Source: Candidatus Dojkabacteria bacterium HGW-Dojkabacteria-1 (GTDB lineage: Bacteria > Patescibacteriota > Dojkabacteria > SC72). Taken from it: a stretch of 64,000 bases of DNA. Positions 1 through 64,000 of the stretch are shown here, piece after piece; position 1 is the stretch's first letter; each line of letters opens with the position of its first letter. Location: positions 588,360-652,359 of the forward strand of contig PHAO01000001.1 of NCBI GenBank assembly GCA_002840365.1, in the 5' to 3' direction. Position numbers and translations under genes: made by a program. The notes under the pieces were generated by a model that ran no database searches, was not told the origin of the DNA, and saw only the letters and a list, made by a program, of their open reading frames with translations.

Positions 1-351
1 GGACAGACTTGTTCCAGACTCAACAGATGCTTTTACTTGAGTAATTACTTTTCTAAATGCAGGATTTTCTACCTGCTGTTCCATAATCTCTAGAGCTCTT
101 GTAAGTGGAAGACCTGCACTAACCATAGTTGCCATCTGTCTCATAAAGACAACTTTGTCTTTCATTGGTACCCCACCAATATTTATCTGAGACAATTCTT
201 CTAAATCTATTGAAAATTCATCCTTAACAAATACAACAATTAATCCTTTATCATGAAGAATTTCTGTAACAGCATCTCTGTCTCTTGCTTCTATTTTTCC
301 ACTTATTTCTTTTCCAGAACTATCTCTTGCTGAATATCTAAATTTTTTCAT
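1..351 (-). CDS. pilC: Type IV pilus assembly platform protein PilC/GspF, N-terminal part; the 3' end runs off the window start
   Basis: Reverse-strand ATG at 351-349. The translation MKKFRYSARDSSGKEISGKIEARDRDAVTEILHDKGLIVV...FMRQMATMVSAGLPLTRALEIM matches the conserved PilC/GspF N-domain (T2SS_F). It is read in frame to base 1 with no stop. It sits downstream of pilB and pilT in the same orientation. Confidence 0.8.
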   Translation of the reverse strand, partial: MKKFRYSARDSSGKEISGKIEARDRDAVTEILHDKGLIVVFVKDEFSIDLEELSQINIGGVPMKDKVVFMRQMATMVSAGLPLTRALEIMEQQVENPAFRKVITQVKASVESGTSLS

Positions 352-355
352 CTAC

Positions 356-1960
356 TTAACTTTTTAATAATCTTAAAACTTCTTCAGGATATATTGAGTA
401 TTCCTGAGCTTTTTGTACAGAAATTACTCCTTCTCTTACAAGATTTACAAGAGATCTCTCTAGTGAGACCATTCCTACATCAGAACTTGTCCTTATTACG
501 TTATCTATTTGATGTGTCTTTCCTTCTCTGATTAGATTTCTAACGGCAGGATTTGCTATAAGGATTTCTGATACTGCTCTCCTTCCTCCTTGGTCAAGTG
601 GTACAAGCCTTTGTGCTACGACTGCTTCTAAAATGTTTGAAAGCTGTGACCTAATCTGTGGTTGTTGATTTTCTGGGAACACATCAATGATTCTATCTAT
701 TGTTTGCGCAGAGTTGTTTGTATGAAGAGTAGCAAATACAAGATGACCTGTTTCAGCTAGTGTAATAGCTGCAGCGATTGTTTCGTAGTCTCTCATTTCA
801 CCAACAAGTATGACATCAGGGTCTTGTCTTAATGCACTTCTAAGTGCAATGTTCCAAGAGTGAGTATCATCATTCATTTCTCTTTGGTCTATAAGGGCTT
901 TTTTACCTTGGAATACATACTCAATAGGATCTTCTATTGTAACAATATGCGCATATCTAGTTACATTAATATCTTCTAATATTGCGGCAAGTGTTGTACT
1001 TTTTCCGTGTCCAGTTGGACCTGTAATAAGGATTAGTCCTTGCTTCAGTTGTGCAAACCTATGATATATCTGTGGTAATAAAAGTTCTTCAATTGTTTTT
1101 ACTCTGCTTGGAATCAATCTAAATGCTGCTGCAAGATTTTTCATTGAGAAGTATGCATTTACTCTAAACCTTGCAGTATGATCTCCCTGATAGAAATAGG
1201 CTAAATCAATTTCTCTATTTACTTCCAAAAGCTCTTTTTTTTCATCAGAGAGTATAGGGAGTATCAATTCTTCGGCATCTTCTGGGGTAACAATATTATC
1301 ATTTATATTCTTCAATGTTCCATCAATTCTTACCATTGGAGGATATCCAACACTTATATGTACATCAGATGCGTTATTCTCAACTGCATATTTAAGATAT
1401 TCATCAATACCATTATGTTTTGGAACAACAACTTCATTTGTTGATACTACTGGTGCACTATTTGAAGCCATAACATCTTTCCTTACAGTTGGCAAATCTT
1501 TTGGTATTTCAAGAGGTTTTGCCAAATTCTTCTCCTTAGGTGTTCTTTGTAATGCCTTTGGCTTCTTTTCCCCAGGCATAATTTCATCCAATGTAGTTCT
1601 AACAACACCAATACTATTCTCTGTCATAATGTTTGTTGGTGCAGGAGCCGGTTGTTGTGGAAGTTCGAATTTGTGCTCATCAACTGTTGGCGAGGGAGTA
1701 GGTGTTTGTGAAATCTCAACTACTGGTTCTGGAGGAGTAGAAGGTTGAACAGGAGATGGTGCCTCTACGACAGGTGGAGGAGTTGGAACAACACTTGAAG
1801 CCTCACTTGTTTGTATTTGTTGAAGTTGAGATGCCAAATCACTTAACATCTGATCGTCGTTTGGTTGAACAGAAGGCGAAACAGCTGTCTGCTGATTACT
1901 ATTATTCTGTGCAAAATCAGGATATGTTAATCCATCATTTGGGGCAGTATTGTTATCCAT
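356..1960 (-). CDS. pilT: Twitching-motility / type IV pilus retraction ATPase PilT-like, with a ~190-aa Pro/Ser/Thr/Gln-rich N-terminal extension
   Basis: Walker A GPTGHGKSTT, Asp-box IVTIEDPIEY, Walker B ILVGEMRD and His-box ATLHTNNSAQTIDRI are typical of the PilT/PilU family. The ATPase core covers residues ~190-534. The N-terminus is low-complexity (PTPPPVVEAPSPVQPSTPPEP...). Confidence 0.8.
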   Translation of the reverse strand: MDNNTAPNDGLTYPDFAQNNSNQQTAVSPSVQPNDDQMLSDLASQLQQIQTSEASSVVPTPPPVVEAPSPVQPSTPPEPVVEISQTPTPSPTVDEHKFELPQQPAPAPTNIMTENSIGVVRTTLDEIMPGEKKPKALQRTPKEKNLAKPLEIPKDLPTVRKDVMASNSAPVVSTNEVVVPKHNGIDEYLKYAVENNASDVHISVGYPPMVRIDGTLKNINDNIVTPEDAEELILPILSDEKKELLEVNREIDLAYFYQGDHTARFRVNAYFSMKNLAAAFRLIPSRVKTIEELLLPQIYHRFAQLKQGLILITGPTGHGKSTTLAAILEDINVTRYAHIVTIEDPIEYVFQGKKALIDQREMNDDTHSWNIALRSALRQDPDVILVGEMRDYETIAAAITLAETGHLVFATLHTNNSAQTIDRIIDVFPENQQPQIRSQLSNILEAVVAQRLVPLDQGGRRAVSEILIANPAVRNLIREGKTHQIDNVIRTSSDVGMVSLERSLVNLVREGVISVQKAQEYSIYPEEVLRLLKS

Positions 1961-1981
1961 ATTCCATTATATATCCAAAAA

Positions 1982-3847
1982 TTATTCTTTGGAAACCCTA
2001 AGTACTTCTTCAATGCTAGTCATACCTTCAAGTACCTTTAGATATCCATCTTGAATCATAGTAATCATCCCGTTTTCCTTCGCTTCTTTCTCAATATCCT
2101 GTGCTGTTACATTATCCATTACCATTCTACTTATTCTTTCATTTACATCAAGTACTTCAAATATACCTATACGCCCTGAATATCCAGAACCTCCGCATCT
2201 ATCACACCCAGCTCCTTTATAAAGGTATATTATTTGTTCTCCAGTAGGTCCCACTTCTGGAGCCTTTAATACTGCAGAACCATCCTCTGCTTTCTGTTTC
2301 TTTGAATTAACAATTTTTGTAAGATATTGAACTAGGTTGAATCCCTTTATTTCGCCAAGAATTGAGTTTATATTTTCTACTACCTCCGGAACTGCAGGGT
2401 ATGCTTGAATACAGTAAGGACAAACTCTTCTTGGTAAACGTTGAGCAGCTATAGCTCTAATAGTTGAAGCTAAAAGATACGATTCTATACCCATATCTAG
2501 AAGTCTTGGTATAGCCGCTGGTGCACTGTTGGTGTGGAGAGTAGAAAGTACTAAGTGACCAGTAAGGGAAGCTTGGACTGCTAAATCTGCCGTTTCTTCA
2601 TCACGGATTTCTCCAACCATTACTACATCAGGGTCTTGTCTAAGAACAGATCTAAGTCCTGTTGCAAAAGTAAGACCTACATCAGGATTAATCTGTACCT
2701 GTGTGACTCCTGGGATTCTAATTTCAACAGGATTTTCTAATGATATTATATTTACCTTTGGATCATTTACTTTGATAAGGGAGCAAGCTAGTGTTCTTGT
2801 CTTACCACTACCAGTTGGTCCAGTAACCAATACTATTCCGTTAGTAACACTTAGAGCATCAAGAAAGACTTTGTATGCATTACCTCTTAATCCTGTAGAT
2901 TCGAGAGTAATACCAGTAGTGTCAGATTCAAGCAAACGCATAACGACTTTTTCTCCAAATATCGTTGGCATTACAGAAACACGGATGTCCACCTTGTTGT
3001 TACTCATCTTAACTTGGAATCTACCATCTTGTGGTACACGTTTTTCGTCAATTTTAAGGTTGGACATAATCTTGATACGAGAAACAACAGCAGGCCCTAA
3101 AGTTTTTGGCAAAGTAAGACGCTCTGTCATAATACCGTGAATTCTAAATCTAACCCTTAATCTATTCTCCATCGGTTCAACATGAACGTCAGAGCTCTTT
3201 GATGTAACAGCATATTGCATTATTGAATTTACAATCCTTGCAACAGGAGCATTCTTTAAATCACTACTGTTGATAAGGTTAGGATCTTCAGCTGAGATAT
3301 CTTGCACTGGAACGTCAACATCTTCCAAAGCTTCAGTTACCTCAGTACTCATTACATCTCCAATTCTTCTATCTAGTATGAAGTTTATACTCTCTTCTGT
3401 AGTTATATGAACTTGAATTTGAGTGTTAGGGGGGTATCTCCTTTGTAATGCTTGAGTAGCCTGAACATCAAAAGGATCTAGCATAGCTAGTTTTACGGAA
3501 TTTGTTCCTCTCTCAAATGGAACAGCACTGTACTTCTTAAGATTATCAATAGGGACTTCTGCGATAACGCTTTCAGGTACAGATATAGCAGTTAAATCAA
3601 CAAATGGAATTTTAAATATTTCAGACTTTGCCTGTGCAATGGTTACATTATCTGCAAGACCTAACTCTCTAATTAACGTTTCTTCACTTTTGGGGGTACG
3701 TGTTCTTTCAATTTGTACACGAGTTGCATCAGCATCACTGATTACACCTTTCTGTTGTAGATAATGTAGTAAAGTTTCCTTAGACACTTGGGCAGCTATA
3801 GAATTTACAGTTACATACAGTGTATAGAAATGAAAGAAAAAAGACAA
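1982..3847 (-). CDS. pilB: Type IV pilus assembly ATPase PilB / GspE family
   Basis: Has an N-terminal GspII_E-like domain. Walker A GPTGSGKTRTLA and Walker B VVMVGEIRD are present. Tetracysteine zinc motif CPYC...CDRCGGSGYSGRIG is characteristic of GspE/PilB. Length 621 aa. Confidence 0.85.
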   Translation of the reverse strand: MSFFFHFYTLYVTVNSIAAQVSKETLLHYLQQKGVISDADATRVQIERTRTPKSEETLIRELGLADNVTIAQAKSEIFKIPFVDLTAISVPESVIAEVPIDNLKKYSAVPFERGTNSVKLAMLDPFDVQATQALQRRYPPNTQIQVHITTEESINFILDRRIGDVMSTEVTEALEDVDVPVQDISAEDPNLINSSDLKNAPVARIVNSIMQYAVTSKSSDVHVEPMENRLRVRFRIHGIMTERLTLPKTLGPAVVSRIKIMSNLKIDEKRVPQDGRFQVKMSNNKVDIRVSVMPTIFGEKVVMRLLESDTTGITLESTGLRGNAYKVFLDALSVTNGIVLVTGPTGSGKTRTLACSLIKVNDPKVNIISLENPVEIRIPGVTQVQINPDVGLTFATGLRSVLRQDPDVVMVGEIRDEETADLAVQASLTGHLVLSTLHTNSAPAAIPRLLDMGIESYLLASTIRAIAAQRLPRRVCPYCIQAYPAVPEVVENINSILGEIKGFNLVQYLTKIVNSKKQKAEDGSAVLKAPEVGPTGEQIIYLYKGAGCDRCGGSGYSGRIGIFEVLDVNERISRMVMDNVTAQDIEKEAKENGMITMIQDGYLKVLEGMTSIEEVLRVSKE

Positions 3848-3853
3848 GAAGTC

Positions 3854-4915
3854 TTACCTATCTGAATAAAATCTTATTGCCCTATACAAATCCAAAAGCT
3901 GCACAAGGATATATTTCTTTTTCTTTAAAGGTAAATCTGCAGTTCTTTGATATCTTACTAAATATCCTCCAAAACCTCTTTTGAAGTTTGAATATCCATA
4001 TCTTTTACTCCTTTTAGAATACTTTTCATCAGGTAAAACATCCCAAGAGTTAAAATACTTAAATCCTTCCTTCTGCCCTTGTAACATACACTGCCATCTC
4101 AAGTACATTGGACCTCTAATTTTTCTATGCATCCCTGTCTGACAGCTGTACAAACAGGAGACCTCATCACCAAAGAATGAAAGTATTAGCATTGCTACTG
4201 GTTCACCCTCAAATGACACTATTGCTAAACGTATTTCGTCTTTTTCACCTAGATATTTCAATTGTTTTAGGTAATAGTCTGCCCCCTTTATTACAAACTC
4301 TTTCTGTTCTGAGCTTTTGCTTAAGTAGTGAGTAAAAAGCTTCCAATCAGGTAGCTCCTTAGAGAATCTTACCTCAACACCCATTCTTTTTGCTTTTCTA
4401 ATATATGTAGGATAGTTTTTGTTCATACCATGCTCTTGGCACCACTCTAAGAGCTCCTCCTCAGTACTACCTACCAAATCACTCATCCAAGGTGTTTCAG
4501 GTTGCACATAGTTAATACATTTCTTAAATCCCAAATCGAAGGGTACAAGTGATACTCTGTTTTGAACCTCTATAGATGGATCTATCTTTACAAATACATA
4601 TTCTGTTTTTTCAAAATACTTCTTTAACGAAGAAAGAACTTCCTTGTAAAGATGTTGACTCAATTCTTTGAGTATTGGTCCACGAGAGCAATATACATAT
4701 TTGCCAAATGTTTGATTCATTTCATATCCTGCACATACAGCTATTAATTCATTGTTTCTCCAAAATCCCAATCGGTATGTTTTTTTACCTAGACCAATTT
4801 CCTGATACAAACTCCAATTCCAAGATTGCATAAAGTTACAATTTGGAGATGCTTTAACAAATTCATCCCAAAGTATAGGGTCTTGTATTTCAGAAATCTT
4901 AATGTCTTTATCCAT
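3854..4915 (-). CDS. FemAB-family peptidoglycan interpeptide-bridge aminoacyltransferase-like protein
   Basis: 353 aa. Two-lobed GNAT-like organisation and sequence resemble the FemAB/FemX family (PF02388). The call rests on pattern resemblance without a firm motif, and should be confirmed by HMM. Confidence 0.45.
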   Translation of the reverse strand: MDKDIKISEIQDPILWDEFVKASPNCNFMQSWNWSLYQEIGLGKKTYRLGFWRNNELIAVCAGYEMNQTFGKYVYCSRGPILKELSQHLYKEVLSSLKKYFEKTEYVFVKIDPSIEVQNRVSLVPFDLGFKKCINYVQPETPWMSDLVGSTEEELLEWCQEHGMNKNYPTYIRKAKRMGVEVRFSKELPDWKLFTHYLSKSSEQKEFVIKGADYYLKQLKYLGEKDEIRLAIVSFEGEPVAMLILSFFGDEVSCLYSCQTGMHRKIRGPMYLRWQCMLQGQKEGFKYFNSWDVLPDEKYSKRSKRYGYSNFKRGFGGYLVRYQRTADLPLKKKKYILVQLLDLYRAIRFYSDR

Positions 4916-4942
4916 ATCTTTAATTAGTAATCATATATATAT

Positions 4943-5644
4943 ATGTTACAATCTACCACAATGACATATTTAATTGTAGGTAAAACCAGGGAAAGTGTTC
5001 AACCTTTATTAAAGAATCTTCTTGAGAAGCTTTGGAATAGGGAAGTAAGGGACGAAGAAATTTTTTCAGAGAAGAATCCCGATATTCATATACTCGATGG
5101 AAGAGAATCGAATAGTCTTGGGATTGAAGATATAAAAAGGTTACAAAAGGAAATGATGTTTTCTCCATTTAAAGAAAGAGTTCAAATTGCATATATTCTT
5201 GATGCAGAGAAATTGACACCACAAGCCCAAAATTCATTGTTAAAGACCTTGGAAGAAAGCAGTGGTAATACTGCATACATATTAATTACGAAAAATGATA
5301 AATCTTTGTTACCAACTGTTCTTTCACGTTGTTTAAAGCTATACACAAACATTAATCTTCAAGAGGATATTGAAAGTAAATATATTAATATTCTTGAAAT
5401 AGATACGGTTGAAGCATTTGTAAAGATAGAGGAAATAGCGAAGGAGAAGAGCTCTACAGAATCCTTTTTAAGGGAGTTAGAAAGGTACTTTCAAGCGGAA
5501 TTAGAGAGGAAATTAGTTGAGAAAAATAGTATAATAGGGGTATCATCGAATATTAAGCAGGTGATGATTGCCCAAAAGAGAATCAAAGCAAATGGGAATA
5601 AAAGGCTCATTTTAGAGAACCTGCTTTTACATTTGGTAAGGTAG
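4943..5644 (+). CDS. holB: DNA polymerase III delta' subunit (clamp-loader, short form)
   Basis: N-terminal AAA-like fold with IVGK... motif. Sensor-1 motif 'LSRC' (TVLSRCLKL) is typical of delta'/tau. It sits directly upstream of gyrB. Confidence 0.6.
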   Translation: MLQSTTMTYLIVGKTRESVQPLLKNLLEKLWNREVRDEEIFSEKNPDIHILDGRESNSLGIEDIKRLQKEMMFSPFKERVQIAYILDAEKLTPQAQNSLLKTLEESSGNTAYILITKNDKSLLPTVLSRCLKLYTNINLQEDIESKYINILEIDTVEAFVKIEEIAKEKSSTESFLRELERYFQAELERKLVEKNSIIGVSSNIKQVMIAQKRIKANGNKRLILENLLLHLVR

Positions 5645-5739
5645 AAATTACCCCCTTAACATTTCGCCCTATAATATATAGAATAGGACTGCGATTGTTT
5701 TGGATGTATATGAATATTGTAATTTAATAGATAATTAGA

Positions 5740-7659
5740 ATGCCAAAAAAGAGTGATTACCAAGCATCAAATATACAAGTACTACAAGGTCTGGAAGCAG
5801 TAAGAAAAAGACCAGCGATGTACATTGGTTCTACAGATAGAAATGGTTTACACCATATTTTTACAGAGATATTAGATAACTCCGTTGATGAAGCTATTGC
5901 AGGTTACTGTTCAAGAATATGGGTAACTTTACATAATGATGGATCTCTCTCTGTTAGAGATAACGGTAGAGGTATTCCTGTAGAAATTCATGCTCAAACA
6001 AAGGTCTCAACACTAGAAACCGTAATGACAAATCTTCACGCAGGAGGAAAGTTTGAAGAGGGAGCTTACAAAGTTTCCGGTGGTTTACACGGAGTAGGTA
6101 TGAAGTGTACAAATGCTCTTTCTGAGTGGATGGTTACAACTGTGCAAAGAGATGGTGGTATGTATCAGCAGGAGTATAAAAGGGGTATACCTCAATATCC
6201 CGTGAAGAAGATTAGCAAATCAGAGCTCACAGGGACAGAGCATAGATTCTTACCTGATGATGAAATTTTTACAGAGGTTGAGTTTGATTTTAAGGAAATT
6301 GTTAAAAAATGTAGACAACATGCATATTTGACTGCAGGCTTAAGAATTACAGTTAAGGATGAAAGAGTAGAAGAAGGAAAAGAACCAAAACTTTTTGAGT
6401 TGTATTTCGAAGATGGTATTAAATCATATGTTCTCTTTATGAACATAGATGAGAAATTTGTTAATGAGCAACCTTTCTATGTTAAAAAAGAGGTTGATGG
6501 AATTCTTGTAGAATCAGCAATTCAGTATACAAATGCAATGGATGAAAATGTTAAATGTTACACAAACAACATTATCAATCCCGAAGGTGGTACACATCTC
6601 GCAGGTTTTAGAACAGCATTAACAAGTGCGATTAATACCTATGCTCAAAAGGCAGAACTACTTAAAGGTTTAACAACTTCACTTAGTGGAGATGATGTTA
6701 GGGAAGGATTAACAGCAGTTATTTCTGTAAAAGTAGCAAATCCTCAATTTGAAGGACAAACAAAGATTAAGCTAAATAACCCAGAGGTAAAGACTGCAGT
6801 TGCGAAAATTATTAGAGATGAATTACTTGTTTACTTTGAAGAGCATCCTAAAGAAGCGAAAGCTATAATTGATAAGGCCGTTCTTGCTTACAAAGCAAAG
6901 GCTGCTGCAAAAGCTGCAAGAGATGCTGTTATTAGAAAGAGTGCACTTGAGAGTACAACTTTACCTGGTAAACTTGCAGATTGTATTAGTAATAATCCAG
7001 CAGATAGTGAACTTTACATCGTAGAGGGAGACTCTGCAGGTGGAAGTGCAAAACAGGGTAGAGATAGGCATACACAAGCAGTATTACCTTTAAGAGGTAA
7101 GATTATTAATACCCACAAGTATAGGGTTGATAGAGTTTTGGGCAACAATGAATTCAAGGATATAACTACTGCATTGGGAGTAGGAATTGGAGATACATTG
7201 GATGTTTCAAAATTAAGATACCATAAAGTAATAATAATGAGTGACGCAGATGTCGATGGTTTACATATTACTACCCTTGTATTAACTCTTCTTTATAGAT
7301 TCTTTAAACCATTGATTGAAGGTGGGTATATATATGTAGCTCAGCCTCCTTTACATAAAGTAGAAATTGGAAAAAAGAAATATTACTTTTTAAATGATAT
7401 TGAGAAAGACGCTTTTGTTAAAAAAGCAAAGGCTGCAGGAAAAGCGCCTGTTGCTAATAGATTTAAAGGTTTAGGAGAAATGAATCCAGAACAGTTATGG
7501 GAAACAACAATGAGTCCTGAAACAAGAGCCTTAAAACAGGTAAACATAGAAGATGGTGAAGAAGCAGAAAAGGTATTTGAAATGTTAATGGGTGCAGAAG
7601 TACCACCAAGAAGAAGATTTATACAAAAATATGCCCGTAGAGCTAATTTGGATATTTAA
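5740..7659 (+). CDS. gyrB: DNA gyrase subunit B
   Basis: GHKL ATPase motifs HHIFTEILDNSVDEA and GLHGVG. TOPRIM motifs EGDSAGGSAKQGRD and IMSDADVDGLHI. Length 639 aa. Confidence 0.95.
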   Translation: MPKKSDYQASNIQVLQGLEAVRKRPAMYIGSTDRNGLHHIFTEILDNSVDEAIAGYCSRIWVTLHNDGSLSVRDNGRGIPVEIHAQTKVSTLETVMTNLHAGGKFEEGAYKVSGGLHGVGMKCTNALSEWMVTTVQRDGGMYQQEYKRGIPQYPVKKISKSELTGTEHRFLPDDEIFTEVEFDFKEIVKKCRQHAYLTAGLRITVKDERVEEGKEPKLFELYFEDGIKSYVLFMNIDEKFVNEQPFYVKKEVDGILVESAIQYTNAMDENVKCYTNNIINPEGGTHLAGFRTALTSAINTYAQKAELLKGLTTSLSGDDVREGLTAVISVKVANPQFEGQTKIKLNNPEVKTAVAKIIRDELLVYFEEHPKEAKAIIDKAVLAYKAKAAAKAARDAVIRKSALESTTLPGKLADCISNNPADSELYIVEGDSAGGSAKQGRDRHTQAVLPLRGKIINTHKYRVDRVLGNNEFKDITTALGVGIGDTLDVSKLRYHKVIIMSDADVDGLHITTLVLTLLYRFFKPLIEGGYIYVAQPPLHKVEIGKKKYYFLNDIEKDAFVKKAKAAGKAPVANRFKGLGEMNPEQLWETTMSPETRALKQVNIEDGEEAEKVFEMLMGAEVPPRRRFIQKYARRANLDI

Positions 7660-7677
7660 TTTATTATTATTTTAAAG

Positions 7678-8064
7678 ATGTTTAACGAATTACCACAGTC
7701 AGTAGATAGGGAAGAGTTAAAAAAGCTTTTTGAAAAAAAGGTCTTTGAAAGAAAAATAGAGAAAACTGGACAAATTCTAGAAGTTTTAAAGGGTGATTCA
7801 AATCAGATTCCGTACAATCTTCTTTTTGATTATTTTAAAAAATCCAATGCTGGAATCCATCTTGAGGATTTAGAACAGTATCTTGAAGCACATGTCTTTG
7901 ATTCTGATGGTCAATTTGTAACAACAATCGGAATAGGGGTAGATCCAAATGATTCTACAACAGAAACGGTATCCCAAGAGACATATGAATATCTTAAAAA
8001 TCAATGTTTAGATATTGATTTAATTGAAGCAGATGTAAAGAATTCACTATCAGATGCAAGATAA
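7678..8064 (+). CDS. Hypothetical acidic 128-aa protein inserted between gyrB and gyrA
   Basis: Intact ORF filling the gyrB-gyrA gap. No recognisable motif. Confidence 0.4.
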   Translation: MFNELPQSVDREELKKLFEKKVFERKIEKTGQILEVLKGDSNQIPYNLLFDYFKKSNAGIHLEDLEQYLEAHVFDSDGQFVTTIGIGVDPNDSTTETVSQETYEYLKNQCLDIDLIEADVKNSLSDAR

Positions 8065-8082
8065 AATAATAAATAGATAGAG

Positions 8083-10890
8083 ATGTCAGACAAAGAAGAA
8101 TTAATAAAGAAAGCCGAAGAAAAAGTAGAGACACAGAATGCAGATTCAACTGCGGATACCTCTATTCTACAAGATGATTCTGATATAGATTTTAACCTTT
8201 CTTTTAAACCTGGAGAGGTTATGCCAAGATCTATTATTGATGAAATGAAGTCAAACTATATCGACTACTCTATGTCTGTAATCGTTGCTCGTGCTCTTCC
8301 TGAGGTAAAAGATGGTCTTAAACCATCCCAAAGAAGAATACTTGTTGCAATGAATGACCTTGCTCTATCACCAACAGCTCATTATAGAAAATGTGCAAAG
8401 ATTGCTGGTGATACATCTGGTAACTACCATCCTCACGGTGAGAGTGTTGTATATCCTACATTAGTAAAACTCGCCCAGGATTTTTCGACTAGATATCTTC
8501 TAGTTGATGGGCAGGGTAACTTTGGAAGTATTGATGGAGACCCTGCAGCAGCAATGAGATATACAGAGGCAAGAATGGGTAAGATTACACCAGAACTTCT
8601 GAAGGATTTGAACAAAGGTACTGTTACATTCTTACCAAACTATGATGGTACAAGATTAGAACCTACTGTATTACCAGCACTTTTTCCAAATCTTTTAGCA
8701 AATGGTAGTCAGGGTATTGCTGTTGGTATGGCAACTCAAATTCCTCCGCATAACCTTGGAGAGCTAATAGATGCTCTTCAAGAAATGATTAAGGGAAAGA
8801 ATAGGTGGGAAGGGGTAGCAATTTACAATGAACTGAGAAAGATTAAGGAAAGTAAAGAGATAATTCCAAGAACCCTTAACTCCAAACCTGAAGACTATCT
8901 AGAAAACTATGTAGATACAAACGACTTAGACTATCAAAAATCAATAGATGAGATAAAGAGCAGAATAGAGGAGAAGGGAGAAGTAATATATCCTGATTTT
9001 AAATCAGAAATTTCTCCAGAGGAATTAATAAAGATAATACCTGGACCAGATTTTCCAACAGGAGGAACAATATATGACAGAGATGAAATACTCAATGCAT
9101 ATGCAACAGGTAGAGGAAAGATCTTACAAAGAGCTCAAGCTTCAATTGTGGAAGGTAAGAGTGGAAGATATCAAATTGTAATAACCGAGATTCCTTACCA
9201 GGTTAACAAGGCATACATGATTGAAAAGATTGCCGAATTGGTTAGGGATAAAAAGATTACTGGTATTGCAGATATCAGGGATGAGTCTAATAAAGATGGT
9301 ATTAGAGTTGTAGTAATACTAAAAAAGGATGCACAACCTAAAACAGTTCTAAACAAACTGTTTAAATATACAGAAATGCAAAAGACCTTCAATGCAAATA
9401 TGATTGCATTGGTAGATCAAGAACCAATTACACTTTCCCTAAAGAGGATGTTAGAATTGTTCCTTTCCTTTAGATTAACGGTAACCATTAGAAGATATGA
9501 ATATGATTTAGCAGAGGCAAGATATCATGCACATATCTTAGAAGGACTTCTTAAAGCATTAGACGTACTAGATGAGGTTATCGCTACTATTCGTGGATCA
9601 AAGACTCAGGAAACTGCAAAAACAAACTTAATGGATAAATTTAAGTTTACTGATGTTCAAGCACAGGCAATATTAGATATGCAACTAAGAAGGTTAGCTG
9701 CACTTGAGAGAATGAAATTACAAAATGATTACAAAGAAACAAAAGCTAAAATCATTGAGTACAACGAAATCTTAGATAGTCAGGATAGGATACTTGAAAT
9801 TATTAGTTCCGACTTGGCCGAAATAAAGGAAAAATATGGAGATAAGAGAAGAACTAGAGTTGTAAAAGGAAAAATTGATGAAATATCTGAGGAAGATTTA
9901 ATAGCTAACGAAGAGACGTTGATTACAATTACTCATTCAGGATATGTAAAAAGGGTTCCTCCTTCAACATATCAAACACAAAAGAGAGGTGGGAAGGGAA
10001 TCTCAGGAGGAGAAACTAAAGAAGGAGATTTCATTGAGCATGTTTTGTTGTGTAATACACACGATGAGCTTCTACTCTTTACAAACAAAGGTCGGGTATT
10101 TAATACTAGAATTTTTGAAATTCCTGAGTATGGTAGAACAGCAAAGGGCATTCCTTTGATTAACCTAGTTCAACTAGATCAAAATGAAATAATTACTTCC
10201 ATTCTTACTCGCGATCCAAAGGGTGGAGTTATGGGTTCTGAAGAGATACAAGAAGGACAAGATGAAGTTATTGTTGAGAAGAGAGACTTTAAATATTTCT
10301 TAATGGTAACCAAGGGAGGAGTAGTTAAAAAGACTGATTTAGAACAATTTAGTAAGATTAGGTCTAATGGTTTAACTGCCATTAAGTTGGAGATAAATGA
10401 TGAACTTATATGGGTCAAACCTACAACAGGAGAAGATGAAGTAATACTTGTTACTGCAGAGGGAAAATCTATTAGATTCTCAGAGAAAGATGTTAGACCT
10501 ATGGGTAGGAGTACCAGAGGTGTAACAGCTATGAAGTTTAAATCAGAAACCGACTTTATCGTTGGTATGGGAGTTGTAAGAGCAAATGAGAATAGGTTGT
10601 TTACTCTTTCTGAGAAAGGTTTTGGTAAGATGACACTTCTAAAGGAATATACTAGACAGAAAAGAGGAGGAACTGGAATCTTTACATTTAGAGTAACACC
10701 AAAGACAGGTCCTGTATCGGTAGCAAGAGTAATGGATCATCCTAAGGCTGAGATAGTTGTTATTTCCGAGAAATCTAAAGTGATAAGATCTTCAGTAGAT
10801 GCTATACCAACTCTTGGTAGACAAACTAGTGGTGTTAAAGTTATGAAGATAGAAGATGGAGATAGGGTAGCTACGATGGCAATACTTTAG
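8083..10890 (+). CDS. gyrA: DNA gyrase subunit A (with ~80-aa insertion before the PGPDFPTGG segment)
   Basis: Motifs ARALPEVKDGLKPSQRRIL, YHPHGE and active-site AAMRYTEARM. The C-terminal beta-pinwheel repeats are present. Length 935 aa. Confidence 0.95.
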   Translation: MSDKEELIKKAEEKVETQNADSTADTSILQDDSDIDFNLSFKPGEVMPRSIIDEMKSNYIDYSMSVIVARALPEVKDGLKPSQRRILVAMNDLALSPTAHYRKCAKIAGDTSGNYHPHGESVVYPTLVKLAQDFSTRYLLVDGQGNFGSIDGDPAAAMRYTEARMGKITPELLKDLNKGTVTFLPNYDGTRLEPTVLPALFPNLLANGSQGIAVGMATQIPPHNLGELIDALQEMIKGKNRWEGVAIYNELRKIKESKEIIPRTLNSKPEDYLENYVDTNDLDYQKSIDEIKSRIEEKGEVIYPDFKSEISPEELIKIIPGPDFPTGGTIYDRDEILNAYATGRGKILQRAQASIVEGKSGRYQIVITEIPYQVNKAYMIEKIAELVRDKKITGIADIRDESNKDGIRVVVILKKDAQPKTVLNKLFKYTEMQKTFNANMIALVDQEPITLSLKRMLELFLSFRLTVTIRRYEYDLAEARYHAHILEGLLKALDVLDEVIATIRGSKTQETAKTNLMDKFKFTDVQAQAILDMQLRRLAALERMKLQNDYKETKAKIIEYNEILDSQDRILEIISSDLAEIKEKYGDKRRTRVVKGKIDEISEEDLIANEETLITITHSGYVKRVPPSTYQTQKRGGKGISGGETKEGDFIEHVLLCNTHDELLLFTNKGRVFNTRIFEIPEYGRTAKGIPLINLVQLDQNEIITSILTRDPKGGVMGSEEIQEGQDEVIVEKRDFKYFLMVTKGGVVKKTDLEQFSKIRSNGLTAIKLEINDELIWVKPTTGEDEVILVTAEGKSIRFSEKDVRPMGRSTRGVTAMKFKSETDFIVGMGVVRANENRLFTLSEKGFGKMTLLKEYTRQKRGGTGIFTFRVTPKTGPVSVARVMDHPKAEIVVISEKSKVIRSSVDAIPTLGRQTSGVKVMKIEDGDRVATMAIL

Positions 10891-11104
10891 ATTCATTATC
10901 ACTAGGAAGAGAAAGAGCTTTGCTTAATCCTGCAAAACTAAGATGTATTATACATTCTTCTCTCTTTTGGGTCTTTCTTGAAACATAAGTCCTAAGCTTT
11001 CTTTTATCCCGCTTTGCAATCTCTAATTGCATTTTCTTCACTATCTTTTCATACTGATCTAATCTTTCTACTATCTCCTTTATTTGTGTTTCTGTGTAAA
11101 CCAT
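10871..11104 (-). CDS. Hypothetical small coiled-coil protein (77 aa); its 3' end overlaps the gyrA stop
   Basis: ORF only. Charged heptad-like sequence. Confidence 0.3.
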   Translation of the reverse strand: MVYTETQIKEIVERLDQYEKIVKKMQLEIAKRDKRKLRTYVSRKTQKREECIIHLSFAGLSKALSLPSDNESKVLPS

Positions 11105-11145
11105 AATTTTAATTAATAAATTTATTTCTTTGTTTTTTCATAGAC

Positions 11146-11427
11146 TTATTTTTTCTCACAAACTTTTGGATATGAATCCATATATAGCCTTCTTAAATCA
11201 TCAATATATATTTCAGCCCTATCTAATCTATCCCTATTCAAATTCTCCCTCGCCCTAAGCTCTAATAGATTTCTCTCTATAGATTCCAATTTTCTGTCAA
11301 TATTTCGAAATGACAGTTCATATAGCTCTCCATTCTTTTCTAATTTCTCCAATCTCTTTTCTATCTTTTGAATATGTACAGAGAAAAGGTTTGATATATT
11401 TTTTAAATCTTCCTTTGTTAAAGACAT
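11146..11427 (-). CDS. Hypothetical small coiled-coil protein (93 aa)
   Basis: ORF with K/E/R/L-rich heptad pattern (LEKLEKNGELYELSFRNIDRKLESIERNLLELRAREN). Confidence 0.35.
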   Translation of the reverse strand: MSLTKEDLKNISNLFSVHIQKIEKRLEKLEKNGELYELSFRNIDRKLESIERNLLELRARENLNRDRLDRAEIYIDDLRRLYMDSYPKVCEKK

Positions 11428-11557
11428 AATCTTAACATTAAAATTTATATACTTTCTGGAGACAGGAGACGTAGGTTTGGATATCTAAATATATCAGGTT
11501 CATATTTATACTTCCTGACCTATATACACGTAGTAAATATCTTGTAAAATATCTATT

Positions 11558-12361
11558 ATGATAAAAATATTAGTTATCATTTTAATACTGTTCTTTTTCT
11601 TTTTTCTTCCTCAGAAAACAGAAGATATGAAGTGGGTGAATGATGAGAATGAGGTAGTAGTTAAGAAACCATTTGTCATTAAAGAACCAATTGATAGTAC
11701 TCCAATAGAACAGGTAAAAAATAATGTAAACACACCAACTACAAATGATTGGTGGAAGTATCCAGATGTAATATATGAAACAAAAAGAAATGGTAATGAT
11801 TTGTTAGTATTAGTTAACAAACAGTACAAATTACCAAGCACATATGCACCCTCAGATCTTGTAAGAGCAAGTAACTCAGGTATCAGAAGAGGAGAAAACT
11901 ACTACCTTAGAAATATTCTTATTACAGATTTAACGGATATGATAAACAGTGCAAACAGTGAAGGTATAGACTTAAGTATCGTAAGTGGATATAGGTCATA
12001 TCAAACACAGGTAAGCACATATAACTACTGGCTATCAAAAAACAATAATAACGTTGAATATGTTGATACCTTCTCAGCACGTCCAGGACATAGTCAGCAT
12101 CAATTAGGAACTGCTATAGATTTCAGCAGTAGTGAGATAGGGGATGTTTTAGGAGATAGTTTTAGCAATACTAATGCAAGTAAGTGGTTAATAGAAAATG
12201 CATACAAATATGGTTTTGTAATTTCATACCCCAAAGGATATGAGAGTGTAACAGGATATAAGTATGAGAGTTGGCATTACAGATATATAGGAAAAGAGAA
12301 TGCATTAGAAATGAAAAATAGTGGTATGATATTAGAGAATTACTTAAGAAGTAAAAATTAA
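11558..12361 (+). CDS. Peptidase M15B/VanY-family D-alanyl-D-alanine carboxypeptidase-like, membrane-anchored
   Basis: N-terminal TM (ILVIILILFFFFFL). Motifs SGYRSYQTQ, SARPGHSQHQLGTAIDF and WHYRYIG match the VanY/M15 zinc D,D-carboxypeptidase family. Confidence 0.7.
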   Translation: MIKILVIILILFFFFFLPQKTEDMKWVNDENEVVVKKPFVIKEPIDSTPIEQVKNNVNTPTTNDWWKYPDVIYETKRNGNDLLVLVNKQYKLPSTYAPSDLVRASNSGIRRGENYYLRNILITDLTDMINSANSEGIDLSIVSGYRSYQTQVSTYNYWLSKNNNNVEYVDTFSARPGHSQHQLGTAIDFSSSEIGDVLGDSFSNTNASKWLIENAYKYGFVISYPKGYESVTGYKYESWHYRYIGKENALEMKNSGMILENYLRSKN

Positions 12362-13585
12362 GTGCAAAGAGATCCTTCTGATTCACAAGGTAATAGGTTA
12401 TATGGTTTTAGACCAGACGTTCTTGATGGATATGATCGTTTGCTTCCAGAAGTCACTGCACCCCCAAAGGGTTTTGATGATACACAAACCTTCTATGAGG
12501 GAACAAAAAGTGCAAGACAAGTTCAAGAAGAATTTCTTGAGGAAACACCGCTTTATGAAAGTATAGATTATGCGCTACATGATAATCCCCTTACTACAGA
12601 GGATGTTGTATCAATAATGCAAGCAAGAGAGATTAATTCATACACTCCTGACAAAGTAAATGTCCCAAGAGAGGTAGAAGAGAACGGAACAAAAAGACAC
12701 TGGGAGCATCTTTTAACTACTTTACCAAGGGATGCAAAGATTTCTTTTGCCAAAGGCTTAGCGATAATCGACATGGAGATGAGAACTGAAGAAGGCCTAA
12801 AAAACAATGGTACTATGGTTATGGATTTAAGAAATGGAACAGAAAATGATGGTTTTAGAATCGTCAATTTCCTTCAGTCAGGACAGAATGGGACATTATC
12901 TCCAACAAAGATATTTGAGAGAGAAGACATTGAAGTAAGATTCAAAGAACAATATATGTTTGTTCGCTGGTGGAGTAAACTGTTGCGAAAAACTACTAGA
13001 GGTAGTGCTGGGGTCGTTAATGGTAAGAACCGAATAAATATTCATCAGTTATATCAAGAACATCCAACGGATTCCTCTGTCCATCCTTACTATATAGACA
13101 TCCCTCTATACTTTCATGAGATGTCACATGTAAAAGATGTACATAAAAGATCCTTTTCTCAAGATGAGCACAGAGTATATCTAAGCGCATATATGATTGA
13201 TAAATATTTACCACTAGCAGCATCAGTTACAACTCTGAGTGCAATAATGGGTACAGCTTTTCCTTGGACTCTATTGTTTACAGGAGGATTAGTTACTATT
13301 GATAGAATATTACACAAGATGTCGAGAGATCCTAGTACAGATGTCGGAAAAGCTTTCTTAAAAGTATGGAAAAGCGAAACCGAAGCAAGATTCTCTCAAA
13401 AGATAGCCTCAGATTTAATGGTTGCAAATGGTTTCGTTGCAGACAGGAGAACACATAAGAATATTTTAGATATATACCAACCTAATACTTGGAGATATGT
13501 AGACGAATATTATAGAGAAGCTGAAAAGGCTCTAAAAAAGAGATTGCCACAACCGGCACCGCAACCTGTTCCTTTAGCTATTTAG
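12362..13585 (+). CDS. Hypothetical protein with an HExxH motif (putative zinc metallopeptidase) and a C-terminal hydrophobic segment; GTG start abutting the upstream stop
   Basis: 407 aa. Contains 'YFHEMSHVKDVH' (HEMSH = HExxH). The C-terminal segment VTTLSAIMGTAFPWTLLFTGGLVTI is TM-like. It is translationally coupled to the M15 peptidase gene. Confidence 0.4.
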   Translation: MQRDPSDSQGNRLYGFRPDVLDGYDRLLPEVTAPPKGFDDTQTFYEGTKSARQVQEEFLEETPLYESIDYALHDNPLTTEDVVSIMQAREINSYTPDKVNVPREVEENGTKRHWEHLLTTLPRDAKISFAKGLAIIDMEMRTEEGLKNNGTMVMDLRNGTENDGFRIVNFLQSGQNGTLSPTKIFEREDIEVRFKEQYMFVRWWSKLLRKTTRGSAGVVNGKNRINIHQLYQEHPTDSSVHPYYIDIPLYFHEMSHVKDVHKRSFSQDEHRVYLSAYMIDKYLPLAASVTTLSAIMGTAFPWTLLFTGGLVTIDRILHKMSRDPSTDVGKAFLKVWKSETEARFSQKIASDLMVANGFVADRRTHKNILDIYQPNTWRYVDEYYREAEKALKKRLPQPAPQPVPLAI

Positions 13586-13599
13586 TACAATCTATAAAT

Positions 13600-14235
13600 A
13601 TGAATAAGAAGAAAATATTAAAAACACTCTCAAGGATATACCTAATAGGGGGAATAGTCCTTATCATCTTTGCTTTTGCAGCCCTTTCTGTCTCCTTCTA
13701 TCCAAATATCTGGTACGCATTAAGAGAGGAGGCCTCAGATGAAGATACGAATTCAATAGCACAAGTAGTAGAAAGGATTGATACCGAAGTAGAGGAAAAG
13801 AAAGAGAGACCACTTCCCCCACTAGATGAGAATCTACCGAAGGAGAATCAGATAAAGATAACTTCCATTGGAGTTGATTCTCAAATAATAGAGAATGAAG
13901 ACCCATACAAAGGTTTACTAAAGGGAATATGGATAGTACCAAACTATGGAATACCTTCTTCAAATGAACTACCAATAATAATTGCTGCTCATAGATATGG
14001 ATATACAAGTTGGTCTAGTCAATTCAGATATACAAGTTCATTCTATAACCTACCAAAAACAAAAGATGGAGATAGGGTACAAATAATATGGGAACAAAGA
14101 CTGTATGAGTATGAAGTTTATAAAACAGAAGATAATACACAGATTACAGACTATGAAGCAGATTTAATCCTCTATACATGTAGAATGTACAATTCCCCAA
14201 TTAGAGTTTTTAGATATTTGAACAGAGTCAACTAA
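13600..14235 (+). CDS. Sortase-family transpeptidase
   Basis: N-terminal TM anchor. Catalytic His in IIAAHRYGY, catalytic Cys in the LILYTC (TLxTC-like) motif, and a downstream Arg (RVFRY). The spacing fits the sortase fold. Confidence 0.6.
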   Translation: MNKKKILKTLSRIYLIGGIVLIIFAFAALSVSFYPNIWYALREEASDEDTNSIAQVVERIDTEVEEKKERPLPPLDENLPKENQIKITSIGVDSQIIENEDPYKGLLKGIWIVPNYGIPSSNELPIIIAAHRYGYTSWSSQFRYTSSFYNLPKTKDGDRVQIIWEQRLYEYEVYKTEDNTQITDYEADLILYTCRMYNSPIRVFRYLNRVN

Positions 14236-14240
14236 TCACC

Positions 14241-14277
14241 CCATAGTATTGCATGTTTGCCCATTATAAGATATAAT
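14241..14277 (+). promoter_or_regulatory. Sigma70-like promoter P1 with upstream CCCCATAGTA element: -35 TTGCAT (14249-14254), 17-bp spacer, -10 TATAAT (14272-14277)
   Basis: Read directly from the sequence. The same architecture recurs at 14585-14621 and 15537-15576. Confidence 0.5.
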
Positions 14278-14313
14278 GATGTTTGTAATTTAATTTGTTC
14301 TTTACAAATTCAA

Positions 14314-14541
14314 ATGAACAAGAAGATAAACTTCTTCTTGGTATCTATTCTTGCTATTGGATTTCTTGCACTTTTTAATACTCCAGTATTAGCAGATGGT
14401 TACAGTCCATACGAACCTCACATTCCAGAACCTACTGGTTTGATAGATGGTATGGTATTCAACATTGTTGCTGTAATCTCATACCTTTCAGGTATTGCTT
14501 CCATTGGAATAGCTAAGATTCTATCTAGTAAGATAGCTTAA
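14314..14541 (+). CDS. Small secreted/membrane-anchored peptide (75 aa) with a sorting-signal-like C-terminus; the ORF tool's alternative TTG start is at 14257
   Basis: The ATG at 14314 gives MNKKINFFLVSILAIGFLALFNTPVLA, a signal peptide. The short mature part DGYSPYEPHIPEPTG is followed by a hydrophobic stretch and the basic tail KILSSKIA. It lies immediately downstream of the sortase gene. Confidence 0.45.
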   Translation: MNKKINFFLVSILAIGFLALFNTPVLADGYSPYEPHIPEPTGLIDGMVFNIVAVISYLSGIASIGIAKILSSKIA

Positions 14542-14584
14542 CCAAGATCTATACATATAGGGTAGGGGACTTTATGTTCCCACC

Positions 14585-14621
14585 CTATAGTATTGTATAC
14601 TTGGCTAGTATTTGGTATAAT
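14585..14621 (+). promoter_or_regulatory. Sigma70-like promoter P2 with upstream CCCTATAGTA element: -35 TTGTAT (14593-14598), 17-bp spacer, extended -10 TGgTATAAT (14613-14621)
   Basis: Read directly from the sequence. Confidence 0.5.
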
Positions 14622-14677
14622 GTAATAGATCATTTGAAACTGCACCTTAAAAATTTCACACATAGTTATTAAAAGAA

Positions 14678-14720
14678 AGATAAATAGAGTAAGTTCTTAC
14701 TTTATCTATCTCTTTTTTAA
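14678..14720 (+). terminator. Rho-independent terminator: 15-bp stem (one A.C mismatch, one G.U pair) with a 4-nt loop, followed by TTTTTT
   Basis: The 5' arm agataaatagagtaa, loop gttc and 3' arm ttactttatctatct are followed by the T-run ctcttttttaa. Confidence 0.6.
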
Positions 14721-14945
14721 TTAAAAGAGAAGTTCTTTAACATAACTAAATATATATTTTAATGATATTTATATCTTAGATATATATCTTAGTTAAATAG
14801 GGTGGTGGATATTCTCCTTCCCTCTGTTGGTAAATTTAGTCAATTAAAAATAATTGGTTAAATCCTCCAACAGAGGTGCAACCGCAAGGCCAAAGAAAAT
14901 CCGTGCAGAAATGCATATAACAATTTTCCTTAAGGAGAAAATCTG

Positions 14946-15461
14946 ATGAAAAAGTTCTTGAAAGTCCTGTTCTTTGCCACCGTCGCTGTTGCTCTCATTC
15001 TGGTAGGCTCGGTTTTCGCAGCCCCCACGATTGCGAAGGCAGATGGCGGTTCCCAGCCCGAGTGCTTCTCCTTCTCGTTCGTGAAGGTATGCGTTTGGCC
15101 GCTGGGTGTCGAGACTGAAGAGGTCGAAACCGAAATCGTGGTTGAGGAAGATGCCGAAGAGGTTGAAACCGAAGAAAGCCTGGATATTCAGTCAAACACT
15201 TACTTTCCAGAGTACAGCTGTTCGGACCTGAATACCTGCCCAATGCGGTTAGTGCCGGAGGATATCTTTATCGTCGCTTACCCCCATGGGTGCGAGACGT
15301 TCAAAGTGTTCTTCCCGGGTGAAATCCTGGACTTCAACGGCTACGCCGAGATTCACGCTTACGCTATGTCCATTACAACCGGACCGCGGTTCAACATGAA
15401 TCTTTGGGTGCCTTCCCAGTTCCAGGACGTACACGCCTGCTACGCTTTCCCCACCCCGTAA
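14946..15461 (+). CDS. Secreted cysteine-rich hypothetical protein (171 aa) encoded in an anomalously GC-rich (~55-60% GC) segment
   Basis: Strong SD AAGGAG (14932-14937) sits 8 nt upstream of the ATG. Signal peptide MKKFLKVLFFATVAVALILVGSVFA. Six Cys residues and an acidic EEVETE repeat. Third codon positions are G/C-rich, unlike the rest of the window. Confidence 0.6.
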   Translation: MKKFLKVLFFATVAVALILVGSVFAAPTIAKADGGSQPECFSFSFVKVCVWPLGVETEEVETEIVVEEDAEEVETEESLDIQSNTYFPEYSCSDLNTCPMRLVPEDIFIVAYPHGCETFKVFFPGEILDFNGYAEIHAYAMSITTGPRFNMNLWVPSQFQDVHACYAFPTP

Positions 15462-15469
15462 AAAGAACT

Positions 15470-15527
15470 GAGCCTGGCTCGAGATCGCCGTTTCTAACGC
15501 GCACAACTCTCGAACCAGGCTCTTTTC
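15470..15527 (+). terminator. Putative intrinsic terminator: 13-14-bp imperfect stem gagcctggctcgag / ctcgaaccaggctc with a 25-nt loop, followed by TTTT
   Basis: Inverted repeat read directly from the sequence; the large loop makes it atypical. Confidence 0.4.
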
Positions 15528-15536
15528 CATTATATA

Positions 15537-15576
15537 CCCCATAGTACTTTAATATTTGATTAAAAAATGGTATAAT
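15537..15576 (+). promoter_or_regulatory. Sigma70-like promoter P3 with upstream CCCCATAGTA element: -35 TTTAAT (15548-15553), 17-bp spacer, extended -10 TGgTATAAT (15568-15576)
   Basis: Read directly from the sequence. It is followed by a ~300-nt untranslated leader before the next ORF. Confidence 0.5.
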
Positions 15577-15884
15577 GTAGGTATATTAAACATTAAAGAA
15601 TCTGCTCTTTAAAAGGATTTTATTCAATAAATATAAAAGATGTGTATAAGGGATTAACCCTAATTCTTTGTATATCTCTTTTATAGAGATAATGCTCTTT
15701 AAAATACCTTGTATTATGTGATTACTTAGGTAATCCATATATATACAAGTAGCGGTGAAATATATATCTCCTACCAAGTGGGCTGCATTAAGTTTTTAAT
15801 TCTCTCTTTAAAGATTTAATGCAGTACCCATTTGGGTAAAATTTAAAACCTCGCAAGAGGATTTTTCTAATAAGGAGATTGAAG

Positions 15885-16382
15885 ATGGAAAAGAATAGCG
15901 TCGGAACAATAATTTGGACAATTCTGGGCATTTTACTCCTAATATCATGTTGCTTTTTAAGCCTTTTTGTCCTTGGACTCAATGGCTTTAGCATGAGAAT
16001 TGGAAGTAGCGAGTTGGTTATCAACGAGCAAAAGATGGAAAATCCCGCAGTGGTTATCCATACTCAACAAGTTGAGCCAACGAGACCCACGATTGTACAA
16101 AATCCCACTCCGGTACCCCTTCGTATTTGCGATTACGATTACAACATCATGCCTATCGGGGTAGATGAATTCGATAATCGCCTAGCAGATAAGGGGATAA
16201 AGGTAACTGGAACGATAGCTGGTCCTGCGATTGTTAAAATCAATAAGGATCATATCGTGATCATTTATCCTGGAAATAGCTGGAAAGGGTCTGGTACCTT
16301 ATGGCAGTATGTTGGAGATTCCAAATGCCTTGAGGCACAAATTCAATACTTCGAAAAGGAGTCAAAAACATACATCAAATAA
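15885..16382 (+). CDS. Hypothetical membrane-anchored/secreted protein (165 aa); the ORF tool lists a TTG start at 15879
   Basis: SD AAGGAG (15872-15877) sits 7 nt before the ATG at 15885. N-terminal TM GTIIWTILGILLLISCCFLSLFVLGL. Moderately elevated GC (~42%). Confidence 0.5.
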   Translation: MEKNSVGTIIWTILGILLLISCCFLSLFVLGLNGFSMRIGSSELVINEQKMENPAVVIHTQQVEPTRPTIVQNPTPVPLRICDYDYNIMPIGVDEFDNRLADKGIKVTGTIAGPAIVKINKDHIVIIYPGNSWKGSGTLWQYVGDSKCLEAQIQYFEKESKTYIK

Positions 16383-16394
16383 TTTCACCGCTTA

Positions 16395-16455
16395 GGTGGT
16401 CTTCGTTCTCTATTTATAGAGTTCTCCCCAAAAGAGAAAAAAGACGAAGACCACC
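16395..16455 (+). other. Multi-branched RNA/DNA hairpin: a 12-bp perfect stem ggtggtcttcgt/acgaagaccacc encloses a 37-nt loop carrying two 5-bp mini-hairpins (ctcta-ttta-tagag and ttctc-cccaaaa-gagaa); no T-run follows
   Basis: Read directly from the sequence, immediately 3' of the 15885-16382 gene. Confidence 0.45.
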
Positions 16456-16524
16456 GAAAGCACCATTTGGTATTTTAAAGAAAATTTTTACAAATATCCC
16501 TTTTAAATATATATTTAATATAGA

Positions 16525-17136
16525 ATGAAAAACTTCTATTTAAAAATAATCGTATTCCTCCTAATCATAATATCTGCCTATCTATCGGTAGAAACATACT
16601 ATACATATATACAAAACAAGAATTTCAAAATATTAAATCAAAGACACAGTCTAATTATTCAACTACCAAATGCAGAATATTTAGAACTGGTATCAAGAAA
16701 TGATCATGTAAGTGGTAATAACTTCTTACAAAGACCTTTCTCCTCAAACACAAAAATAATAAAAAATACTAACTTAGAGAACTCAATAGCAAGTACAAAT
16801 TCTCATACAGAATATGTTGAAAATGGAGACCTTGTTCGATTCTTAACTCTAACCCCAATTAGTAATCAATATATTAGAGTACAAGTAGATACTGAAACTA
16901 AGTATATGTTTCAGGAGAGTCTCTTTTACAATTTACAAATAGATTACACAAACAAAACAGAATTTACCTTGGGCGAAAACAGAATTGAATTTACTGATAA
17001 AGGATGTAAGGTAAGTATAGTAGGGGAGGACGTAAAATACTCATTTACAGACAATGGACAATCAGTAATTCTGAGTAAGCCATATGAGCCGAAAATGACT
17101 TTCAAATTCAATTTAAATATTGACTGTAACAATTAG
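16525..17136 (+). CDS. Hypothetical secreted protein (203 aa, N-terminal signal/TM)
   Basis: ORF with N-terminal hydrophobic segment IIVFLLIIISAYLSV. It overlaps the downstream membrane-protein gene by 17 bp. Confidence 0.4.
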   Translation: MKNFYLKIIVFLLIIISAYLSVETYYTYIQNKNFKILNQRHSLIIQLPNAEYLELVSRNDHVSGNNFLQRPFSSNTKIIKNTNLENSIASTNSHTEYVENGDLVRFLTLTPISNQYIRVQVDTETKYMFQESLFYNLQIDYTNKTEFTLGENRIEFTDKGCKVSIVGEDVKYSFTDNGQSVILSKPYEPKMTFKFNLNIDCNN

Positions 17137-19036
17137 TATGTTTGATGTAATAGCAATAATTGCAAATTTAGGAGTGATAATATATTTAATATTTTCTCTT
17201 TTTACTGGAGGATTAGACTCTTTTAGTTCGAACTACATCTTTATTGGCTATGTTGTATTTACAACTTTAACGTTACCTTTTTTAATATCAAAGAACATTT
17301 TTAGACAAAGATTAGTATCATTTACTACAGCATTTTCTTTTGTATATTTCCCTTTGCAATTTCTATTCACTTATCTTGTATCTAGAATAACTGGTTTCTC
17401 TTTAGGAGAGCTACTTCCTTTCTATACACTTTTCAATATTGTTCTTTGGAATATTCTTTTCATATATTTTATTCTCTCAGATGAAAGGAGTGGCGATTAC
17501 TCTGAGAAAGTATTAAAAAGAGTATATTCTGCAATCTTACCAGGTATTCTTTTTACAATATTTGCTTCGTTATTTATTAGGCAAACAGACTCTATCGTAG
17601 CCCTAGACTATTTGCAGCATCTTGTTGTACCAAACAGGATGTATTTTAGTGATATGCTTTGCATCCTACCTGGACAGTGCTCAAACCTTTTCCTACAACA
17701 TGGATATACAACTTTCTATCACATTCTTTTAGGAAATATGGTTTCCTTTTTAGGTACAGATCCTGTTAAAACAATTTTCGTTATTGACGTTATATATCCG
17801 ATAATTGTAAGTATTCCACTCTTTTACATTTTTAAAGATGTAACAAAAAGTACCCTCTGGTCTCAAGTTGGTGTCTTACTTTCACTACTAGTATTTGTAA
17901 TGGGAGGATATGACTTTGTATTTTTCATCCCTCAAACATTTGCATTATTCCTCTTCCTAATGTTCTATCGAGAGAAGAATCTTTCAAAAAAGAAGTTACT
18001 CCTAGCATCAATACTTTTAATGTTAACTCACTTTATCATTGGAACATATCTTAGTGCATTCTTGTGGGGTAGAGAGTTGATACTAAAACATATAGATAGG
18101 AGGAAGGAAGTAAAAATATATTATGTAATCCTTCTTACATCTGTAATATTTTTCATACTTACGAATATTGCAGGGTTTAGTTTTGAAAAACTTGTACAAG
18201 TAGATGAAGTGAAAGTAATAGGGAGTTTGACTAATCCCTACTATCCAAACAATCTAAATGTCTTTTGGCAGATACTAGGACCAATATGGCTCTTTGTATT
18301 AATAATATTTGTTACGAACTTCTTAGAAAGAAAAGTCTCAAAGGTATACTTAGAAGGGATAACATATATTGCAATGATAACAGTTGTTTACTTTTTAGGC
18401 CCTACATATGCAAGTAAATTTACAATTGGGATAGGGTTCTTTTCTGCACTTTTGCTTGTGAAATTCCTTTCTACTTTAAACATGAATATCTTCTTTAAGA
18501 GTTTTGTTGTTACTGCAATGATAGTAGTCTTTTCTACAAATTTTTTTGTTCAATACAATAGATATCTCGCCTTCTATACACAAGAAAATGGTAGAGTTTC
18601 TGCCATTAATGATGAAGATATGGCTATAGTGAACTACCTAAACAGAGAAAGAACCTTTTCTACAATACTTTCAGATCCGTATACACAGTTAATTGTTGCT
18701 GCATTTACAAATACAGAAACAGTACAAGCACAATATATGAATCTTGATACAAGAAAGAGCTTACTAGGGTATATCAATAAGCCATCGATTGAAACATACG
18801 AAAAATTAATCACCTCACCAGGCATACCAAAAAATGATAACTTTGATGTTTTGTATACATCAAGAATGTATAGGGCAATAAACAATCAAGATGATTCATG
18901 GATTTACAACCTTTACTCTCTGAGTATAAATAACTCTGAAGATATTGAGGATTTGAATGAGCAGTTGATAAAGGAAATGGCAAGAACAGGTAGGTATCCA
19001 GTATATGTTTCTCCTAATTTCATTCTTTTTAGATAG
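17120..19036 (+). CDS. Polytopic integral membrane protein (638 aa), putative GT-C-fold glycosyltransferase / glycan polymerase-like
   Basis: At least 12 predicted TM helices are followed by a ~150-aa soluble C-terminal domain. It lies immediately upstream of a GT4-GT2 glycosyltransferase. No specific motif recognised. Confidence 0.35.
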   Translation: MTVTISMFDVIAIIANLGVIIYLIFSLFTGGLDSFSSNYIFIGYVVFTTLTLPFLISKNIFRQRLVSFTTAFSFVYFPLQFLFTYLVSRITGFSLGELLPFYTLFNIVLWNILFIYFILSDERSGDYSEKVLKRVYSAILPGILFTIFASLFIRQTDSIVALDYLQHLVVPNRMYFSDMLCILPGQCSNLFLQHGYTTFYHILLGNMVSFLGTDPVKTIFVIDVIYPIIVSIPLFYIFKDVTKSTLWSQVGVLLSLLVFVMGGYDFVFFIPQTFALFLFLMFYREKNLSKKKLLLASILLMLTHFIIGTYLSAFLWGRELILKHIDRRKEVKIYYVILLTSVIFFILTNIAGFSFEKLVQVDEVKVIGSLTNPYYPNNLNVFWQILGPIWLFVLIIFVTNFLERKVSKVYLEGITYIAMITVVYFLGPTYASKFTIGIGFFSALLLVKFLSTLNMNIFFKSFVVTAMIVVFSTNFFVQYNRYLAFYTQENGRVSAINDEDMAIVNYLNRERTFSTILSDPYTQLIVAAFTNTETVQAQYMNLDTRKSLLGYINKPSIETYEKLITSPGIPKNDNFDVLYTSRMYRAINNQDDSWIYNLYSLSINNSEDIEDLNEQLIKEMARTGRYPVYVSPNFILFR

Positions 19037-19042
19037 GTATAA

Positions 19043-20986
19043 ATGGAAAGTACTAGAAAAGAAAAATACGACCTAATATCGGTATCACACTTTTTTCCGC
19101 CTAGAGTTGGTGGATTAGAGAATATGGCTTACAATCTTTTAAAGGGTCTTTCACAAAGGAACGTAAAATGTTTAGCTCTCTTTGGTAGTAACAAAAGAGA
19201 GTATGTAAAAGGCGATAACCTTGACTACCAAATATTTAAAGTATTTAGTACCTTTGGAGGCACATATCCTCTCTTTGGATTAAGATTCTTTCTTAATATA
19301 TTTAGAACATTAAAAGAGAATCCCAATTCAAAGGTAATTATCCATAGCAGACACCTCACAAGCAGTATCTTAACAGCAATTGCATGCTTACTTTTGAAAC
19401 ATCCATATACTGTAATTGAACACAATGGAGGGCCAGTATTCTTTAAGTCAGAGTTAGTTACAAGGTTAATAAACTGGGTTGATAGGAATGTTTTTGGATT
19501 AGTACTTCAATTTGCTGAAGATATCTTGGCTGTTTCTAAAACATCAAGACTTTGGATTCACAAAAATTTTGGAATATCAAAACAGAGAATAGGAGTAATA
19601 TACAACTCCTTTAATACTGCATACTATGCAAACAGAGTAAAAGAGAAAGAAAATATTGTAGTCTTTGCTAGCAAATGGATAAAGGTTAAAGATCCTCAAA
19701 CAACCTTAGATGCATATACTAAAATAGCGAACAATTTCCCTGATTGGAAATTCATGATGATAGGGGAGGGCAGTAATCTACAATTTGAAAGGAAAAGCTT
19801 ACCAGCCAATATTGAGATTCTAGAAAAATTACTAACTCAGGAAGAGCTTTTTGAGATATTAAGTAAATCTAAAATATATATTAACTCTTCTCTTAGTGAA
19901 GGTTTAGCGCTAGGTATCATTGAAGCTGTTTCTCTAGGAAATATCCCTATTCTCTCTAATGCAAAGAGTAATATTGAAATTGCAGAGATTTTAAAAACAA
20001 AAGATTTTACTTTTCAAAAGGGTAATACTAATGATTTAGTAAAAATCCTCAAGAAAGGAATCTATCTTTCAAAGGATGCAAAAAAGATTTCAGCTATAGT
20101 CTCTAAAAACAAGGAAGCCTTCTCAAGCGAACAGATGGTTGAAACATATTACAAAAGATTGCTTCCAAGACACTATGAAACTGCTCAAATGAAAATCCTT
20201 TCGATAGTAATTCCTTTTTACAATGAAGAAAACTTAATAACTGAATTGCTTAAGAAAGTCTCCGCGATTCAATTGCCTAGTGGAATATCAAAAGAAATCA
20301 TTCTCGTTGATGATGCTTCCAAGGATAATAGTAGGAACTTAGTTGAGAAATTTGTTGAAAAAGATGAGAATAACAACAAATATATCTTACTTAAAAACAC
20401 TCGTAACAAAGGAAAGTCACAAACTGTAAAGAAGGGTGTACTTGCTTCAACTGGAGAACTTGTTGTAGTTCAAGATGCAGATTTAGAGTATGAACCTGAG
20501 GATTTAGTTACTTTTGTCAATGAATTTATTACAAACCACAATATTGATTTCATATATGGTAATAGGTTTAACCAGAGAAACAAATTTACAGGAAGTATAC
20601 ATAGCTTAGGAAACAGATTTGTAACAATGGCTTCTAATATCTTTACAAAACCAAGAGGTTTTGCACCAAAAGATATGGAAACATGCTACAAGATGGTAAG
20701 AGGGGATATCATGAGATCAATTTTTAAAGGTTTAGAATCAGAGAGTAACTTCGGATTAGAACCTGAAATAACTGCAAAACTTGCAAGATATAGAAAACCT
20801 AATGGTAAAAAATTAAACTACAAGCAAATTGATATTTCATATGTACCTAGAACAATATCTCAGGGAAAGAAAATGAGATGGTTTAAGCATGGAGTAGAAG
20901 CTCTTTTAGAAATTTTTTACTTTAATTCAACACAGTTTACTGTAGAAGAGTATTTTAATGGTAAAAGAGTAAAAAGAAAGTTCTAA
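19043..20986 (+). CDS. Bifunctional glycosyltransferase: N-terminal GT4-like (Glycos_transf_1) domain fused to a C-terminal GT2 domain
   Basis: GT4 E-x7-E-like segment SEGLALGIIEAVSLGNIPI. The GT2 segment ILSIVIPFYNEENLI...VDDASKDNS...VQDADLEYEPED carries the DxD motif. Length 647 aa. Confidence 0.6.
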   Translation: MESTRKEKYDLISVSHFFPPRVGGLENMAYNLLKGLSQRNVKCLALFGSNKREYVKGDNLDYQIFKVFSTFGGTYPLFGLRFFLNIFRTLKENPNSKVIIHSRHLTSSILTAIACLLLKHPYTVIEHNGGPVFFKSELVTRLINWVDRNVFGLVLQFAEDILAVSKTSRLWIHKNFGISKQRIGVIYNSFNTAYYANRVKEKENIVVFASKWIKVKDPQTTLDAYTKIANNFPDWKFMMIGEGSNLQFERKSLPANIEILEKLLTQEELFEILSKSKIYINSSLSEGLALGIIEAVSLGNIPILSNAKSNIEIAEILKTKDFTFQKGNTNDLVKILKKGIYLSKDAKKISAIVSKNKEAFSSEQMVETYYKRLLPRHYETAQMKILSIVIPFYNEENLITELLKKVSAIQLPSGISKEIILVDDASKDNSRNLVEKFVEKDENNNKYILLKNTRNKGKSQTVKKGVLASTGELVVVQDADLEYEPEDLVTFVNEFITNHNIDFIYGNRFNQRNKFTGSIHSLGNRFVTMASNIFTKPRGFAPKDMETCYKMVRGDIMRSIFKGLESESNFGLEPEITAKLARYRKPNGKKLNYKQIDISYVPRTISQGKKMRWFKHGVEALLEIFYFNSTQFTVEEYFNGKRVKRKF

Positions 20987-21051
20987 TTTTGTTGACATAC
21001 ATTGACTCTCTGTCTAATATATAAACAGGTGTAAATTTACGTATATTACGC

Positions 21052-21534
21052 ATGGATGCTGCCCCACAAAATATGTCTTCATTAATACAAAATGATGGAG
21101 ATTTACTTCAGGAGAAATTAGATTCTTTTGTTAAAGAACTTCAAGGTCTTGGTTTAACTGCCGAACAGATAGAGACCATTATTACAAGTCTTACTGCTAC
21201 TGCAACAAAACAAACAATGGCAAAGATTAGTTCTTTAATGGACGATGAAGAATTTGAAAATTGGAAAAATTTTGTTGATACAGGTGCTAATACTGCACAA
21301 CAATTGGTCGTTTTAAACAGGCTTTTACTCAACAAAACAGACAAAGATTTAGATACCATACATATGGAAATTGTAGATGGATTGATAAAGAATACATTGA
21401 GTGATATTGCAAATATAAAAGATTTAAATCTAAAAATATCAAACCTTTCTCCAGAAGAAGTAGAAAAAGCAAAACAACTACTAGATGATGGAGATTATGA
21501 AGGAGCTGATAAGATTATAAATAAAGAGGAATAA
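21052..21534 (+). CDS. Hypothetical small acidic helical protein (160 aa)
   Basis: Preceded by a promoter-like TTGACA (20996-21001), 17-bp spacer and TAATAT. Acidic, helical composition. Confidence 0.45.
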   Translation: MDAAPQNMSSLIQNDGDLLQEKLDSFVKELQGLGLTAEQIETIITSLTATATKQTMAKISSLMDDEEFENWKNFVDTGANTAQQLVVLNRLLLNKTDKDLDTIHMEIVDGLIKNTLSDIANIKDLNLKISNLSPEEVEKAKQLLDDGDYEGADKIINKEE

Positions 21535-21558
21535 TATTATTTATATACATATACTGAA

Positions 21559-24500
21559 ATGAGTGACCTAAACACCGGAAGTGAGAAACCAACTGCAGAA
21601 AGACTTAGGGCTAGTTTGGAGAATGCAGAAAGGCAAGGATTTGGAAATTCCACAGGAACTTCCACTGATACAGTAAACCCTGCAACAGGAATAAGTGAAC
21701 AAGAACTAATTCCAAAAAGTGATTGGATGGAAGAAGCAATTAAAAATAGTAATCCTGAAAATAGTCCCAATCCCCCTTCTTTAAATACTAAAGAGAGTAC
21801 CGGTGCACAGGTAATAGCAAACCTACAAAAAGACTTACAAGCAATACAAGAAGAAGATTCCACCTTAACACCAAGACAACAGGCTGATTTAGATGTAACT
21901 GCTGCGATTGATAACGCATATCAAAATCAGGAAGTTGCGAAGGGACAAGATCAGGAAAGTACACCTCTCAAGAGTGCAGCAGAGATAGCTATGACTTCTA
22001 GTTCTCCCGAAAAAAGAGCTGGTTTAGAAAATCCAAATGGAGTACTCCTTGGCCAACAACAAGAAGAAAAGAGCAATAGTGAAGAATTAGAAAAGAAAGA
22101 GGAAACTAAACCAACTCCAAGTGACTCTACTCAGGAGACAACTCCTTTAAGAAGTGCCCAAGATATAGCTTTAAATGGGAAATTTCCAGAAAAAAGACCT
22201 AGCCAGGAATTTCCTAATGGGGTCTTAATTGGACAAGGAGGAAAAATTGAAGAGATAGGCAGTGTAAAAGATGAAACTCTCGTTGAAGTAAAAATACCAG
22301 ATGATAATTCAAAAAAGCAGGTCGTTATCGAAGACAAGAAGGCAGATTCTAAACCAGAAGAAAAACCAACAGACCCTAATATTGAATTAATTAATGCAAA
22401 CAAAGAACTTGTAGAAGCAGTTAACAAACTGATAAAGACATTAGAAGATCTTAAAACTACAAGTGCTAACGATCCTCAAATGCAATTAATAATTAAAAAT
22501 CTGCTAATTGGAGTAGGTAATATTGTTAATGCTGAAGGACAAAGTACAATTACAACAGGAGATGGCTCTATTAAGAATGAACTAAACCTTGGAGTAGGGG
22601 ATCAACCTACTACTGGAACCACCTCAACAGAAACACCACCTGCTGAAAAGAAAAAGGAAGGGGAAGAAAAAACAACTAAATTAGACGAACTAGAGAAACT
22701 AAACAAAGAAAAAGAAGAATTAGAAAAGAAATTAAATGATCCTAACACAACACCTGAAGAGAAGGAAAAGATACAAAAATCAATTACAGAAATTGAAGAA
22801 GTAATTGCAAAAACTGAAGCAGTTATAAAGATTGAACAACAACAGGCAGCAGAGAAAGTAACACAATTAACACAGGAAGATAAGAAGGAGATAGATGAAG
22901 CTGGTAAAAAGAGTGGTGGATTCTTAGCGACAATAACAAGAATGTTTAAAGGCGGTAAATGGAAGGGATTCTTAGCAAATGCAGGCCTTTCAACAGCATC
23001 AGCATTAGCTGTAAGTAAAATTGCAGGTGCAGTAATAGCAACAACAGGACCCGTAGGTATTGGACTTGTCGGTGCTGGTATGGCTGTATTAGGAGCAATT
23101 GCTCTTCGAAAAACATGGACAAACTTAAAAAATGTTTCTGAAGCACAAGGAATGACTGTTAGCGAGTTTGTTTCTAGAGACAAGAAATTTGCACTGAGTT
23201 TTGCACTTGGTAGTGCAATTTCAGCAACAACAAGATTAGGTCTTCCTGCAATCGTACCGGGTGTAGGACCAATATTACCATTCCTAGGTATGGCTACTGA
23301 AATAGCAATTTCAGGTGTAGCTGAAACCAGATTAAACAAACAACAACAAGAATTAGTAGAGAAATATCTCAATACATATGAAGCTAGAAGATACTCTAAG
23401 TTGAAAGAGGCAGGATATCTTGCAAGAGAAGGTGTTAACCTTCAAAAGATTGTTGCAGATATGACAGACAAGAATATTTCTGCAGATGAACAAAAAACTG
23501 CTCAAAAGACAGCTATTGCAGCTTTAGCATATCTTTACAATCAAACTAAGGATGAAAAATACAGATATCTTCATTACACCACTACAGAAAACGATCAGGA
23601 AGTTAAAAAGCAAATTGACATTGCTGGAATTGGTGTAAGCAAAGTAAAGGGAGATTCTCCTACAAACCCAATGCTAGAGCTTGAGGGTATAAACTTTGAA
23701 TCTATGGTAGATAAATTAGATTTAGAAGAACTAAAGACATTAACATTAGAAGCATCAACTCATAGCTCATTAACTGATAGGAAAGGATTAACAAACGAAA
23801 TAGTTGGATACTTTGTAGGTTTAGAAACAGTAGATGTAGAAAATCTCCTCTCTGCAGAAAGAGAGCAATATCTACAATCCGTTTCATTCTTAACAGGATT
23901 TAGAACAGGTGCAGCAGTTGCAAACTCTGCAATCCTAATCGGTTCGGGAGCTGCGTTGATTTACAATACAGTTAATGCTGAAATACAATCTTCATCTGCG
24001 GAACATAGGCAAGTAGAACAAGAGTACAGAGATAATCTGGGAGACAGTGATGCAGATGTTGACACATATGTAAGAGAAGATGGAACAAAAGTTAATACAA
24101 TCGATTTGGATAGAGACGATACTCCTGATTTAATTCACGATACAAGTACAAACGAATATACTGCAGTCACACCATTGGGAGCAGAGAAACTCTTTGAATT
24201 ACAAAATCCTGAAGTTGGAAACGTTACAGTAACAGAATTTGCATCAACCTCTACTGGAATAACTGGAACAATGGTTACAGATACAGGTGAGGTTGTTGGA
24301 GTAATATACAATGATCCAAGTGGAAGTATTGGGGTTCTTACTAATGCTCAATTAGGACAAGCACTTGGAGCAACTTCTGGTGGAGCTGCTACGGGCTTAA
24401 GTATTACAAATATTCAACCAAATGGTGTTACTAACCTAAATATTGGTGGACAAACATATACTACAAATCTTGCAGAACTAAGTAATATACCTGGCGCAAC

Positions 24501-26778
24501 AGGTACTGAAGGCAGTATTGGTATGGATCCATTAATGAGTAAGGTTGCAGCAGGAGATTCAGTACCAAGTATTCTTACAAAAATTATGCAACAAGCTAAA
24601 GAATACAATCCAAATCTCTCTCAATATGATGACTATGAACTACAAAGATCTCTTTACAGAGGAGATAGGCTTGGAAACGACTCCATGATTAGATCAGAAT
24701 TAGGGTTCACAAACCCTGTACAACCAAATCAAGAATACAGTTTAAGGAACTCACAAACAATATTAGGATGGTTAGAAGGACTTAATGGTGGACCAGTAAA
24801 CCTTCCAGGCGTTGGTTCTGGAACACCAGGAGCTCCTGGAACAAGTGGTATTAATTTTGCCTTTAATGGTCCAAATGTAAACGGTATTTCTCTTGATGGC
24901 CTCTCTCCATTATATGTTGAAGGTGCATATGATATTACCACTACGCACTTTGCAACTCTTGCAGGTGCAGCACTTGGAGCTTTTGCTCATCAGCAAGTTG
25001 GTGGCATTATCAAAACTGCTAAGGTAGATATATTTGAAAAAGAAGGAGAAACTAAAGAGCCAGACCCAACACCAAAACCCGTTACACCTCCAATAACTCC
25101 TGAAAAAGAAAAGGAATATATCTCTCAAATTTTAAGAACTCAAATCTTCTCATACACCAAAGAAGGAAAATTAAAAGTAAGCAATGGTACTTACACAATT
25201 GGTAGCTCTAAACTTATTGCAACTGATAGTGGATGGTTACTAAATGATAAACCTATCGGTAACGATCCTAAAGAAATAGACGAAATTATTACTGAATTCC
25301 TTAAACTAGAAAGAGAAGAACAAGCAAAAGTCTTAACAAATATACTTGAAAAGATGACTGTAATAAAGGGAAGTGGTAGAAGAGTAATGCTCTCTGATGG
25401 AGAAAACAAAGAAGGTAGTATTGTATTTAGAAAATTAAGAAATGGTAAATGGCAAGAGTTTAATGCTTTGGAAAATGAGCAGAGAAATCCTGGAACTCCA
25501 GAATCTAGAGAAATAATAACGGCAGGACAACTAGCAGACAGAATACTTCTCATACAAAGAGACGAACAGAAACAGATAGTAGGTAGTATAGTACCACCAA
25601 CAGCAAAGACTGCTGAATCTCAAGTATCATCTACCAATCAACAGGGTGAACAAACTACAAAGAACCCTGCAACACAAGCAGGAGCTACTACTCAACAAAC
25701 AGAACAGGAAGGAAAGAAAGCTAAAGAGGGTGCAAAACAAGGGATAGAAGCAAGTGCAAAGGTAGAAACAGAGAGTGCAGAAGGCAAAGAAGCCGAGAAG
25801 AAAGTTGAAAAGAACCAATTTACAACAGTAATTGGAAAAATCATGACTATGCTTCAAACCAGAGATACTCAAATTATCCTCAATGGACTAGACTATCGCT
25901 TCCAGAAACCAACAAAGTTATGGCAATTGGATAGTAAAGACAAGAAAGCAAGAAAGGATCTAACAAGAGAAGAAGTACTCTCTGCATATATTGCAAACTT
26001 TGATAAAAACAAAAAGGATGGAGTAAAGAATCTTGAAAAAGATGTAACAGTGATGCTACAAAGACTACAAGAAGATGGTACAACTCCAGGTAAGAGAGCT
26101 GATAAATTAGTTATTGGAACTACGACATATACAAGAATTAAAGGAAAAGGTGGAGAGTTAGTATGGAAAGGAAATGATAAAGAGAATCCTTCAAACAACA
26201 AAGTACTTTCAGACCAAGAGCTTTCTTCAAATATTGTAAGCTTAGGATCTCTTGAAGCTTCTGCCCAAACAAATACAGAACAAGCAGAGAAAACTACAGA
26301 GAAGAAAGAACAGGAGAAACCTGAAAAGAAAGGAAGAAAACTTCTTAAAGCAGCCCTTCTTGTAGTAGGGATAGGTGGAGGTATAGCAGCAGGATTAGCA
26401 GGCATAGGAGGCCCAGTTGCATTAGCAGCTACAGCAGCATCTCTTGGAACTTCGATAGGGAAAGGCATTACAAAATGGAGAGAATCCTCACTTAAAAAAC
26501 AGTATGATCAGGTGGCAAATACAGAAGAAGACACACAAAAACGTCAAGAATTGGAGAAGAAAATGGAAAGTGCAAGAAGATGGAGAGAGCGTATTGGTAC
26601 AATAGCTTGGTTAACAACTCCACTAGCAATATCATCAGGTTTAACTGCTCTTATGGCACCAGAGATTACTAGTGCTGGTATTGAGATAAAGTCATGGTTA
26701 GAAGGTGCATGGAATAGTATGGATGTAAATATTGATATAAACAGAATAAGGCAACCATTTAATATTGGTACTAAATAG
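21559..26778 (+). CDS. Giant hypothetical protein (1739 aa): disordered repeat-containing N-terminus, K/E-rich coiled coil, and two glycine-zipper hydrophobic (membrane-insertion-like) regions; no signal peptide
   Basis: Uninterrupted 5.2-kb ORF. Internal tandem repeat (S/T)TPL(K/R)SA..IA...PEKR...NPNGVL(L/I)GQ at aa ~135-230. Coiled coil at ~360-440. Hydrophobic Gly-rich segments GAVIATTGPVGIGLVGAGMAVLGAIAL (~aa 480-520) and LLVVGIGGGIAAGLAGIGGPVALAATAASLG (~aa 1600-1635). Confidence 0.6.
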   Translation: MSDLNTGSEKPTAERLRASLENAERQGFGNSTGTSTDTVNPATGISEQELIPKSDWMEEAIKNSNPENSPNPPSLNTKESTGAQVIANLQKDLQAIQEEDSTLTPRQQADLDVTAAIDNAYQNQEVAKGQDQESTPLKSAAEIAMTSSSPEKRAGLENPNGVLLGQQQEEKSNSEELEKKEETKPTPSDSTQETTPLRSAQDIALNGKFPEKRPSQEFPNGVLIGQGGKIEEIGSVKDETLVEVKIPDDNSKKQVVIEDKKADSKPEEKPTDPNIELINANKELVEAVNKLIKTLEDLKTTSANDPQMQLIIKNLLIGVGNIVNAEGQSTITTGDGSIKNELNLGVGDQPTTGTTSTETPPAEKKKEGEEKTTKLDELEKLNKEKEELEKKLNDPNTTPEEKEKIQKSITEIEEVIAKTEAVIKIEQQQAAEKVTQLTQEDKKEIDEAGKKSGGFLATITRMFKGGKWKGFLANAGLSTASALAVSKIAGAVIATTGPVGIGLVGAGMAVLGAIALRKTWTNLKNVSEAQGMTVSEFVSRDKKFALSFALGSAISATTRLGLPAIVPGVGPILPFLGMATEIAISGVAETRLNKQQQELVEKYLNTYEARRYSKLKEAGYLAREGVNLQKIVADMTDKNISADEQKTAQKTAIAALAYLYNQTKDEKYRYLHYTTTENDQEVKKQIDIAGIGVSKVKGDSPTNPMLELEGINFESMVDKLDLEELKTLTLEASTHSSLTDRKGLTNEIVGYFVGLETVDVENLLSAEREQYLQSVSFLTGFRTGAAVANSAILIGSGAALIYNTVNAEIQSSSAEHRQVEQEYRDNLGDSDADVDTYVREDGTKVNTIDLDRDDTPDLIHDTSTNEYTAVTPLGAEKLFELQNPEVGNVTVTEFASTSTGITGTMVTDTGEVVGVIYNDPSGSIGVLTNAQLGQALGATSGGAATGLSITNIQPNGVTNLNIGGQTYTTNLAELSNIPGATGTEGSIGMDPLMSKVAAGDSVPSILTKIMQQAKEYNPNLSQYDDYELQRSLYRGDRLGNDSMIRSELGFTNPVQPNQEYSLRNSQTILGWLEGLNGGPVNLPGVGSGTPGAPGTSGINFAFNGPNVNGISLDGLSPLYVEGAYDITTTHFATLAGAALGAFAHQQVGGIIKTAKVDIFEKEGETKEPDPTPKPVTPPITPEKEKEYISQILRTQIFSYTKEGKLKVSNGTYTIGSSKLIATDSGWLLNDKPIGNDPKEIDEIITEFLKLEREEQAKVLTNILEKMTVIKGSGRRVMLSDGENKEGSIVFRKLRNGKWQEFNALENEQRNPGTPESREIITAGQLADRILLIQRDEQKQIVGSIVPPTAKTAESQVSSTNQQGEQTTKNPATQAGATTQQTEQEGKKAKEGAKQGIEASAKVETESAEGKEAEKKVEKNQFTTVIGKIMTMLQTRDTQIILNGLDYRFQKPTKLWQLDSKDKKARKDLTREEVLSAYIANFDKNKKDGVKNLEKDVTVMLQRLQEDGTTPGKRADKLVIGTTTYTRIKGKGGELVWKGNDKENPSNNKVLSDQELSSNIVSLGSLEASAQTNTEQAEKTTEKKEQEKPEKKGRKLLKAALLVVGIGGGIAAGLAGIGGPVALAATAASLGTSIGKGITKWRESSLKKQYDQVANTEEDTQKRQELEKKMESARRWRERIGTIAWLTTPLAISSGLTALMAPEITSAGIEIKSWLEGAWNSMDVNIDINRIRQPFNIGTK

Positions 26779-26780
26779 AT

Positions 26781-27227
26781 ATGGATAAAGAGATAAAAAA
26801 CAAAATAGAAAAGCTAAAAGAAATGGGTATGGATGAAAAGAGATTACATGCATTAATTATGCTCGGTTTTGAGGATTTCCTTGATGAGGTTGAGCAGGAT
26901 TTAATTGAAGCAAGCCAATCAGACCTTGATTTACTTCTTTCTGAATTAGAAAACGCAAAATCTGAAGATATGAAATCAGAGGAAGCTGCAATTGTACTTC
27001 GTGATATGCTTAGAAAAGTATACGGTATAAATGCTGAGAACAAATGGAATACATTTCTACTTGGGTATCTTGACCAATGTGTTGAGGAAGGAGCCGCAAT
27101 TCAGGACTTCCTAGCCAAATTAAAAAACGATGATCCAGAGGCACTAAAACAAGTAATTGCAGCACAACAAGACCCTGACTTTGAAGCAGCGAAAGCTGCT
27201 GTAGAAGCAGCATCAAAACTAGAATAA
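26781..27227 (+). CDS. Hypothetical small acidic helical protein (148 aa), translationally coupled to the giant gene
   Basis: Its start lies 3 nt after the giant gene's stop. Highly acidic (D/E-rich). Confidence 0.45.
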   Translation: MDKEIKNKIEKLKEMGMDEKRLHALIMLGFEDFLDEVEQDLIEASQSDLDLLLSELENAKSEDMKSEEAAIVLRDMLRKVYGINAENKWNTFLLGYLDQCVEEGAAIQDFLAKLKNDDPEALKQVIAAQQDPDFEAAKAAVEAASKLE

Positions 27228-27229
27228 CC

Positions 27230-28660
27230 CTATTGTAGTGGATGATTCTTCTTTACAGTTTCCTCTGCAAATTGCTCACTAGCATGTACATACCTTGTTG
27301 TAGTATCTAAGCTTTCATGCCCAAGAAGGACCTGCAGTGCAGCTGGACTTGCTCCTTGCTGAGCTAAGTATGTAGCATATCCATGCCTAAGACTATGTGC
27401 AGATGTAGGTATCTGAATTCCTAATCTTCTTCTGTACTCAGCAATCTTTTCTTGAAAATAGTTAGTTGATATTCTTGCATTTGATTTTCTACTTCTTAAA
27501 CCAGACAGAGGTATGAATAGGGCAGGGGAGTCGAATTTTTTTAAGAATCCATTTTTACGATAGTTTTCAACTAGAGATATATACTTCCTATTCTCTGAAT
27601 CAAAAACTTCTAAATTTAAACCTTCAGAAACATTCTCTGTATTTGTTTCACGATGTTTCATATCTTTATCCTTTTTTTCTAAACCCAGATCATGATACAA
27701 ACTATCTACAATACCTGGTTGTTCATCTTTAACCCTATCAGAAAAGGCATACTCTAGCCTTAACTTCAAATACTTATTTATCCATCCCAGTGCCCTTGGA
27801 GTTACAAATATTGTTCTTTCTTTTTTACCCTTACCAGTAATATACATCTTACCCTCAACATTTAATTGCTCTAAATCAAGACTAATGAGCTCTGAAATAC
27901 GCATTCCTGTTGCAAAAAGAAGCTCTAACATACATCTGTTTCTAAGTGCTACCTTTTCATCCTTCTCAAATTCCATTGGGCTTTCTATTAATCTAACCAA
28001 ATCTTCAAAAGATGCTACCTTTTTTATTTTCTTTTCACCCTTAACCATACTTATCGCATCTGGAGGTAAAGGTATTTCATAGTCCCATGAGATTCTAAAC
28101 TTAAGATATGATCTTAGTGCTGAAAGCATTCTGTTTACACTTCTAACATCTAAACCATTTTCACTTCGAGCTCTAGAATTTAGAGGTCTATCAAGTATAC
28201 CCAATGAGCCGTATACCTTACTGTAGATTTTGGTTAGGAAGTCATCCTCATATACCTCGTCAGTCTCTTTGAGGTACTCATCCAGATTTTTAGATTCCTC
28301 AGAAGGTGTATTCATACCCTTTGAAATTTTCTGAGGGCTTACAGAGCCTCTGGCGGCCTCGCCTGCAACTAACCCTTTATCTAAGCCACTAATTGCATAT
28401 TCCTTCCTTATCCTATCCAAATCTTTAAGGTGATTTCCACTTCTAAGGTATCCTTTGTAGTTTGAAATGTCTTCTTTAGATACTTTAAGAAATTCAATAT
28501 TGTTGAAATGTAAATATACACCAAATATCGCTAAATCCCTTGCGTAATTAATAATGGTTTGCATACTGTAATTGTTGTTTTGCAAATCCAACAGAAACTT
28601 GTCCTGATCAGGTAGTTTAGGTATCTTCTCAAGTATTTCTTTTCTTCTTTTAATATCCAT
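27230..28660 (-). CDS. Tyrosine site-specific recombinase (phage-integrase/XerC-D family) with two large insertions
   Basis: Core-binding N-domain. Catalytic box I TGMRISEL, box II HSLRHGYATYL and the Tyr motif LGHESLDTTTRYVH. Length 476 aa versus ~300 for Xer proteins. Confidence 0.8.
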   Translation of the reverse strand: MDIKRRKEILEKIPKLPDQDKFLLDLQNNNYSMQTIINYARDLAIFGVYLHFNNIEFLKVSKEDISNYKGYLRSGNHLKDLDRIRKEYAISGLDKGLVAGEAARGSVSPQKISKGMNTPSEESKNLDEYLKETDEVYEDDFLTKIYSKVYGSLGILDRPLNSRARSENGLDVRSVNRMLSALRSYLKFRISWDYEIPLPPDAISMVKGEKKIKKVASFEDLVRLIESPMEFEKDEKVALRNRCMLELLFATGMRISELISLDLEQLNVEGKMYITGKGKKERTIFVTPRALGWINKYLKLRLEYAFSDRVKDEQPGIVDSLYHDLGLEKKDKDMKHRETNTENVSEGLNLEVFDSENRKYISLVENYRKNGFLKKFDSPALFIPLSGLRSRKSNARISTNYFQEKIAEYRRRLGIQIPTSAHSLRHGYATYLAQQGASPAALQVLLGHESLDTTTRYVHASEQFAEETVKKNHPLQ

Positions 28661-29122
28661 ATTTGTATATATTAAGCTTAAAAAATATATAAATCAAAGT
28701 AGGGGTTTTAAAATTTTTTTGAGGTATGAATAGATAGGGGTAAAAAAGAAAAAAGTAAGGAAATATTAATAGGAATACGCATTGTCATAATAAATATATT
28801 TAACATCTAATATTAATTACAAATCATAAGCCTTAAAGCTACTCCCCTGGGCCTTACATACAGAGTACCGCATATAAGGACGATTATACTCGGTTATATA
28901 TTACAGATAATCATAACATATTGCAACGGGGTATAGCAGTATACTCCTCCACCTAAATGCTCAATGAAAACAGACTTTAAGATTCATTCATATATTCCCT
29001 ATTTATTACTAACATACAGAAGAATGTTTTAGCACTTACTTATCCACACTGTTAAAACTATGGGACATGTGAAACTATGGGCTCTTTGTGACTACAGGCC
29101 CCTACCCCCTACTCTCATATAG

Positions 29123-29950
29123 CTATGCAAAAATATTGAGTCGTAAAATAATGAAAGTTATTGCTATTAATATAGAAATATACATTAACAATTCTAGATT
29201 TTTGTTAGCTTTTGTACTCTTCATATTGGCTACTCCTATACCCACAAAGTACCCTACTACTGGGCCTAAAACTGAAACCTCATGGGTTACACCTGATAGA
29301 AAAGATCCTAAGAACATAAAGAGTACAAGAAAGGATACTAAAAGTGTTTTCCTAGTTAACAAGATACCTTCATATCCCAAGTTTTTTAAATGAATATATG
29401 AAAGAAACACTGAAACAACTATTACTAATGGAAGAAGAAAATATATAGGTAATTGTAGAGCAAGAAGACTAAAAAGGAAAAAGAAAAGTGTAAAAGACGA
29501 AATTATATATGAAGTAGTCCTACCTACATTAACAAGTGGAATATTCTTGTAAAGATTGACATTGAAAACATTTGACATTAGGAAGGAAACATAAGTTCCA
29601 ACAAATACAATACCTATTAGTATTAAAAGTAAGAGACCTTCATATATACGACTAAACTTCTGTACAAAGAAGAGTTGAACAAAGAGATACTCCGAAGCAA
29701 CAAAAAGGGCTGATTGTACAAGAAAGGGAATAGATTTAAATCTAACTTGAAAATTGAATGCCCATATTAAACCAACTGCAGAGACTCCGAAATATACTAA
29801 AGCTGTAAGAATTGTTCTAACAACATCCCCCTCATTTACCTTAAGAATTGTTTGAATGAAGATTGATAGTGCTATTAAAAGAGAAAGCGTTAGTAACTTA
29901 CCTCTTTTTACTGCATCTTCATTTGTATTGACGACCTTCTCTATTGCCAT
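29123..29950 (-). CDS. Hypothetical polytopic membrane protein (275 aa); overlaps the ruvB start, so probably in the same operon
   Basis: Roughly 7 or more hydrophobic helices. No motif recognised. Confidence 0.4.
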   Translation of the reverse strand: MAIEKVVNTNEDAVKRGKLLTLSLLIALSIFIQTILKVNEGDVVRTILTALVYFGVSAVGLIWAFNFQVRFKSIPFLVQSALFVASEYLFVQLFFVQKFSRIYEGLLLLILIGIVFVGTYVSFLMSNVFNVNLYKNIPLVNVGRTTSYIISSFTLFFFLFSLLALQLPIYFLLPLVIVVSVFLSYIHLKNLGYEGILLTRKTLLVSFLVLFMFLGSFLSGVTHEVSVLGPVVGYFVGIGVANMKSTKANKNLELLMYISILIAITFIILRLNIFA

Positions 29951-30984
29951 ATCTTTTCTACATACTTTATACCTTTAGGAGTTAATACTCTACCCCTAGA
30001 AGTTCTTTTTATTAACCCACACTTCATAAGGAAAGGCTCATGTACCTCCATTATAGTGGAAATATCTTCAGAAATCGAAGCTGCAAGGGTAGAAAGTCCT
30101 ACAGGACCACCCTCAAAATTAAAAAACATTACTCGAAGAATTTCCCTATCGATTCTCTCTAATCCCATATCATCAATTCCAAGCAAGGTCATTGTTTTGT
30201 ATACAATATCTTCACTTATTATTTTGGATTTACTGTTTTGAGCATAGTCTCTTACCCTTCTAAGCAACCTTAAACCTACTCTTGCTGTACCACGAGAGCC
30301 CATAGATACAACCTTTAATGCCCCCTCCTCTATCTCTATATTCCATAATTTACTTGCTCTTCTTAATATCTCAATCATATCTTCATCTTCAAAGAAATCT
30401 AATCTTTGAATCAATCCGAATCTATCTCTCATTGGTGAACTTATCTTCCCTATTTGTGTTGTAGCCCCTATTAGGGTAAATGGCTCAAGACTCAATCTGA
30501 TTGTTTTTGCAGAAGCTCCTTTACCCATTACAATATCTAGCGCTCTATCTTCCATCGCTGGGTACAATATTTCCTCAACTACCCTTGAAAGTCTATGTAT
30601 TTCATCGATAAAGAGGACATCATTCTTCTTAAGATTTGTTAGTATAGCAGCTAAATCTCCCTGCCTCTCTATTGCAGGTCCAGAAGTGATACGAATTGAA
30701 CTACCTACTTCATTAGCTATTGCTAATGCGAATGTCGTTTTTCCTAAACCAGGAGGACCATAGAAAAGAATGTGATCAATTACCTCATCTCTTTGCTTTG
30801 CAGATTCTATCATCATCTTGATAGTTTCTTTCTCTTTTTTTCGACCAATCATTTCATCTATTTTATTTGGCCGTATCTTCTGCTCTGATTCGTCTGTAAT
30901 ACTACTGCTCACAGCAACTTTGGTATTCTTTAAAGCATTCTTTTCTTCTGTTTTCTTACTAGATTTAATCATATTACTGAGCAA
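29941..30984 (-). CDS. ruvB: Holliday junction branch-migration ATPase RuvB
   Basis: Walker A GPPGLGKTT, Walker B VLFIDEIHRL, sensor motifs, and a C-terminal winged helix. Confidence 0.9.
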   Translation of the reverse strand: MLSNMIKSSKKTEEKNALKNTKVAVSSSITDESEQKIRPNKIDEMIGRKKEKETIKMMIESAKQRDEVIDHILFYGPPGLGKTTFALAIANEVGSSIRITSGPAIERQGDLAAILTNLKKNDVLFIDEIHRLSRVVEEILYPAMEDRALDIVMGKGASAKTIRLSLEPFTLIGATTQIGKISSPMRDRFGLIQRLDFFEDEDMIEILRRASKLWNIEIEEGALKVVSMGSRGTARVGLRLLRRVRDYAQNSKSKIISEDIVYKTMTLLGIDDMGLERIDREILRVMFFNFEGGPVGLSTLAASISEDISTIMEVHEPFLMKCGLIKRTSRGRVLTPKGIKYVEKIWQ

Positions 30985-31558
30985 GTACTTTACGTATTAA
31001 GTCTTCAATATCAATATCTTCCTCTTCTAAAAGACTACTACCCTTCTGTAGTGAATCCTCCAAAGACTTACCTGAGTATCCAAGAGACTTAAGAGCTTCT
31101 TTTAATTCCTTAATCCTCAAATCACTTTCCTTAATTGAATCTTCCTTATCAAAATCTATCTTTCCTCTCAACTCCAATATTATCTTTTGAGCACCCTTAA
31201 GACCAAGCCCAGGAACTTTACTTAGCAATTTACTGTTACCATCCAATACTATCTCCTTTATCTTCTCTATCTCATATGTTGAGAGTATTGATATTGCAAC
31301 CTTAGGACCAATTCCTGAGATAGTGAGAAGCTGTTCAAAGAAATCCCTTTCTTCTTCGTTATTAAAACCATAAAGGGATTGACTATCCTCTCTTACTTGA
31401 AAGCTTGTATACAATGTAATATCTAAATCCCTTTCAACAAAATTAAATTTTGAAGTTACAAATACTCTATATGCAATACCACTATCAAGTAATACATCCA
31501 CATATGGATTTTTCCCAATACTGTTCTTTAATACTTTACCTGATATATATGAAATCAT
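30974..31558 (-). CDS. ruvA: Holliday junction DNA helicase subunit RuvA
   Basis: OB domain MISYISGKV. HhH motifs ISGIGPKVAISIL and VPGLGLKGAQKI. Confidence 0.85.
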   Translation of the reverse strand: MISYISGKVLKNSIGKNPYVDVLLDSGIAYRVFVTSKFNFVERDLDITLYTSFQVREDSQSLYGFNNEEERDFFEQLLTISGIGPKVAISILSTYEIEKIKEIVLDGNSKLLSKVPGLGLKGAQKIILELRGKIDFDKEDSIKESDLRIKELKEALKSLGYSGKSLEDSLQKGSSLLEEEDIDIEDLIRKVLAQ

Positions 31559-31578
31559 ATTAAAACAATCTTACCATA

Positions 31579-32070
31579 TTAATTAACAAGATTATCCATT
31601 CTCTGTCTATCAAAACAAGCAATGGCAATTGCAATTGCGTCTGCTACATCATCAGGTTTGGGGATTTCTTCTAACCTGCATATCATCTTTACATTCTCCT
31701 GTACCTGCTTTTTGTCTGCCTTACCATATCCAGATATACTACTTTTTACTTGTAGTGGAGTAAATTCATGTATTGGGAGATTGGATTCTTCAATTGCCAA
31801 CAGAATTACTCCCCTAGCCTCTCCTACCACTATTGCTGTTTTAGCATTGTTGTAAAACAGTAATGTCTCTATACCACATATATCAGGATTATACTTTTCT
31901 AAAATCTCCCTCATATCTGTATGTATTTCTTCAAGGCGTTGTGATACAGACAATCCTTTTTCAGTAAGAATAGCGCCATAGTCAACAGCATGGGGTTGAC
32001 CATTTTCATCAAAATCCACAATTGACCAACCGGTAATAGCAAGACCTGGATCTATTCCAAGAACTCTCAT
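31579..32070 (-). CDS. ruvC: Holliday junction resolvase RuvC
   Basis: MRVLGIDPGLAITGWSIV, with the catalytic Asp/Glu pattern of RuvC. Confidence 0.85.
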   Translation of the reverse strand: MRVLGIDPGLAITGWSIVDFDENGQPHAVDYGAILTEKGLSVSQRLEEIHTDMREILEKYNPDICGIETLLFYNNAKTAIVVGEARGVILLAIEESNLPIHEFTPLQVKSSISGYGKADKKQVQENVKMICRLEEIPKPDDVADAIAIAIACFDRQRMDNLVN

Positions 32071-32087
32071 ACTATTAAACTATTAAT

Positions 32088-32867
32088 TTAGGCTAAGTCA
32101 CTCCAAACATTTTGGACATCATCGTTGTCTTCTAATCTTTCAAGGGCATCCTTTGCTTTTTCTAGTTCAGTACCACTTAAACTTTTTAGATTTTTTGGTT
32201 CTTTGATGATAGAGGCATCTTCAATCACATAACCCAAGGAAGATATTGAATCTCTAACTTTTGCTAAGTTGTTATACTCTGTATACACTTCTAAACCTTC
32301 CATACCATCTAATTCTGTTTCATAGATATCTAATATCCCATCTACTTCCATTAAAGACATCATAACTTCTTCTCTATTCTCTGATTCATAAGTATCTTCT
32401 TGTCCGAATTTCTCTGCCTTTTTCATATGCCCTGCCCTCAAAACGATTAAACCTTTTGTATCAAAATTCCATGATACAGATCCACTATCCCCCATTCTTC
32501 CACCGATTTCTTCAAAAAGCTTTCTTAAATCTGATACCGTTCTATTCTTGTTATCTGTAAGTGTATCAACAACTATTTGTATACCTCCAGGACCAAATCC
32601 CTCATATGTTGCCTCTTCGAATGTTGTACCATCACTCCCCTCTCCAGTTCCTTTAGATATAGCTTTCTCAATTCTATCAATAGGAAAACCAACACTCTTT
32701 GCTTTATCAATATATAGCCTTAGATTAGGATTCATTTCAGGGTCTCCCCCTCCCTGCCTAGCGGCATGTGTAATTTGAGTAGAAAGCTTAGAAAAGACCT
32801 TACCTTTCTTAGCATCATTTGCTGCTTTTTTATGTTTTATAGTAGACCACTTAGAATGTCCTGACAT
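32088..32867 (-). CDS. yebC: YebC/PmpR-family transcriptional regulator
   Basis: MSGHSKWSTIKHKKAANDAKKGKVFSKL is a near-canonical YebC N-terminus. It lies adjacent to ruvCAB as in many bacteria. Confidence 0.85.
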   Translation of the reverse strand: MSGHSKWSTIKHKKAANDAKKGKVFSKLSTQITHAARQGGGDPEMNPNLRLYIDKAKSVGFPIDRIEKAISKGTGEGSDGTTFEEATYEGFGPGGIQIVVDTLTDNKNRTVSDLRKLFEEIGGRMGDSGSVSWNFDTKGLIVLRAGHMKKAEKFGQEDTYESENREEVMMSLMEVDGILDIYETELDGMEGLEVYTEYNNLAKVRDSISSLGYVIEDASIIKEPKNLKSLSGTELEKAKDALERLEDNDDVQNVWSDLA

Positions 32868-32934
32868 ATGAAAAATGTTTTACAAAATATATATCCTAAA
32901 AGGATTTTACCACTTTGACAATACATATGGAAGA

Positions 32935-35421
32935 TTACTTTTCTTCTATCTCTACCTTATACTTATGCTCCTTCTTTACCTCTTCTTTTGTATTTTTCGT
33001 ATCAGACCTATTACCCTTCTCACTGTATGCTTGATTACTCCATCTTGTAATCTTTTCTTCGATGACCTCCTTTGGAGTACCATATTTTTCTCTAGAACGA
33101 GCAACAACTTTTTCTTTTAATCCAAATGGTTCAAACCTAGGAGGAAGAGATCTAGCACTAAATGTGTTTGATGTCATTCCATCAATACACAGTTTAATAT
33201 ACATAGAGTGAGCATCTAACGAAACCAAATCTGCAGATGTAACATTCGGAGCAAATTCCTTTTCTAGTATAGAGGCATCTGCCTGACTTACAACAAATGA
33301 TCCTAGTGTACCGACATTACCAAAGATAGCTTGTCTTACAGTTAAAGGTAATTGATCTATATATTGATTAGTCATACACAAATCTAATTTAAACTTCCTT
33401 GCTTCAGAAAGAATCTTAGCAAAAGAATCCGTAGCAAAATTCTGGAACTCATCTACAAACAAGAAGAAGTCCTTTCTTTCATCGGCCGGCATATCTACTC
33501 TTTCTAATGCAGTAGATTGTAATCTTGTAATTATCATGCCTCCAAGTAGAGATGCTGTCTCTTCTCCCAATTTTCCCTGTGCAAGATTTACCAAAAGAAT
33601 TTTTCGACTATCCATTATCTCTCTTAAATCGATTGTTGATTTAACCTGCCCTACTATATTTCTAGTTACAGCGGAAGATATGAACCTACCTACCTTGTTC
33701 TGTATTGGAGAAACTGACTCTGCCAGCAATTTACTGTTTTGAGCCATTTGAGCATATTCTTCTTCCCAGAACTTTATCAATATTGGATCATCTACCTGTT
33801 TTAGTATGAATTTTCGATAGTTTCTGTCTAAAAGCATCCTAGGAACAGAAAGTAATGTTGTCCCTTGCGCTTCTAATGCTGTAGCAACTGTATTTGTAAG
33901 AATATATTGTAATCTTGGTCCCCATGAATTACCAAATTGCTTCTTAAATACCTCTACAACACCATCGGCAATCAGATCTCTTTGAGACTTATCTTTAAGT
34001 TCCAAAAGATTAAACCCTATTGGATATGAAGTGTCAGTAGGATTAAAGTATATTACATCCTCTATTCTCTCAGGGGGTATAAAGTCTAAAAGCTCATCAA
34101 CTGTTTCCCCGTGAGGGTCAACTAAACATGCTCCATCTCCACGTAAGATATCTGAAATGAACATATTCTTAAATACTGTAGACTTACCTACACCAGTCTT
34201 ACCAAGGATATAGAAATGCTTTCTCCTATCTTCTCTCTTTATACCAAAATCTATCCTATTACCACGATAATCAGTTTCAGCAAATACAGTAACACCATCA
34301 GTACCTGATTTAGGAATATTCATAGGTGGTTCAAGTTTTTTTGACCTACTCCATGCAATATTAGGTGTTTCAACTGAGATATTTGGCATATGATACAAAG
34401 ATGCTAACTCTTCAATATTAAGAATATCTATAATCTCTGATGAGAGATATCTTTTAAGGTAATCATTGTAAATATCCTGACCTGATTTTGTAGGAGTAGA
34501 ATGTATAAATGTATTTAGGTGTGCAGTTGTAAACTGTTTAAAACTCGCCACTATATCTCTTAAAATCTGCTCTGACTCTATTTGAGTTGGTGCTTTGGTA
34601 ACAACCCTAATACCGAACTCAAAACCTAATTTAAGCATTTTGTTCTCTATCTCAGACAGCTCTTCTTCCTGCCCAGGCTCTAACTTAACAACTTCCTTTC
34701 TCTGAGGTTCACTCTCACTACCCATATTTGAGAGATTAGAACCTATATCTGAGAGAAGAGCAGCAAGCTTATCCAAGAAACTCTCACCATATGGATTTTT
34801 TCCCTCCCTTATCGCAGTAATATATTTCTTTGAACTACTTTGCCAATAGTTTGAAACTGGTCTAACAATAATTTGTACCCATGCATACTGACCAATTTTT
34901 AAATCAGAAATTGCACCAGTAATAGCAGCAAGAGGGTCTACTTCAAAATTTCTAAATGTTTTGATGGGGAATATACAATCTTTTTCGAACTCTACCTCTC
35001 CTGTTGTTACAAAGAGCTTCATATCACTGTTTTTTTTCTGGGTATAGTCAGGTACATACCTAATATCAGCATTAGGATACTGTGCATATATTTGTCCCTC
35101 AACAAACTTTGCTAAGTGTTGAGGTATTACAACAAAAAACTTTATACCATCCTCTCCACTTGAAGCTATCTCAAAACTAATAATATCAAAAGATTTTACA
35201 GAATCTCCTAAGATTCCGTGTATAGAGGCGAACATTTGTTCCGCAGCAAGCGGAGTCCTATCATTTTCTCTAGGTACTAATATCTGCATTACTAAGGGGT
35301 TACGAACCTCTTGTAATATTTCAAGTTTCTGTTCACCTTTGTTATTCACAAAAACAAACAAAAAAAGAACAAAGGCTAATGCGAGTATTAAAAGTAAACC
35401 TATTACTGTGACCATTATCAT
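32935..35421 (-). CDS. Membrane-anchored TraD/TraG/VirD4-type (type IV coupling protein-like, DUF87/T4SS-DNA_transf) P-loop ATPase
   Basis: N-terminal TM MIMVTVIGLLLILALAFVLFLFVFV. Walker A YILGKTGVGKST. A DPHGE motif follows (LVDPHGET). Walker B FLFVDEFQNF. Length 828 aa. No other T4SS genes are nearby. Confidence 0.5.
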   Translation of the reverse strand: MIMVTVIGLLLILALAFVLFLFVFVNNKGEQKLEILQEVRNPLVMQILVPRENDRTPLAAEQMFASIHGILGDSVKSFDIISFEIASSGEDGIKFFVVIPQHLAKFVEGQIYAQYPNADIRYVPDYTQKKNSDMKLFVTTGEVEFEKDCIFPIKTFRNFEVDPLAAITGAISDLKIGQYAWVQIIVRPVSNYWQSSSKKYITAIREGKNPYGESFLDKLAALLSDIGSNLSNMGSESEPQRKEVVKLEPGQEEELSEIENKMLKLGFEFGIRVVTKAPTQIESEQILRDIVASFKQFTTAHLNTFIHSTPTKSGQDIYNDYLKRYLSSEIIDILNIEELASLYHMPNISVETPNIAWSRSKKLEPPMNIPKSGTDGVTVFAETDYRGNRIDFGIKREDRRKHFYILGKTGVGKSTVFKNMFISDILRGDGACLVDPHGETVDELLDFIPPERIEDVIYFNPTDTSYPIGFNLLELKDKSQRDLIADGVVEVFKKQFGNSWGPRLQYILTNTVATALEAQGTTLLSVPRMLLDRNYRKFILKQVDDPILIKFWEEEYAQMAQNSKLLAESVSPIQNKVGRFISSAVTRNIVGQVKSTIDLREIMDSRKILLVNLAQGKLGEETASLLGGMIITRLQSTALERVDMPADERKDFFLFVDEFQNFATDSFAKILSEARKFKLDLCMTNQYIDQLPLTVRQAIFGNVGTLGSFVVSQADASILEKEFAPNVTSADLVSLDAHSMYIKLCIDGMTSNTFSARSLPPRFEPFGLKEKVVARSREKYGTPKEVIEEKITRWSNQAYSEKGNRSDTKNTKEEVKKEHKYKVEIEEK

Positions 35422-35463
35422 AACATCAATATTCTACATTAGAACAAGTAAATATGAAATATT

Positions 35464-36669
35464 CTAGAAAGAATATATTCCTGAAATATCCTCTCCAAGA
35501 ATAATGACAATATCCCCTGTTGTCATAAAATCAGGACGACCATTAACAATTTCATATTGCCCAGGAAACAGCTCTGTAATAATTTCCAAAGACCTTTTGA
35601 AATCTTGTGGGTTAGGAACATAGAATTTAGTATTCTCTACTCTACTGGGAGCATTATCAAACCTAACTACATCACAACCTGAGTTTGCGACCTTTCTTGC
35701 ATATGAAGAAGCTTTACCTGCAATTCCACTTGCATTGTATACTTCTACTCTTACCCTTTCTCTTTCCAATTCTCTTTCTATCATTTTTTCAGTATTTTCT
35801 CTCCAAACGGTATCAAATGCTGACAATTTGAGATAGTTTTGCATCCCTCCCACTCCATCAAATTCCTTTTGATCAAGATATTTTGAACTACTCAAATCAA
35901 TCACATACGGTCTAAGTTTTAACAGTCTTGAATGAATATTTTTCAATTCAACAACAACTCCAGGTAAGGATTCTAAGGATGAATATATTACTGCTTCCCT
36001 ATCTCTAAATTTGTTAGCAGAAAATATTAAATTTAACCAGCTTAACCTCGATACAAATCCATTAAAGAAAAATACTTCCTCTGACACCTCCCAACCATTT
36101 TGATAGTACTGGGCATATACTGTATCACTAGAAAACTCTCCTAGATTTTCCTGTAAAAGAAGGTATGCATCTGAGTCTAACCAGATATATTCATCTACTT
36201 TCATTCCAAAGAGCTCTTCGAATTGCCAAATTGCGAATTCAATACCTTTCCCAGGTTGCTTAAAGTCACCAGCATACCTAAATCCAGAAATCGCAACCGC
36301 ATTTCCAAAATCACTTTCTAATCCAGTATACAAAACCCAATTGGGGAGATATATCATCACTGCAACATCTTTTTCCTTGTTTTCTGCATAAAGGAATACC
36401 TTTTCTATTCTATCCTGCTCATTATACTTATTCTCTAAGACAATCAATGTCTTCTTAAATGAACTAGGATACCTAGAGAGGAGATAATGGGTTGCATTTC
36501 CCTCCTTGAGAGGATTTACACTTTTTACATTAACAAATCCAATATATACATAGACAAGGTATCCTACAAATGAAAGTAGTAGAAGAAATAGAAATATCTT
36601 TTTTAGATTGATATTCAGTTTTATTCCACCCTTTTTTGCTGATTTGTATCGCTCTCTTCCCCTTATCAT
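35464..36669 (-). CDS. LytR-CpsA-Psr (LCP) family cell-wall glycopolymer transferase with C-terminal LytR_C domain
   Basis: N-terminal TM. LCP-core-like segment DVAVMIYLPNWV...YAGDFKQPGKGIEFAIWQFEELFGMKVDEYIW. The C-terminal RVEVYNASGIAGKASSYARKVANSGCDVV resembles LytR_C. Confidence 0.55.
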   Translation of the reverse strand: MIRGRERYKSAKKGGIKLNINLKKIFLFLLLLSFVGYLVYVYIGFVNVKSVNPLKEGNATHYLLSRYPSSFKKTLIVLENKYNEQDRIEKVFLYAENKEKDVAVMIYLPNWVLYTGLESDFGNAVAISGFRYAGDFKQPGKGIEFAIWQFEELFGMKVDEYIWLDSDAYLLLQENLGEFSSDTVYAQYYQNGWEVSEEVFFFNGFVSRLSWLNLIFSANKFRDREAVIYSSLESLPGVVVELKNIHSRLLKLRPYVIDLSSSKYLDQKEFDGVGGMQNYLKLSAFDTVWRENTEKMIERELERERVRVEVYNASGIAGKASSYARKVANSGCDVVRFDNAPSRVENTKFYVPNPQDFKRSLEIITELFPGQYEIVNGRPDFMTTGDIVIILGEDISGIYSF

Positions 36670-36671
36670 TG

Positions 36672-37637
36672 CTATATTCTAAAAGTTAATCTTTCACCAT
36701 TAATATTAACAAAACTAAGTAGCACAGCTTCCAACATTATGCTCTCACTATTTAACATAGATCTGTTTGATCCATATAATTCATCCCCTACTATTCGAAG
36801 TCCAAGATACTCAAGCGATGCCCTTATTTGGTGCATTCTTCCTGTCTCAATTTTAACAAGCACTTCATCACCTGACATTAATAAATAGCTCTCTGCAAAT
36901 TTTGAGCCACCAAATTCATGTAATCTAAACTCCATCTTATACCTATTTTTACTTGACCTCCCTATATATCCTCTCATGTTAAACCACTCTTTCCAAGGTT
37001 CAAAAGAGATGTCCATTTCTGAAAGATATTTTTTTAATTCTAATTCTTGTTCACTTTCTTTAAACATATTAAGCTTCGATTCACCTACTCTCTCTACTTG
37101 TGCATGGTAAATTTTGATTACATTTCTACTTTGAAATTCCTTTTTCAAATACTCTTGTGTTTTTTTGTTTTTTGCAATAACTAGAAAACCACTTACTCCT
37201 TTATCAAGCCTATGCACTATACCTCCTCTATCTACCAAAGAATCATACTCTCCTTTCTTCTCAAGATATTCTCTTACAAAATTTGCGAGTGTACCCTCTC
37301 TATGTCCAACTCCTGGATGAACAGAAATACCTTTTGGTTTAAAAAGAACAAGAATATTTTCATCTTCATATCTAACATCAAGGTCACCACTTTGGGATAT
37401 CACATCTTCACTTAAATCAATTTTGATGTTTTCCCAATACTTCATATCAAGAAATATTTCATCACCCTCTCTCAATCTATATGATTTCTTACATATGGAG
37501 TTATTTACTTTACAACCATTATGTAAATTATTTTGAACAATATTCCTTGTTAATGGAAGAGAAAGCTTTTTGATATGCTCCATTACAAACATGTCAATCC
37601 TTTTTCCTACATTCTCCCCCTCTACTTGTACTCTCAT
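36672..37637 (-). CDS. rluD: RluA-family 23S rRNA pseudouridine synthase (RluD-like) with S4 domain
   Basis: Catalytic motif HRLDKGVSGFLVIAKN and a C-terminal pseudouridine-synthase fold. Overlaps the lspA stop. Confidence 0.75.
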   Translation of the reverse strand: MRVQVEGENVGKRIDMFVMEHIKKLSLPLTRNIVQNNLHNGCKVNNSICKKSYRLREGDEIFLDMKYWENIKIDLSEDVISQSGDLDVRYEDENILVLFKPKGISVHPGVGHREGTLANFVREYLEKKGEYDSLVDRGGIVHRLDKGVSGFLVIAKNKKTQEYLKKEFQSRNVIKIYHAQVERVGESKLNMFKESEQELELKKYLSEMDISFEPWKEWFNMRGYIGRSSKNRYKMEFRLHEFGGSKFAESYLLMSGDEVLVKIETGRMHQIRASLEYLGLRIVGDELYGSNRSMLNSESIMLEAVLLSFVNINGERLTFRI

Positions 37638-37996
37638 TCCTTTTTAAATATACAAATTAAAACTCCTATTATTGTTAACACTACTATACCAATATCTAAG
37701 ATGTTTATGGATAGGTGAAGAAAAGGTATATAGTCACATACGTAGCCTCTTAATATCCTTTCAAGGAGATTTCCACTTCCAAGTATTACAATACTAAAAA
37801 GAATATATCTCAAATCTTCTTTTACCCTCAATGCAAGAAATGAAATCCCTATTATCAACACTGTATTTATCAAAGACACATACCCAATCTCAATACCGAA
37901 TGCAACACCTCTATTTTCTATACAACTCTCAACAACAAAGAATGACAAAACAATATTTGCAAGAAGAAGTAAAAAGGAAAGATATATATATTTCAT
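37634..37996 (-). CDS. lspA: Lipoprotein signal peptidase II
   Basis: NRGVAFGI (compare the N-x-G-A-A-F box) and GNLLERILRGYVCDYIPF (GNLxDR box). Four TM helices, 120 aa. Confidence 0.7.
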   Translation of the reverse strand: MKYIYLSFLLLLANIVLSFFVVESCIENRGVAFGIEIGYVSLINTVLIIGISFLALRVKEDLRYILFSIVILGSGNLLERILRGYVCDYIPFLHLSINILDIGIVVLTIIGVLICIFKKE

Positions 37997-38803
37997 CTAA
38001 GTTACTGAAACTGAACGAACTGAAGACCTTGTCTTTATCGTTACATTGGCTTTTCTTAAATCGAGAATGAACACAATACCCATAACAAAGGACCAAAGAA
38101 TGAATATTAATACTCCAATATCTTCCAATATTGTTAATTCATCAAGTAGATAAATATATGAGATATATATTGAAGAAATCCATACGATAGCAAGTCCAAT
38201 ATTTCCAAAGAGATACTTCTCCCTTAGTGGGCTTGAAACAACCGCATAGATGAATTTGTAAATTACAAAAAAGACTCCAATGATACAAAGAAGTATTACT
38301 CCTTTGTAAATCCAATCAGTGAAATTTCCCAATATACCTGTAACTACAAAGGAAGCTCCCAACATCGTTGTAGCAGAGAAGTACACAGGAAAAAACATAT
38401 GTTTCCATCTCCATTTTTTAACAACCAATGCATAGAAAGTCATAAAGATGAGAATTGAAACAAACATACTAAATATTACTAACCCACCATCCCATATACT
38501 GAGAAATCTCCATGGTAGTAATCTAAAAAGATATATCTGATCTCCATATTTTTCGTAAGGTAACCAGTACCAAATGAAAGATATAAAGCTTTCCCACTCC
38601 AAGATTACATATACAACTCTTCCAACTATAGTACTGAGTAACCCAGAAATTAAAAACATATCAAACACAGAAGATCTGTTCTTTCTTGATTCTGCACTTC
38701 CCCTCCAGAATACATACAAACCAAAGATAAAGATTACTGATAAAACTACAAGGGGATTTATACCTGCAAGAATATCTCTTATATTTATTAACCAATCAAA
38801 CAC
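37997..38803 (-). CDS. lgt: Prolipoprotein diacylglyceryl transferase
   Basis: YLFRLLPW...WDGGLVIFS aligns with the Lgt signature (LYLFRVWDGGMSFHGG). GILGNFTDWIYKG aligns with LGNFINGELWG. Immediately upstream of lspA. Confidence 0.65.
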   Translation of the reverse strand: MFDWLINIRDILAGINPLVVLSVIFIFGLYVFWRGSAESRKNRSSVFDMFLISGLLSTIVGRVVYVILEWESFISFIWYWLPYEKYGDQIYLFRLLPWRFLSIWDGGLVIFSMFVSILIFMTFYALVVKKWRWKHMFFPVYFSATTMLGASFVVTGILGNFTDWIYKGVILLCIIGVFFVIYKFIYAVVSSPLREKYLFGNIGLAIVWISSIYISYIYLLDELTILEDIGVLIFILWSFVMGIVFILDLRKANVTIKTRSSVRSVSVT

Positions 38804-38845
38804 ATAAGTATGCCTAACACGTTATTGATATCATTCTACCAGAAA

Positions 38846-39607
38846 TTACTTCTTCTTTCTTTTCTTTTTCTTTTTCTTTTTAGTATTTGATTCAACTACT
38901 TCCTGTTGTTTTTGCTCAACTTTTTCTTCTTGATTTTTTTCTAATTTCTCACTTACTATATCAAAGAGTCTTTTCCAACTTGAGATAATCATTCCACCAA
39001 GTTTTACAACAAATCCCCCACTTTGTTTGTATTTGAGCCTCTTTGATTCTACAGTCTCTGTAGCTTCTTCCCTAGTAGCAAGTATTTGCTGTTCCATTAC
39101 CTCTATTGTGGGATATTCCTCCTGAGTAGACCTTGAGGCTACCTGTGTACCACAATATGCACAGAACTTTGTACTTTTACCAATCATAACTCCACAACTA
39201 GGACATTTCTTCTTAATTTCATTACCGCAATTTGAACAATATACATACCCAGGTAACAACTGGTTACCACATTTTGAGCAATCTCCTAACTCAGAAGTTT
39301 CATATTTTAGATACCTTCTTTCCAAATCAGCCCAATATATCTGCTCTATGGTCTCACTAGGTCTAATTATTAAATATATAATTAACCCTGGTATATTAAG
39401 AAAAACTACTAGTAAAAGATATATTATCCTTATACTAATATTAGAAGTCCTCTCCCCTGAGTCTATCCATACCCATCCTATGAGAACCAACCAAAATACT
39501 ATTAAAAGAACAAAAAGGAGGGTTCCAAAAATATTAAAATCTATTCCACCTACAAAATCAAAAAAACCTAGTACGAAATTCTCAAGATTCATATTTTTAT
39601 TTTTCAA
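38846..39607 (-). CDS. Membrane protein with tandem zinc-ribbon motifs and a poly-lysine C-terminal tail
   Basis: Two TM helices, then CSKCGNQ...CSNCGNE...CPSCGV...CAYCG (four CxxC pairs), then KKKKKKKRKKK. Confidence 0.45.
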   Translation of the reverse strand: MKNKNMNLENFVLGFFDFVGGIDFNIFGTLLFVLLIVFWLVLIGWVWIDSGERTSNISIRIIYLLLVVFLNIPGLIIYLIIRPSETIEQIYWADLERRYLKYETSELGDCSKCGNQLLPGYVYCSNCGNEIKKKCPSCGVMIGKSTKFCAYCGTQVASRSTQEEYPTIEVMEQQILATREEATETVESKRLKYKQSGGFVVKLGGMIISSWKRLFDIVSEKLEKNQEEKVEQKQQEVVESNTKKKKKKKRKKK

Positions 39608-39620
39608 GAATTAAAACAAT

Positions 39621-39704
39621 TGGTCGAGGAGGGAATCGAACCCTCATGCTATTGCTAGCACGGGATTTTGAGTCCCGCGTGTCTGCCAGTTCCACCACTC
39701 GACC
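39621..39704 (-). tRNA. tRNA-Leu (anticodon CAA), class II with long variable arm
   Basis: The reverse complement folds with a 7-bp acceptor stem GGTCGAG/CTCGACC, anticodon stem-loop CGGGA-CTCAAAA-TCCCG, long variable arm GCTAGCAATAGCATG, T-arm GAGGG-TTCGATT-CCCTC and discriminator A. No encoded CCA. Confidence 0.8.
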
Positions 39705-39744
39705 GATTTCGTGTATTATACCCCTAAGGAGTACATTATGTACA

Positions 39745-41061
39745 CTATTTCCCCTCTTTATACAGATTTCTGTAACTTGCAATCTCTTTGACAAATGCCA
39801 ACTCAACCCTACCAGTTGGTCCATTTCTATGCTTTGCGAGGAAAAGATCTGCAGTACCTTTTCTCTCTGTATCTGGATTCCATGTCTCCTCCCTATCAAT
39901 GAAAAGAACTACATCTGCATCTTGCTCTATGGATCCTGATTCTCTTAAATCTGAAAGCTGTGGTCTCCTACCCTGCCTTTGCTCAATAGCACGAGAAAGC
40001 TGAGAGAGAGCAATTACAGGAACATTTAACTCTTTAGCTAAGTTCTTTAGACCTTGTGATACTTCAGATACCTCTAAGGTTCTACTTTCCTTACTACTTC
40101 CATGCATAAGTTGTAGGTAGTCAACAAAGATGATGTCTACACCATGTTCTAAAGCAAGTCTTCGAGCCTTAGTTCTAACCTGATTAATATGTTGACCTGC
40201 CATATCATCAATAAAGATATTTGCATCACCAAGCTCACCCATTGTATTTGCTAGCTTAACAATCTTTTCATCATTTAATTTGTTTGTTCTAATCTCCCAG
40301 AAAGGAATTCCTGATTGCATACCTAAAAGTCTATCCATAATTTGCATATTGGACATTTCTAATGAAAAGAATGCTATATTTTTCTTTTCTATCAATGCAG
40401 CATGCCTCATCATATCAAGTGCAAGAGAAGTTTTACCAACAGATGGTCTTGCAGCAAGAATTATCAAATCTGACTTCTGAAAACCACCAAGTAATATGTC
40501 TAACTCTCTGAAACCAGTAGAAATACCCGCATAGTCATCATCTGATTTTGCATGAGCAGCTCTTTCATACGCATCCTTAAGTAACTCTTTAACATGTACA
40601 AAGTTACTTCTTACTCCTTCTTGAGCAACATTGAAAAGTAAAGTCTCCGATTTATCTACTACCTCTGCAATCTCAATTGTCTCGTCCATAGCCAAAGTAG
40701 TTACTTCAGCAGCCGAGGATATTAAGCCTCTTCTTGTAGCGTTCTCTTTTACAATATTTGCATACTCTTCTGCATGTGCAGATGTTGGTACAAATGATGC
40801 CAACTCTGTTAAATATGCTCTACCACCTACCTTAGAAAGTATCTTTTTCTTTTTTAATTTGTCAGATATAGTTACTAAATCTATTGGGAGACCATGCTCA
40901 AAAAGTTCTAATATATTTTGATATATAAGGGCATGCCTATCATCATAGAAATGACCAGGTTGTAACCAACCAGATACATTAATTAAAGCATCTTTATCTA
41001 AAAGTACTGAACCCAGTACTGATTTCTCGGCCTCTATATTTTGTGGAGGTATTCTCTCCAT
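39745..41061 (-). CDS. dnaB: Replicative DNA helicase DnaB
   Basis: N-terminal DnaB domain. Walker A AARPSVGKTSLAL. RecA-like motifs IFVDYLQLM and QLSR. Confidence 0.9.
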   Translation of the reverse strand: MERIPPQNIEAEKSVLGSVLLDKDALINVSGWLQPGHFYDDRHALIYQNILELFEHGLPIDLVTISDKLKKKKILSKVGGRAYLTELASFVPTSAHAEEYANIVKENATRRGLISSAAEVTTLAMDETIEIAEVVDKSETLLFNVAQEGVRSNFVHVKELLKDAYERAAHAKSDDDYAGISTGFRELDILLGGFQKSDLIILAARPSVGKTSLALDMMRHAALIEKKNIAFFSLEMSNMQIMDRLLGMQSGIPFWEIRTNKLNDEKIVKLANTMGELGDANIFIDDMAGQHINQVRTKARRLALEHGVDIIFVDYLQLMHGSSKESRTLEVSEVSQGLKNLAKELNVPVIALSQLSRAIEQRQGRRPQLSDLRESGSIEQDADVVLFIDREETWNPDTERKGTADLFLAKHRNGPTGRVELAFVKEIASYRNLYKEGK

Positions 41062-41067
41062 ATATTT

Positions 41068-41715
41068 TTAATTAAGAAATATTACTTCCATATTCTTCTG
41101 CTCCTGCTCTGCAGAAGGAGAAACATTTACATATGATTCATCTCTAACATTTGTAAAACCGAAGTATTTGATAAAGTCCTCTCTACCCTTAATATCTTTA
41201 CCTAGCTTTAGGCCCTCTTTTTTGTATGCACATGGAAGAAGAATAGTTGGATCAACATTGTTTAATATTTTTTCTATTTTATCGTAGTCTATAAACAAGG
41301 AGCCATTACCAATTGGAAGTATAAGGACATCTACATCACCCAAATCCTTAGTTAGAGAAATATCAAAATTGTTATCTAGTAATCCCATATATACAACACG
41401 TAGAGTAGTTTCATCTATTATATAAAACGAAGAATCAACATCTCTTCTTACCATTACCCCACCTATTTCAAACTCACCAGGAGATGATATCTCAATTATC
41501 GTATCTCTGTTATCAGGCTCTATTTTCTTAAGTAAATCTGTCTCCTGTAAAATATTTTCCTTACCTACCAAATCCTTGTCTGTAAAAAGGACTACATCTG
41601 ATCTGACTTTACTAAAACTCAGACCACTTTCCTTCAATGCATTTGGATCTGTAAGTAATGTAATATCCCCTACATTCAATTGAAACGTAGACCATCCGAT
41701 ATTTCTAATCTTCAT
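41068..41715 (-). CDS. Hypothetical protein, degenerate MBL-fold-like (lacks HxHxDH)
   Basis: The N-terminus MKIRNIGWSTFQLNVGDITLLTDP resembles UPF0173/MBL hydrolases, but the His motif is replaced (DVVLFTDKD). Confidence 0.3.
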   Translation of the reverse strand: MKIRNIGWSTFQLNVGDITLLTDPNALKESGLSFSKVRSDVVLFTDKDLVGKENILQETDLLKKIEPDNRDTIIEISSPGEFEIGGVMVRRDVDSSFYIIDETTLRVVYMGLLDNNFDISLTKDLGDVDVLILPIGNGSLFIDYDKIEKILNNVDPTILLPCAYKKEGLKLGKDIKGREDFIKYFGFTNVRDESYVNVSPSAEQEQKNMEVIFLN

Positions 41716-41768
41716 ATATACACTAACTCATATTATTTCTGGGGCAGTAAACACTCAAGTATACCAAA

Positions 41769-41993
41769 TTATGAATCTGATAAACCTAGGGATTTTCGAA
41801 CATCTTCAACCAAAGTTTCCTTCATTTGTTTTTTTACCAATTCTAACTTCAAACTCTCAAGAGATGATATAACTGCTTGAAGCTGTATCATCAATTTTTC
41901 TTCCTGTGTATTAGACAGTATCATTTTCTTTATCCCTCCTACTTGTCCTTCTATCCTACTTACCCTGTTTTGTATCTTCTTTGAATATTTCAT
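41769..41993 (-). CDS. CsoR/RcnR/FrmR-family (DUF156) small regulator-like protein lacking the canonical Cys/His metal ligands
   Basis: RVSRIEGQVGGIKKMI...QLQAVISSLESLKLELV matches the family signature R.xRIEGQ.RG. Length 74 aa. Confidence 0.5.
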   Translation of the reverse strand: MKYSKKIQNRVSRIEGQVGGIKKMILSNTQEEKLMIQLQAVISSLESLKLELVKKQMKETLVEDVRKSLGLSDS

Positions 41994-42063
41994 AATTAAA
42001 TCAAGTATATTTTTTTAATCTAAGGAAATCAAGATGAAACTGTATAGAATGTTCTAAGTAGAA

Positions 42064-43362
42064 GTGCTAGTATATTTTCATCCAATATATACCAACATTA
42101 GAATGATAGAAGAGAATATATTACCAAAAAGGACTCTGTACAAAAAAAGATTTTCATCCGTATTTGTGTTTCTTTTACCTCTAGCAATATTTAGACTTTC
42201 AGACTCTATACTTTCATATATATTTCCAATAGTACTGGAGGGGCATGTTAACTCTAACATTGCAATAGGAGTAATAATGGCACTTTCCTCAATTGTTGGA
42301 TTAATTTGCGATTTTGTATTACCACAGATATTTCCAAACAAGTCATGGAAATTTCTCTTAGTTGTAGGAATTCTTACATCCCTACTCTTTCCAGTAGCCA
42401 CAGCATTAGGAGATATTTTTGGATTAATATCAATGTTTGTGATTGCTGTAGTCATATGGGGAATATACTACGAATTCATCCTCTTTACAGAACAAAATTT
42501 TGTTGTGAATGAATTTAAAAAAGAGGAATATTCAAAAACATGGGGAATTCTTGGAATAATGATTGATATCACAGGCCTAATTGCCCCGATTATTGGATCC
42601 TTCCTCTTAATATATGGAGTATTAGCATATTCCTCCACAGCTATCTTAATGAATATCCTAGCATTGTCTTTCGCCATAATATTAATTACCACCAGTGGTC
42701 ATGAAAGCAAGAACAAAAGTAAAGTCAAAGAATATATTTCCTTTATAAAAGGTTTAAGATATTGGGGAACTCTAACTAAAAGAATTGTACCCCTTTTAAT
42801 AATGGCATTTCTTTTGGAATTAGTATCAGCTTCTTTCTGGGTATTTGGAGGACTCTTTGGAAGAGAACTCATTGGTATCCCAGGACTAGACTGGGGAGTA
42901 CTAGTAGTATCAATAATTCCGACCTTAATTGGTTCCATCATTATCTCAAGATTAGGAATAAAGAGAAGAAAGAAGAGACTTTCACAAATAAGTTTGTTAA
43001 TCGGGGGATTAATTTTAGTACCCCTTACAATATTTGAAGGAGAAATCTCCCCTATTCTTCTCATCATATTCTTTGCAAGCTTTATGCTTTCATTTGCATG
43101 GCCATTAAATGACGCAGTATACAGTGACTTACAGAAACGATTAGAAGAAAAAGGTGTACATTTAATGGGTCTTTCCAATGCAGGTTACTCAGCTGCATAT
43201 ATTGTATGCCCAATATTAATGGGACTAATCTCTGATTTTGTTGGCTTCTATAATGCCTTTTCCATACTTGGAGGAATATTAGTAATAAGTGCAATACTAC
43301 TTATTCTCTTTACACCAAGGAAGTTACAAATGCCTCATACACAATTAAATGAGATAAAGTAA
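42064..43362 (+). CDS. Major facilitator superfamily-like transporter (12 TM)
   Basis: 432 aa with ~12 hydrophobic helices in a 6+6 arrangement and a central loop (ISFIKGLRYWG). Start codon ambiguous. Confidence 0.45.
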   Translation: MLVYFHPIYTNIRMIEENILPKRTLYKKRFSSVFVFLLPLAIFRLSDSILSYIFPIVLEGHVNSNIAIGVIMALSSIVGLICDFVLPQIFPNKSWKFLLVVGILTSLLFPVATALGDIFGLISMFVIAVVIWGIYYEFILFTEQNFVVNEFKKEEYSKTWGILGIMIDITGLIAPIIGSFLLIYGVLAYSSTAILMNILALSFAIILITTSGHESKNKSKVKEYISFIKGLRYWGTLTKRIVPLLIMAFLLELVSASFWVFGGLFGRELIGIPGLDWGVLVVSIIPTLIGSIIISRLGIKRRKKRLSQISLLIGGLILVPLTIFEGEISPILLIIFFASFMLSFAWPLNDAVYSDLQKRLEEKGVHLMGLSNAGYSAAYIVCPILMGLISDFVGFYNAFSILGGILVISAILLILFTPRKLQMPHTQLNEIK

Positions 43363-43370
43363 TTACCCCC

Positions 43371-43407
43371 TTGACACAAATTAGCACTCGAGGCTATACT
43401 TTGCTAA
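43371..43407 (+). promoter_or_regulatory. Promoter (-35 TTGACA 43371-43376; -10 TATACT 43395-43400) overlapped by a CIRCE-like inverted repeat TTAGCACTC-N9-CTTTGCTAA (43381-43407)
   Basis: The left arm is identical to the CIRCE consensus TTAGCACTC. The spacer is 9 nt. The right arm keeps TGCTAA but has 3 mismatches versus GAGTGCTAA. It lies upstream of an Hsp20 gene. Confidence 0.5.
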
Positions 43408-43441
43408 TAAGTATCTATTTAAATTTTTAATTTAAATACAT

Positions 43442-43888
43442 ATGAAAATAGTAAAAATAAATCAAAAACCTCAAGAGACATATTACACACCACTACGCTC
43501 CCTTATGGATGAGTTTTTCAATTACTCTCCACTGAGTAGATGGGATGACATGCTCTCTCCATTCGAGTCTCTCTCTGCTGATATATGGGAGGAGGACAAC
43601 AAAATATTTGTAAAAATGGCAATGCCAGGAGTACAGAAAGAGGATATAAAGATAACAGTGACAGGCGATACGATAAGTATTGAAGGATCTTCTAAAGAAA
43701 CAAAGGAAGAAAAAGAAGATAAAAAATACTACCTTAAGAACTTCAGTTCTTACTCCTACTCTCAAAGATTTAACCTCCCCTCACCTATTGATGCAGACAA
43801 AGTTGAGGCAGAGTTTAAAGATGGTGTCCTAACAGTACAACTTCCGAAAGCAAAAGAGTCTCAAAGTAAACAGATTGAAATTAAATAA
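43442..43888 (+). CDS. Hsp20/alpha-crystallin family small heat-shock protein
   Basis: Alpha-crystallin domain IWEEDNKIFVKMAMPGVQKEDIKITV...DKKYYLKNFSSYSYSQRFNLP...DGVLTVQLPK. Confidence 0.85.
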   Translation: MKIVKINQKPQETYYTPLRSLMDEFFNYSPLSRWDDMLSPFESLSADIWEEDNKIFVKMAMPGVQKEDIKITVTGDTISIEGSSKETKEEKEDKKYYLKNFSSYSYSQRFNLPSPIDADKVEAEFKDGVLTVQLPKAKESQSKQIEIK

Positions 43889-43893
43889 GAAGA

Positions 43894-43920
43894 AGGGGGT
43901 AAGAAGCCCCCTTTTTCTTT
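43894..43920 (+). terminator. Rho-independent terminator AGGGGG-TAAGAAG-CCCCCT followed by TTTTTCTTTTT
   Basis: Read directly after the hsp20 stop. Confidence 0.65.
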
Positions 43921-43944
43921 TTAATAATGTAGTATAATTTTCTA

Positions 43945-45069
43945 ATGTCTAAAGAAAATATTTTATTAATAATAAGTGTTTTACTCTCAATAATAATCAT
44001 CTCTTTTTCTGTATATATTGTTCTTACCTTGCAAAGTAAAAAAGCGACTAATACAAATGTAGAACAACAAAATACTGTACAAGAGGAACAAGAAGAGGAA
44101 ATAAAAGAAGAGCAAGAAGAAGATACAGAAGAAGTGGAAGGAATTTCTTTCTCACAATCAGCATGGATACCCTCTTTTGACTTTGAAAATGGTCTAAAAA
44201 GTCTTGAAGCACGTAAAGATATAATTAGAGAAGTAAATCCTGTTCTGTATGGAGTTAACAATGATGGAACATTACTAAACAGAAAACCTACAGAAGAAGC
44301 TCTAAAGAATTTTCTACAATACTGTGAATTAGAGGGCATAAAAGTTCTACCAACAGTAGGATCATATGATTTCAGAATAATGGGAAGCGTAATGCAATCA
44401 GATGTATATATAGATAAGCATGTTCAAGAGATAATAAATGAGATAAATAAATATGGATATGATGGCATAGATATTGACTATGAAAGGATTAGGACCTCGG
44501 AAAGAGACGGATACCTAGCATTCTTAAGAAAACTAAAAACTGAACTAGAAAAGATAAACAAAGAGCTTTCTGTAACTGTGTTTGCAAAAACAAGAGACAA
44601 CACTCAAGATACTCTCTATGCGCAGGATTGGATTGAGATTGGAAAGATCGCAGATAAAGTAAGAATAATGGCATATGATTACACACTGCAAACCTCCACT
44701 ATACCAGGACCAATTGGTCCAATTGATTGGATAGAAGAGGTCTTAGCATATGCAGAGGGAAAGATTCCTAAGGAAAAAACCATTCTAGGAATACACCTTT
44801 ATGCATACCTTTGGAAAGAAGAAAAAGCATCTGCACTCACCTACTCTGCGGTATTAAATATCCTTAAAAATGTAAAGGGTGAACACAATGCAGAGATAGG
44901 AGAAGGATATGCAGAATACAAATGCTCAGATGGTTCTAGGTGTATTCTCTTCTATCAAACCCCTGAGGGTGTAAAAGAAAGAATCAATATTGCTAACAAA
45001 TATAACCTAGCAGGAGTATCATATTGGAGACTCGGAGGAGAAGAAAAGTTACTAGAGCAAAATCTCTAG
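43945..45069 (+). CDS. Glycoside hydrolase family 18 domain protein (membrane-anchored; chitinase/peptidoglycan-hydrolase-like)
   Basis: N-terminal TM. GH18 catalytic motif YGYDGIDIDYE (DxxDxDxE). C-terminal AGVSYWRLGGE. Confidence 0.65.
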   Translation: MSKENILLIISVLLSIIIISFSVYIVLTLQSKKATNTNVEQQNTVQEEQEEEIKEEQEEDTEEVEGISFSQSAWIPSFDFENGLKSLEARKDIIREVNPVLYGVNNDGTLLNRKPTEEALKNFLQYCELEGIKVLPTVGSYDFRIMGSVMQSDVYIDKHVQEIINEINKYGYDGIDIDYERIRTSERDGYLAFLRKLKTELEKINKELSVTVFAKTRDNTQDTLYAQDWIEIGKIADKVRIMAYDYTLQTSTIPGPIGPIDWIEEVLAYAEGKIPKEKTILGIHLYAYLWKEEKASALTYSAVLNILKNVKGEHNAEIGEGYAEYKCSDGSRCILFYQTPEGVKERINIANKYNLAGVSYWRLGGEEKLLEQNL

Positions 45070-45105
45070 ACACACCACTATCCATCTGTTATAATTCTAC
45101 CCGTT

Positions 45106-45441
45106 ATGAAAAGAGATATTCATCCTAAATACAATAAGAGTTTGAAAGTAGTATGTTCATGTGGTAACACATTTGAAACAGGCTCTACACTAGAAACTGA
45201 CACCTTAAATGTAGAACTTTGTTCTAAATGTCATCCTTTCTATACTGGAGAACAAAAGATAGTAGACACAGACAACGTAGTTAAGAAGTTTGAAGAGAGA
45301 GCACAAAAAGCTGCTGCTATGTCTTTCAGAAGTAAGAGAGAAAAGATGGAGGCTAGAAAGAACAAGAAGGATACAACAATCAAGAGCTCCTCTACTCTTA
45401 CACTCAAAGATATGCTTTCCAACGCAAACATCTCTAAGTAA
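45106..45441 (+). CDS. rpmE: 50S ribosomal protein L31 (with C-terminal extension)
   Basis: [28 protein letters not shown]...[10 protein letters not shown] with a CxxC...CxxC zinc ribbon. Confidence 0.85.
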
Positions 45442-45465
45442 CACACTCCCACAATATTCATTTTA

Positions 45466-46575
45466 ATGTTAATATCCATAGAGATGGACATACAATTGCT
45501 AAAACAAAAATATTCCGAGAATAACGCTAAGAAAGAGAAAGAATCTCTTGAACAAAAGATGATGAATGCTCATCAAACCAATGAAAATATTTCACAGATA
45601 AGTATAGATTTAAACTACTACACTCAACTTTCAATATATATTGAACAAATTTTACATCAGATTAAAAGATATGAGGAAGCCTCTGTCATGCTCAGAGAGG
45701 AAACCGAAAAAGAATTAATCGAAATGGCACAAAGTGAAATTGAGGAAACTGAAGTTAAAATACAAGAGCTAGAAAAAGAAATCGCGAAATTAAAAATCGA
45801 AAGAGAATTTCATGATGAGGACGATAATAGATCGGCAATATTAGAGATAAGGGCAGGGGCAGGTGGTGACGAAGCAAGTCTCTTTGCAGCAGACCTATTT
45901 AGAATGTACAAAAACTATGCATTAAAGAACGGTTGGGAAATGCAGATCCTTGATAGCAATGTAACAGAAGGTGGTGGATACAAGGAAATAATTGCACAAA
46001 TTAATGGAAAAAATGTTTACAAAAAACTTAAATATGAAAGTGGTGTACACCGTGTACAAAGAGTACCTGTTACAGAATCCTCCGGAAGAATTCATACTTC
46101 TACTGCATCAGTTGCAATCCTTCCTGAAGCAAAGAATATAGATATAGATATAAATCCTGAAGATATTAGAATTGATGTAATGAGAGCCTCTGGAGCAGGT
46201 GGACAGTGTGTAAACAGAACAGACTCTGCAGTCAGAATTACTCATTTCCCAAGTGGTATTGTAGTAAGCTGCCAAGAAACTAAACACCAAAGCCAAAACA
46301 AAGAAAAAGCTATGGCACTACTAAGATCAAGACTCTATGAAAAGAAAAGACAGGAAGAAGCAGACAAAAGATCCAGCATGAGATCTTCACAAATAGGGAC
46401 AGCAATGAGAGCAGAAAAAATTAGGACATACAATTTCCCTCAAAACAGGATAACTGATCATAGAATAAAAAAATCCTGGCATAATATAGAGGCGGTATTA
46501 GCAGGAGAGATAGATGATATGGTCGAAGATATAAAAGAGGGAATACAATTAGAACTACTAAAAGATGCAGAGTAA
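45466..46575 (+). CDS. prfA: Peptide chain release factor 1
   Basis: GGQ motif SGAGGQCVNRTDSAVRITH. RF1-type tripeptide region RVPVTESSGRIHTS (P-x-T). The true start may be an internal Met (e.g. MDIQ...). Confidence 0.9.
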   Translation: MLISIEMDIQLLKQKYSENNAKKEKESLEQKMMNAHQTNENISQISIDLNYYTQLSIYIEQILHQIKRYEEASVMLREETEKELIEMAQSEIEETEVKIQELEKEIAKLKIEREFHDEDDNRSAILEIRAGAGGDEASLFAADLFRMYKNYALKNGWEMQILDSNVTEGGGYKEIIAQINGKNVYKKLKYESGVHRVQRVPVTESSGRIHTSTASVAILPEAKNIDIDINPEDIRIDVMRASGAGGQCVNRTDSAVRITHFPSGIVVSCQETKHQSQNKEKAMALLRSRLYEKKRQEEADKRSSMRSSQIGTAMRAEKIRTYNFPQNRITDHRIKKSWHNIEAVLAGEIDDMVEDIKEGIQLELLKDAE

Positions 46576-47371
46576 TCTAAAGTCTCTTTTCCAAATACAA
46601 ACTTTACTTCAGGATTTAGGATATCCTGATTACAAAAGAATTTCCCCAGAAGTAATAGACTTTATTAATGATAAAAAACTTAATCAAAACAGTCTCATAG
46701 AAAGATTAAAATCAGGAGAACCTTGGGAATATATTAAAGGATATACAGACTTTTGTGATAATAATTTTAAGGTAACTAGTGGTACATTAATACCTAGAAT
46801 TGAAACAGAACAACTTGTATATGAAGCAATTAAGATATTAAAGAGTGATAGTAAGGTAAAAGACTTTTTAGATATTGGAACAGGAACAGGTTGTATACCA
46901 ATCTCTGTTGCAAAACAGATAAATAGCTACCTTAATATTGTTGCCACGGATATCTCAAACGAAGCTCTTAAAGTGGCAAAAGAAAATGAGAAAAATATTC
47001 TTGGTAAAGAATATATTAAATGGGTAAGAACGGATTTAACAGAAAGTATACAACTTTCCTCCCCTACTCTAATTACTGCCAACCTTCCATATATTCCTAA
47101 GAATCAATACGAGAAATTAGATGACAGTGTAAAGCTTTTTGAACCTAGAATTGCCCTATTAGGAGGAGAAAAAGGATATGAAATTTATGAGAAATTTTTC
47201 AAAAATCTTGATACTAAAAAGATTAATGTTAAGTACATAGTACTTGAAACAGAAACAAGTATCATTTCTCAAACTAAAGAATTAGCAGAAAGATATTTTA
47301 GAAAAGCAAAAATACAGGTACTAAAAGACTCCTTTGAAAGAGAAAGATTTTTGTTAATTAGCTTCCTCTAG
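46565..47371 (+). CDS. prmC: Release-factor glutamine N5-methyltransferase PrmC/HemK
   Basis: SAM motif LDIGTGTGCIPISVA. Substrate motif ITANLPYIP (NPPY-like). Overlaps the prfA stop. Confidence 0.75.
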   Translation: MQSNLKSLFQIQTLLQDLGYPDYKRISPEVIDFINDKKLNQNSLIERLKSGEPWEYIKGYTDFCDNNFKVTSGTLIPRIETEQLVYEAIKILKSDSKVKDFLDIGTGTGCIPISVAKQINSYLNIVATDISNEALKVAKENEKNILGKEYIKWVRTDLTESIQLSSPTLITANLPYIPKNQYEKLDDSVKLFEPRIALLGGEKGYEIYEKFFKNLDTKKINVKYIVLETETSIISQTKELAERYFRKAKIQVLKDSFERERFLLISFL

Positions 47372-48523
47372 AGTTACTTTTACAGTTCTTGTTTTTCCTG
47401 CATTCCAAAGCTCTATCTCTACCTGTTCACCTACCTTGAATGATTGTATAAGGGATGCAAAAGCTCCTCTAACAGATTCTCCATTTATCTTTGTAATTAT
47501 GTCCCCTCTTTCAATACCAGCTTTCACAGCGGGTCCTTGTGAATCTGTACTGATAACTAGTGCACCAGCAACAATGTCCCTGTAGTAGAGGGCTTCATAC
47601 TCTGAAATCATTTGATATGAGATTCCAAGATATGGTTTAATAAATTTTCCATATGTTCGATACTCATTTAATCTCTGCTTTACTATATTAATCGGTAAAG
47701 CGAAAGATATATTATCTGCTCCAGAACTAGTAGCAAAGTTAACCCCTATTACTTTCCCCTCAGTACTTATCAATGGACCACCAGAATTACCAGGATTTAC
47801 GGCGGCATCTGTTTGTATAACATCTTCATATACTTTCGTTGTAGAACCGAACCATCCAGAAGATGTTCTTACAGATCTACTAAGTCCACTTATTACTCCA
47901 GTTGTAACACTACCAGCATACTCTCCTAGTGGTGTTCCAATAGCAATAACAGTTTGACCAACTAAAAGATTGTCCGAATCTCCAAGTTCAAGAGCTTTTA
48001 AATCTTTTGCGTCTATCTTTAATACTGCAATATCATTACTATCATCTCTCATTATCTCTGCAACAGTATGCTGTTTTCCATCTTCAGTAATTACTATATA
48101 TGATGCTGTTGTTTCAGATACTACATGTTGATTTGTGATAATTATTCCATTAGGATCAACAATAAAACCTGTCCCAATCTTACTTACACTATCAACTACA
48201 CCTCCCCCTCTTTGTAAGGAGACCTGAGAGACAGCAATACTTACAACAGAGTCAGAAGATTCTTTTACAACGTTAATAATTACATTCTCCTCTGGAGTAA
48301 CTGTGATATTTGGTGATACTCTTTCTTCTGCGACATTATCATTACCCAAAAGTATATTTCTCAACTCTGGAGATACTCGAAGTACAAGTATTGTTGTAAC
48401 TAAAAGAAGTACAAACATAGCTAAGACAACAACTGAGATGCCGATAACTTTGAGATATTTAAATTTACTCAAATCTACCTTAATTTTCCTTTTTTCTTCT
48501 ACTTTCTTTGTTTCTTTTTCCAT
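47354..48523 (-). CDS. htrA: HtrA/DegP-family trypsin-like serine protease with PDZ domain
   Basis: N-terminal TM. Catalytic triad regions ITNQHVV, DIAVLKI and GNSGGPL. C-terminal PDZ. Confidence 0.85.
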   Translation of the reverse strand: MEKETKKVEEKRKIKVDLSKFKYLKVIGISVVVLAMFVLLLVTTILVLRVSPELRNILLGNDNVAEERVSPNITVTPEENVIINVVKESSDSVVSIAVSQVSLQRGGGVVDSVSKIGTGFIVDPNGIIITNQHVVSETTASYIVITEDGKQHTVAEIMRDDSNDIAVLKIDAKDLKALELGDSDNLLVGQTVIAIGTPLGEYAGSVTTGVISGLSRSVRTSSGWFGSTTKVYEDVIQTDAAVNPGNSGGPLISTEGKVIGVNFATSSGADNISFALPINIVKQRLNEYRTYGKFIKPYLGISYQMISEYEALYYRDIVAGALVISTDSQGPAVKAGIERGDIITKINGESVRGAFASLIQSFKVGEQVEIELWNAGKTRTVKVTLEEAN

Positions 48524-48542
48524 ATCAGTTGTTATTAATAAT

Positions 48543-49748
48543 TTAGCTATTAAGTAACTTCAGTGCATCTTCTAATTGCCTATCAAGACCTTTAAGAAAA
48601 TCTTCAGTAGTATTCTCTACTTCATAATCTGGAGTTACAGGATTCTCTCTGTTTAACCAGTTACCATCAGGAAGCAACCATTTTAATATCGTAATATGTA
48701 AGCTAGAACCTCCTCTTAAGTCCAAAACACTCTGTGCTGTACCCTTACCATATGTTTCAGTCCCCAATACCTTTGCTCTACCATTCTGTTGTAACGCCCC
48801 TGCAAAAATCTCTGAAGCTGATGCACTACCCGCATCTACAAGAATAATAACCTCAATATTTTGTAATTTACCACCTTTTTTGGCCAAGAACTCTTGTACA
48901 TTGCCACTACCATCTTCTTGTTTTGCTATTAATGTGCCCTCTGGTAGGAAATCACCAGCTGCATATACAGCAGCATCAAAATACCCTCCAGGATTACCCC
49001 TTAAATCAACGATAGCTTTCTTTGTCCCTTTTGCAACAACCTTATTTACTAGTTCATCCCATTTTCCATTCCACTCCAAGTATGAAGATTCTGTAAATCT
49101 TGCAATATCAATCATAGCTACACTTTCATTTTTCCCTACATAGGTTAATGTCATACTTGGTACTGTAACCTGTCCTCTAGTTATCTCAATATCCACAGCT
49201 TCTAAATCACCTTTATGTAAAACTTTCAATACAACTTTTGTACCAGATTTACCACGAATTTTCTGCACTATTTCATATATATTGTCTCCACTCTTTATTT
49301 CATAATCATCTACTGCAAGTATGTAGTCTCCGGGTCTAATACCAGCATCTTTTGCTGGAGAACCATCAAGGGGCGATACTATTATTATTGCACCATTTTC
49401 ATATCCTAGTTCTGCACCAATTCCTTCAAAGTATTTACCCTGATTTGCCTCATTAAACTTTCTTGTCTCTTCAGGAGTCAAAAATACTGTAGCAGGGTCA
49501 CCATATGAATCAACCATTCCTTTTATTGCACCAAACATTCTTTCATCCTCTGTAACCTTCTCTTTTTCTACATACTTACTCTCCATTATGTTCCATACTT
49601 CCCAGAACAAATCTTGACTTACATCAGGTTTTTTAAGTAGAAAAGATGCAGTTGGAACATCAAAGTTTCTACCAACCATTATTCCAAATGAGAATGCTAC
49701 TACAACTATTACTGTTATCCAGAAATTTCTTGTTAATCTGTTTTCCAC
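48543..49748 (-). CDS. ctpA: C-terminal processing peptidase (S41, tail-specific protease family)
   Basis: PDZ domain. S41 motifs GNPGGY and LVDAGSASASEIFAGAL (catalytic Ser), with a downstream Lys. Confidence 0.8.
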   Translation of the reverse strand: MENRLTRNFWITVIVVVAFSFGIMVGRNFDVPTASFLLKKPDVSQDLFWEVWNIMESKYVEKEKVTEDERMFGAIKGMVDSYGDPATVFLTPEETRKFNEANQGKYFEGIGAELGYENGAIIIVSPLDGSPAKDAGIRPGDYILAVDDYEIKSGDNIYEIVQKIRGKSGTKVVLKVLHKGDLEAVDIEITRGQVTVPSMTLTYVGKNESVAMIDIARFTESSYLEWNGKWDELVNKVVAKGTKKAIVDLRGNPGGYFDAAVYAAGDFLPEGTLIAKQEDGSGNVQEFLAKKGGKLQNIEVIILVDAGSASASEIFAGALQQNGRAKVLGTETYGKGTAQSVLDLRGGSSLHITILKWLLPDGNWLNRENPVTPDYEVENTTEDFLKGLDRQLEDALKLLNS

Positions 49749-49805
49749 GTTAGAAGAAAGATAAAATAAAGTATATCTTGAAATTATATTATCCCAAGGA
49801 ATGTA

Positions 49806-50816
49806 TTACAAATCGATAAAATCTAAACTACCAATATGTAGTAGAGATTTACCTTTTTTGTCAAAATCTACAAAGACATATCCTGAATCACCCTGCATAT
49901 CTACAATTTTACCAATATATCCATAGCTTGATTGAGCTCTTGAAATAACGGTTTGATTAATATACTGATCTACAAACCACCCCCTATTTTCTTTAATATC
50001 TCCAGATATGATGAAGAGCTGATTTTCGATTCCATCTAATATTGTTAATCGACCTTTTAGTGTAATCAATCGGTCAATAAATTTCGGATCACAATGAACT
50101 GAACCAAAACCACCAAGAACAGCAACCGGAAGACCAATATTTCTAAACTCTGAATATGATATTGCATATGTAAGTATGGCTACTGCTCCTCTTTCAAAAA
50201 GCTCAAATGCAACCCTATCATAAAGAACAGGTCCCACCCAGACAATCTTTCCACTATAATCTGTATCTAATATCTTCTCTGTTACTATACTATTTCCATC
50301 TGCTAATATTTCCAATTTCCCGAAATATTTACTTTCTGTCTTTGTTGTAGCAACAGCATCTATACAAGTTGCATCTGCAGTTACAACCATACCATCATTA
50401 GGATTTATTGTATTGATATATCCATCAAAGTCACTTTCGAATATAGTGCTAGTTTCCTCTCCAAGAATATCCATATATCCCTTTGATATTCTGCTTAAAT
50501 CCAATATTCCAGAAACACTTGCTACTGCTTCAGTAACGGTTAAACCTCCACTAGAAACTTTCTGTGCTAAAATATCTCCCTCGTCTACATATTCACCATT
50601 TATTCTAGAAATATATTTAAACGAGTCTTCCACCTTACAATTGATTATCTTTGGTAGATAAATTGATTTCTTTATCCCACTATTGTATCCCTCAAATAGC
50701 TTGTCTCCTATCTTTACATAGCTTCCCTGTTTAACAAAAACTTTTTCGTTACCCTTTAAAGGTATACTAAATTTGTAATCTGTATATTTTTCAAAAATCC
50801 TACTCCTTATTTCCAT
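49806..50816 (-). CDS. Hypothetical protein (336 aa)
   Basis: Intact ORF. Overlaps the upstream gene by 17 bp. No motif recognised. Confidence 0.4.
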   Translation of the reverse strand: MEIRSRIFEKYTDYKFSIPLKGNEKVFVKQGSYVKIGDKLFEGYNSGIKKSIYLPKIINCKVEDSFKYISRINGEYVDEGDILAQKVSSGGLTVTEAVASVSGILDLSRISKGYMDILGEETSTIFESDFDGYINTINPNDGMVVTADATCIDAVATTKTESKYFGKLEILADGNSIVTEKILDTDYSGKIVWVGPVLYDRVAFELFERGAVAILTYAISYSEFRNIGLPVAVLGGFGSVHCDPKFIDRLITLKGRLTILDGIENQLFIISGDIKENRGWFVDQYINQTVISRAQSSYGYIGKIVDMQGDSGYVFVDFDKKGKSLLHIGSLDFIDL

Positions 50817-52173
50817 TGCTCCAATTCTGTAATTTTATCTTGTTATCCTTAGCTTTAGGTCCATATATTACTGGTCGTATTCTACAATCAATAACAAAGG
50901 AGTCATACAATACTCCACCATGATTTGAGATAAAGGAAATATCTGTATTTGGGTAGTGAGTTAAAACTGTACCATTTTTCAATACTCCTTCGACTACTAC
51001 CTTGTTTCTACCATTTGGGATATTAAATAACTCTAAATTTGGATTAAGAGCATATATCTCTTTCTGCTCAAATTCTTGAGAAAGCATCTTTCCCGTAAAT
51101 ACAATCTTTCCTTTTGCTCTTGATGGAACCTCTGGTATAACAACTTTACAAGCTCTTGGAAGAATATCCCCCTTTATTACAACAATATCTTCTGACTCGG
51201 ATGCCTTTATTAAATTTTTCCCATAGCAAATCATCCTGTTATCACTATCCATATACAAATCAAATATCCCATCTAATTCAAAACCATCAATAATTGAAAG
51301 TAAGAGATCTCTCTTCTTTAGTAATTTTGCTAATTTACCCGTAACAAATACAGCACTACTCGTTCTTCCAAAACCATTTAACTTCTCTTTGTTACTCTCT
51401 TTGATAGAGAGATTTTGTATTGTTACATATGACCTCATAACATCATCTACTATCTGATCTGATACGTAGTCAGGTGTATTTGCAACAAAATTAGCCCATC
51501 TATCTGTAACCTCTTGGGCACTTGATTCAACAGACAAGAATGCCTGTAATCTTGAATTCTTTATAGAGTCAATCAACCCTATCTCACTATTCCATGATAT
51601 CTTACTTGTAGAAAAATCCAACCCTATCCTTTTTTCTTTCCCAAAAATTCCTGTAGATACAGTCTTAAACCTTGACCTATACACAGTAAAGTGTGAAAGA
51701 TCTAAATCTATCCAAAGTATATCCTCATATTCAAGTCTTTCTCTTAACCCCTCTATCAATCCTTTCATGTATTTATCGTCAACTACCCTCAAGGAAATAT
51801 CCTTAGAAAAATCCTTCAATGAAAGATATATCTTGTTAAAGAATGGTTGATTATCATCAACCATAACCTTTAAACCACTAACCCCTACTCCTTCCGATTG
51901 AAAATCAACTATCTTAAATATTCCATCCCATCTTCTATCAACAATATCCCAATCGAAGACTTTTTCTAAGGAATCGAAATATTCAAACCAAAATTGCTTG
52001 TTAAATACAATATCATCCATTCTAAACTTCAAGGGTGAAAGATCTGTAACATCAGAGAGCATATATGTTTTTTGTGCTAAAAAATCAGTATATGCAAGAT
52101 TAGCAAATATATGATTATCCTTAACAAAGACACTTAAGTAAGCATTTTGTTTTAATATGGGCAGTGTACTCAT
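50800..52173 (-). CDS. Hypothetical protein (457 aa)
   Basis: Intact ORF. Translationally coupled to the 49806-50816 gene. No motif recognised. Confidence 0.4.
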   Translation of the reverse strand: MSTLPILKQNAYLSVFVKDNHIFANLAYTDFLAQKTYMLSDVTDLSPLKFRMDDIVFNKQFWFEYFDSLEKVFDWDIVDRRWDGIFKIVDFQSEGVGVSGLKVMVDDNQPFFNKIYLSLKDFSKDISLRVVDDKYMKGLIEGLRERLEYEDILWIDLDLSHFTVYRSRFKTVSTGIFGKEKRIGLDFSTSKISWNSEIGLIDSIKNSRLQAFLSVESSAQEVTDRWANFVANTPDYVSDQIVDDVMRSYVTIQNLSIKESNKEKLNGFGRTSSAVFVTGKLAKLLKKRDLLLSIIDGFELDGIFDLYMDSDNRMICYGKNLIKASESEDIVVIKGDILPRACKVVIPEVPSRAKGKIVFTGKMLSQEFEQKEIYALNPNLELFNIPNGRNKVVVEGVLKNGTVLTHYPNTDISFISNHGGVLYDSFVIDCRIRPVIYGPKAKDNKIKLQNWSNGNKE

Positions 52174-52221
52174 TACGTAAACAGTTTACCAGTAAAAGGA
52201 TATTTTGGAAACAATGGGGGA

Positions 52222-52250
52222 GTAAAAAGGGGGCCATTAAGCCCCCTTTC
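52222..52250 (-). terminator. Rho-independent terminator on the minus strand: GGGGGC-TTAATG-GCCCCC followed by TTTTT
   Basis: Read directly from the sequence. Lies 3' of rpsR. Confidence 0.7.
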
Positions 52251-52270
52251 TTTATTAAATCATATTTAAG

Positions 52271-52615
52271 TTATGCTTCTCTTGCAACGTATGGAAGAAG
52301 AGACATAAATCTAGCTCTTTTAATTGCTCTTTTTAATTGCTTCTGATGTTTGTGACATGCTCCAGATTTTTCTGTAGAAATAATCTTTCCCCTTACAGAT
52401 GTAAATTTCTTGAGCTGGTATACATCTTTGTAGGAAATATTTTTTACTCCAGAATCACAAAGAGGACATGAAAGATTTTGTACAATCTTTCTTCTCTTCC
52501 TTATCTTTTTCTTCCCACCATATGAATCATCTGTTTCCTCTTCAGTAACACTCTTCTCATCAAAGACATCTTCCAATGTTGGCACTACTACTTTTTTCTC
52601 TTCTTCTCCACTCAT
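52271..52615 (-). CDS. rpsR: 30S ribosomal protein S18 (with N-terminal acidic extension)
   Basis: ...KFTSVRGKIISTEKSGACHKHQKQLKRAIKRARFMSLLPYV is the S18 signature. Confidence 0.85.
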   Translation of the reverse strand: MSGEEEKKVVVPTLEDVFDEKSVTEEETDDSYGGKKKIRKRRKIVQNLSCPLCDSGVKNISYKDVYQLKKFTSVRGKIISTEKSGACHKHQKQLKRAIKRARFMSLLPYVAREA

Positions 52616-52633
52616 TACTTACTTAAACCTAAA

Positions 52634-53089
52634 TTAAAATGGTAAATCTGAATCCTCTAAAGGATCTTCATCTGTAGATGATTCCTCCAAAGGCATTTCT
52701 TCTTCAACTTCTTGCTCATGTGCAGGTTCTCCTGCTCCATTACCTTGCTTTCCCTTACTATCTAAGAGAATCATATCATTTACTCTTACTTCAGTCTTGT
52801 ATCTTGTAGAACCATCTTCTGCTTCCCATGATCTTGTTGTAAGTGAACCTTCAATGTAAACTTTCATTCCTTTTGCAAGTAATTGCTGACATATCTCAGC
52901 CATTTTGTTCCAAGCTACAATATTATGGAATTCTGCAACCTCCTTCATATTCCCATCTTGATCTTTCCAAGACTTGTTAGTTGCTAAACCAAATGTAACA
53001 ACAGGTGTACCACCAGTTGTATATCTTAGCTCAGGTTCTCTTGTTAAATTACCTATTAACTGAACTTTGTTTAAAGACCTTGCTGACAT
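52634..53089 (-). CDS. ssb: Single-stranded DNA-binding protein
   Basis: OB-fold segment VQLIGNLTREPELRYTTGGTPVVTFGLATN. Acidic tail ending DSDLPF. Confidence 0.9.
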   Translation of the reverse strand: MSARSLNKVQLIGNLTREPELRYTTGGTPVVTFGLATNKSWKDQDGNMKEVAEFHNIVAWNKMAEICQQLLAKGMKVYIEGSLTTRSWEAEDGSTRYKTEVRVNDMILLDSKGKQGNGAGEPAHEQEVEEEMPLEESSTDEDPLEDSDLPF

Positions 53090-53154
53090 TTTGTGTATAT
53101 ATATAAATTTAACTTACCTAAAATATTACCAGCCAAAAATAAAAAAATACTTAA

Positions 53155-53517
53155 CTATACTTCAATTTCTTTTTTCTTAATTCTAGTCCCTATTTCCTCT
53201 GGATGATCAACCTCAACAATCATAAATCTCAAAATCTCTTGTCTCAATTGAAGTAATCTCTTCATTTCATTAATGATTTTTGGAGATGATTTGAAATCAT
53301 ATACAATGTAATATCCCTCGTTATGACCTGCAATTTTGTATGCCAAATACCTCTTTCCCCATACATCAACATCTAATACCTCTCCTTTATCCTGTTCCAT
53401 CATATCCATAAATTCCTTATGAATACTCTTTCTTAAATCATCCGGAAGTAATGGCTTTAATACAACCATCATCTCATAGTTCCTCATCTTTTTTACTCTA
53501 TCTGTAGACATCAACAA
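53155..53517 (-). CDS. rpsF: 30S ribosomal protein S6
   Basis: MRNYEMMVVLKP...GKRYLAYKI matches S6. The real start is probably the internal Met (MRNYE). Confidence 0.8.
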   Translation of the reverse strand: MLMSTDRVKKMRNYEMMVVLKPLLPDDLRKSIHKEFMDMMEQDKGEVLDVDVWGKRYLAYKIAGHNEGYYIVYDFKSSPKIINEMKRLLQLRQEILRFMIVEVDHPEEIGTRIKKKEIEV

Positions 53518-53584
53518 CTATCTATTAAATTAATATCAATGCGAATGGAATTTTATCAGAAAAAACAACCAATTACAATTCTAT

Positions 53585-54709
53585 TTAAGCATTTGCCAAA
53601 ATTACAATATAGTCTCCATCCCTAACTATATACTCTTTACCATGATTTTTCACCAAACCTTCCTCTTTAGCCCTATTCCATCCACCCACATTAATCATTT
53701 CTTCTACATTCACAACATCTGCTGTAATAAAGTTTTTGGATAAATCCGTATGAATAACACCAGCAGCACTCTTTACATTGGCACCACTTTCAATAGTCCA
53801 TGCATTACACTCCTTTTTGGAACCCGTATAAAAAGTAAGAAGTTTTAATCTCTTGTAAGCATACATAATTACATCTTCTACAGTTATTGGCTTACTACCA
53901 AGTAATTCTACATATTCATTTAATTCATCATCACTCATTCCAGCCAAATCAGAAAGAAGTTTTACATCTACTCTTACAATGTATTCTTTCTTAACATCTT
54001 TTGATATTTCCATTAGCTTACTCTCCCATTCCCCTATCTTCTCCTCATCTAAACCCTCTTTACAATTAAGTAAGAAAAGTCTTTGTTTAGCAGTAAGTAA
54101 CCAAAGCTCTTTTACAAATTCTTTCTCTTCATCATTAAAGATCATATCTATAACTGGAATACCTTCATTTAAACCCTGTTTTAACTTTTCTAACACTGAT
54201 CTTTGTAATTGAGACTCACTTGTAATACCTGATTTAGAATTCCTAATAACTGAAGCTAGTTTTTTCTCAACTGCTTCTAAATCTTTAAATATTAACTCTG
54301 CTTGAACAATCTCAAAATCCTCTACAGGATTAACCCTGTTGTATACATGAACAATCTCATTACTAGTGAAAGCCCTAAGAACATATACAATTACATCGAC
54401 CTCTTTAATATGGGCAAGGAATTGATTACCTAAGCCTTCTCCCTTAGAAGCACCTTTAACTAATCCTGCAATATCTACAAATGTCATAACAGATGGAACA
54501 ACTTTCTCTGCATTAAAAAATTCAGAAAGCTTTCTTAACCTTTCATCGGGTATCTCTACCACACCGATATTCTTGTCTATTGTACAAAAAGGGAAGTTCT
54601 CTGCAGGAACAGATTTTTTTGTTAGTGCATTAAAAAGGGATGACTTACCTGCATTTGGTAAACCAACTATTCCTAACGACAATGTATGTGACCTAGTTAC
54701 CTCACTCAT
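53585..54709 (-). CDS. ychF: Ribosome-binding ATPase YchF (Obg-family GTPase with TGS domain)
   Basis: G1 GIVGLPNAGKSSLFNALT and G4-like NxxE. The C-terminal TGS domain ends IVRDGDYIVILAN. Confidence 0.9.
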   Translation of the reverse strand: MSEVTRSHTLSLGIVGLPNAGKSSLFNALTKKSVPAENFPFCTIDKNIGVVEIPDERLRKLSEFFNAEKVVPSVMTFVDIAGLVKGASKGEGLGNQFLAHIKEVDVIVYVLRAFTSNEIVHVYNRVNPVEDFEIVQAELIFKDLEAVEKKLASVIRNSKSGITSESQLQRSVLEKLKQGLNEGIPVIDMIFNDEEKEFVKELWLLTAKQRLFLLNCKEGLDEEKIGEWESKLMEISKDVKKEYIVRVDVKLLSDLAGMSDDELNEYVELLGSKPITVEDVIMYAYKRLKLLTFYTGSKKECNAWTIESGANVKSAAGVIHTDLSKNFITADVVNVEEMINVGGWNRAKEEGLVKNHGKEYIVRDGDYIVILANA

Positions 54710-54802
54710 ATTGTATACATATATATTAACCCCAGGATTATACCATCTTTAAAGGTAATATTAACTCTTTCAATGAGAGAAATTCTAAAGTAATATATTC
54801 AC

Positions 54803-56635
54803 ATGAGATTAAACATATTAAAAATATTCCTCTTTTTAACAATCTTTAGCCTAAGCTATGGAATTGTCAGTGCACAATCCTACGATTTTTCAATATCAAA
54901 CAACACAACAATTCAATATACAACAGGAGATGAACATGTAACTGTTAAAACAGAATATATTAGAGAAGTAAGAAATAGCTCATATTACTACTCTACTCAA
55001 GGAGAAAAAGTTTTTCATATTCCTGATTTACCTAAAGCAAAACAGTATGAATTGGAATTGGAGAGACAATACAAGAGAGATTCTCTTAAGGTAACAGATA
55101 GCAATGGGAGGAGTATCTCATACTCTGTAGAAGAGTTGAATTTCGGAGAAGGTATATATGTAAAGGTTCCTAATTACAAACAAACAACATATGGTAATCC
55201 TTACAAAATATTTGTTGAATACAAGACTCATGATTTAGTAAAAAAGATTTACAATCATGTGGTTCTCATTGCTCCAGCTTTACATGAAGATACAGAGTTT
55301 CAACAGGTTGATAGCTCAAGTGGAACAAGAACATCTTTTTCATATGATTTAAAAGTCATAGTAGACAAGAATATTTCGGATATTGTTAAAGTCTTTCCTA
55401 CAAAATATACAACTCAAGAAGGAAAAGATACCACAATATATTCCTTCAGTTCACAAGAGAGGATTGGTAATTCTCCATATTTAGAATTTGGTACAAGTCA
55501 AATTTACAGATTTGAGTTAAGATACAAAACACCAAAAACAGATACTATTATTCCAGAGAAGTATTCCTCTATGCTTAAAGCTCTCTCAACCAATATATAT
55601 GAACTTTCTTTACCAAGAGAATTTGAAGAAACAAGTCAGAGAGTAAAAATAGAGGGTATATTTCCACAACCGAGTCAAATATACAAAGATATAGAGGGGA
55701 ATATATTAGCTAAGTTCGAAGTACCTGCAAACAAAAGCAGTGAGATATTCATTACAGGGTATATCTTTGTACAACAGGATACATTACAAAACCAAAGAGT
55801 CATACCTGATTTTCCATTAGCAGAGTATTTTGACCTCATATCAAAGGACAATGGTCTTAAGAAATACCTTACTCATACAAAATACTGGGAGGTGAATGAT
55901 TCATATGTTCAGCAAGAAGCTAACAAGATGCTTACAGAGAGTAAAACCTTTTTGGAACTTGTTAAGAATGATTACAAATATATAAATGACAGGCTTGAAT
56001 ATGATGAGAGTAAAGCAAACAGTGATAACGAAAGAATAGGAGCAAAAGCAGCATTAATGGGAGGTGGCTCTGTTTGTATGGAATATGCAGACTCTATGAT
56101 AGCAATACTAAGAGCACAAGGTATCCCCGCAAGGGCAGCATTAGGTTATTCAAACTTAAATACCCTTTCTAAAACTAATGAAGAAGGAAGTACAAGGCAT
56201 CAATGGGTACATATCTGGGTTCCTGGCTACGGCTGGTTGAGTGTAGATCCAACATATGAGAGTAACAATATGCTAATTGGACAAAATATAGAGAAAATAT
56301 TGTGGGAGACCTTTTACAATGAGGAATTGAGTAATATAAAGATATATTCTGCGGATAGAACAAGTAGTACAGACTTCTCTGACTATTCAGTTAAAGTCTT
56401 TGCAGTTTACGAAGTACCAAATATTGAAGAACTATTAGATTATTCAGATATACAATCTGTTCAAGAAAAGAATATTACTGCTATCGATACACTTAATACT
56501 TTTGTAAAAACAACAGCACTGGGGAAATCATTAGTAATATTACTACCTATCCTCTCAATCCTACTTGTCTTGGTTCTCGCTCTCTCTTTTGTTACTTACA
56601 GTATTAGGAGACTTAAATCTCGTAAAGTTTCTTAA
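54803..56635 (+). CDS. Transglutaminase-like (cysteine-protease-fold) domain surface protein with N-terminal signal and C-terminal TM anchor
   Basis: Signal peptide. Transglutaminase core GGGSVCMEYADSMIAILRAQGIPARAALGY (catalytic Cys), followed by His/Asp. C-terminal TM LVILLPILSILLVLVLALSFV. Confidence 0.6.
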   Translation: MRLNILKIFLFLTIFSLSYGIVSAQSYDFSISNNTTIQYTTGDEHVTVKTEYIREVRNSSYYYSTQGEKVFHIPDLPKAKQYELELERQYKRDSLKVTDSNGRSISYSVEELNFGEGIYVKVPNYKQTTYGNPYKIFVEYKTHDLVKKIYNHVVLIAPALHEDTEFQQVDSSSGTRTSFSYDLKVIVDKNISDIVKVFPTKYTTQEGKDTTIYSFSSQERIGNSPYLEFGTSQIYRFELRYKTPKTDTIIPEKYSSMLKALSTNIYELSLPREFEETSQRVKIEGIFPQPSQIYKDIEGNILAKFEVPANKSSEIFITGYIFVQQDTLQNQRVIPDFPLAEYFDLISKDNGLKKYLTHTKYWEVNDSYVQQEANKMLTESKTFLELVKNDYKYINDRLEYDESKANSDNERIGAKAALMGGGSVCMEYADSMIAILRAQGIPARAALGYSNLNTLSKTNEEGSTRHQWVHIWVPGYGWLSVDPTYESNNMLIGQNIEKILWETFYNEELSNIKIYSADRTSSTDFSDYSVKVFAVYEVPNIEELLDYSDIQSVQEKNITAIDTLNTFVKTTALGKSLVILLPILSILLVLVLALSFVTYSIRRLKSRKVS

Positions 56636-58121
56636 TATTAATTGCCTTAACACCATCCTCCATCCTATCTTGCGTAGTTGCATAAAGGGTCATCAATGTT
56701 TCTCCTTTCTTTACCTTATCCCCTGGCATTTTCTCAATATATATACCTGCATCCTTAATCTTTGGAGTTCCAAGAGCTCTTGCTATCTCTACTATCTCTC
56801 TCGTACATAAGTATTTAATCTCAAAATCCTTAGGAGCTTTTACTTCATATGTCAATTCTCCAGGTATTAATTCTTCTGATTTAACAACCTTCTTTGCTCC
56901 TTGTGCTTTGGCTATTTCCCAAAATTTCTCAAGTGCCATTCCAGAATCCAATAGTTCTTGAGCAACTTTTCTACCCTCCCCCTTCTTTGCCTTATCATTA
57001 TGTTCAAAGATTTCTGCTGCCATACCAAGAACGACCTCTTCCATACCCTGTGGACGTTTCTCACTTCTTTCTAAAACTCTCAAACAATCTCTCATTTCTA
57101 ATACAGGACCAACACCATTACCATCTGGTCCTTTCACAACTCTTTTGAAAGTTACACACTTTATACCAAACTGAGCAAAGAGTTTCTCAAACTCTCTTAC
57201 TAAAAATTCTAAATCATCGGGTCTCTCCAATTTAGTTCCTTTACCATATGGAAGATCAATTAATACTGATGTCACTCCAACAGCTATCTTCTTAGCAACA
57301 ATACTTACTAGTACCTTCTGAAATTCTTGAATCTTTAAAGATCTCTCTACATTGATAATCTCATCATCCGCAGGGGCTAAATACAATGAACCTCCCCATA
57401 TCATACATGCTCCAGTACTCTCAACAACCTTGTATACTTTCTTTTTAGGTAAAGCTACAGGCATTACAGTCTCTAATATGTCTGTTGTACCAGCTGGAGA
57501 TGTAATTGCCCTTGTGGAACTATTAGGTACTACAAGGTCGTTAGCTGCTAAGATTGGAACAAGTATAGGGGTTATACCTTTACCTGCGGTACCACCGATG
57601 GAATGTTTATCTACTACTAAGTCTTTGTTGTTTTTGATGAATTTAAAATCTAATATATCTCCCGATTCGGCCATACCCTTGGTCATCCATCGTATTTCAT
57701 CTTCGTTAAAACCGGGGTTAAAAAATGTAGAAACAAAAAATGCTACTTCAGTCTCTTTAAGCTTTCTAGATCCAATATCTACCATAATTGAGAGGAGTTC
57801 TTCCTCGTTTAGCCTCTGACCTGACATCTTTTTCTTGATAGCTTCAAGTGATTTACTTGATTTAGGTAAATCTATGAGTACCTTGGCATGCTCAGGTATA
57901 TGATATTCATCAGGAATTTCCTCATACAGACCCACTTCTCCTACACTTACCTTGGTATCTGTTATTATAACTTTTACGTAAAGCTCAATATCCCTATATC
58001 CAAGCAAAACTATCTCCCCTTCATGTATACCAAGGTCATCAGCATCCTTCTGATGGACGATTATGAATAGATCTTTACCTGCTCCTAGGTCAATTTTTTT
58101 ACTCTTAAGGTATAGGGCCAT
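56613..58121 (-). CDS. AMP phosphorylase / thymidine phosphorylase family (archaeal-type DeoA with ~85-aa N-terminal domain)
   Basis: The glycosyl-transferase family 3 region DKHSIGGTAGKGITPILVPILAANDLVVPNSSTRAITSPAGTTDILE is present. At 502 aa with an extra N-terminal domain, it resembles archaeal AMP phosphorylase. Confidence 0.7.
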   Translation of the reverse strand: MALYLKSKKIDLGAGKDLFIIVHQKDADDLGIHEGEIVLLGYRDIELYVKVIITDTKVSVGEVGLYEEIPDEYHIPEHAKVLIDLPKSSKSLEAIKKKMSGQRLNEEELLSIMVDIGSRKLKETEVAFFVSTFFNPGFNEDEIRWMTKGMAESGDILDFKFIKNNKDLVVDKHSIGGTAGKGITPILVPILAANDLVVPNSSTRAITSPAGTTDILETVMPVALPKKKVYKVVESTGACMIWGGSLYLAPADDEIINVERSLKIQEFQKVLVSIVAKKIAVGVTSVLIDLPYGKGTKLERPDDLEFLVREFEKLFAQFGIKCVTFKRVVKGPDGNGVGPVLEMRDCLRVLERSEKRPQGMEEVVLGMAAEIFEHNDKAKKGEGRKVAQELLDSGMALEKFWEIAKAQGAKKVVKSEELIPGELTYEVKAPKDFEIKYLCTREIVEIARALGTPKIKDAGIYIEKMPGDKVKKGETLMTLYATTQDRMEDGVKAINIKKLYEI

Positions 58122-58139
58122 ATTTCTGTACTATTTAAT

Positions 58140-59084
58140 TTAAGACTCGAAAAGCCATGAGTATTTTGCTCTAACTACATCTGCTATTTCTTTAGGTTTT
58201 AATATACCAAATTCGGTCAAGAAACCTGTAATGAGATAATTGTCTACAATCTCAAAAGCAGGATTGTATATTTGTAGTTCCTTTGGTGCGTCATGCCACA
58301 ACTCCCTATCTTCTCTTACTTCAATAGTTAGTTCGTCTACTCCGATAACAGGATCTACCTTTAAAAGTGGTGAAACAACATAAAGAGGTTTACTCGCATG
58401 ATACGAAGACATACCAATACCCCAACTCCCTATCTTGTTTATACAGTGTCCTTTCATCGTGATTTGATCACACCCAATAAAGACACCATCTATTGGTACA
58501 GAACCCCTGCCAATTACAAAAGACTCGGCTGCACTATCTGCTATCAAAGTAGTAGATATTCCCCCTTCTAAAAGGCTTTTTGCAGTCTTGTGCCCTTGAA
58601 ATAGAGGTCTAGTTTCAGTACAAACAGCATCAAATGAGTCTTTTCCTTGCGCAATTCCTTTTATAACAGCAACAGCGGTAGAAGAGTGACAATGGGTTAG
58701 TATATTTTCTAAAAATCTAACATGAGGAACACAATTTTCTATTATTGCTCTCTTACTATCAGAAATCATAAAGAGATAGTTATCACAGTAATCCTCAAGT
58801 GTCTGTTTCATACCATCAATAGTATGTAAATCAGAGACCTTCTTTTTGTACATATGTTCTACAAATCTAACACCATTTCTAGCTAAAGGCTCATTCAATC
58901 TTGCATTCGCCAATCTATTACCTACTTCTACCAAATCTTTGTAAAACACGTCCAAATCAGTAACTTCTGATTCTTCTATGAAAGTCTTCATTCCTTCGAG
59001 AGTTGCGATAGCAACATTAGTAGCACCCTGGATGTTCAAGTCTTTTATATCTTTTTCTATTTCTAATATCTTTTTTACTTCCAT
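58140..59084 (-). CDS. Ribose-1,5-bisphosphate isomerase (eIF-2B alpha/beta/delta-like family, e2b2)
   Basis: The eIF2B/MtnA-family N-terminus IQGATNVAIA and the C-terminal segment GCDQITMKGHCINKIGSWGIGMSSYHASKPLYVV both match the family. Adjacent to the AMP phosphorylase. Confidence 0.6.
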   Translation of the reverse strand: MEVKKILEIEKDIKDLNIQGATNVAIATLEGMKTFIEESEVTDLDVFYKDLVEVGNRLANARLNEPLARNGVRFVEHMYKKKVSDLHTIDGMKQTLEDYCDNYLFMISDSKRAIIENCVPHVRFLENILTHCHSSTAVAVIKGIAQGKDSFDAVCTETRPLFQGHKTAKSLLEGGISTTLIADSAAESFVIGRGSVPIDGVFIGCDQITMKGHCINKIGSWGIGMSSYHASKPLYVVSPLLKVDPVIGVDELTIEVREDRELWHDAPKELQIYNPAFEIVDNYLITGFLTEFGILKPKEIADVVRAKYSWLFES

Positions 59085-60511
59085 TACTTCAATTCGAATT
59101 CTTCATTTAACTTAGGTACATCAGTCTCTATATTTAACTCTGTTTTAACATTAGTTGCAAAACCAATAGCTATTTCTTCATCTGCATGGGTAACAAATAT
59201 CTTTTTAGGTGTATGACCAAAACCTCTTAGCCAATATCTCAAGTCTCTTTGGTCAGCATGTGCAGAAAATCCTCCTAATGTGTGTATCTGACCTCTAACT
59301 TCTACATCCTGGTTCATAACTCGGACATTCTTTTCTCCATTTACCAATCTTCTACCCAATGTCCCATCTACTTGGTACCCAACAAAAATCATATGTGTAT
59401 TAGGTTTAGATATATGATTCTTTATATGATGCACAATCCTTCCTCCAGTACACATTCCACTTCCAGCAATAATGACCACCCCACTCTTGTTGATCAGTCT
59501 CTTAGACTCTTCTGCAGATTCAATTGTATGTAACCCTGGGAAATTGAATGGATCATCTCCCTTATCCAATAACCTTCTAGCATCTTCATCATAGAAGGTG
59601 GGATACTGTCTAAACACAGCAGTAGCCTTTGATGCCATAGGGCTATCTAAGTAAATAGGGATTGGATCTAAGAGCTTGTTTTCAACAAAAAGGTTAATTT
59701 CATACAAAAGCTCTTGAGTTCTCTCAATTGCAAATGAAGGTATGAGGATATTGCCACCCTCCTCTTGAGCCTGCTTCAAGATAGAGAGTAATTCTAATAC
59801 AGTTTCATCTTTATTTTTATGTAATCTGTTACCATATGTAGCCTCACAAATAACATAGTCTGCTTCTCTTACCATGTCTGGATCTCTAATTATTCTTGCA
59901 CCTGGTTGTCCTAAGTCCCCAGAGAAAACAATCTTTCTCTCTCTACCAGCTTCTGTTGTAACCCAAAACTCAACCATTGCAGAACCTAAAATATGACCCG
60001 CATCTCTTAATCTAAATTCTACTCCATTGTGTAAGTCTACTGATGCTCCATATGGATATACTTCAAAGAGTCTAAACATTTCTTCTACATCCTCTTCTGA
60101 AAAGAGAGGTTTTCTTTGTTCATACAGAGTACCTTCTGAACTTGCATCCCTGTATTGCCCTACCTCCTTTCCTTTTACAGACCATCTCTCATATGACTCT
60201 TGTTGGAGTTTTGCAGCATCTAATAGGACTATCATTGCCAAGTCTCTAGTAGGTTGTGTAGATATTATCCTTCCTCTAAAACCTTGCTTTACAAGTATCG
60301 GTATCCTCCCACAGTGATCAAAGTGTGCATGAGTAAGAAATATTGCATCTATTTCAGTAGGATTGAATGGAAATGGTTCGTAATTAAGTTTCTCAATATC
60401 ATCCTTTCCTTGAAATGCACCACAATCAACTAAGAATTTGAACTTTCCAGTATCAATATATGAACATGACCCTGTAACTGTTCTTGTCGCACCACAAAAT
60501 TTAATATTCAT
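59084..60511 (-). CDS. Beta-CASP metallo-beta-lactamase ribonuclease (RNase J / CPSF-like)
   Basis: Motif LTHAHFDHCG (HxHxDH). Downstream beta-CASP and RMMBL regions. Length 475 aa. Confidence 0.7.
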   Translation of the reverse strand: MNIKFCGATRTVTGSCSYIDTGKFKFLVDCGAFQGKDDIEKLNYEPFPFNPTEIDAIFLTHAHFDHCGRIPILVKQGFRGRIISTQPTRDLAMIVLLDAAKLQQESYERWSVKGKEVGQYRDASSEGTLYEQRKPLFSEEDVEEMFRLFEVYPYGASVDLHNGVEFRLRDAGHILGSAMVEFWVTTEAGRERKIVFSGDLGQPGARIIRDPDMVREADYVICEATYGNRLHKNKDETVLELLSILKQAQEEGGNILIPSFAIERTQELLYEINLFVENKLLDPIPIYLDSPMASKATAVFRQYPTFYDEDARRLLDKGDDPFNFPGLHTIESAEESKRLINKSGVVIIAGSGMCTGGRIVHHIKNHISKPNTHMIFVGYQVDGTLGRRLVNGEKNVRVMNQDVEVRGQIHTLGGFSAHADQRDLRYWLRGFGHTPKKIFVTHADEEIAIGFATNVKTELNIETDVPKLNEEFELK

Positions 60512-60546
60512 CTCGGGCAGTAGAATTAAAATAATATATTTAGATA

Positions 60547-61962
60547 TTACAGCATACGCCTTGCTTCCTCCAAGAGTTTTTCTTTCGTATTCAAAAGAGG
60601 ATCTTCAATAACCATATCTAAGAGCTTGTTTAGTATATCTCCCATTTTCTTACCAGGCTCTACCCCAATACTCTTCAAATCTTCCCCATTGATATCTAAG
60701 TCTGTAATTTTTAATGCCATATCCTCTTGTCTTACTTTAGAGATATGTTTTTGTAATTCAGTTATTTCTTCTGGTTTAAATGCTGTATTTGGGTTTGAGG
60801 AAGCATCAGCAATTCGTAATTTAAACAAATCTTCTACATTCTCTTCACCAACCCTCTTTAAAAATCTTCTTACTGCAGAATCACTCCATTGAGTTAACAT
60901 CAACTTATCCATCTTCTCTCTATCTACTTCGCCTTCTGTATGAGGATAGTAGAACATATGATTTCTAACAAGAGCTTTTGTTCTCTCAATTTCAGTTTTA
61001 GAAAATTTCAATCTCTTCATTATCTCCTCAACCATTTGAGTCCCTACACTGTCATGACCATAGAAATGGCCATTGCCCATATCAGTTCTTGGCTTAGCAA
61101 TATCATGAAATAGAGCAGCCAACTTTACACTATCCTCTGCAGCATCACATGTTCTTAGACTATGCCAATATACATCATGAGAATGGTACAACTTTTGCTC
61201 TACCCCATATCCTTCGAGAAGTTCAGGTAGGAATATATTAAGCAAACCAGTTTGTCTCATTAACTCTATACCCTTTGAAGGTTTAGGAGAATTAAGAAGT
61301 AATTTCATAAATTCATCCCGTATTCTTTCCATAGAGACCTGTTTTGCAACAGGAATAGATTGTTTAATTGCTTCAAATGTTTCTTCTTCGATTTCAAAAT
61401 CCAATTGAGATGCCAACCTACATGCTTTAAATGCTCTTAAACCATCCTCCTTAAATCTTTCTATAGGAGTACCAACAGCCCTAATTAATTTAAGATTAAT
61501 ATCTGTAATACCTCCGAATGGGTCTTGTATCTCCCACTCCTGCTCAACATCCTCTTCTAAATTTCCACTTGAAAGATCTAAAGCCATAGCATTTATAGTG
61601 AAATCTCTCCTACCCAAATCTTGATTTAGGTCATTTACAAACTCAACCTTACTTGGCCATCTACCATCAATATAGTCAGATTCACTTCTAAAAGTTGTTA
61701 CTTCCACTTGTTTGTTCTCCCCTTCCAAGTCTGGAACCAAAGCTAGTACAGTACCAAATTTTGCGCCAGTTGAAACTGATTTAGGAAAAATTTCTAACAT
61801 CTCATCTGGCAAAGCATCAGTTGCCAAATCGTAATCATGAGGAACCTTCCCCATGACAATATCTCTTAGTGCACCACCAACAAGATATACCTCATATCCC
61901 TCTTTTGTTAGCATTCTTCCTACTTTTAATACATAGGAAGGTATTTTGTATCGTATTCTCAT
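60547..61962 (-). CDS. cca: CCA-adding tRNA nucleotidyltransferase with HD domain
   Basis: Polymerase-beta head LVGGALRD...DYDLAT. HD motif in the C-terminal half. Length 471 aa. Confidence 0.75.
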   Translation of the reverse strand: MRIRYKIPSYVLKVGRMLTKEGYEVYLVGGALRDIVMGKVPHDYDLATDALPDEMLEIFPKSVSTGAKFGTVLALVPDLEGENKQVEVTTFRSESDYIDGRWPSKVEFVNDLNQDLGRRDFTINAMALDLSSGNLEEDVEQEWEIQDPFGGITDINLKLIRAVGTPIERFKEDGLRAFKACRLASQLDFEIEEETFEAIKQSIPVAKQVSMERIRDEFMKLLLNSPKPSKGIELMRQTGLLNIFLPELLEGYGVEQKLYHSHDVYWHSLRTCDAAEDSVKLAALFHDIAKPRTDMGNGHFYGHDSVGTQMVEEIMKRLKFSKTEIERTKALVRNHMFYYPHTEGEVDREKMDKLMLTQWSDSAVRRFLKRVGEENVEDLFKLRIADASSNPNTAFKPEEITELQKHISKVRQEDMALKITDLDINGEDLKSIGVEPGKKMGDILNKLLDMVIEDPLLNTKEKLLEEARRML

Positions 61963-63119
61963 CTTTGTATTTTCCTTTTATGATAGTACCAAACTACAAC
62001 TACAACAACAAGGAAAAGAAATATTGGTATATATAGAAATGGATAATTAGTTTGAGGAAGTTTTGATATTCCAAGTACCTCAGAATTAGAAATTTCCGCT
62101 AAACCATCCTCTACAATTTCTTCCTCCACCTCATTCATATATATCATCTCAGAAGAATGAATGGCATACGGAGTTCTCGTTATACAAAATGCCTCACTCC
62201 ACGGCTTCACACGAGAACCGATATAGTTGAAACCCTCACCTCTTACACCAGACATTGGTGCTGAATCACCAATAAAGTAGGATTCAAGATGCTCTCCAAG
62301 AGAAGTGCATTCCTTTCTAGAGTTAGGGTTGTATATTGTTGCATATCCAAAGCTTCCAATATCTTCAAAAGGTAATTCATATTCATATACATATTCCTGA
62401 TTAGGTTGAAAATCTCTTTTAAAGAAATATTGCCCATGACTAAAAACAATATCCTTTTCTAAAATATTCGTTATGTTTCTTACAAAAATTTTCATATTTA
62501 CCACATCCTCACTCACAGAGGCTTCCCATTTATCAAAAACAATTGGAGACTTAACCATAATGGTATCTAAAACGAAAACACCACTAGCATCATTATTAAC
62601 CATCCCTAAACCATCGTAACTTTTAAAATACCCTCCTCTAGGATAAATCCAAGTAAAAATTTGTAAGTGAGTACTCTCATATATGCCTGTAATATCTAAT
62701 ACATTCCTCAAATCCCCCTGAGATGAATAATATCTTGTTAGATACACCTTTATTTCATCAATCTCTACGCTATGGCCCGTACTATTTTTGTACCAATATA
62801 TGAAATCAACATGTGTATATGGGGGAACTGATAAGGAAGCATATAGATTTGGATTACGAATAAGGGCATAGCTTGGGTCAATACTAGTAATATCTGAAAT
62901 GGAAGTATTACTCAATAGGTATTGTGTATCTTGCCCAACAACAGAGTCATACTCAATACAATTAGGACAATCTCCTTTTTTAGGCAAACTTCCTACTCCA
63001 AAACCTAAAGTATCAAAGAACTGATTCTCGGACAAATCTCCACTAGAGGTAAAACCATCAGCAAATATGTAACTTGGGAATAGAAAACAAAGGAATATTA
63101 GAAAAGCTTTTTTAAGCAT
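61959..63119 (-). CDS. Secreted surface protein with C-terminal cell-wall sorting signal LPQTN + TM + basic tail (putative sortase substrate)
   Basis: N-terminal signal peptide MLKKAFLIFLCFLFPSYIFA. The C-terminus reads ...SKLPQTNYPFLYIPIFLFLVVVVVVWYYHKRKIQR. Confidence 0.6.
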   Translation of the reverse strand: MLKKAFLIFLCFLFPSYIFADGFTSSGDLSENQFFDTLGFGVGSLPKKGDCPNCIEYDSVVGQDTQYLLSNTSISDITSIDPSYALIRNPNLYASLSVPPYTHVDFIYWYKNSTGHSVEIDEIKVYLTRYYSSQGDLRNVLDITGIYESTHLQIFTWIYPRGGYFKSYDGLGMVNNDASGVFVLDTIMVKSPIVFDKWEASVSEDVVNMKIFVRNITNILEKDIVFSHGQYFFKRDFQPNQEYVYEYELPFEDIGSFGYATIYNPNSRKECTSLGEHLESYFIGDSAPMSGVRGEGFNYIGSRVKPWSEAFCITRTPYAIHSSEMIYMNEVEEEIVEDGLAEISNSEVLGISKLPQTNYPFLYIPIFLFLVVVVVVWYYHKRKIQR

Positions 63120-63180
63120 ACAGTATCTATTAAATTTAGATACTTAAGCTTAAGGAAATAAAATTACAAAGTACTTACTT

Positions 63181-64000
63181 TTAGCTATTCCACTTTGCTC
63201 TGTCTTTCTTGTCCAACTCAACTGCCTTTTGCAAGATACCAAAGAGTAATACAACACCCATTAATATAGACATTATCAAAAAGGCAATATCATACTGAGA
63301 AATATAGTAACCTACTACATTGTAATACTTCACTGGTGCAAGATACATATATATAGTAATGAATACTCCAAGTATTCTCATCTCTGTTGGTCCAATCAAT
63401 CCGAAAGAGTATTTGAATTTGTTTTGTATAAAAGTAACCAACTCTACATGTATCATTAAGGCCATATACATAATTGCAAATAGTAATGCTAAATCTATTC
63501 TTACAAAACCAGAAATACCAAGTCCCAAAGAAAAAATTATTACAGCTATTGCATCTACCATATGATCTATATAGTAGCCATAGTTAGGTCTTGTTTTCTT
63601 TCTGTATCTTGCCAAACTTCCATCAAAGGAGTCTCCAAACCAATGAAGAAACAACCCAACAACAACAAGTAGTAGATATATTCTGTCTTGGAAACCCAAA
63701 ATGAAACCAAATGCTACAAGTATAATTGCAAAGACTCCAAGTGCTGTTAGATGATCAGAATTAATCCATTTCGGTATTCTTGGACATACCCACTCCTTTA
63801 TCCTCTCCTCTGGGTATGCAGTAATTCCTGTATTAATAGCATCTTGCTTGTCTCTTTTGTATTCTACCTTTAACTTCTGAACAATATCCCTTACATCAAT
63901 ATCAAAATTCTTGTTTAACTCCTGTACTAAATTCTCTACAAATTCATCAAAATAGTGTCTTTCGAATATATTAAAGCCATTAAAAAGCTCTTTCTCCTTA
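63181..64000 (-). CDS. CDP-alcohol phosphatidyltransferase-family protein; the 5' end lies beyond the window end and the N-terminal soluble extension is of unknown function
   Basis: Motif DSFDGSLARYRK...G...D (the D-x2-D-G-x2-A-R signature). The frame stays open upstream of the tool's TTG at 63699 all the way to base 64000, with no ATG in the window. Confidence 0.6.
   Translation of the reverse strand, partial: KEKELFNGFNIFERHYFDEFVENLVQELNKNFDIDVRDIVQKLKVEYKRDKQDAINTGITAYPEERIKEWVCPRIPKWINSDHLTALGVFAIILVAFGFILGFQDRIYLLLVVVGLFLHWFGDSFDGSLARYRKKTRPNYGYYIDHMVDAIAVIIFSLGLGISGFVRIDLALLFAIMYMALMIHVELVTFIQNKFKYSFGLIGPTEMRILGVFITIYMYLAPVKYYNVVGYYISQYDIAFLIMSILMGVVLLFGILQKAVELDKKDRAKWNS

Follow-up and report, generated by a model that had tools for sequence, protein, structure and literature searches.

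The sequence R-CCC-Y-ATAGTA is a real and non-random element of promoters in CPR/Patescibacteria. Its occurrence is limited to certain lineages, its registers relative to the promoter hexamers are fixed, and across species it is conserved more strongly than the -35 hexamer. The motif points to an undescribed factor in CPR gene control. We tentatively propose, at somewhat less than an even chance for the explanation as a whole, that it would be a cis-element of sigma-70-type promoters characteristic of Dojkabacteria, WWE3, Saccharibacteria and Microgenomates, and would serve as the docking site for a DNA-binding protein that is sequence-specific and common to these lineages by conservation. Once docked, the protein would act on initiation while contacting RNA polymerase, and could either activate or repress.

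Three promoters of the window share an upstream element

In the window, the 64-kb stretch of DNA analysed here, the exact 10-mer CCCYATAGTA occurs on the plus strand at 14239–14248, 14583–14592 and 15537–15546 and nowhere else on either strand. Three matches compare with 0.29 expected, and none of 100 shuffles of the window reached that number. All three copies reported in the initial annotation are present, the first two having been placed 2 nt too high. The shorter CC[CT]ATAGT occurs five times, always in intergenic DNA, which makes up only ~3.6 kb of the 64 kb. The copies and the promoters that they adjoin (P1, P2 and P3) are:

14238–14248, plus strand: motif copy 1, A-CCCCATAGTA, adjoining the P1 -35
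14249–14277, plus strand: P1 core promoter, -35 TTGCAT (14249–14254), 17 bp, -10 TATAAT (14272–14277)
14557–14588, plus strand: hairpin ATAGGGTAGGGGA / TTCCCACCCTAT, with the CCC(T)AT of motif copy 2 as its 3′ arm
14582–14592, plus strand: motif copy 2, A-CCCTATAGTA, adjoining the P2 -35
14593–14621, plus strand: P2 core promoter, -35 TTGTAT, 17 bp ending in TGG, -10 TATAAT (14616–14621)
15536–15546, plus strand: motif copy 3, A-CCCCATAGTA, 1 base from the P3 -35
15548–15576, plus strand: P3 core promoter, -35 TTTAAT, 17 bp ending in TGG, -10 TATAAT (15571–15576)

P1, P2 and P3 are of the sigma-70 type, with hexamers related to TTGACA and TATAAT at 17-bp spacing. As first described, the spacer length and the TATAAT are the same at all three, and P2 and P3 have the extended -10 TGG-TATAAT; P1 has no TGn 5′ of its -10. 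The motif had also been placed directly 5′ of every -35, which holds for P1 and P2, but at P3 a single C intervenes. An A precedes CCC and a G directly follows TATAAT at all three promoters, and P1 and P2 share 76% identity over 42 nt. The Y of copy 1 is polymorphic, reading CCCT in other strains. The three promoters are predicted to be strong, and we infer that they are used. Most promoters of the window lack the motif, including those of ribosomal-protein S6-SSB-S18, hsp20 and tRNA-Leu.

The hairpin at 14557–14588 is probably the terminator of the 75-aa small gene upstream, overlapping P2. Related species (loci L031, L077 and L117) have a hairpin in the same position with different stems, and inverted upstream copies of the motif at P2-type promoters are better explained as such terminator stems.

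Distribution of the motif across genomes

We scanned 185,579 species genomes (596 Gb) with a strict pattern and found at least 119 loci with 122 matches, against ~70 chance matches expected in 596 Gb from the information content of the pattern. Among the 122 matches listed, at least 69 bear a CPR label, the labels of 27 are vague or doubtful, and 26 belong to other taxa; the CPR/Patescibacteria represented are WWE3, Dojkabacteria, Saccharibacteria and Microgenomates. The positions that the pattern left free are filled among the listed matches by A, C and A at 71, 60 and 50%, completing TTGACa. A purine stands before CCC in ~90% of them, with no conservation farther upstream. In the other taxa the listed matches have a mean -35 score of 3.7 of 6, versus 4.8, and look like chance.

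Related DNA that had not been selected for the motif (245.7 kb) contains 43 copies of CCYATAGT, compared with 14.5 expected from base composition. By our reading 42 of these are promoter-associated, 35 lying beside the DnaA box of the Xer gap (see below) and 7 at other promoter-like sites. The genome-wide search proposed in the initial annotation therefore finds the motif non-random in frequency and associated with promoters, clearly not scattered at random and promoter-free. A collection of 2.9 million viral contigs gave two chance-like matches only, which rules out a phage origin. The window's closest relatives are Dojkabacteria, and the population was assembled from sequencing runs SRR3546457 and SRR12901031. 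Full-text searching of the literature, for the motif sequence as well as for promoter motifs of CPR bacteria, returned nothing relevant.

Two of the taxon labels deserve comment. One locus labelled 'Gammaproteobacteria' encodes a GyrA no closer to that of E. coli than to other bacterial GyrA in a PDB search, and another with the same label encodes a sortase; both labels are doubtful.

Registers, conservation and downstream genes

The motif takes three positions relative to the hexamers. In the first, seen at >90 promoters among the matches listed, it lies 0 (rarely 1) nt from the -35 and spans -46 to -36. In the second it abuts TGn-TATAAT from within the spacer, and in the third it runs into the -10 as CCYATAG|TATAAT with a good TTGACW 17–18 bp upstream. 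Copies in the spacer fall at about -25 to -11. One promoter (locus L122) carries it in two registers. Conservation is seen at orthologues of a small sortase-substrate-like gene (71–84 aa): upstream of it, at 11 loci from ~8 species, the motif and TATAAT are invariant, and changes are found in the -35 hexamer, in the spacer and in the DNA farther upstream. At nearly all promoters the motif is a single asymmetric copy without dyad symmetry or repeated half-sites. A general dimer site was rejected, as direct partner copies occur only as scattered pairs, except at the Xer promoter.

The genes driven from these promoters are varied, including glycosyltransferases, ribosomal protein L33 (rpmG), the Xer recombinase and many orphan genes. 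The yebC-ruv recombination operon is probably motif-driven as well, judged by synteny only. From a family tally we estimate that, among the loci listed, ~80% of 75 downstream proteins lack a Pfam domain; the remainder are mixed. An N-terminal hydrophobic segment is present in 30% of the downstream proteins and in 28% of background ORFs, so the suggested enrichment of secreted-protein genes disappears. With it goes the small secreted-protein regulon: the motif is common to several CPR classes, and the functions downstream are mixed. What stands of the idea of a shared regulator-binding element is its non-random, promoter-coupled occurrence; recognition by a protein is very probable, but the set of promoters is not a small local regulon. 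Promoters of rRNA or tRNA, suspected from the boxA sequences described below, were also discarded: none of the loci listed has an rRNA or tRNA gene immediately downstream, and no rRNA was found in the 18 boxA-bearing loci.

Genes and leaders downstream of P1, P2 and P3

The genes downstream of the three promoters are much as initially annotated, small proteins with a signal peptide or membrane helix, preceded at P2 and P3 by long leaders:

14297–14307, plus strand: boxA-like GTTCTTTACAA in the short 5′ UTR of P1, one mismatch to GYTCTTTAANA
14314–14541, plus strand: P1-driven 75-aa gene; signal peptide, PYEPHIPEPTG, C-terminal membrane helix, basic tail
14622–14945, plus strand: P2 leader, 324 nt
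14641–14651, plus strand: boxA-like sequence, P2 leader
14668–14721, plus strand: hairpin H1 with U-tract, P2 leader
14732–14742, plus strand: perfect boxA, P2 leader
between boxA 14732–14742 and ATATTCTCCTT, plus strand: AT-rich hairpin H2, P2 leader
14809–14819, plus strand: conserved ATATTCTCCTT, anti-SD-like, P2 leader
14821–14876, plus strand: hairpin H3, P2 leader
14932–14939, plus strand: SD, P2 leader
14946–15461, plus strand: P2-driven secreted-protein gene, 171 aa, signal peptide; GC-rich (53%)
15465–15527, plus strand: terminator-like hairpin and T-tract 3′ of the variable P2 gene (inverted repeat I14)
15577–15884, plus strand: P3 leader, 308 nt, paralogue of the P2 leader; SD present
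15604–15614, plus strand: perfect boxA, P3 leader
15632–15685, plus strand: hairpin H1, P3 leader
15694–15704, plus strand: perfect boxA, P3 leader
15783–15824, plus strand: hairpin H3, P3 leader
15885–16382, plus strand: P3-driven gene, 165 aa, N-terminal membrane helix (membrane-anchored)

A sortase gene (13600–14235) directly precedes the P1-driven gene, whose 75-aa product looks like a sortase substrate; reading the sequence before its ATG, we found no Shine–Dalgarno. The P2 gene varies in its C-terminal domain among strains with identical flanks. The variable segment starts at ~14823 in the P2 leader, ~230 nt 3′ of the motif, and ends before the terminator, and the P2 motif and promoter lie in a flank that is 100% identical between strains.

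The leaders of P2 and P3 are paralogous through the collinear repeats D2, D10 and D17, and the genes behind them share only weak similarity; the 165-aa P3 protein is weakly similar to a P2-type gene of a related species. The entire P3 unit is missing in Dojkabacteria UBA5209. P2 and P3 are probably a tandem duplication that includes the gene. Independence of the three promoters is not supported: a single promoter-plus-leader unit is present in two collinear copies, P2 and P3, which probably count as one event. The unit comprises the promoter, a ~310-nt leader with a Nus-type boxA on either side of a terminator-like hairpin, and the gene for a secreted protein.

Fold z-scores are -7.2 for the P2 leader and -8.0 for the P3 leader, and H1 shows compensatory changes in an alignment of seven leaders. 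The boxA consensus is GYTCTTTAANA (PMC5725501). Perfect matches to this consensus number five in the window, against 1.1 expected, and three of the five are in the P2 and P3 leaders (14732, 15604 and 15694). A boxA core follows within 100 nt at 17 of 87 CPR or doubtfully labelled motif promoters among the matches listed, compared with 1 upstream and 4 on the reverse complement in the controls. Like the boxA Nus leaders of rrn and lambda type, the P2 and P3 leaders have a perfect boxA 20–30 nt past the -10 and again past a hairpin; unlike them, they precede secreted-protein genes and not rRNA, and the two boxA flank a terminator-like hairpin of predicted function. We infer that they may be processive-antitermination or attenuation leaders. 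No nusB was found among the window proteins scanned, which cover most ORFs of at least 110 aa. Rfam at gathering thresholds returned only tRNA-Leu in the whole window and, at E-values up to 10, nothing credible in 14200–16000, so the leaders do not belong to a described RNA family.

Reverse copies at the Xer promoter

The two further copies reported in reverse orientation are real (CCCATAGT, minus strand), and they lie, as described, upstream of an integrase gene, which encodes an Xer-type recombinase accompanied by a dif-like site:

29026–29081, minus strand: Xer promoter region with two direct motif copies, -35-like hexamer, DnaA box and TGCTAAAAC
29074–29081 and 29057–29064, minus strand: motif copies CCCATAGT, 17 bp apart
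29050–29055, minus strand: -35-like TTAACA
29040–29048, minus strand: perfect DnaA box in the spacer
29026–29034, minus strand: TGCTAAAAC
28867–28894, minus strand: dif-like site ACCGAGTATAA-TCGTCC-TTATATGCGGT (11-6-11), context outside the motif
27230–28660, minus strand: Xer-family tyrosine recombinase (Pfam Phage_integrase), unusually long at 476 aa

The reverse copies near 29.06 kb are assigned to the promoter of the Xer-like recombinase, with the proximal copy in the -35 register. Thirteen related loci, whose RuvB is 58–80% identical to that of the window, keep both copies and space them strictly at the 17-bp period. The best NCBIfam matches of the recombinase are XerD and XerC, both below their cut-offs. 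The arms of the dif-like site are symmetric at 9 of 11 positions and, across 14 sequences, mostly invariant, and the central spacer varies (TCRYCC). A 28-bp site, an adjacent Xer-family recombinase and a terminus position (the cumulative G-C curve peaks at 27.2 kb, and the genes are oriented convergently) together mark a dif/Xer locus. A replication origin at 29 kb was rejected, there being a single perfect DnaA box and skew and gene orientation being those of a terminus.

Comparison with known systems and competing explanations

With its centre near -41, the motif occupies the position of a class II regulator; it adjoins the -35 at an offset of 0 or 1 nt, as class II sites centred near -41.5 do. 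Known examples are lambda cI at OR2/PRM, CRP and FNR at -41.5, and the monomeric MarA, SoxS and Rob at the marbox. The motif shares the tightly fixed -35 distance of such sites and, with the marbox, an asymmetric sequence in a defined orientation. Being asymmetric and single, the site would probably be bound by a monomer, unlike the dyad-symmetric sites of CRP, FNR and cI. A parallel in placement is HLR1 of cyanobacteria, whose positional distribution has been analysed (PMC6525291, bioRxiv 10.1101/443713). HLR1 consists of two octamers in direct repeat, to which the response regulator RpaB binds. It is likewise one conserved motif at several fixed promoter positions of many unrelated genes, but a single 10–11-mer is the rule for the CPR motif in place of paired octamers.

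Several observations weigh against a docking protein. Class II activator-dependent promoters usually have weak -35 hexamers, whereas many motif promoters read TTGACA; the tight -35 coupling and near-consensus hexamers fit direct recognition by polymerase equally well. Classical regulators more often have palindromic or repeated sites, and here tandem copies occur at the Xer promoter only. Three registers are hard to fit with one activation geometry. The motif spans several class- or phylum-level lineages and not one functionally related regulon, and the downstream genes have no function in common, which members of a specific regulon usually do. Besides a YebC-family protein, no obvious transcription factor is encoded in the window, and no candidate binder was identified among its proteins. 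We know of no match between the motif and the operator consensus sequences of LexA, NrdR, CIRCE, DnaA or others.

The main rival, which we consider rather unlikely, is that the motif is a third core-promoter element recognised directly by RNA polymerase. The reading, on this doubtful premise, would fall to an alpha C-terminal domain that has diverged, to an extension carried by the primary sigma or to a general factor bound constitutively to polymerase, and the motif would simply raise promoter strength, like an UP element of different sequence. UP elements lie between -38 and -59, a placement that the -46 to -36 register matches and the in-spacer copies do not. The span -46 to -36 is that of the proximal UP subsite (-46 to -38 in E. 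coli rrnB P1-type promoters), where alpha-CTD reads the minor groove of A/T-rich AAAAAARNR. The motif resembles it in lying directly 5′ of the -35 at strong sigma-70-type promoters. Direct recognition is also favoured by the near-constant offset in >90 promoters, by the presence of the motif or a variant at about two-thirds of the remaining strong promoters of the matched CPR loci (by a count of those listed), by mixed downstream functions that include rpmG and, by synteny, the yebC-ruv operon, and by a 20-bp distance between the -35 and TGn registers, about two helical turns. However, the element is C-rich followed by ATAGTA and not A/T-rich, so the original description 'UP-like' does not suit it, and it also stands within the spacer against the -10, where alpha-CTD binding is not known. 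Most promoter regions of the window, S6-SSB-S18, hsp20 and tRNA-Leu among them, do without it, no rRNA promoter was found to carry it and no rRNA or tRNA lies directly downstream of it in the loci listed, and the 17-bp tandem array at the Xer promoter resembles operator-style binding.

The remaining explanations fare worse. That CCCC is the 3′ arm of an upstream terminator, and the motif a terminator–promoter junction (insulator) of a compact genome with no role in initiation, agrees with P2 and its orthologues, where a hairpin with a species-specific stem has the motif as its 3′ arm; it is nevertheless very improbable, as P1, P3 and most of the 122 listed matches have no complementary upstream arm, the logo is flat beyond the purine, ATAGTA is conserved as well as CCC, and in-spacer copies cannot terminate. 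An equally small chance attaches to arm-type or accessory sites of the 476-aa Xer-like recombinase, with the promoter copies as boundaries of exchangeable cassettes. The tandem copies at strict period do lie beside the recombinase gene, ~160–210 bp away from the core of the dif-like site, strains differ by replacement of the P2 gene segment, and the P3 unit is missing in a related species. But the variable segment starts far past the motif and ends before the terminator, leaving the motif in the identical flank, >100 other copies are tied to promoter hexamers and not to recombinase genes, and at the Xer promoter the proximal copy, too, stands in the -35 register. An integron-type cassette array was likewise rejected: the recombinase is 13 kb away, and the variable segment neither starts nor ends at the motif. 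Shared ancestry alone, a functionless motif copied by promoter duplication, would suit the collinear P2 and P3 and the P1–P2 identity, yet it is barely credible when the motif is kept across species and classes while adjacent bases diverge, and is retained when its Y changes between strains. Hardly more can be said for a divergent promoter giving antisense transcription, in which the opposite-strand TACTAT-RGGG would be a -10 with a G-rich discriminator, as known for sigma-70, or a T7-like start (compare CACTATAGGG). It has sequence resemblance in its favour; against it, the opposite strand has neither a -35-like hexamer nor a TGn at the spacing that such a promoter would need, logo positions 27–32 are not TGTCAA, the motif is fixed relative to the forward hexamers, and no single-subunit RNA polymerase is found among the window proteins.

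Implications for CPR biology

CPR/Patescibacteria are mostly uncultured, with tiny genomes and few recognisable regulators, and to our knowledge almost nothing is known of their transcription control. If confirmed, the 10–11-bp element would give a sequence handle for promoter calling in thousands of metagenome-assembled genomes, a defined bait for isolating a binding protein or for direct tests with RNA polymerase, and strong promoter parts ready for the few genetically tractable CPR systems. It is possible, though we doubt it, that several CPR classes share a promoter grammar with R-CCC-Y-ATAGTA as a third core element read by lineage-specific basal machinery, whether a diverged alpha-CTD or sigma or a new general transcription factor; part of CPR initiation would then differ from the E. 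coli and Bacillus models. The motif would also mark a set of orphan, envelope-related and strain-variable genes as probably strongly or coordinately expressed, and such predicted expression bears on the episymbiotic lifestyle of these organisms.

A motif set against the −35 hexamer of three predicted promoters

The window comes from the chromosome of a bacterium of low GC content (34%). It encodes gyrB, gyrA, ruvABC, dnaB and ribosomal-protein genes, and its nearest relatives among the loci fetched from other genomes and contigs for comparison (L-numbers) carry a Dojkabacteria label (L006, L065). The motif CCCYATAGTA occurs exactly three times in these 64 kb, always on the plus strand and with A as the preceding base. 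Shuffled windows held a mean of 0.29 copies, none of 100 shuffles reached three or more, and tolerating one mismatch added matches at chance level only. The copies mark three predicted promoters, P1–P3, and the 8-mer core is found twice more in reverse:

14239, plus strand: P1, motif, then TTGCAT, 17-bp spacer, TATAAT-G
14583, plus strand: P2, motif, then TTGTAT, 17-bp spacer, TATAAT-G, with TGG before the −10
15537, plus strand: P3, motif, then C and TTTAAT, 17-bp spacer, TATAAT-G, with TGG before the −10
29057–29064 and 29074–29081, minus strand: 8-mer CCCATAGT, copies 17 bp apart

The architecture described in the initial annotation is accurate for all three promoters, including TGG in P2 and P3; its third coordinate was right, while the first two were 2 nt too high. 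The two reverse copies that it placed upstream of an 'integrase' gene were also found, within the 462-nt gap upstream of a tyrosine-recombinase gene. All five copies of the 8-mer are intergenic, with intergenic DNA making up only ~3.6 kb of the window. The motif is absent from most promoter regions of the window, including those of the S6-SSB-S18 genes, hsp20 and tRNA-Leu. Three further promoter regions carry CCCCC against the −35 hexamer, or one base before it, and lack the ATAGTA half; this C-run may be a degenerate or related element:

5645–5739: ttaCCCCC-TTAACA
43363–43441: ttaCCCCC-TTGACA
52174–52270, minus strand: CCCCCA-TTGTTT

The second of these is the hsp20 promoter (CCCCC-TTGACA-18-TATACT), whose CIRCE-like inverted repeat TTAGCACTC-N9-CTTTGCTAA suggests control by HrcA. 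Elsewhere, neighbouring genes at 56613–59084 encode AMP/thymidine-phosphorylase-like and IF-2B-family (ribose-1,5-bisphosphate isomerase-like) proteins, the nucleoside-salvage pair known from many genomes of the candidate phyla radiation (CPR/Patescibacteria).

The motif promoter is enriched in CPR genomes

Scanning one genome per species (185,579 species, 596 Gb) with the pattern CCCYATAGTA-Y-T-K-N20-21-TATAAT returned at least 119 loci with at least 122 matches, compared with ~70 expected by chance for the whole collection, as calculated from the information content of the pattern; several of the fetched loci are mutually orthologous and not fully independent. By taxon labels as deposited, 69 of the 122 matches listed are in CPR genomes (Saccharibacteria 21, WWE3 17, Dojkabacteria 14, 'Patescibacteria group' 10, Gottesmanbacteria 3, Woesebacteria 2, Levyibacteriota 1, Parcubacteria 1), 27 are under uninformative or doubtful labels and 26 are spread across other phyla. 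By estimate, CPR account for a few percent of species and ~1–2% of bases in such a collection, and on that basis the enrichment is at least ~50-fold.

Positions left free by the pattern served as an internal control. Among the CPR matches listed, the bases after TTG were A (71%), C (60%) and A (50%), giving TTGACa, and a purine preceded CCC in ~90%, with nothing conserved farther upstream; the listed matches in other taxa had poor −35 hexamers and no boxA. The genome-wide search thus bore out a non-random, promoter-coupled motif, enriched in CPR among the matches listed. MAGs labelled 'uncultured Gammaproteobacteria' or 'Pseudomonadales' (L010, L017, L018, L035, L046, L049, L054, L080, L086, L094, L100, L102, L110, L116) also carry consensus motif promoters. 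A sortase fusion protein is encoded at one 'Gammaproteobacteria'-labelled locus, and in a PDB search GyrA from a second such locus was about equidistant from E. coli GyrA and other bacterial GyrA; these labels look unreliable and are probably wrong.

Arrays of four to six motif promoters were seen in L020 (WWE3, minus strand, ~767–2169), spaced by ~460 nt, and in L039 and L083, which lie at 128–144 kb of one Patescibacteria genome, with a spacing of roughly 0.6–3 kb. Where checked, the first downstream ORF is small (60–110 aa). The L020 units have the upstream sequence GGGGAGCC in common, which makes them repeats of a promoter with its small gene, comparable to P2 and P3.

CCYATAGT copies in the fetched loci that fall outside the strict pattern serve as an unselected sample; with promoter status read from their contexts, they were promoter-associated in ~24 of 41 cases in CPR loci vs 0 of 12 in non-CPR loci. 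They occupy fixed registers:

Register A: last motif base at −36, directly abutting the −35 hexamer (offset 0, occasionally ±1)
Register B: CCYATAG|TATAAT, with a good TTGACW 17–18 bp upstream
Register B′: CCCCATAGTG|TGn|TATAAT, within the spacer

Registers A and B′ are 20 bp apart, and a single promoter in L122 has copies in both A and B. By a count from the listing, roughly two-thirds of the other strong promoters in these CPR loci carry the motif or a close variant. In a second sample not picked by motif, consisting of metagenome loci anchored on RuvB (18 Dojkabacteria-like loci, 245.7 kb), 43 CCYATAGT copies were observed vs 14.5 expected; 35 lie beside a DnaA box within the gap that precedes the recombinase gene, seven at other promoter-like sites and one elsewhere.

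P1 precedes a conserved small gene

P1 comes after a sortase gene and would drive the following small gene:

14314–14541, plus strand: small gene of P1, its 5′ UTR without a Shine–Dalgarno (SD) sequence

The 75-aa product has a signal peptide, PYEPHIPEPTG, a membrane helix and a basic tail, and looks like a sortase substrate, whose exposed part after sorting would be only ~15–20 residues. Orthologues of 71–84 aa, all with PYxPHxPxxTG and a membrane helix, occur in 11 fetched loci from ~8 species, and the family had no match in Pfam or NCBIfam. Members with signal peptide and basic tail were seen in the window and in L006, L011, L022, L031, L065, L089, L092, L114 and L117. The gene adjoins sortase in the window and a related species (L031), whereas several other lineages have a GT2 gene downstream of it. 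The motif precedes the orthologue in all 11 loci (register A in eight, register B in three); motif and TATAAT are invariant, whereas the −35 hexamer (TTGCAT, TTGTTT, TTGTCA, TTGCCT, TTGACT, TTGATA, TTGCAA), spacer and upstream DNA vary. At the fourth motif base of P1 the window has C and three contigs of other strains (L002–L004) have T, fitting the degenerate Y.

More widely, among 75 downstream proteins from CPR or doubtfully labelled loci, roughly four-fifths (estimated from the family tally) have no Pfam domain, and the remainder include six family-2 glycosyltransferases, a trypsin-like protease, LiaF-like, LemA, sortase, DUF11 and LPXTG proteins and ribosomal protein L33. The earlier suggestion of a link to secreted or surface genes fared poorly, with no enrichment of N-terminal hydrophobic segments among the downstream proteins. 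No rRNA or tRNA gene lay directly downstream of a motif promoter in the loci examined.

P2 and P3 head duplicated leader units

P2 and P3 each stand at the head of a ~310-nt unit, and the two are collinear, so that they represent a common duplicated promoter-plus-leader unit:

14622–14945, plus strand: P2 leader
15577–15884, plus strand: P3 leader

Owing to this duplication, P2 and P3 probably do not count as separate evidence for the motif; P1 stands apart from both as independent evidence. Each leader contains, in order, a boxA-like box ~20–27 nt after the −10, the long, terminator-like hairpin H1 with a terminal U-tract, a second boxA, an AT-rich hairpin, the long hairpin H3 and a strong SD, and folds far better than shuffled sequence (z-scores −7.2 and −8.0). 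Of five perfect matches in the window to the boxA consensus GYTCTTTAANA (PMC5725501), three are within these leaders. Across motif promoters in CPR or doubtfully labelled loci, a boxA core follows 17 of 87, typically ~20–25 nt (median 24) past the −10 hexamer, compared with 1 upstream and 4 in the reverse-complement control.

In an alignment of seven leaders (five sequence types), H1 is kept via compensatory changes and ATATTCTCCTT, complementary to the SD, is conserved and could pair with it. The leader would allow Nus-dependent processive antitermination across H1 and possibly SD sequestration in addition. It also occurs in L002, L006, L031, L065 and L077, with the long hairpin after ATATTCTCCTT variable; no Rfam family matched it, which makes it a candidate for a new type of cis-regulatory leader in Dojkabacteria. 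The P3 gene has weak similarity to the P2-type gene of a related species (29% over 49 aa), and the entire P3 unit is absent from Dojkabacteria UBA5209.

Contigs of this locus from other samples match the window at 100% identity across P2 and most of its leader, then again from the stop codon on. The segment between (~14823–15450) is only ~60% identical between strains, with indels. It covers a secreted-protein gene (14946–15461; 53% GC vs 34% for the genome) whose N-terminal 55 aa are 62% identical and whose C-terminal domain is unrelated, a pattern reminiscent of polymorphic surface or effector proteins that exchange modules. We rejected the motif as a recombination site of this segment, since the breakpoints lie elsewhere. 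Public assemblies call a 221–225-aa ORF on the wrong strand over the GC-rich variable gene (L002 11276–11941; L004 8097–8774); the true gene is the plus-strand ORF with SD and signal peptide.

The reverse copies belong to a putative Xer promoter

The gap holding the reverse copies contains further conserved elements:

29040–29048: perfect DnaA box (TGTGGATAA; TTATCCACA), in the spacer of the putative Xer promoter
28867–28894, minus strand: 28-bp dif-like site, 11-6-11, ACCGAGTATAA-TCGTCC-TTATATGCGGT

An alignment of 14 gap sequences shows, in order, two or three direct motif copies with a strict 17-bp period and variable intervening bases, the proximal copy flush with a −35-like hexamer, then the DnaA box, then TGCTAA(T), which is conserved and can be taken for an extended −10 element. 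The DnaA box is the sole perfect one in the window and is kept in all 13 related loci; in L115 (WWE3, minus strand, ~955) a motif copy is fused to a DnaA box. The dif-like site lies ~130 nt past TGCTAA(T), upstream of the recombinase gene, and in 14 related sequences its inverted 11-bp arms are almost invariant around a variable central spacer. The recombinase (27230–28660) is unusually long (476 aa), with best matches to XerD and XerC that score below the curated cut-offs, and the cumulative G–C curve has its maximum at 27.2 kb, the point of convergent gene orientation. Taken together, the dif-like site, the XerD/XerC match and the G–C peak with convergence are best explained if the 'integrase' is the Xer recombinase of the chromosome and the 28-bp element its dif site. 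This locus is probably where replication terminates and chromosome dimers are resolved, and the two reverse copies are part of the putative Xer recombinase promoter. Tandem motif arrays are peculiar to this promoter.

How the element may act

The data establish a DNA sequence that is conserved, restricted to certain lineages and locked to sigma-70-type hexamers. We infer that a protein recognises this element and that it acts on initiation. The initial annotation proposed a regulator-binding or UP-like element: in register A the position agrees with that of UP elements and classical class II sites, but the defining A/T-richness of the former and the dyad symmetry of the latter are missing. The model we tentatively prefer, at a little short of even probability, is that a separate DNA-binding protein docks at the element, a view supported by the existence of several registers, the Xer promoter array and the lack of the motif at most housekeeping promoters of the window. 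Alternatively, RNA polymerase itself, or a factor constitutively bound to it, might read the element directly; in favour of this are the almost constant distance from the −35 hexamer, the mixed functions of downstream genes and the frequency of the motif among strong promoters. We consider it a distinctly less probable, though serious, explanation. There is evidence against each of the minor alternatives, in which the element would be one arm of a terminator, an arm-type site for the recombinase, purely a relic of duplication or a divergent promoter.

Under the separate-protein model, a sequence-specific protein conserved in these lineages would dock on the element, in register A at the class II regulator position (centre near −41), touching sigma region 4. 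For the copies inside the spacer and those of the Xer array, a more operator-like behaviour would be expected. The asymmetric single site suggests a monomer by analogy with MarA/SoxS. No description of the motif sequence or of CPR promoter motifs turned up in the full-text literature searched, which does not extend to subscription titles and so cannot prove novelty. In kind, the element is a promoter-proximal recognition element, and it might, although we think this less likely than not, reflect a lineage-specific core-promoter grammar.

Follow-up and report, generated by a model that had tools for sequence, protein, structure and literature searches.

The locus described here lies in a 64-kb window, the whole stretch of DNA that was analyzed, from Candidatus Dojkabacteria bacterium HGW-Dojkabacteria-1. 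Dojkabacteria are tiny, uncultured CPR bacteria. The block of interest spans positions 21052-28660 plus the adjoining non-coding stretch, and its listed ORFs encode, in order, proteins of 160, 1739 and 148 aa on the + strand and a 476-aa tyrosine recombinase on the - strand. ORF calling confirmed the coordinates and lengths that an earlier note on this DNA had given. The block comprises two separate things, a three-gene operon and a neighboring recombinase with its non-coding stretch, and contains the following features:

20992-21020, + strand: promoter-like site of the sigma-70 type, TTGACA, 17 nt, TAATAT (10/12 consensus match)
21052-21534, + strand: gene for a 160-aa acidic soluble protein, first in the operon, candidate cytoplasmic partner (ORF)
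21559-26778, + strand: gene for a giant, predicted polytopic membrane protein, 1739 aa, 188 kDa (ORF)
26781-27227, + strand: gene for a 148-aa acidic soluble protein, candidate second partner (ORF)
27230-28660, - strand: Xer-type tyrosine recombinase, 476 aa, separate neighboring module (Pfam, NCBIfam)
28695-29116, - strand: conserved non-coding element, ~395-430 bp, around the dif-like site
28867-28894, - strand: candidate dif site, ACCGAGTATAA / TCGTCC / TTATATGCGGT, 28 bp, an 11-6-11 imperfect palindrome

The promoter-like site is the best consensus match of the region and precedes the 160-aa gene by ~30 nt, and its TTGACA and -10 element are kept in the related loci L001, L002, L006 and L011 (alignment A11). 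Only 24 nt separate the 160-aa gene from the giant gene, and the stop of the latter is 2 nt from the start of the 148-aa gene, not the 3 nt that had been noted. L001-L004, L005, L007 and L011 have the trio too, as does another MAG, with consecutive locus tags. Judged by this spacing and conservation, the trio is a real operon that is conserved as a unit, behind one conserved putative promoter. The gene order around the trio is kept in relatives down to 33% identity, with glycosyltransferases, a 275-aa gene, ruvBAC, yebC and a T4CP-like ATPase as syntenic neighbors; the ATPase lies 6 kb from the trio, with ruvBAC and yebC in between. These genomes are small and slowly rearranging, and kept gene order in them is no proof of functional linkage.

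The earlier note had suggested a mobile or accessory locus. On such a reading, an integrated mobile element or a prophage remnant would carry the block as cargo, with a tape-measure-like giant protein and the recombinase as integrase. A tyrosine recombinase and a non-coding stretch do adjoin the block, and tape-measure proteins are sometimes very long and may have Gly-rich hydrophobic segments. However, none of the three proteins has a PHROG match, the BFVD fold search gave no match, no relatives were found on phage, plasmid or viral contigs in IMG/VR, INPHARED and PLSDB, and capsid, tail and terminase genes are absent around the block. A search for flanking att-like repeats, as the earlier note had proposed, found none, the context is identical down to 33% identity, and composition is ordinary (GC 0.362 at the locus, 0.334-0.338 in the flanks). 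Together with the Xer-like character of the recombinase and the dif-like site beside it, these results already largely refute a mobile or prophage origin, which is extremely improbable. By its gene order and relatives, the trio is chromosomal and vertically inherited, not mobile.

The recombinase matches Pfam Phage_integrase (E 5e-32), and its best NCBIfam matches are XerD (1.7e-49), XerC (5.6e-48) and XerA (2.3e-39), all under the equivalog cut-offs. Comparison by eye with XerD shows all of the catalytic motifs (R, K, HxxR, H and Y), as GMR, GKGKKER, HSLRH, LGH and RYVH. It is indeed insertion-bearing, as had been claimed, with two lineage-specific insertions relative to the Xer and Pfam models at residues ~75-164 and ~311-385. 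The gap beyond it (28661-29122) is non-coding and 462 bp long, in agreement with the ~460 bp first described, but it is only a little richer in AT than the window (GC 0.314 vs 0.344). The candidate dif site within it has arms symmetric at 9/11 positions and occurs once within the 64-kb window (the contig has 734 kb). It is identical at 18/28 positions to the validated dif of Pyrococcus abyssi, the oligonucleotide of XerA assays, and at 16/17 over the inner 17 bp. Across 69 metagenome loci the arms of the dif-like site do not vary and the spacer does, a pattern partly built into the search, and in 43/49 metagenome loci the site is followed ~225 nt downstream by a xer homologue. An inverted repeat (GAGAGTAGGGG / CCCCTACTTTG) bounds the surrounding element, inside which lie an invariant TGTGGATAA and two CCYATAGT repeats. 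The element has no Rfam match, and its reading as an RNA is weak because almost no covariation occurs among 47 sequences.

The most likely identity of the recombinase and the gap is a chromosome-dimer-resolution module, Xer/dif, that belongs to the cell itself, and not an integrase; xer adjoins dif here, just as it does in XerS/difSL. Syntenic locus L011 keeps the trio and the non-coding element and lacks the recombinase. With XerD and XerC as the best scores and a dif-like site adjacent, the recombinase is no longer a sign of mobility. Genes converge and the GC skew changes sign at ~27-29 kb, and the candidate dif site probably marks the replication terminus, although over the 64 kb of the window the effects of skew and gene strand are confounded.

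The giant protein is identical (100%) to CVU76_03165, a hypothetical protein of Candidatus Dojkabacteria HGW-Dojkabacteria-1, and has no match in Pfam, NCBIfam, PHROG, PADLOC or PDB. An exhaustive profile search among 1.84 billion representatives returned 18 clusters of its family; the families of the 160-aa and 148-aa proteins comprise 37 and 28 clusters, and in all three every member with an organism name belongs to Dojkabacteria. As far as these searches reach, the trio is restricted to Dojkabacteria and matches no known family or fold, so the earlier view that no family could be named held. The same note had set a conserved syntenic gene of known domain architecture against its own proposal; the giant gene is conserved, syntenic and chromosomal, but no known domain architecture was found. 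Not every lineage of the class has the large core, because many sister lineages have a 660-900-aa protein in its place at the same position, which keeps the hairpin module alone. The following parts of the giant protein can be delineated:

21946-22236, + strand: tandem repeat, two copies of ~35-45 aa (TPLxSAxxIA...PEKR...FPNGVLxGQ), residues ~130-226, predicted cytoplasmic
22906-23328, + strand: lead-in and two Gly/Ala-rich helical hairpins (TM1-2, TM3-4), residues 450-590 (hydropathy, AF2)
23329-23895, + strand: alpha/beta domain of ~190 aa, residues 591-779, predicted cytoplasmic
23896-23976, + strand: TM5, residues 780-806 (hydropathy segment 783-805; AF2 helix)
23977-24813, + strand: putative ectodomain, acidic, K/R-poor, residues 807-1085, with beta-rich and helical parts
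24103-24129, + strand: FG-GAP-like Ca-binding loop, DLDRDDTPD, at the start of the ectodomain
24937-25011, + strand: possible TM6, short Gly/Ala-rich hydrophobic segment, residues 1127-1151
25111-26253, + strand: alpha/beta domains C1 (1185-1345) and C2 (1420-1565) with a low-complexity linker between them, predicted cytoplasmic
26341-26463, + strand: C-terminal glycine-zipper helical hairpin (TM7-8), residues 1595-1635, with K/R clusters at its flanks

Several features reported earlier were recovered. The N-terminal repeat copies (residues ~131-165 vs 191-225) align with a Smith-Waterman score of 107 against 26 +/- 5 for shuffles (z=16), and the repeat is kept in 5/5 close homologues; the K/E-rich segment is present; and both Gly/Ala-rich hydrophobic stretches were found, at residues 481-519 and 1592-1634. 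Hydropathy places further segments at 544-590, 783-805 and 1681-1700. The first 470 residues have no such segment, because of which the protein is taken to have no signal peptide, as had been stated. The glycine zipper holds in part: strict GxxxGxxxG occurs in the C-terminal hairpin only (GIGGGIAAG at residue 1604; hydropathy maximum 2.1), whereas the first stretch is rich in small-xxx-small motifs. The C-terminal hairpin matches the single hairpin module of the 660-900-aa proteins (hhalign probability 86%, E 5e-6).

The topology was drawn from hydropathy and the positive-inside rule only. Hairpin 1 has K/R clusters on both sides (net +9 over residues 450-519), and TM1 is preceded by a conserved amphipathic lead-in, GFxATIxRxFKGxxWK. 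AF2 models residues 450-590 as four helices at low confidence (pLDDT 31-71) and TM5 as the end of a 73-residue helix (model residues 289-361). Domain 591-779 is 62-63% identical where the whole protein is 47-49% identical; it is K/R-rich (24 K+R), has pLDDT ~55-82 and gave no fold match. C1 (pLDDT ~80) and C2 are likewise K/R-rich (25 and 26 K+R), with no similarity detectable between their sequences. The putative cytoplasmic parts carry 17-26 K+R per 100 residues, and residues 807-1085 as few as 1 per 100, with a net charge of -21. TM6 is the weak step, because segment 1127-1151 falls under the hydropathy threshold; it is kept across the homologue sequences inspected and forms a short AF2 helix of low confidence. 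If it is no TM, the C-terminal domains would be extracellular. On this topology, the giant protein is predicted to be a polytopic protein resident in the producer's membrane and not secreted.

Glycine-zipper packing is reportedly typical of homo-oligomeric channel helices, and the giant protein could be a channel or transporter whose zipper hairpins oligomerize to a pore for host-derived molecules, with the ectodomain as gate or receptor. Residues 450-590 are among the best conserved portions across the family, and the retention of the hairpin module alone in sister lineages would fit. However, no channel or transporter family or fold is similar, AF2 builds the membrane parts at low confidence and without a bundle, and most of the conserved mass lies in soluble domains superfluous for a simple pore, which leaves a channel improbable.

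The neighbors are acidic, as described earlier, and hydrophilic: the 160-aa protein has pI 4.30 and GRAVY -0.39, the 148-aa protein 4.39 and -0.40. They are 74-95% (close relatives) and 36-95% identical, respectively, in relatives, and no relatedness between them is detectable. Even L013 and L014, the most distant loci, where core identity is 22-25%, have a homologue of the 160-aa protein, with the motif W..FVD.G.N..QQ, encoded directly ahead of the giant gene. The 148-aa protein is conserved over a wider set of loci, and ORFs like it occupy the same place, convergent with xer, in ~30 metagenome loci. Both thus stay plausible candidate partners. Family searches with the 160-aa protein gave no match; a TrpR-like similarity is weak (E 0.02-0.1).

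Small acidic neighbors (148-160 aa, pI 4.3-4.4) co-conserved with a giant protein that has Gly/Ala-rich hairpins and no signal peptide would also suit a translocator or pore-forming effector that is secreted or inserted into a host, with zippers that enter the target membrane and with the small proteins as export chaperones. CPR bacteria are thought, in the part of the literature drawn on here, to be host-associated, and the T4CP-like ATPase is near. Yet the hydrophobic segments, five to nine of them, are scattered over 1,250 residues, and their K/R-rich flanks are typical of a resident polytopic protein; no secretion-apparatus genes are adjacent. Family and fold searches showed no similarity to translocators, toxins or known chaperone families, and nothing supports the translocator, toxin or tape-measure identity first proposed. 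An FHA domain, which is a cytoplasmic signaling module, forms the C-terminus of one distant family member, and the giant gene is single-copy, at a fixed chromosomal place and without the usual variability of effectors. An effector is distinctly improbable.

The trio might instead be a membrane complex of the division site or terminus, tied to Xer/dif, RuvABC and the FtsK/HerA-type ATPase, for example as an anchor or timer for the resolution of dimers at the septum. In the ~30 Dojkabacteria-type loci, the 148-aa-like gene and a Gly-hairpin membrane protein are convergent with xer and adjoin dif, the 275-aa membrane gene and ruvB, and the 828-aa TrwB/FtsK/HerA-like ATPase is syntenic with the trio. 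FHA domains, as in the distant member, are common in division and cell-wall regulators. This role is nonetheless unlikely: adjacency may be mere conserved gene order, the convergent trio and xer are not co-transcribed, L011 has the trio without xer, and family searches found no DNA-binding or divisome domain in the giant protein.

The preferred reading, a Dojkabacteria operon whose giant protein is a scaffold or tether, beside a separate Xer/dif module, has about an even chance of being right as a whole. The Gly/Ala-rich helical hairpins would keep the giant protein in the membrane, and the K/R clusters at both ends of hairpins 1 and 4 would make those ends cytoplasmic. Some 1,100 residues may be intracellular, namely the N-terminal repeats, the K/E-rich segment, the 190-aa alpha/beta domain and the two C-terminal alpha/beta domains, with one acidic ectodomain of ~280 residues, FG-GAP-like loop first, exposed between TM5 and TM6. 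Such a protein would most likely be an envelope-spanning scaffold or tether that ties cytoplasmic partners to a cell-surface target (wall, surface layer or host); the small acidic proteins may be those partners or assembly factors. Surface binding by the ectodomain is conjecture, because its fold search gave no significant match. Its loop residues D849, D851 and D857 (D46, D48 and D54 in alignment A9) are invariant across the family, and 7/17 family members have sub-threshold FG-GAP or FG-GAP_3 matches; the similarity of the FG-GAP protein P0021 and of CRTAC1 to the family is confined to the DLDRDDTPD-type motif.

The three genes at the centre of this analysis, hereafter the trio, lie on one strand and run towards a convergent tyrosine recombinase gene (xer), beyond which there is a non-coding gap:

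21052-21534 (+), gene for a 160-aa protein
21559-26778 (+), gene for the giant 1739-aa protein
26781-27227 (+), gene for a 148-aa protein
27230-28660 (-), gene for the 476-aa tyrosine recombinase (xer)
28661-29122, non-coding gap

The earlier note read the giant protein and its small acidic neighbours as a mobile interaction or effector module. The reading frames and sequence features that it described are all found, and its spacing needs only a small correction: the 148-aa gene does adjoin the giant gene, at a measured distance of 2 nt rather than 3 nt. Both flanking proteins are acidic and hydrophilic, as it had said (pI 4.30 for the 160-aa and 4.39 for the 148-aa protein), and no relatedness between them is detectable, their similarity as paralogues not being significant. 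The trio is a conserved, lineage-restricted set of three proteins for which no relative was detected in the family and fold libraries searched. It is new in the limited sense that no known family or fold is matched, which implies no new mechanism. CPR genomes commonly contain orphan families, orphan membrane proteins among them.

Hypothetical protein CVU76_03165 of Candidatus Dojkabacteria bacterium HGW-Dojkabacteria-1, encoded on a 734-kb contig, matches the giant protein at 100% identity. A word-indexed search returned five homologues (47-100% identity), and a profile of residues 450-1345 (the core), run exhaustively with HMMER against 1.84 billion representatives, returned 18 clusters with sizes of 989-2028 aa, fragments and one single-motif FG-GAP protein excepted. 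All members that carry names are Dojkabacteria hypothetical proteins. Several members of one cluster (P0014) bear the JGI label 'Arc/MetJ family transcription regulator', which has no Pfam support and probably arose as an error of automatic annotation. Of the two small-protein families, the 160-aa one comprises 37 clusters and the 148-aa one 28, and every organism-named cluster is from Dojkabacteria. A GTDB scan found six loci; two of them bear the title 'uncultured Candidatus Saccharibacteria' and the other four that of Candidatus Dojkabacteria. The small proteins diverge more slowly than the giant one, with 79% (160-aa) and 66% (148-aa) identity against 47% for the same genome pair, and in the most distant giant members (22-25% core identity) a 160-aa homologue still lies directly upstream of the giant gene.

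The order shared among relatives begins with glycosyltransferase genes, the 160-aa, giant and 148-aa genes and, in brackets, xer, and continues with a 275-aa membrane gene, ruvB, ruvA, ruvC, yebC and a T4CP-like ATPase gene; it recurs around the trio in relatives at 78%, 47% and approximately 33% identity. In locus L011 xer is absent while the trio and the remaining neighbours are kept, and the trio unit therefore does not include the recombinase. A promoter-like TTGACA-17-TAATAT lies 30 nt upstream of the 160-aa gene and is conserved. Before the operon, at 16525-20986 (+), are genes for a 203-aa protein, a polytopic membrane protein of 638 aa that matches no family and a GT4-GT2 fusion glycosyltransferase of 647 aa, all of which travel with the operon in close relatives. 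The trio also has a sortase, VanY and a LytR_C protein in its vicinity, which suggests a cell-envelope neighbourhood.

This constancy argues against the mobile or accessory locus that had been proposed, since the trio and its flanks keep the same gene order in L001-L007, L009 and L011, at identities as low as 33%. The region from 20.5 to 29.6 kb holds only short, imperfect, chance-level repeats, and no att-like direct repeats flank the block. A compositional anomaly is also absent (GC of 0.362 for the block, 0.334-0.338 for the flanks and 0.344 for the window), and no relatives of the trio occur in IMG/VR, among INPHARED phages or in PLSDB plasmids. The suggestion of a tape-measure protein draws on real likenesses, in that the giant protein is very long and has low-complexity and helical stretches as well as Gly-rich hydrophobic segments. 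However, it has no PHROG match, its best match among viral structures (BFVD) reaches E 0.03 with a probability of <=0.23, phage and viral collections hold no relatives, and the gene keeps a fixed chromosomal position with glycosyltransferases, xer and ruvBAC as neighbours in place of a phage context.

A domain map of the giant protein, with membrane segments numbered TM1-8 along the chain, was built from alignment, hydropathy and charge, and reads as follows from the N-terminus:

N-terminal part: variable N-terminus, two tandem repeats, conserved helical/beta motif, K/E-rich segment
450-590: conserved amphipathic lead-in and two Gly/Ala hairpins, hairpin 1 with K/R clusters on both sides
after the hairpins: 190-aa alpha/beta domain, then TM5
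807-1085: acidic, K/R-poor region, then a G/S/P linker
next: short hydrophobic segment (possible TM6), then a P/T/E linker
next: two K/R-rich alpha/beta domains, then a K/E linker
1595-1635: K/R-flanked glycine-zipper hairpin containing GIGGGIAAG
C-terminal end: helix, last hydrophobic segment, 37-aa tail

The protein (21559-26778, +) contains no Cys and no hydrophobic stretch in its first 470 residues, in agreement with the reported lack of a signal peptide, as the N-terminus is not hydrophobic. The Gly/Ala-rich hydrophobic regions are present at residues 471-519, 544-590, 783-805, 1592-1634 and 1681-1700, and for the N-terminal tandem repeat the comparison with shuffles gives a significant score (z=16). 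A repeat search by self-BLAST returned the identity match alone, and neither an internal duplication relating residues 1185-1345 to 1420-1565 nor one relating the N- and C-terminal hairpins is significant. Nor were S-layer or sortase-anchor features found, in the form of a Pfam domain or an LPxTG-like motif. Glycine-zipper periodicity is seen in GIGGGIAAG at residue 1604 and in small-xxx-small runs that begin at 478, 482, 1606 and 1624. Two-helix anchors of this type include the Pfam 'Glycine zipper 2TM' and Gly-zipper_Omp/YMGG families. The giant protein resembles them in its short, K/R-flanked Gly/Ala hairpins and in the GxxxGxxxG of the C-terminal hairpin, but differs in having no Pfam match at E<=0.1 and in carrying its hairpins inside a 1739-aa multidomain protein.

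The positive-inside rule would place roughly 1,100 residues of the giant protein in the cytoplasm and residues 807-1085 outside, TM6 being the weak link of this topology. A distant member, P0022 (L013, 1640-7219), carries an FHA domain (Pfam E 1e-17) at its end, as would be expected if the C-terminus is cytoplasmic. The putative ectodomain opens with a DxDxDxxxD loop, the aspartates of which are invariant in the family. This Ca loop is the sole part that touches known families, namely through FG-GAP hits, one FG-GAP protein and CRTAC1; the FG-GAP matches, to a single Ca-loop motif, occur in 7 of 17 family members, all of them below the Pfam threshold (best E 0.006-0.022). The ectodomain resembles FG-GAP or integrin-type repeats in this one loop and its invariant aspartates, whereas the seven-bladed propeller is missing and the ectodomain model consists of small alpha+beta modules. 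In the AF2 model of residues 450-1345 (896 residues, 13 sequences; mean pLDDT 68.7) the membrane helices are ill-defined and three soluble parts score 80-90.

The earlier statement that nothing here matches a nameable family is borne out. Searches of Pfam, NCBIfam, PHROGs and PADLOC with all three proteins gave nothing significant, as did searches of the PDB by sequence and by profile, for which four alignments were used, and Foldseek of the 896-residue model found no match in the PDB (best E 0.28) or among viral structures. With the tools used, these negative sequence and fold searches indicate that the family matches no known family or fold. The best profile matches of the small proteins, to TrpR and HEAT, are non-significant, and a TrpR-like assignment of the 160-aa family (E 0.02-0.1) was rejected as too weak. 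Two resemblances noticed by eye were also set aside: a LysM-like stretch at residues ~990-1060, which has no support from the ectodomain model or from scans of homologues (n=17), and a PP2C-like C-terminus in the distant member P0018, which has no Pfam support. A literature search on giant Patescibacteria proteins turned up no account of the giant family, and neither did the CPR T4SS preprint.

The best-supported reading makes the giant protein a resident scaffold that spans the envelope, with large platforms in the cytoplasm and one Ca-binding ectodomain. The ectodomain (807-1085) would bind Ca and be exposed, the bulk of the protein would form the platforms, and the 160-aa and 148-aa proteins would act as its cytoplasmic partners or assembly factors. 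What stands of the original proposal is a novel module with candidate partner proteins; its mobile, effector and tape-measure components are not supported. An effector or translocator agrees with the gene layout and with nothing further. As in translocator-chaperone sets or the T7SS EsaA-WXG100 arrangement, a large membrane protein lies between two small acidic ones and the partners are co-conserved. Unlike those systems, the trio is not accompanied by apparatus genes and resembles them in neither sequence nor fold, and the small proteins match no chaperone class (TPR class II, WXG100), which speaks against a secretion translocator with its chaperones. The W-containing motif is W..FVD rather than WXG, and the C-terminus of the 160-aa protein has a YxxxD-like motif that distant members do not conserve. 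It is also possible that the giant protein is a channel, with the glycine zippers oligomerising as a pore.

Beyond the scaffold reading, it is conceivable but improbable that the trio forms the core of a new Dojkabacteria-specific envelope-spanning apparatus, in which the Ca-binding ectodomain would contact a host or cell surface, the hairpins would oligomerise as a conduit or membrane-shaping anchor, and the acidic proteins would serve as adaptors in the cytoplasm. If true, this would be a new episymbiont organelle for attachment or exchange, unrelated to type IV pili or T4SS. CPR bacteria account for much of bacterial diversity, yet little is known of how they build their envelopes and contact hosts. 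The domain map and proposed topology make the trio a concrete target for study in Dojkabacteria enrichments.

Sister lineages offer a shorter form. A 148-aa-like gene is convergent with xer in about 30 metagenome loci, only four of which encode a giant-core protein. In the remaining loci the next gene encodes a 660-900-aa protein, without a Pfam match, that combines a K/E-rich region and just one K/R-flanked Gly/Ala hairpin with a disordered N-terminus, for example:

L016, 6492-8702 (-), short hairpin protein
L020, 7220-9889 (-), short hairpin protein
L027, 2638-4704 (-), short hairpin protein

In hhalign the hairpin of the short protein aligns with the C-terminal hairpin of the giant one with a probability of 86% (E 5e-6), a type of score that membrane and low-complexity segments inflate. 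From this link, the hairpin protein and the 148-aa protein may be the minimal conserved pair, the giant form then being an enlarged version.

The recombinase is insertion-bearing as described, with two insertions relative to Xer models. It best matches XerD, XerC and XerA, all below the NCBIfam equivalog cut-offs (168.7 versus 329.6 bits) because of the insertions, and the catalytic R-K-H-R-H/W-Y motifs are visible in its sequence. The stop codons of the 148-aa (+) and xer (-) genes are only 2 nt apart (27225-27232), which leaves no space for terminators between these convergent genes; no terminator-like hairpin was found there. In L015 the gene for P0018 is directly followed by a convergent gene for a 538-aa tyrosine recombinase (11160-12776), so the pairing of giant protein and xer appears to be old.

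The gap that had been called AT-rich is 462 bp long and non-coding, and is only slightly richer in AT than the window (GC of 0.314 versus 0.344). Its length and sequence blocks are kept across relatives, including where xer is missing. Two features stand out:

28867-28894 (-), candidate dif site, ACCGAGTATAA-TCGTCC-TTATATGCGGT, invariant core, an 11-6-11 imperfect palindrome
28695-29116, conserved element of ~420 bp bounded by the inverted repeat GAGAGTAGGGG / CCCCTACTTTG

The larger element carries two CCYATAGT repeats and an invariant TGTGGATAA. The dif-like site occurs once in the 64-kb window, has arms that are symmetric at 9 of 11 positions, and shares 18 of 28 positions, and 16 of the inner 17 bp, with the P. 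abyssi dif oligonucleotide of the XerA assays (Cortez et al., 2010; PMC2958812). A metagenome scan with the arm pattern found such a site in 69 loci, mostly between the 275-aa gene and xer, with a variable spacer (TCNNNN) and with the scanned arm parts fixed by the search pattern. Where the flank sufficed, the xer homologue starts ~150-250 nt downstream of the site (43/49 loci) and the 275-aa gene ends ~230-330 nt upstream (44/46).

The candidate site and the recombinase resemble the single-recombinase modules XerS/difSL of streptococci, XerA/dif of archaea and XerH/difH, in that the recombinase scores best against Xer models and the 28-bp site has 11-bp inverted arms and a 6-bp spacer. As in XerS/difSL, where the xer gene adjoins its own site (PMC5357621), xer is directly beside the candidate site, and as reported for Thermococcales dif (PMC2958812) the site is flanked by inverted repeats. 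Unlike those modules, the recombinase has 476 aa and two insertions and falls below every NCBIfam equivalog cut-off, and the candidate site sits within a conserved element of ~420 bp. A change of sign in GC skew, which is confounded with gene strand, and gene convergence occur at ~27-29 kb in the window; both fit a replication terminus there, without proving it. A link between the trio and division or the terminus is possible.

Two other readings of the gap were dropped. A structured RNA has no Rfam match at gathering score or E<=1, and helices that were apparent with five or six sequences were reduced to few invariant pairs with 47; the near absence of covariation, together with the Rfam result, led to the non-coding RNA being given up for a DNA site. 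The invariant TGTGGATAA is a DnaA-box 9-mer, but an oriC reading built on it was rejected because only one DnaA box is present and the skew polarity is terminus-like. A candidate dif beside an insertion-bearing xer, resembling the archaeal XerA site, would provide a terminus marker for Dojkabacteria genomes and extend the single-module Xer/dif arrangement to CPR, and this side result is more immediately usable than the trio.

Further along, at 32935-35421 (-), is the gene for an 828-aa membrane-anchored ATPase of TrwB/VirD4/HerA-FtsK type, with DUF8128 in its homologues, which is syntenic with yebC-ruvCAB, the dif-like site and xer and has no adjacent virB4. It may act as a coupling protein or as an FtsK-like translocase for Xer/dif. 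Elsewhere in the window, the Pfam DNA_topoisoIV match of a 935-aa GyrA (8083-10890, +) is split into two separate stretches, which hints at an insertion in the GyrA N-terminal domain, and such insertions are frequent in CPR proteins.
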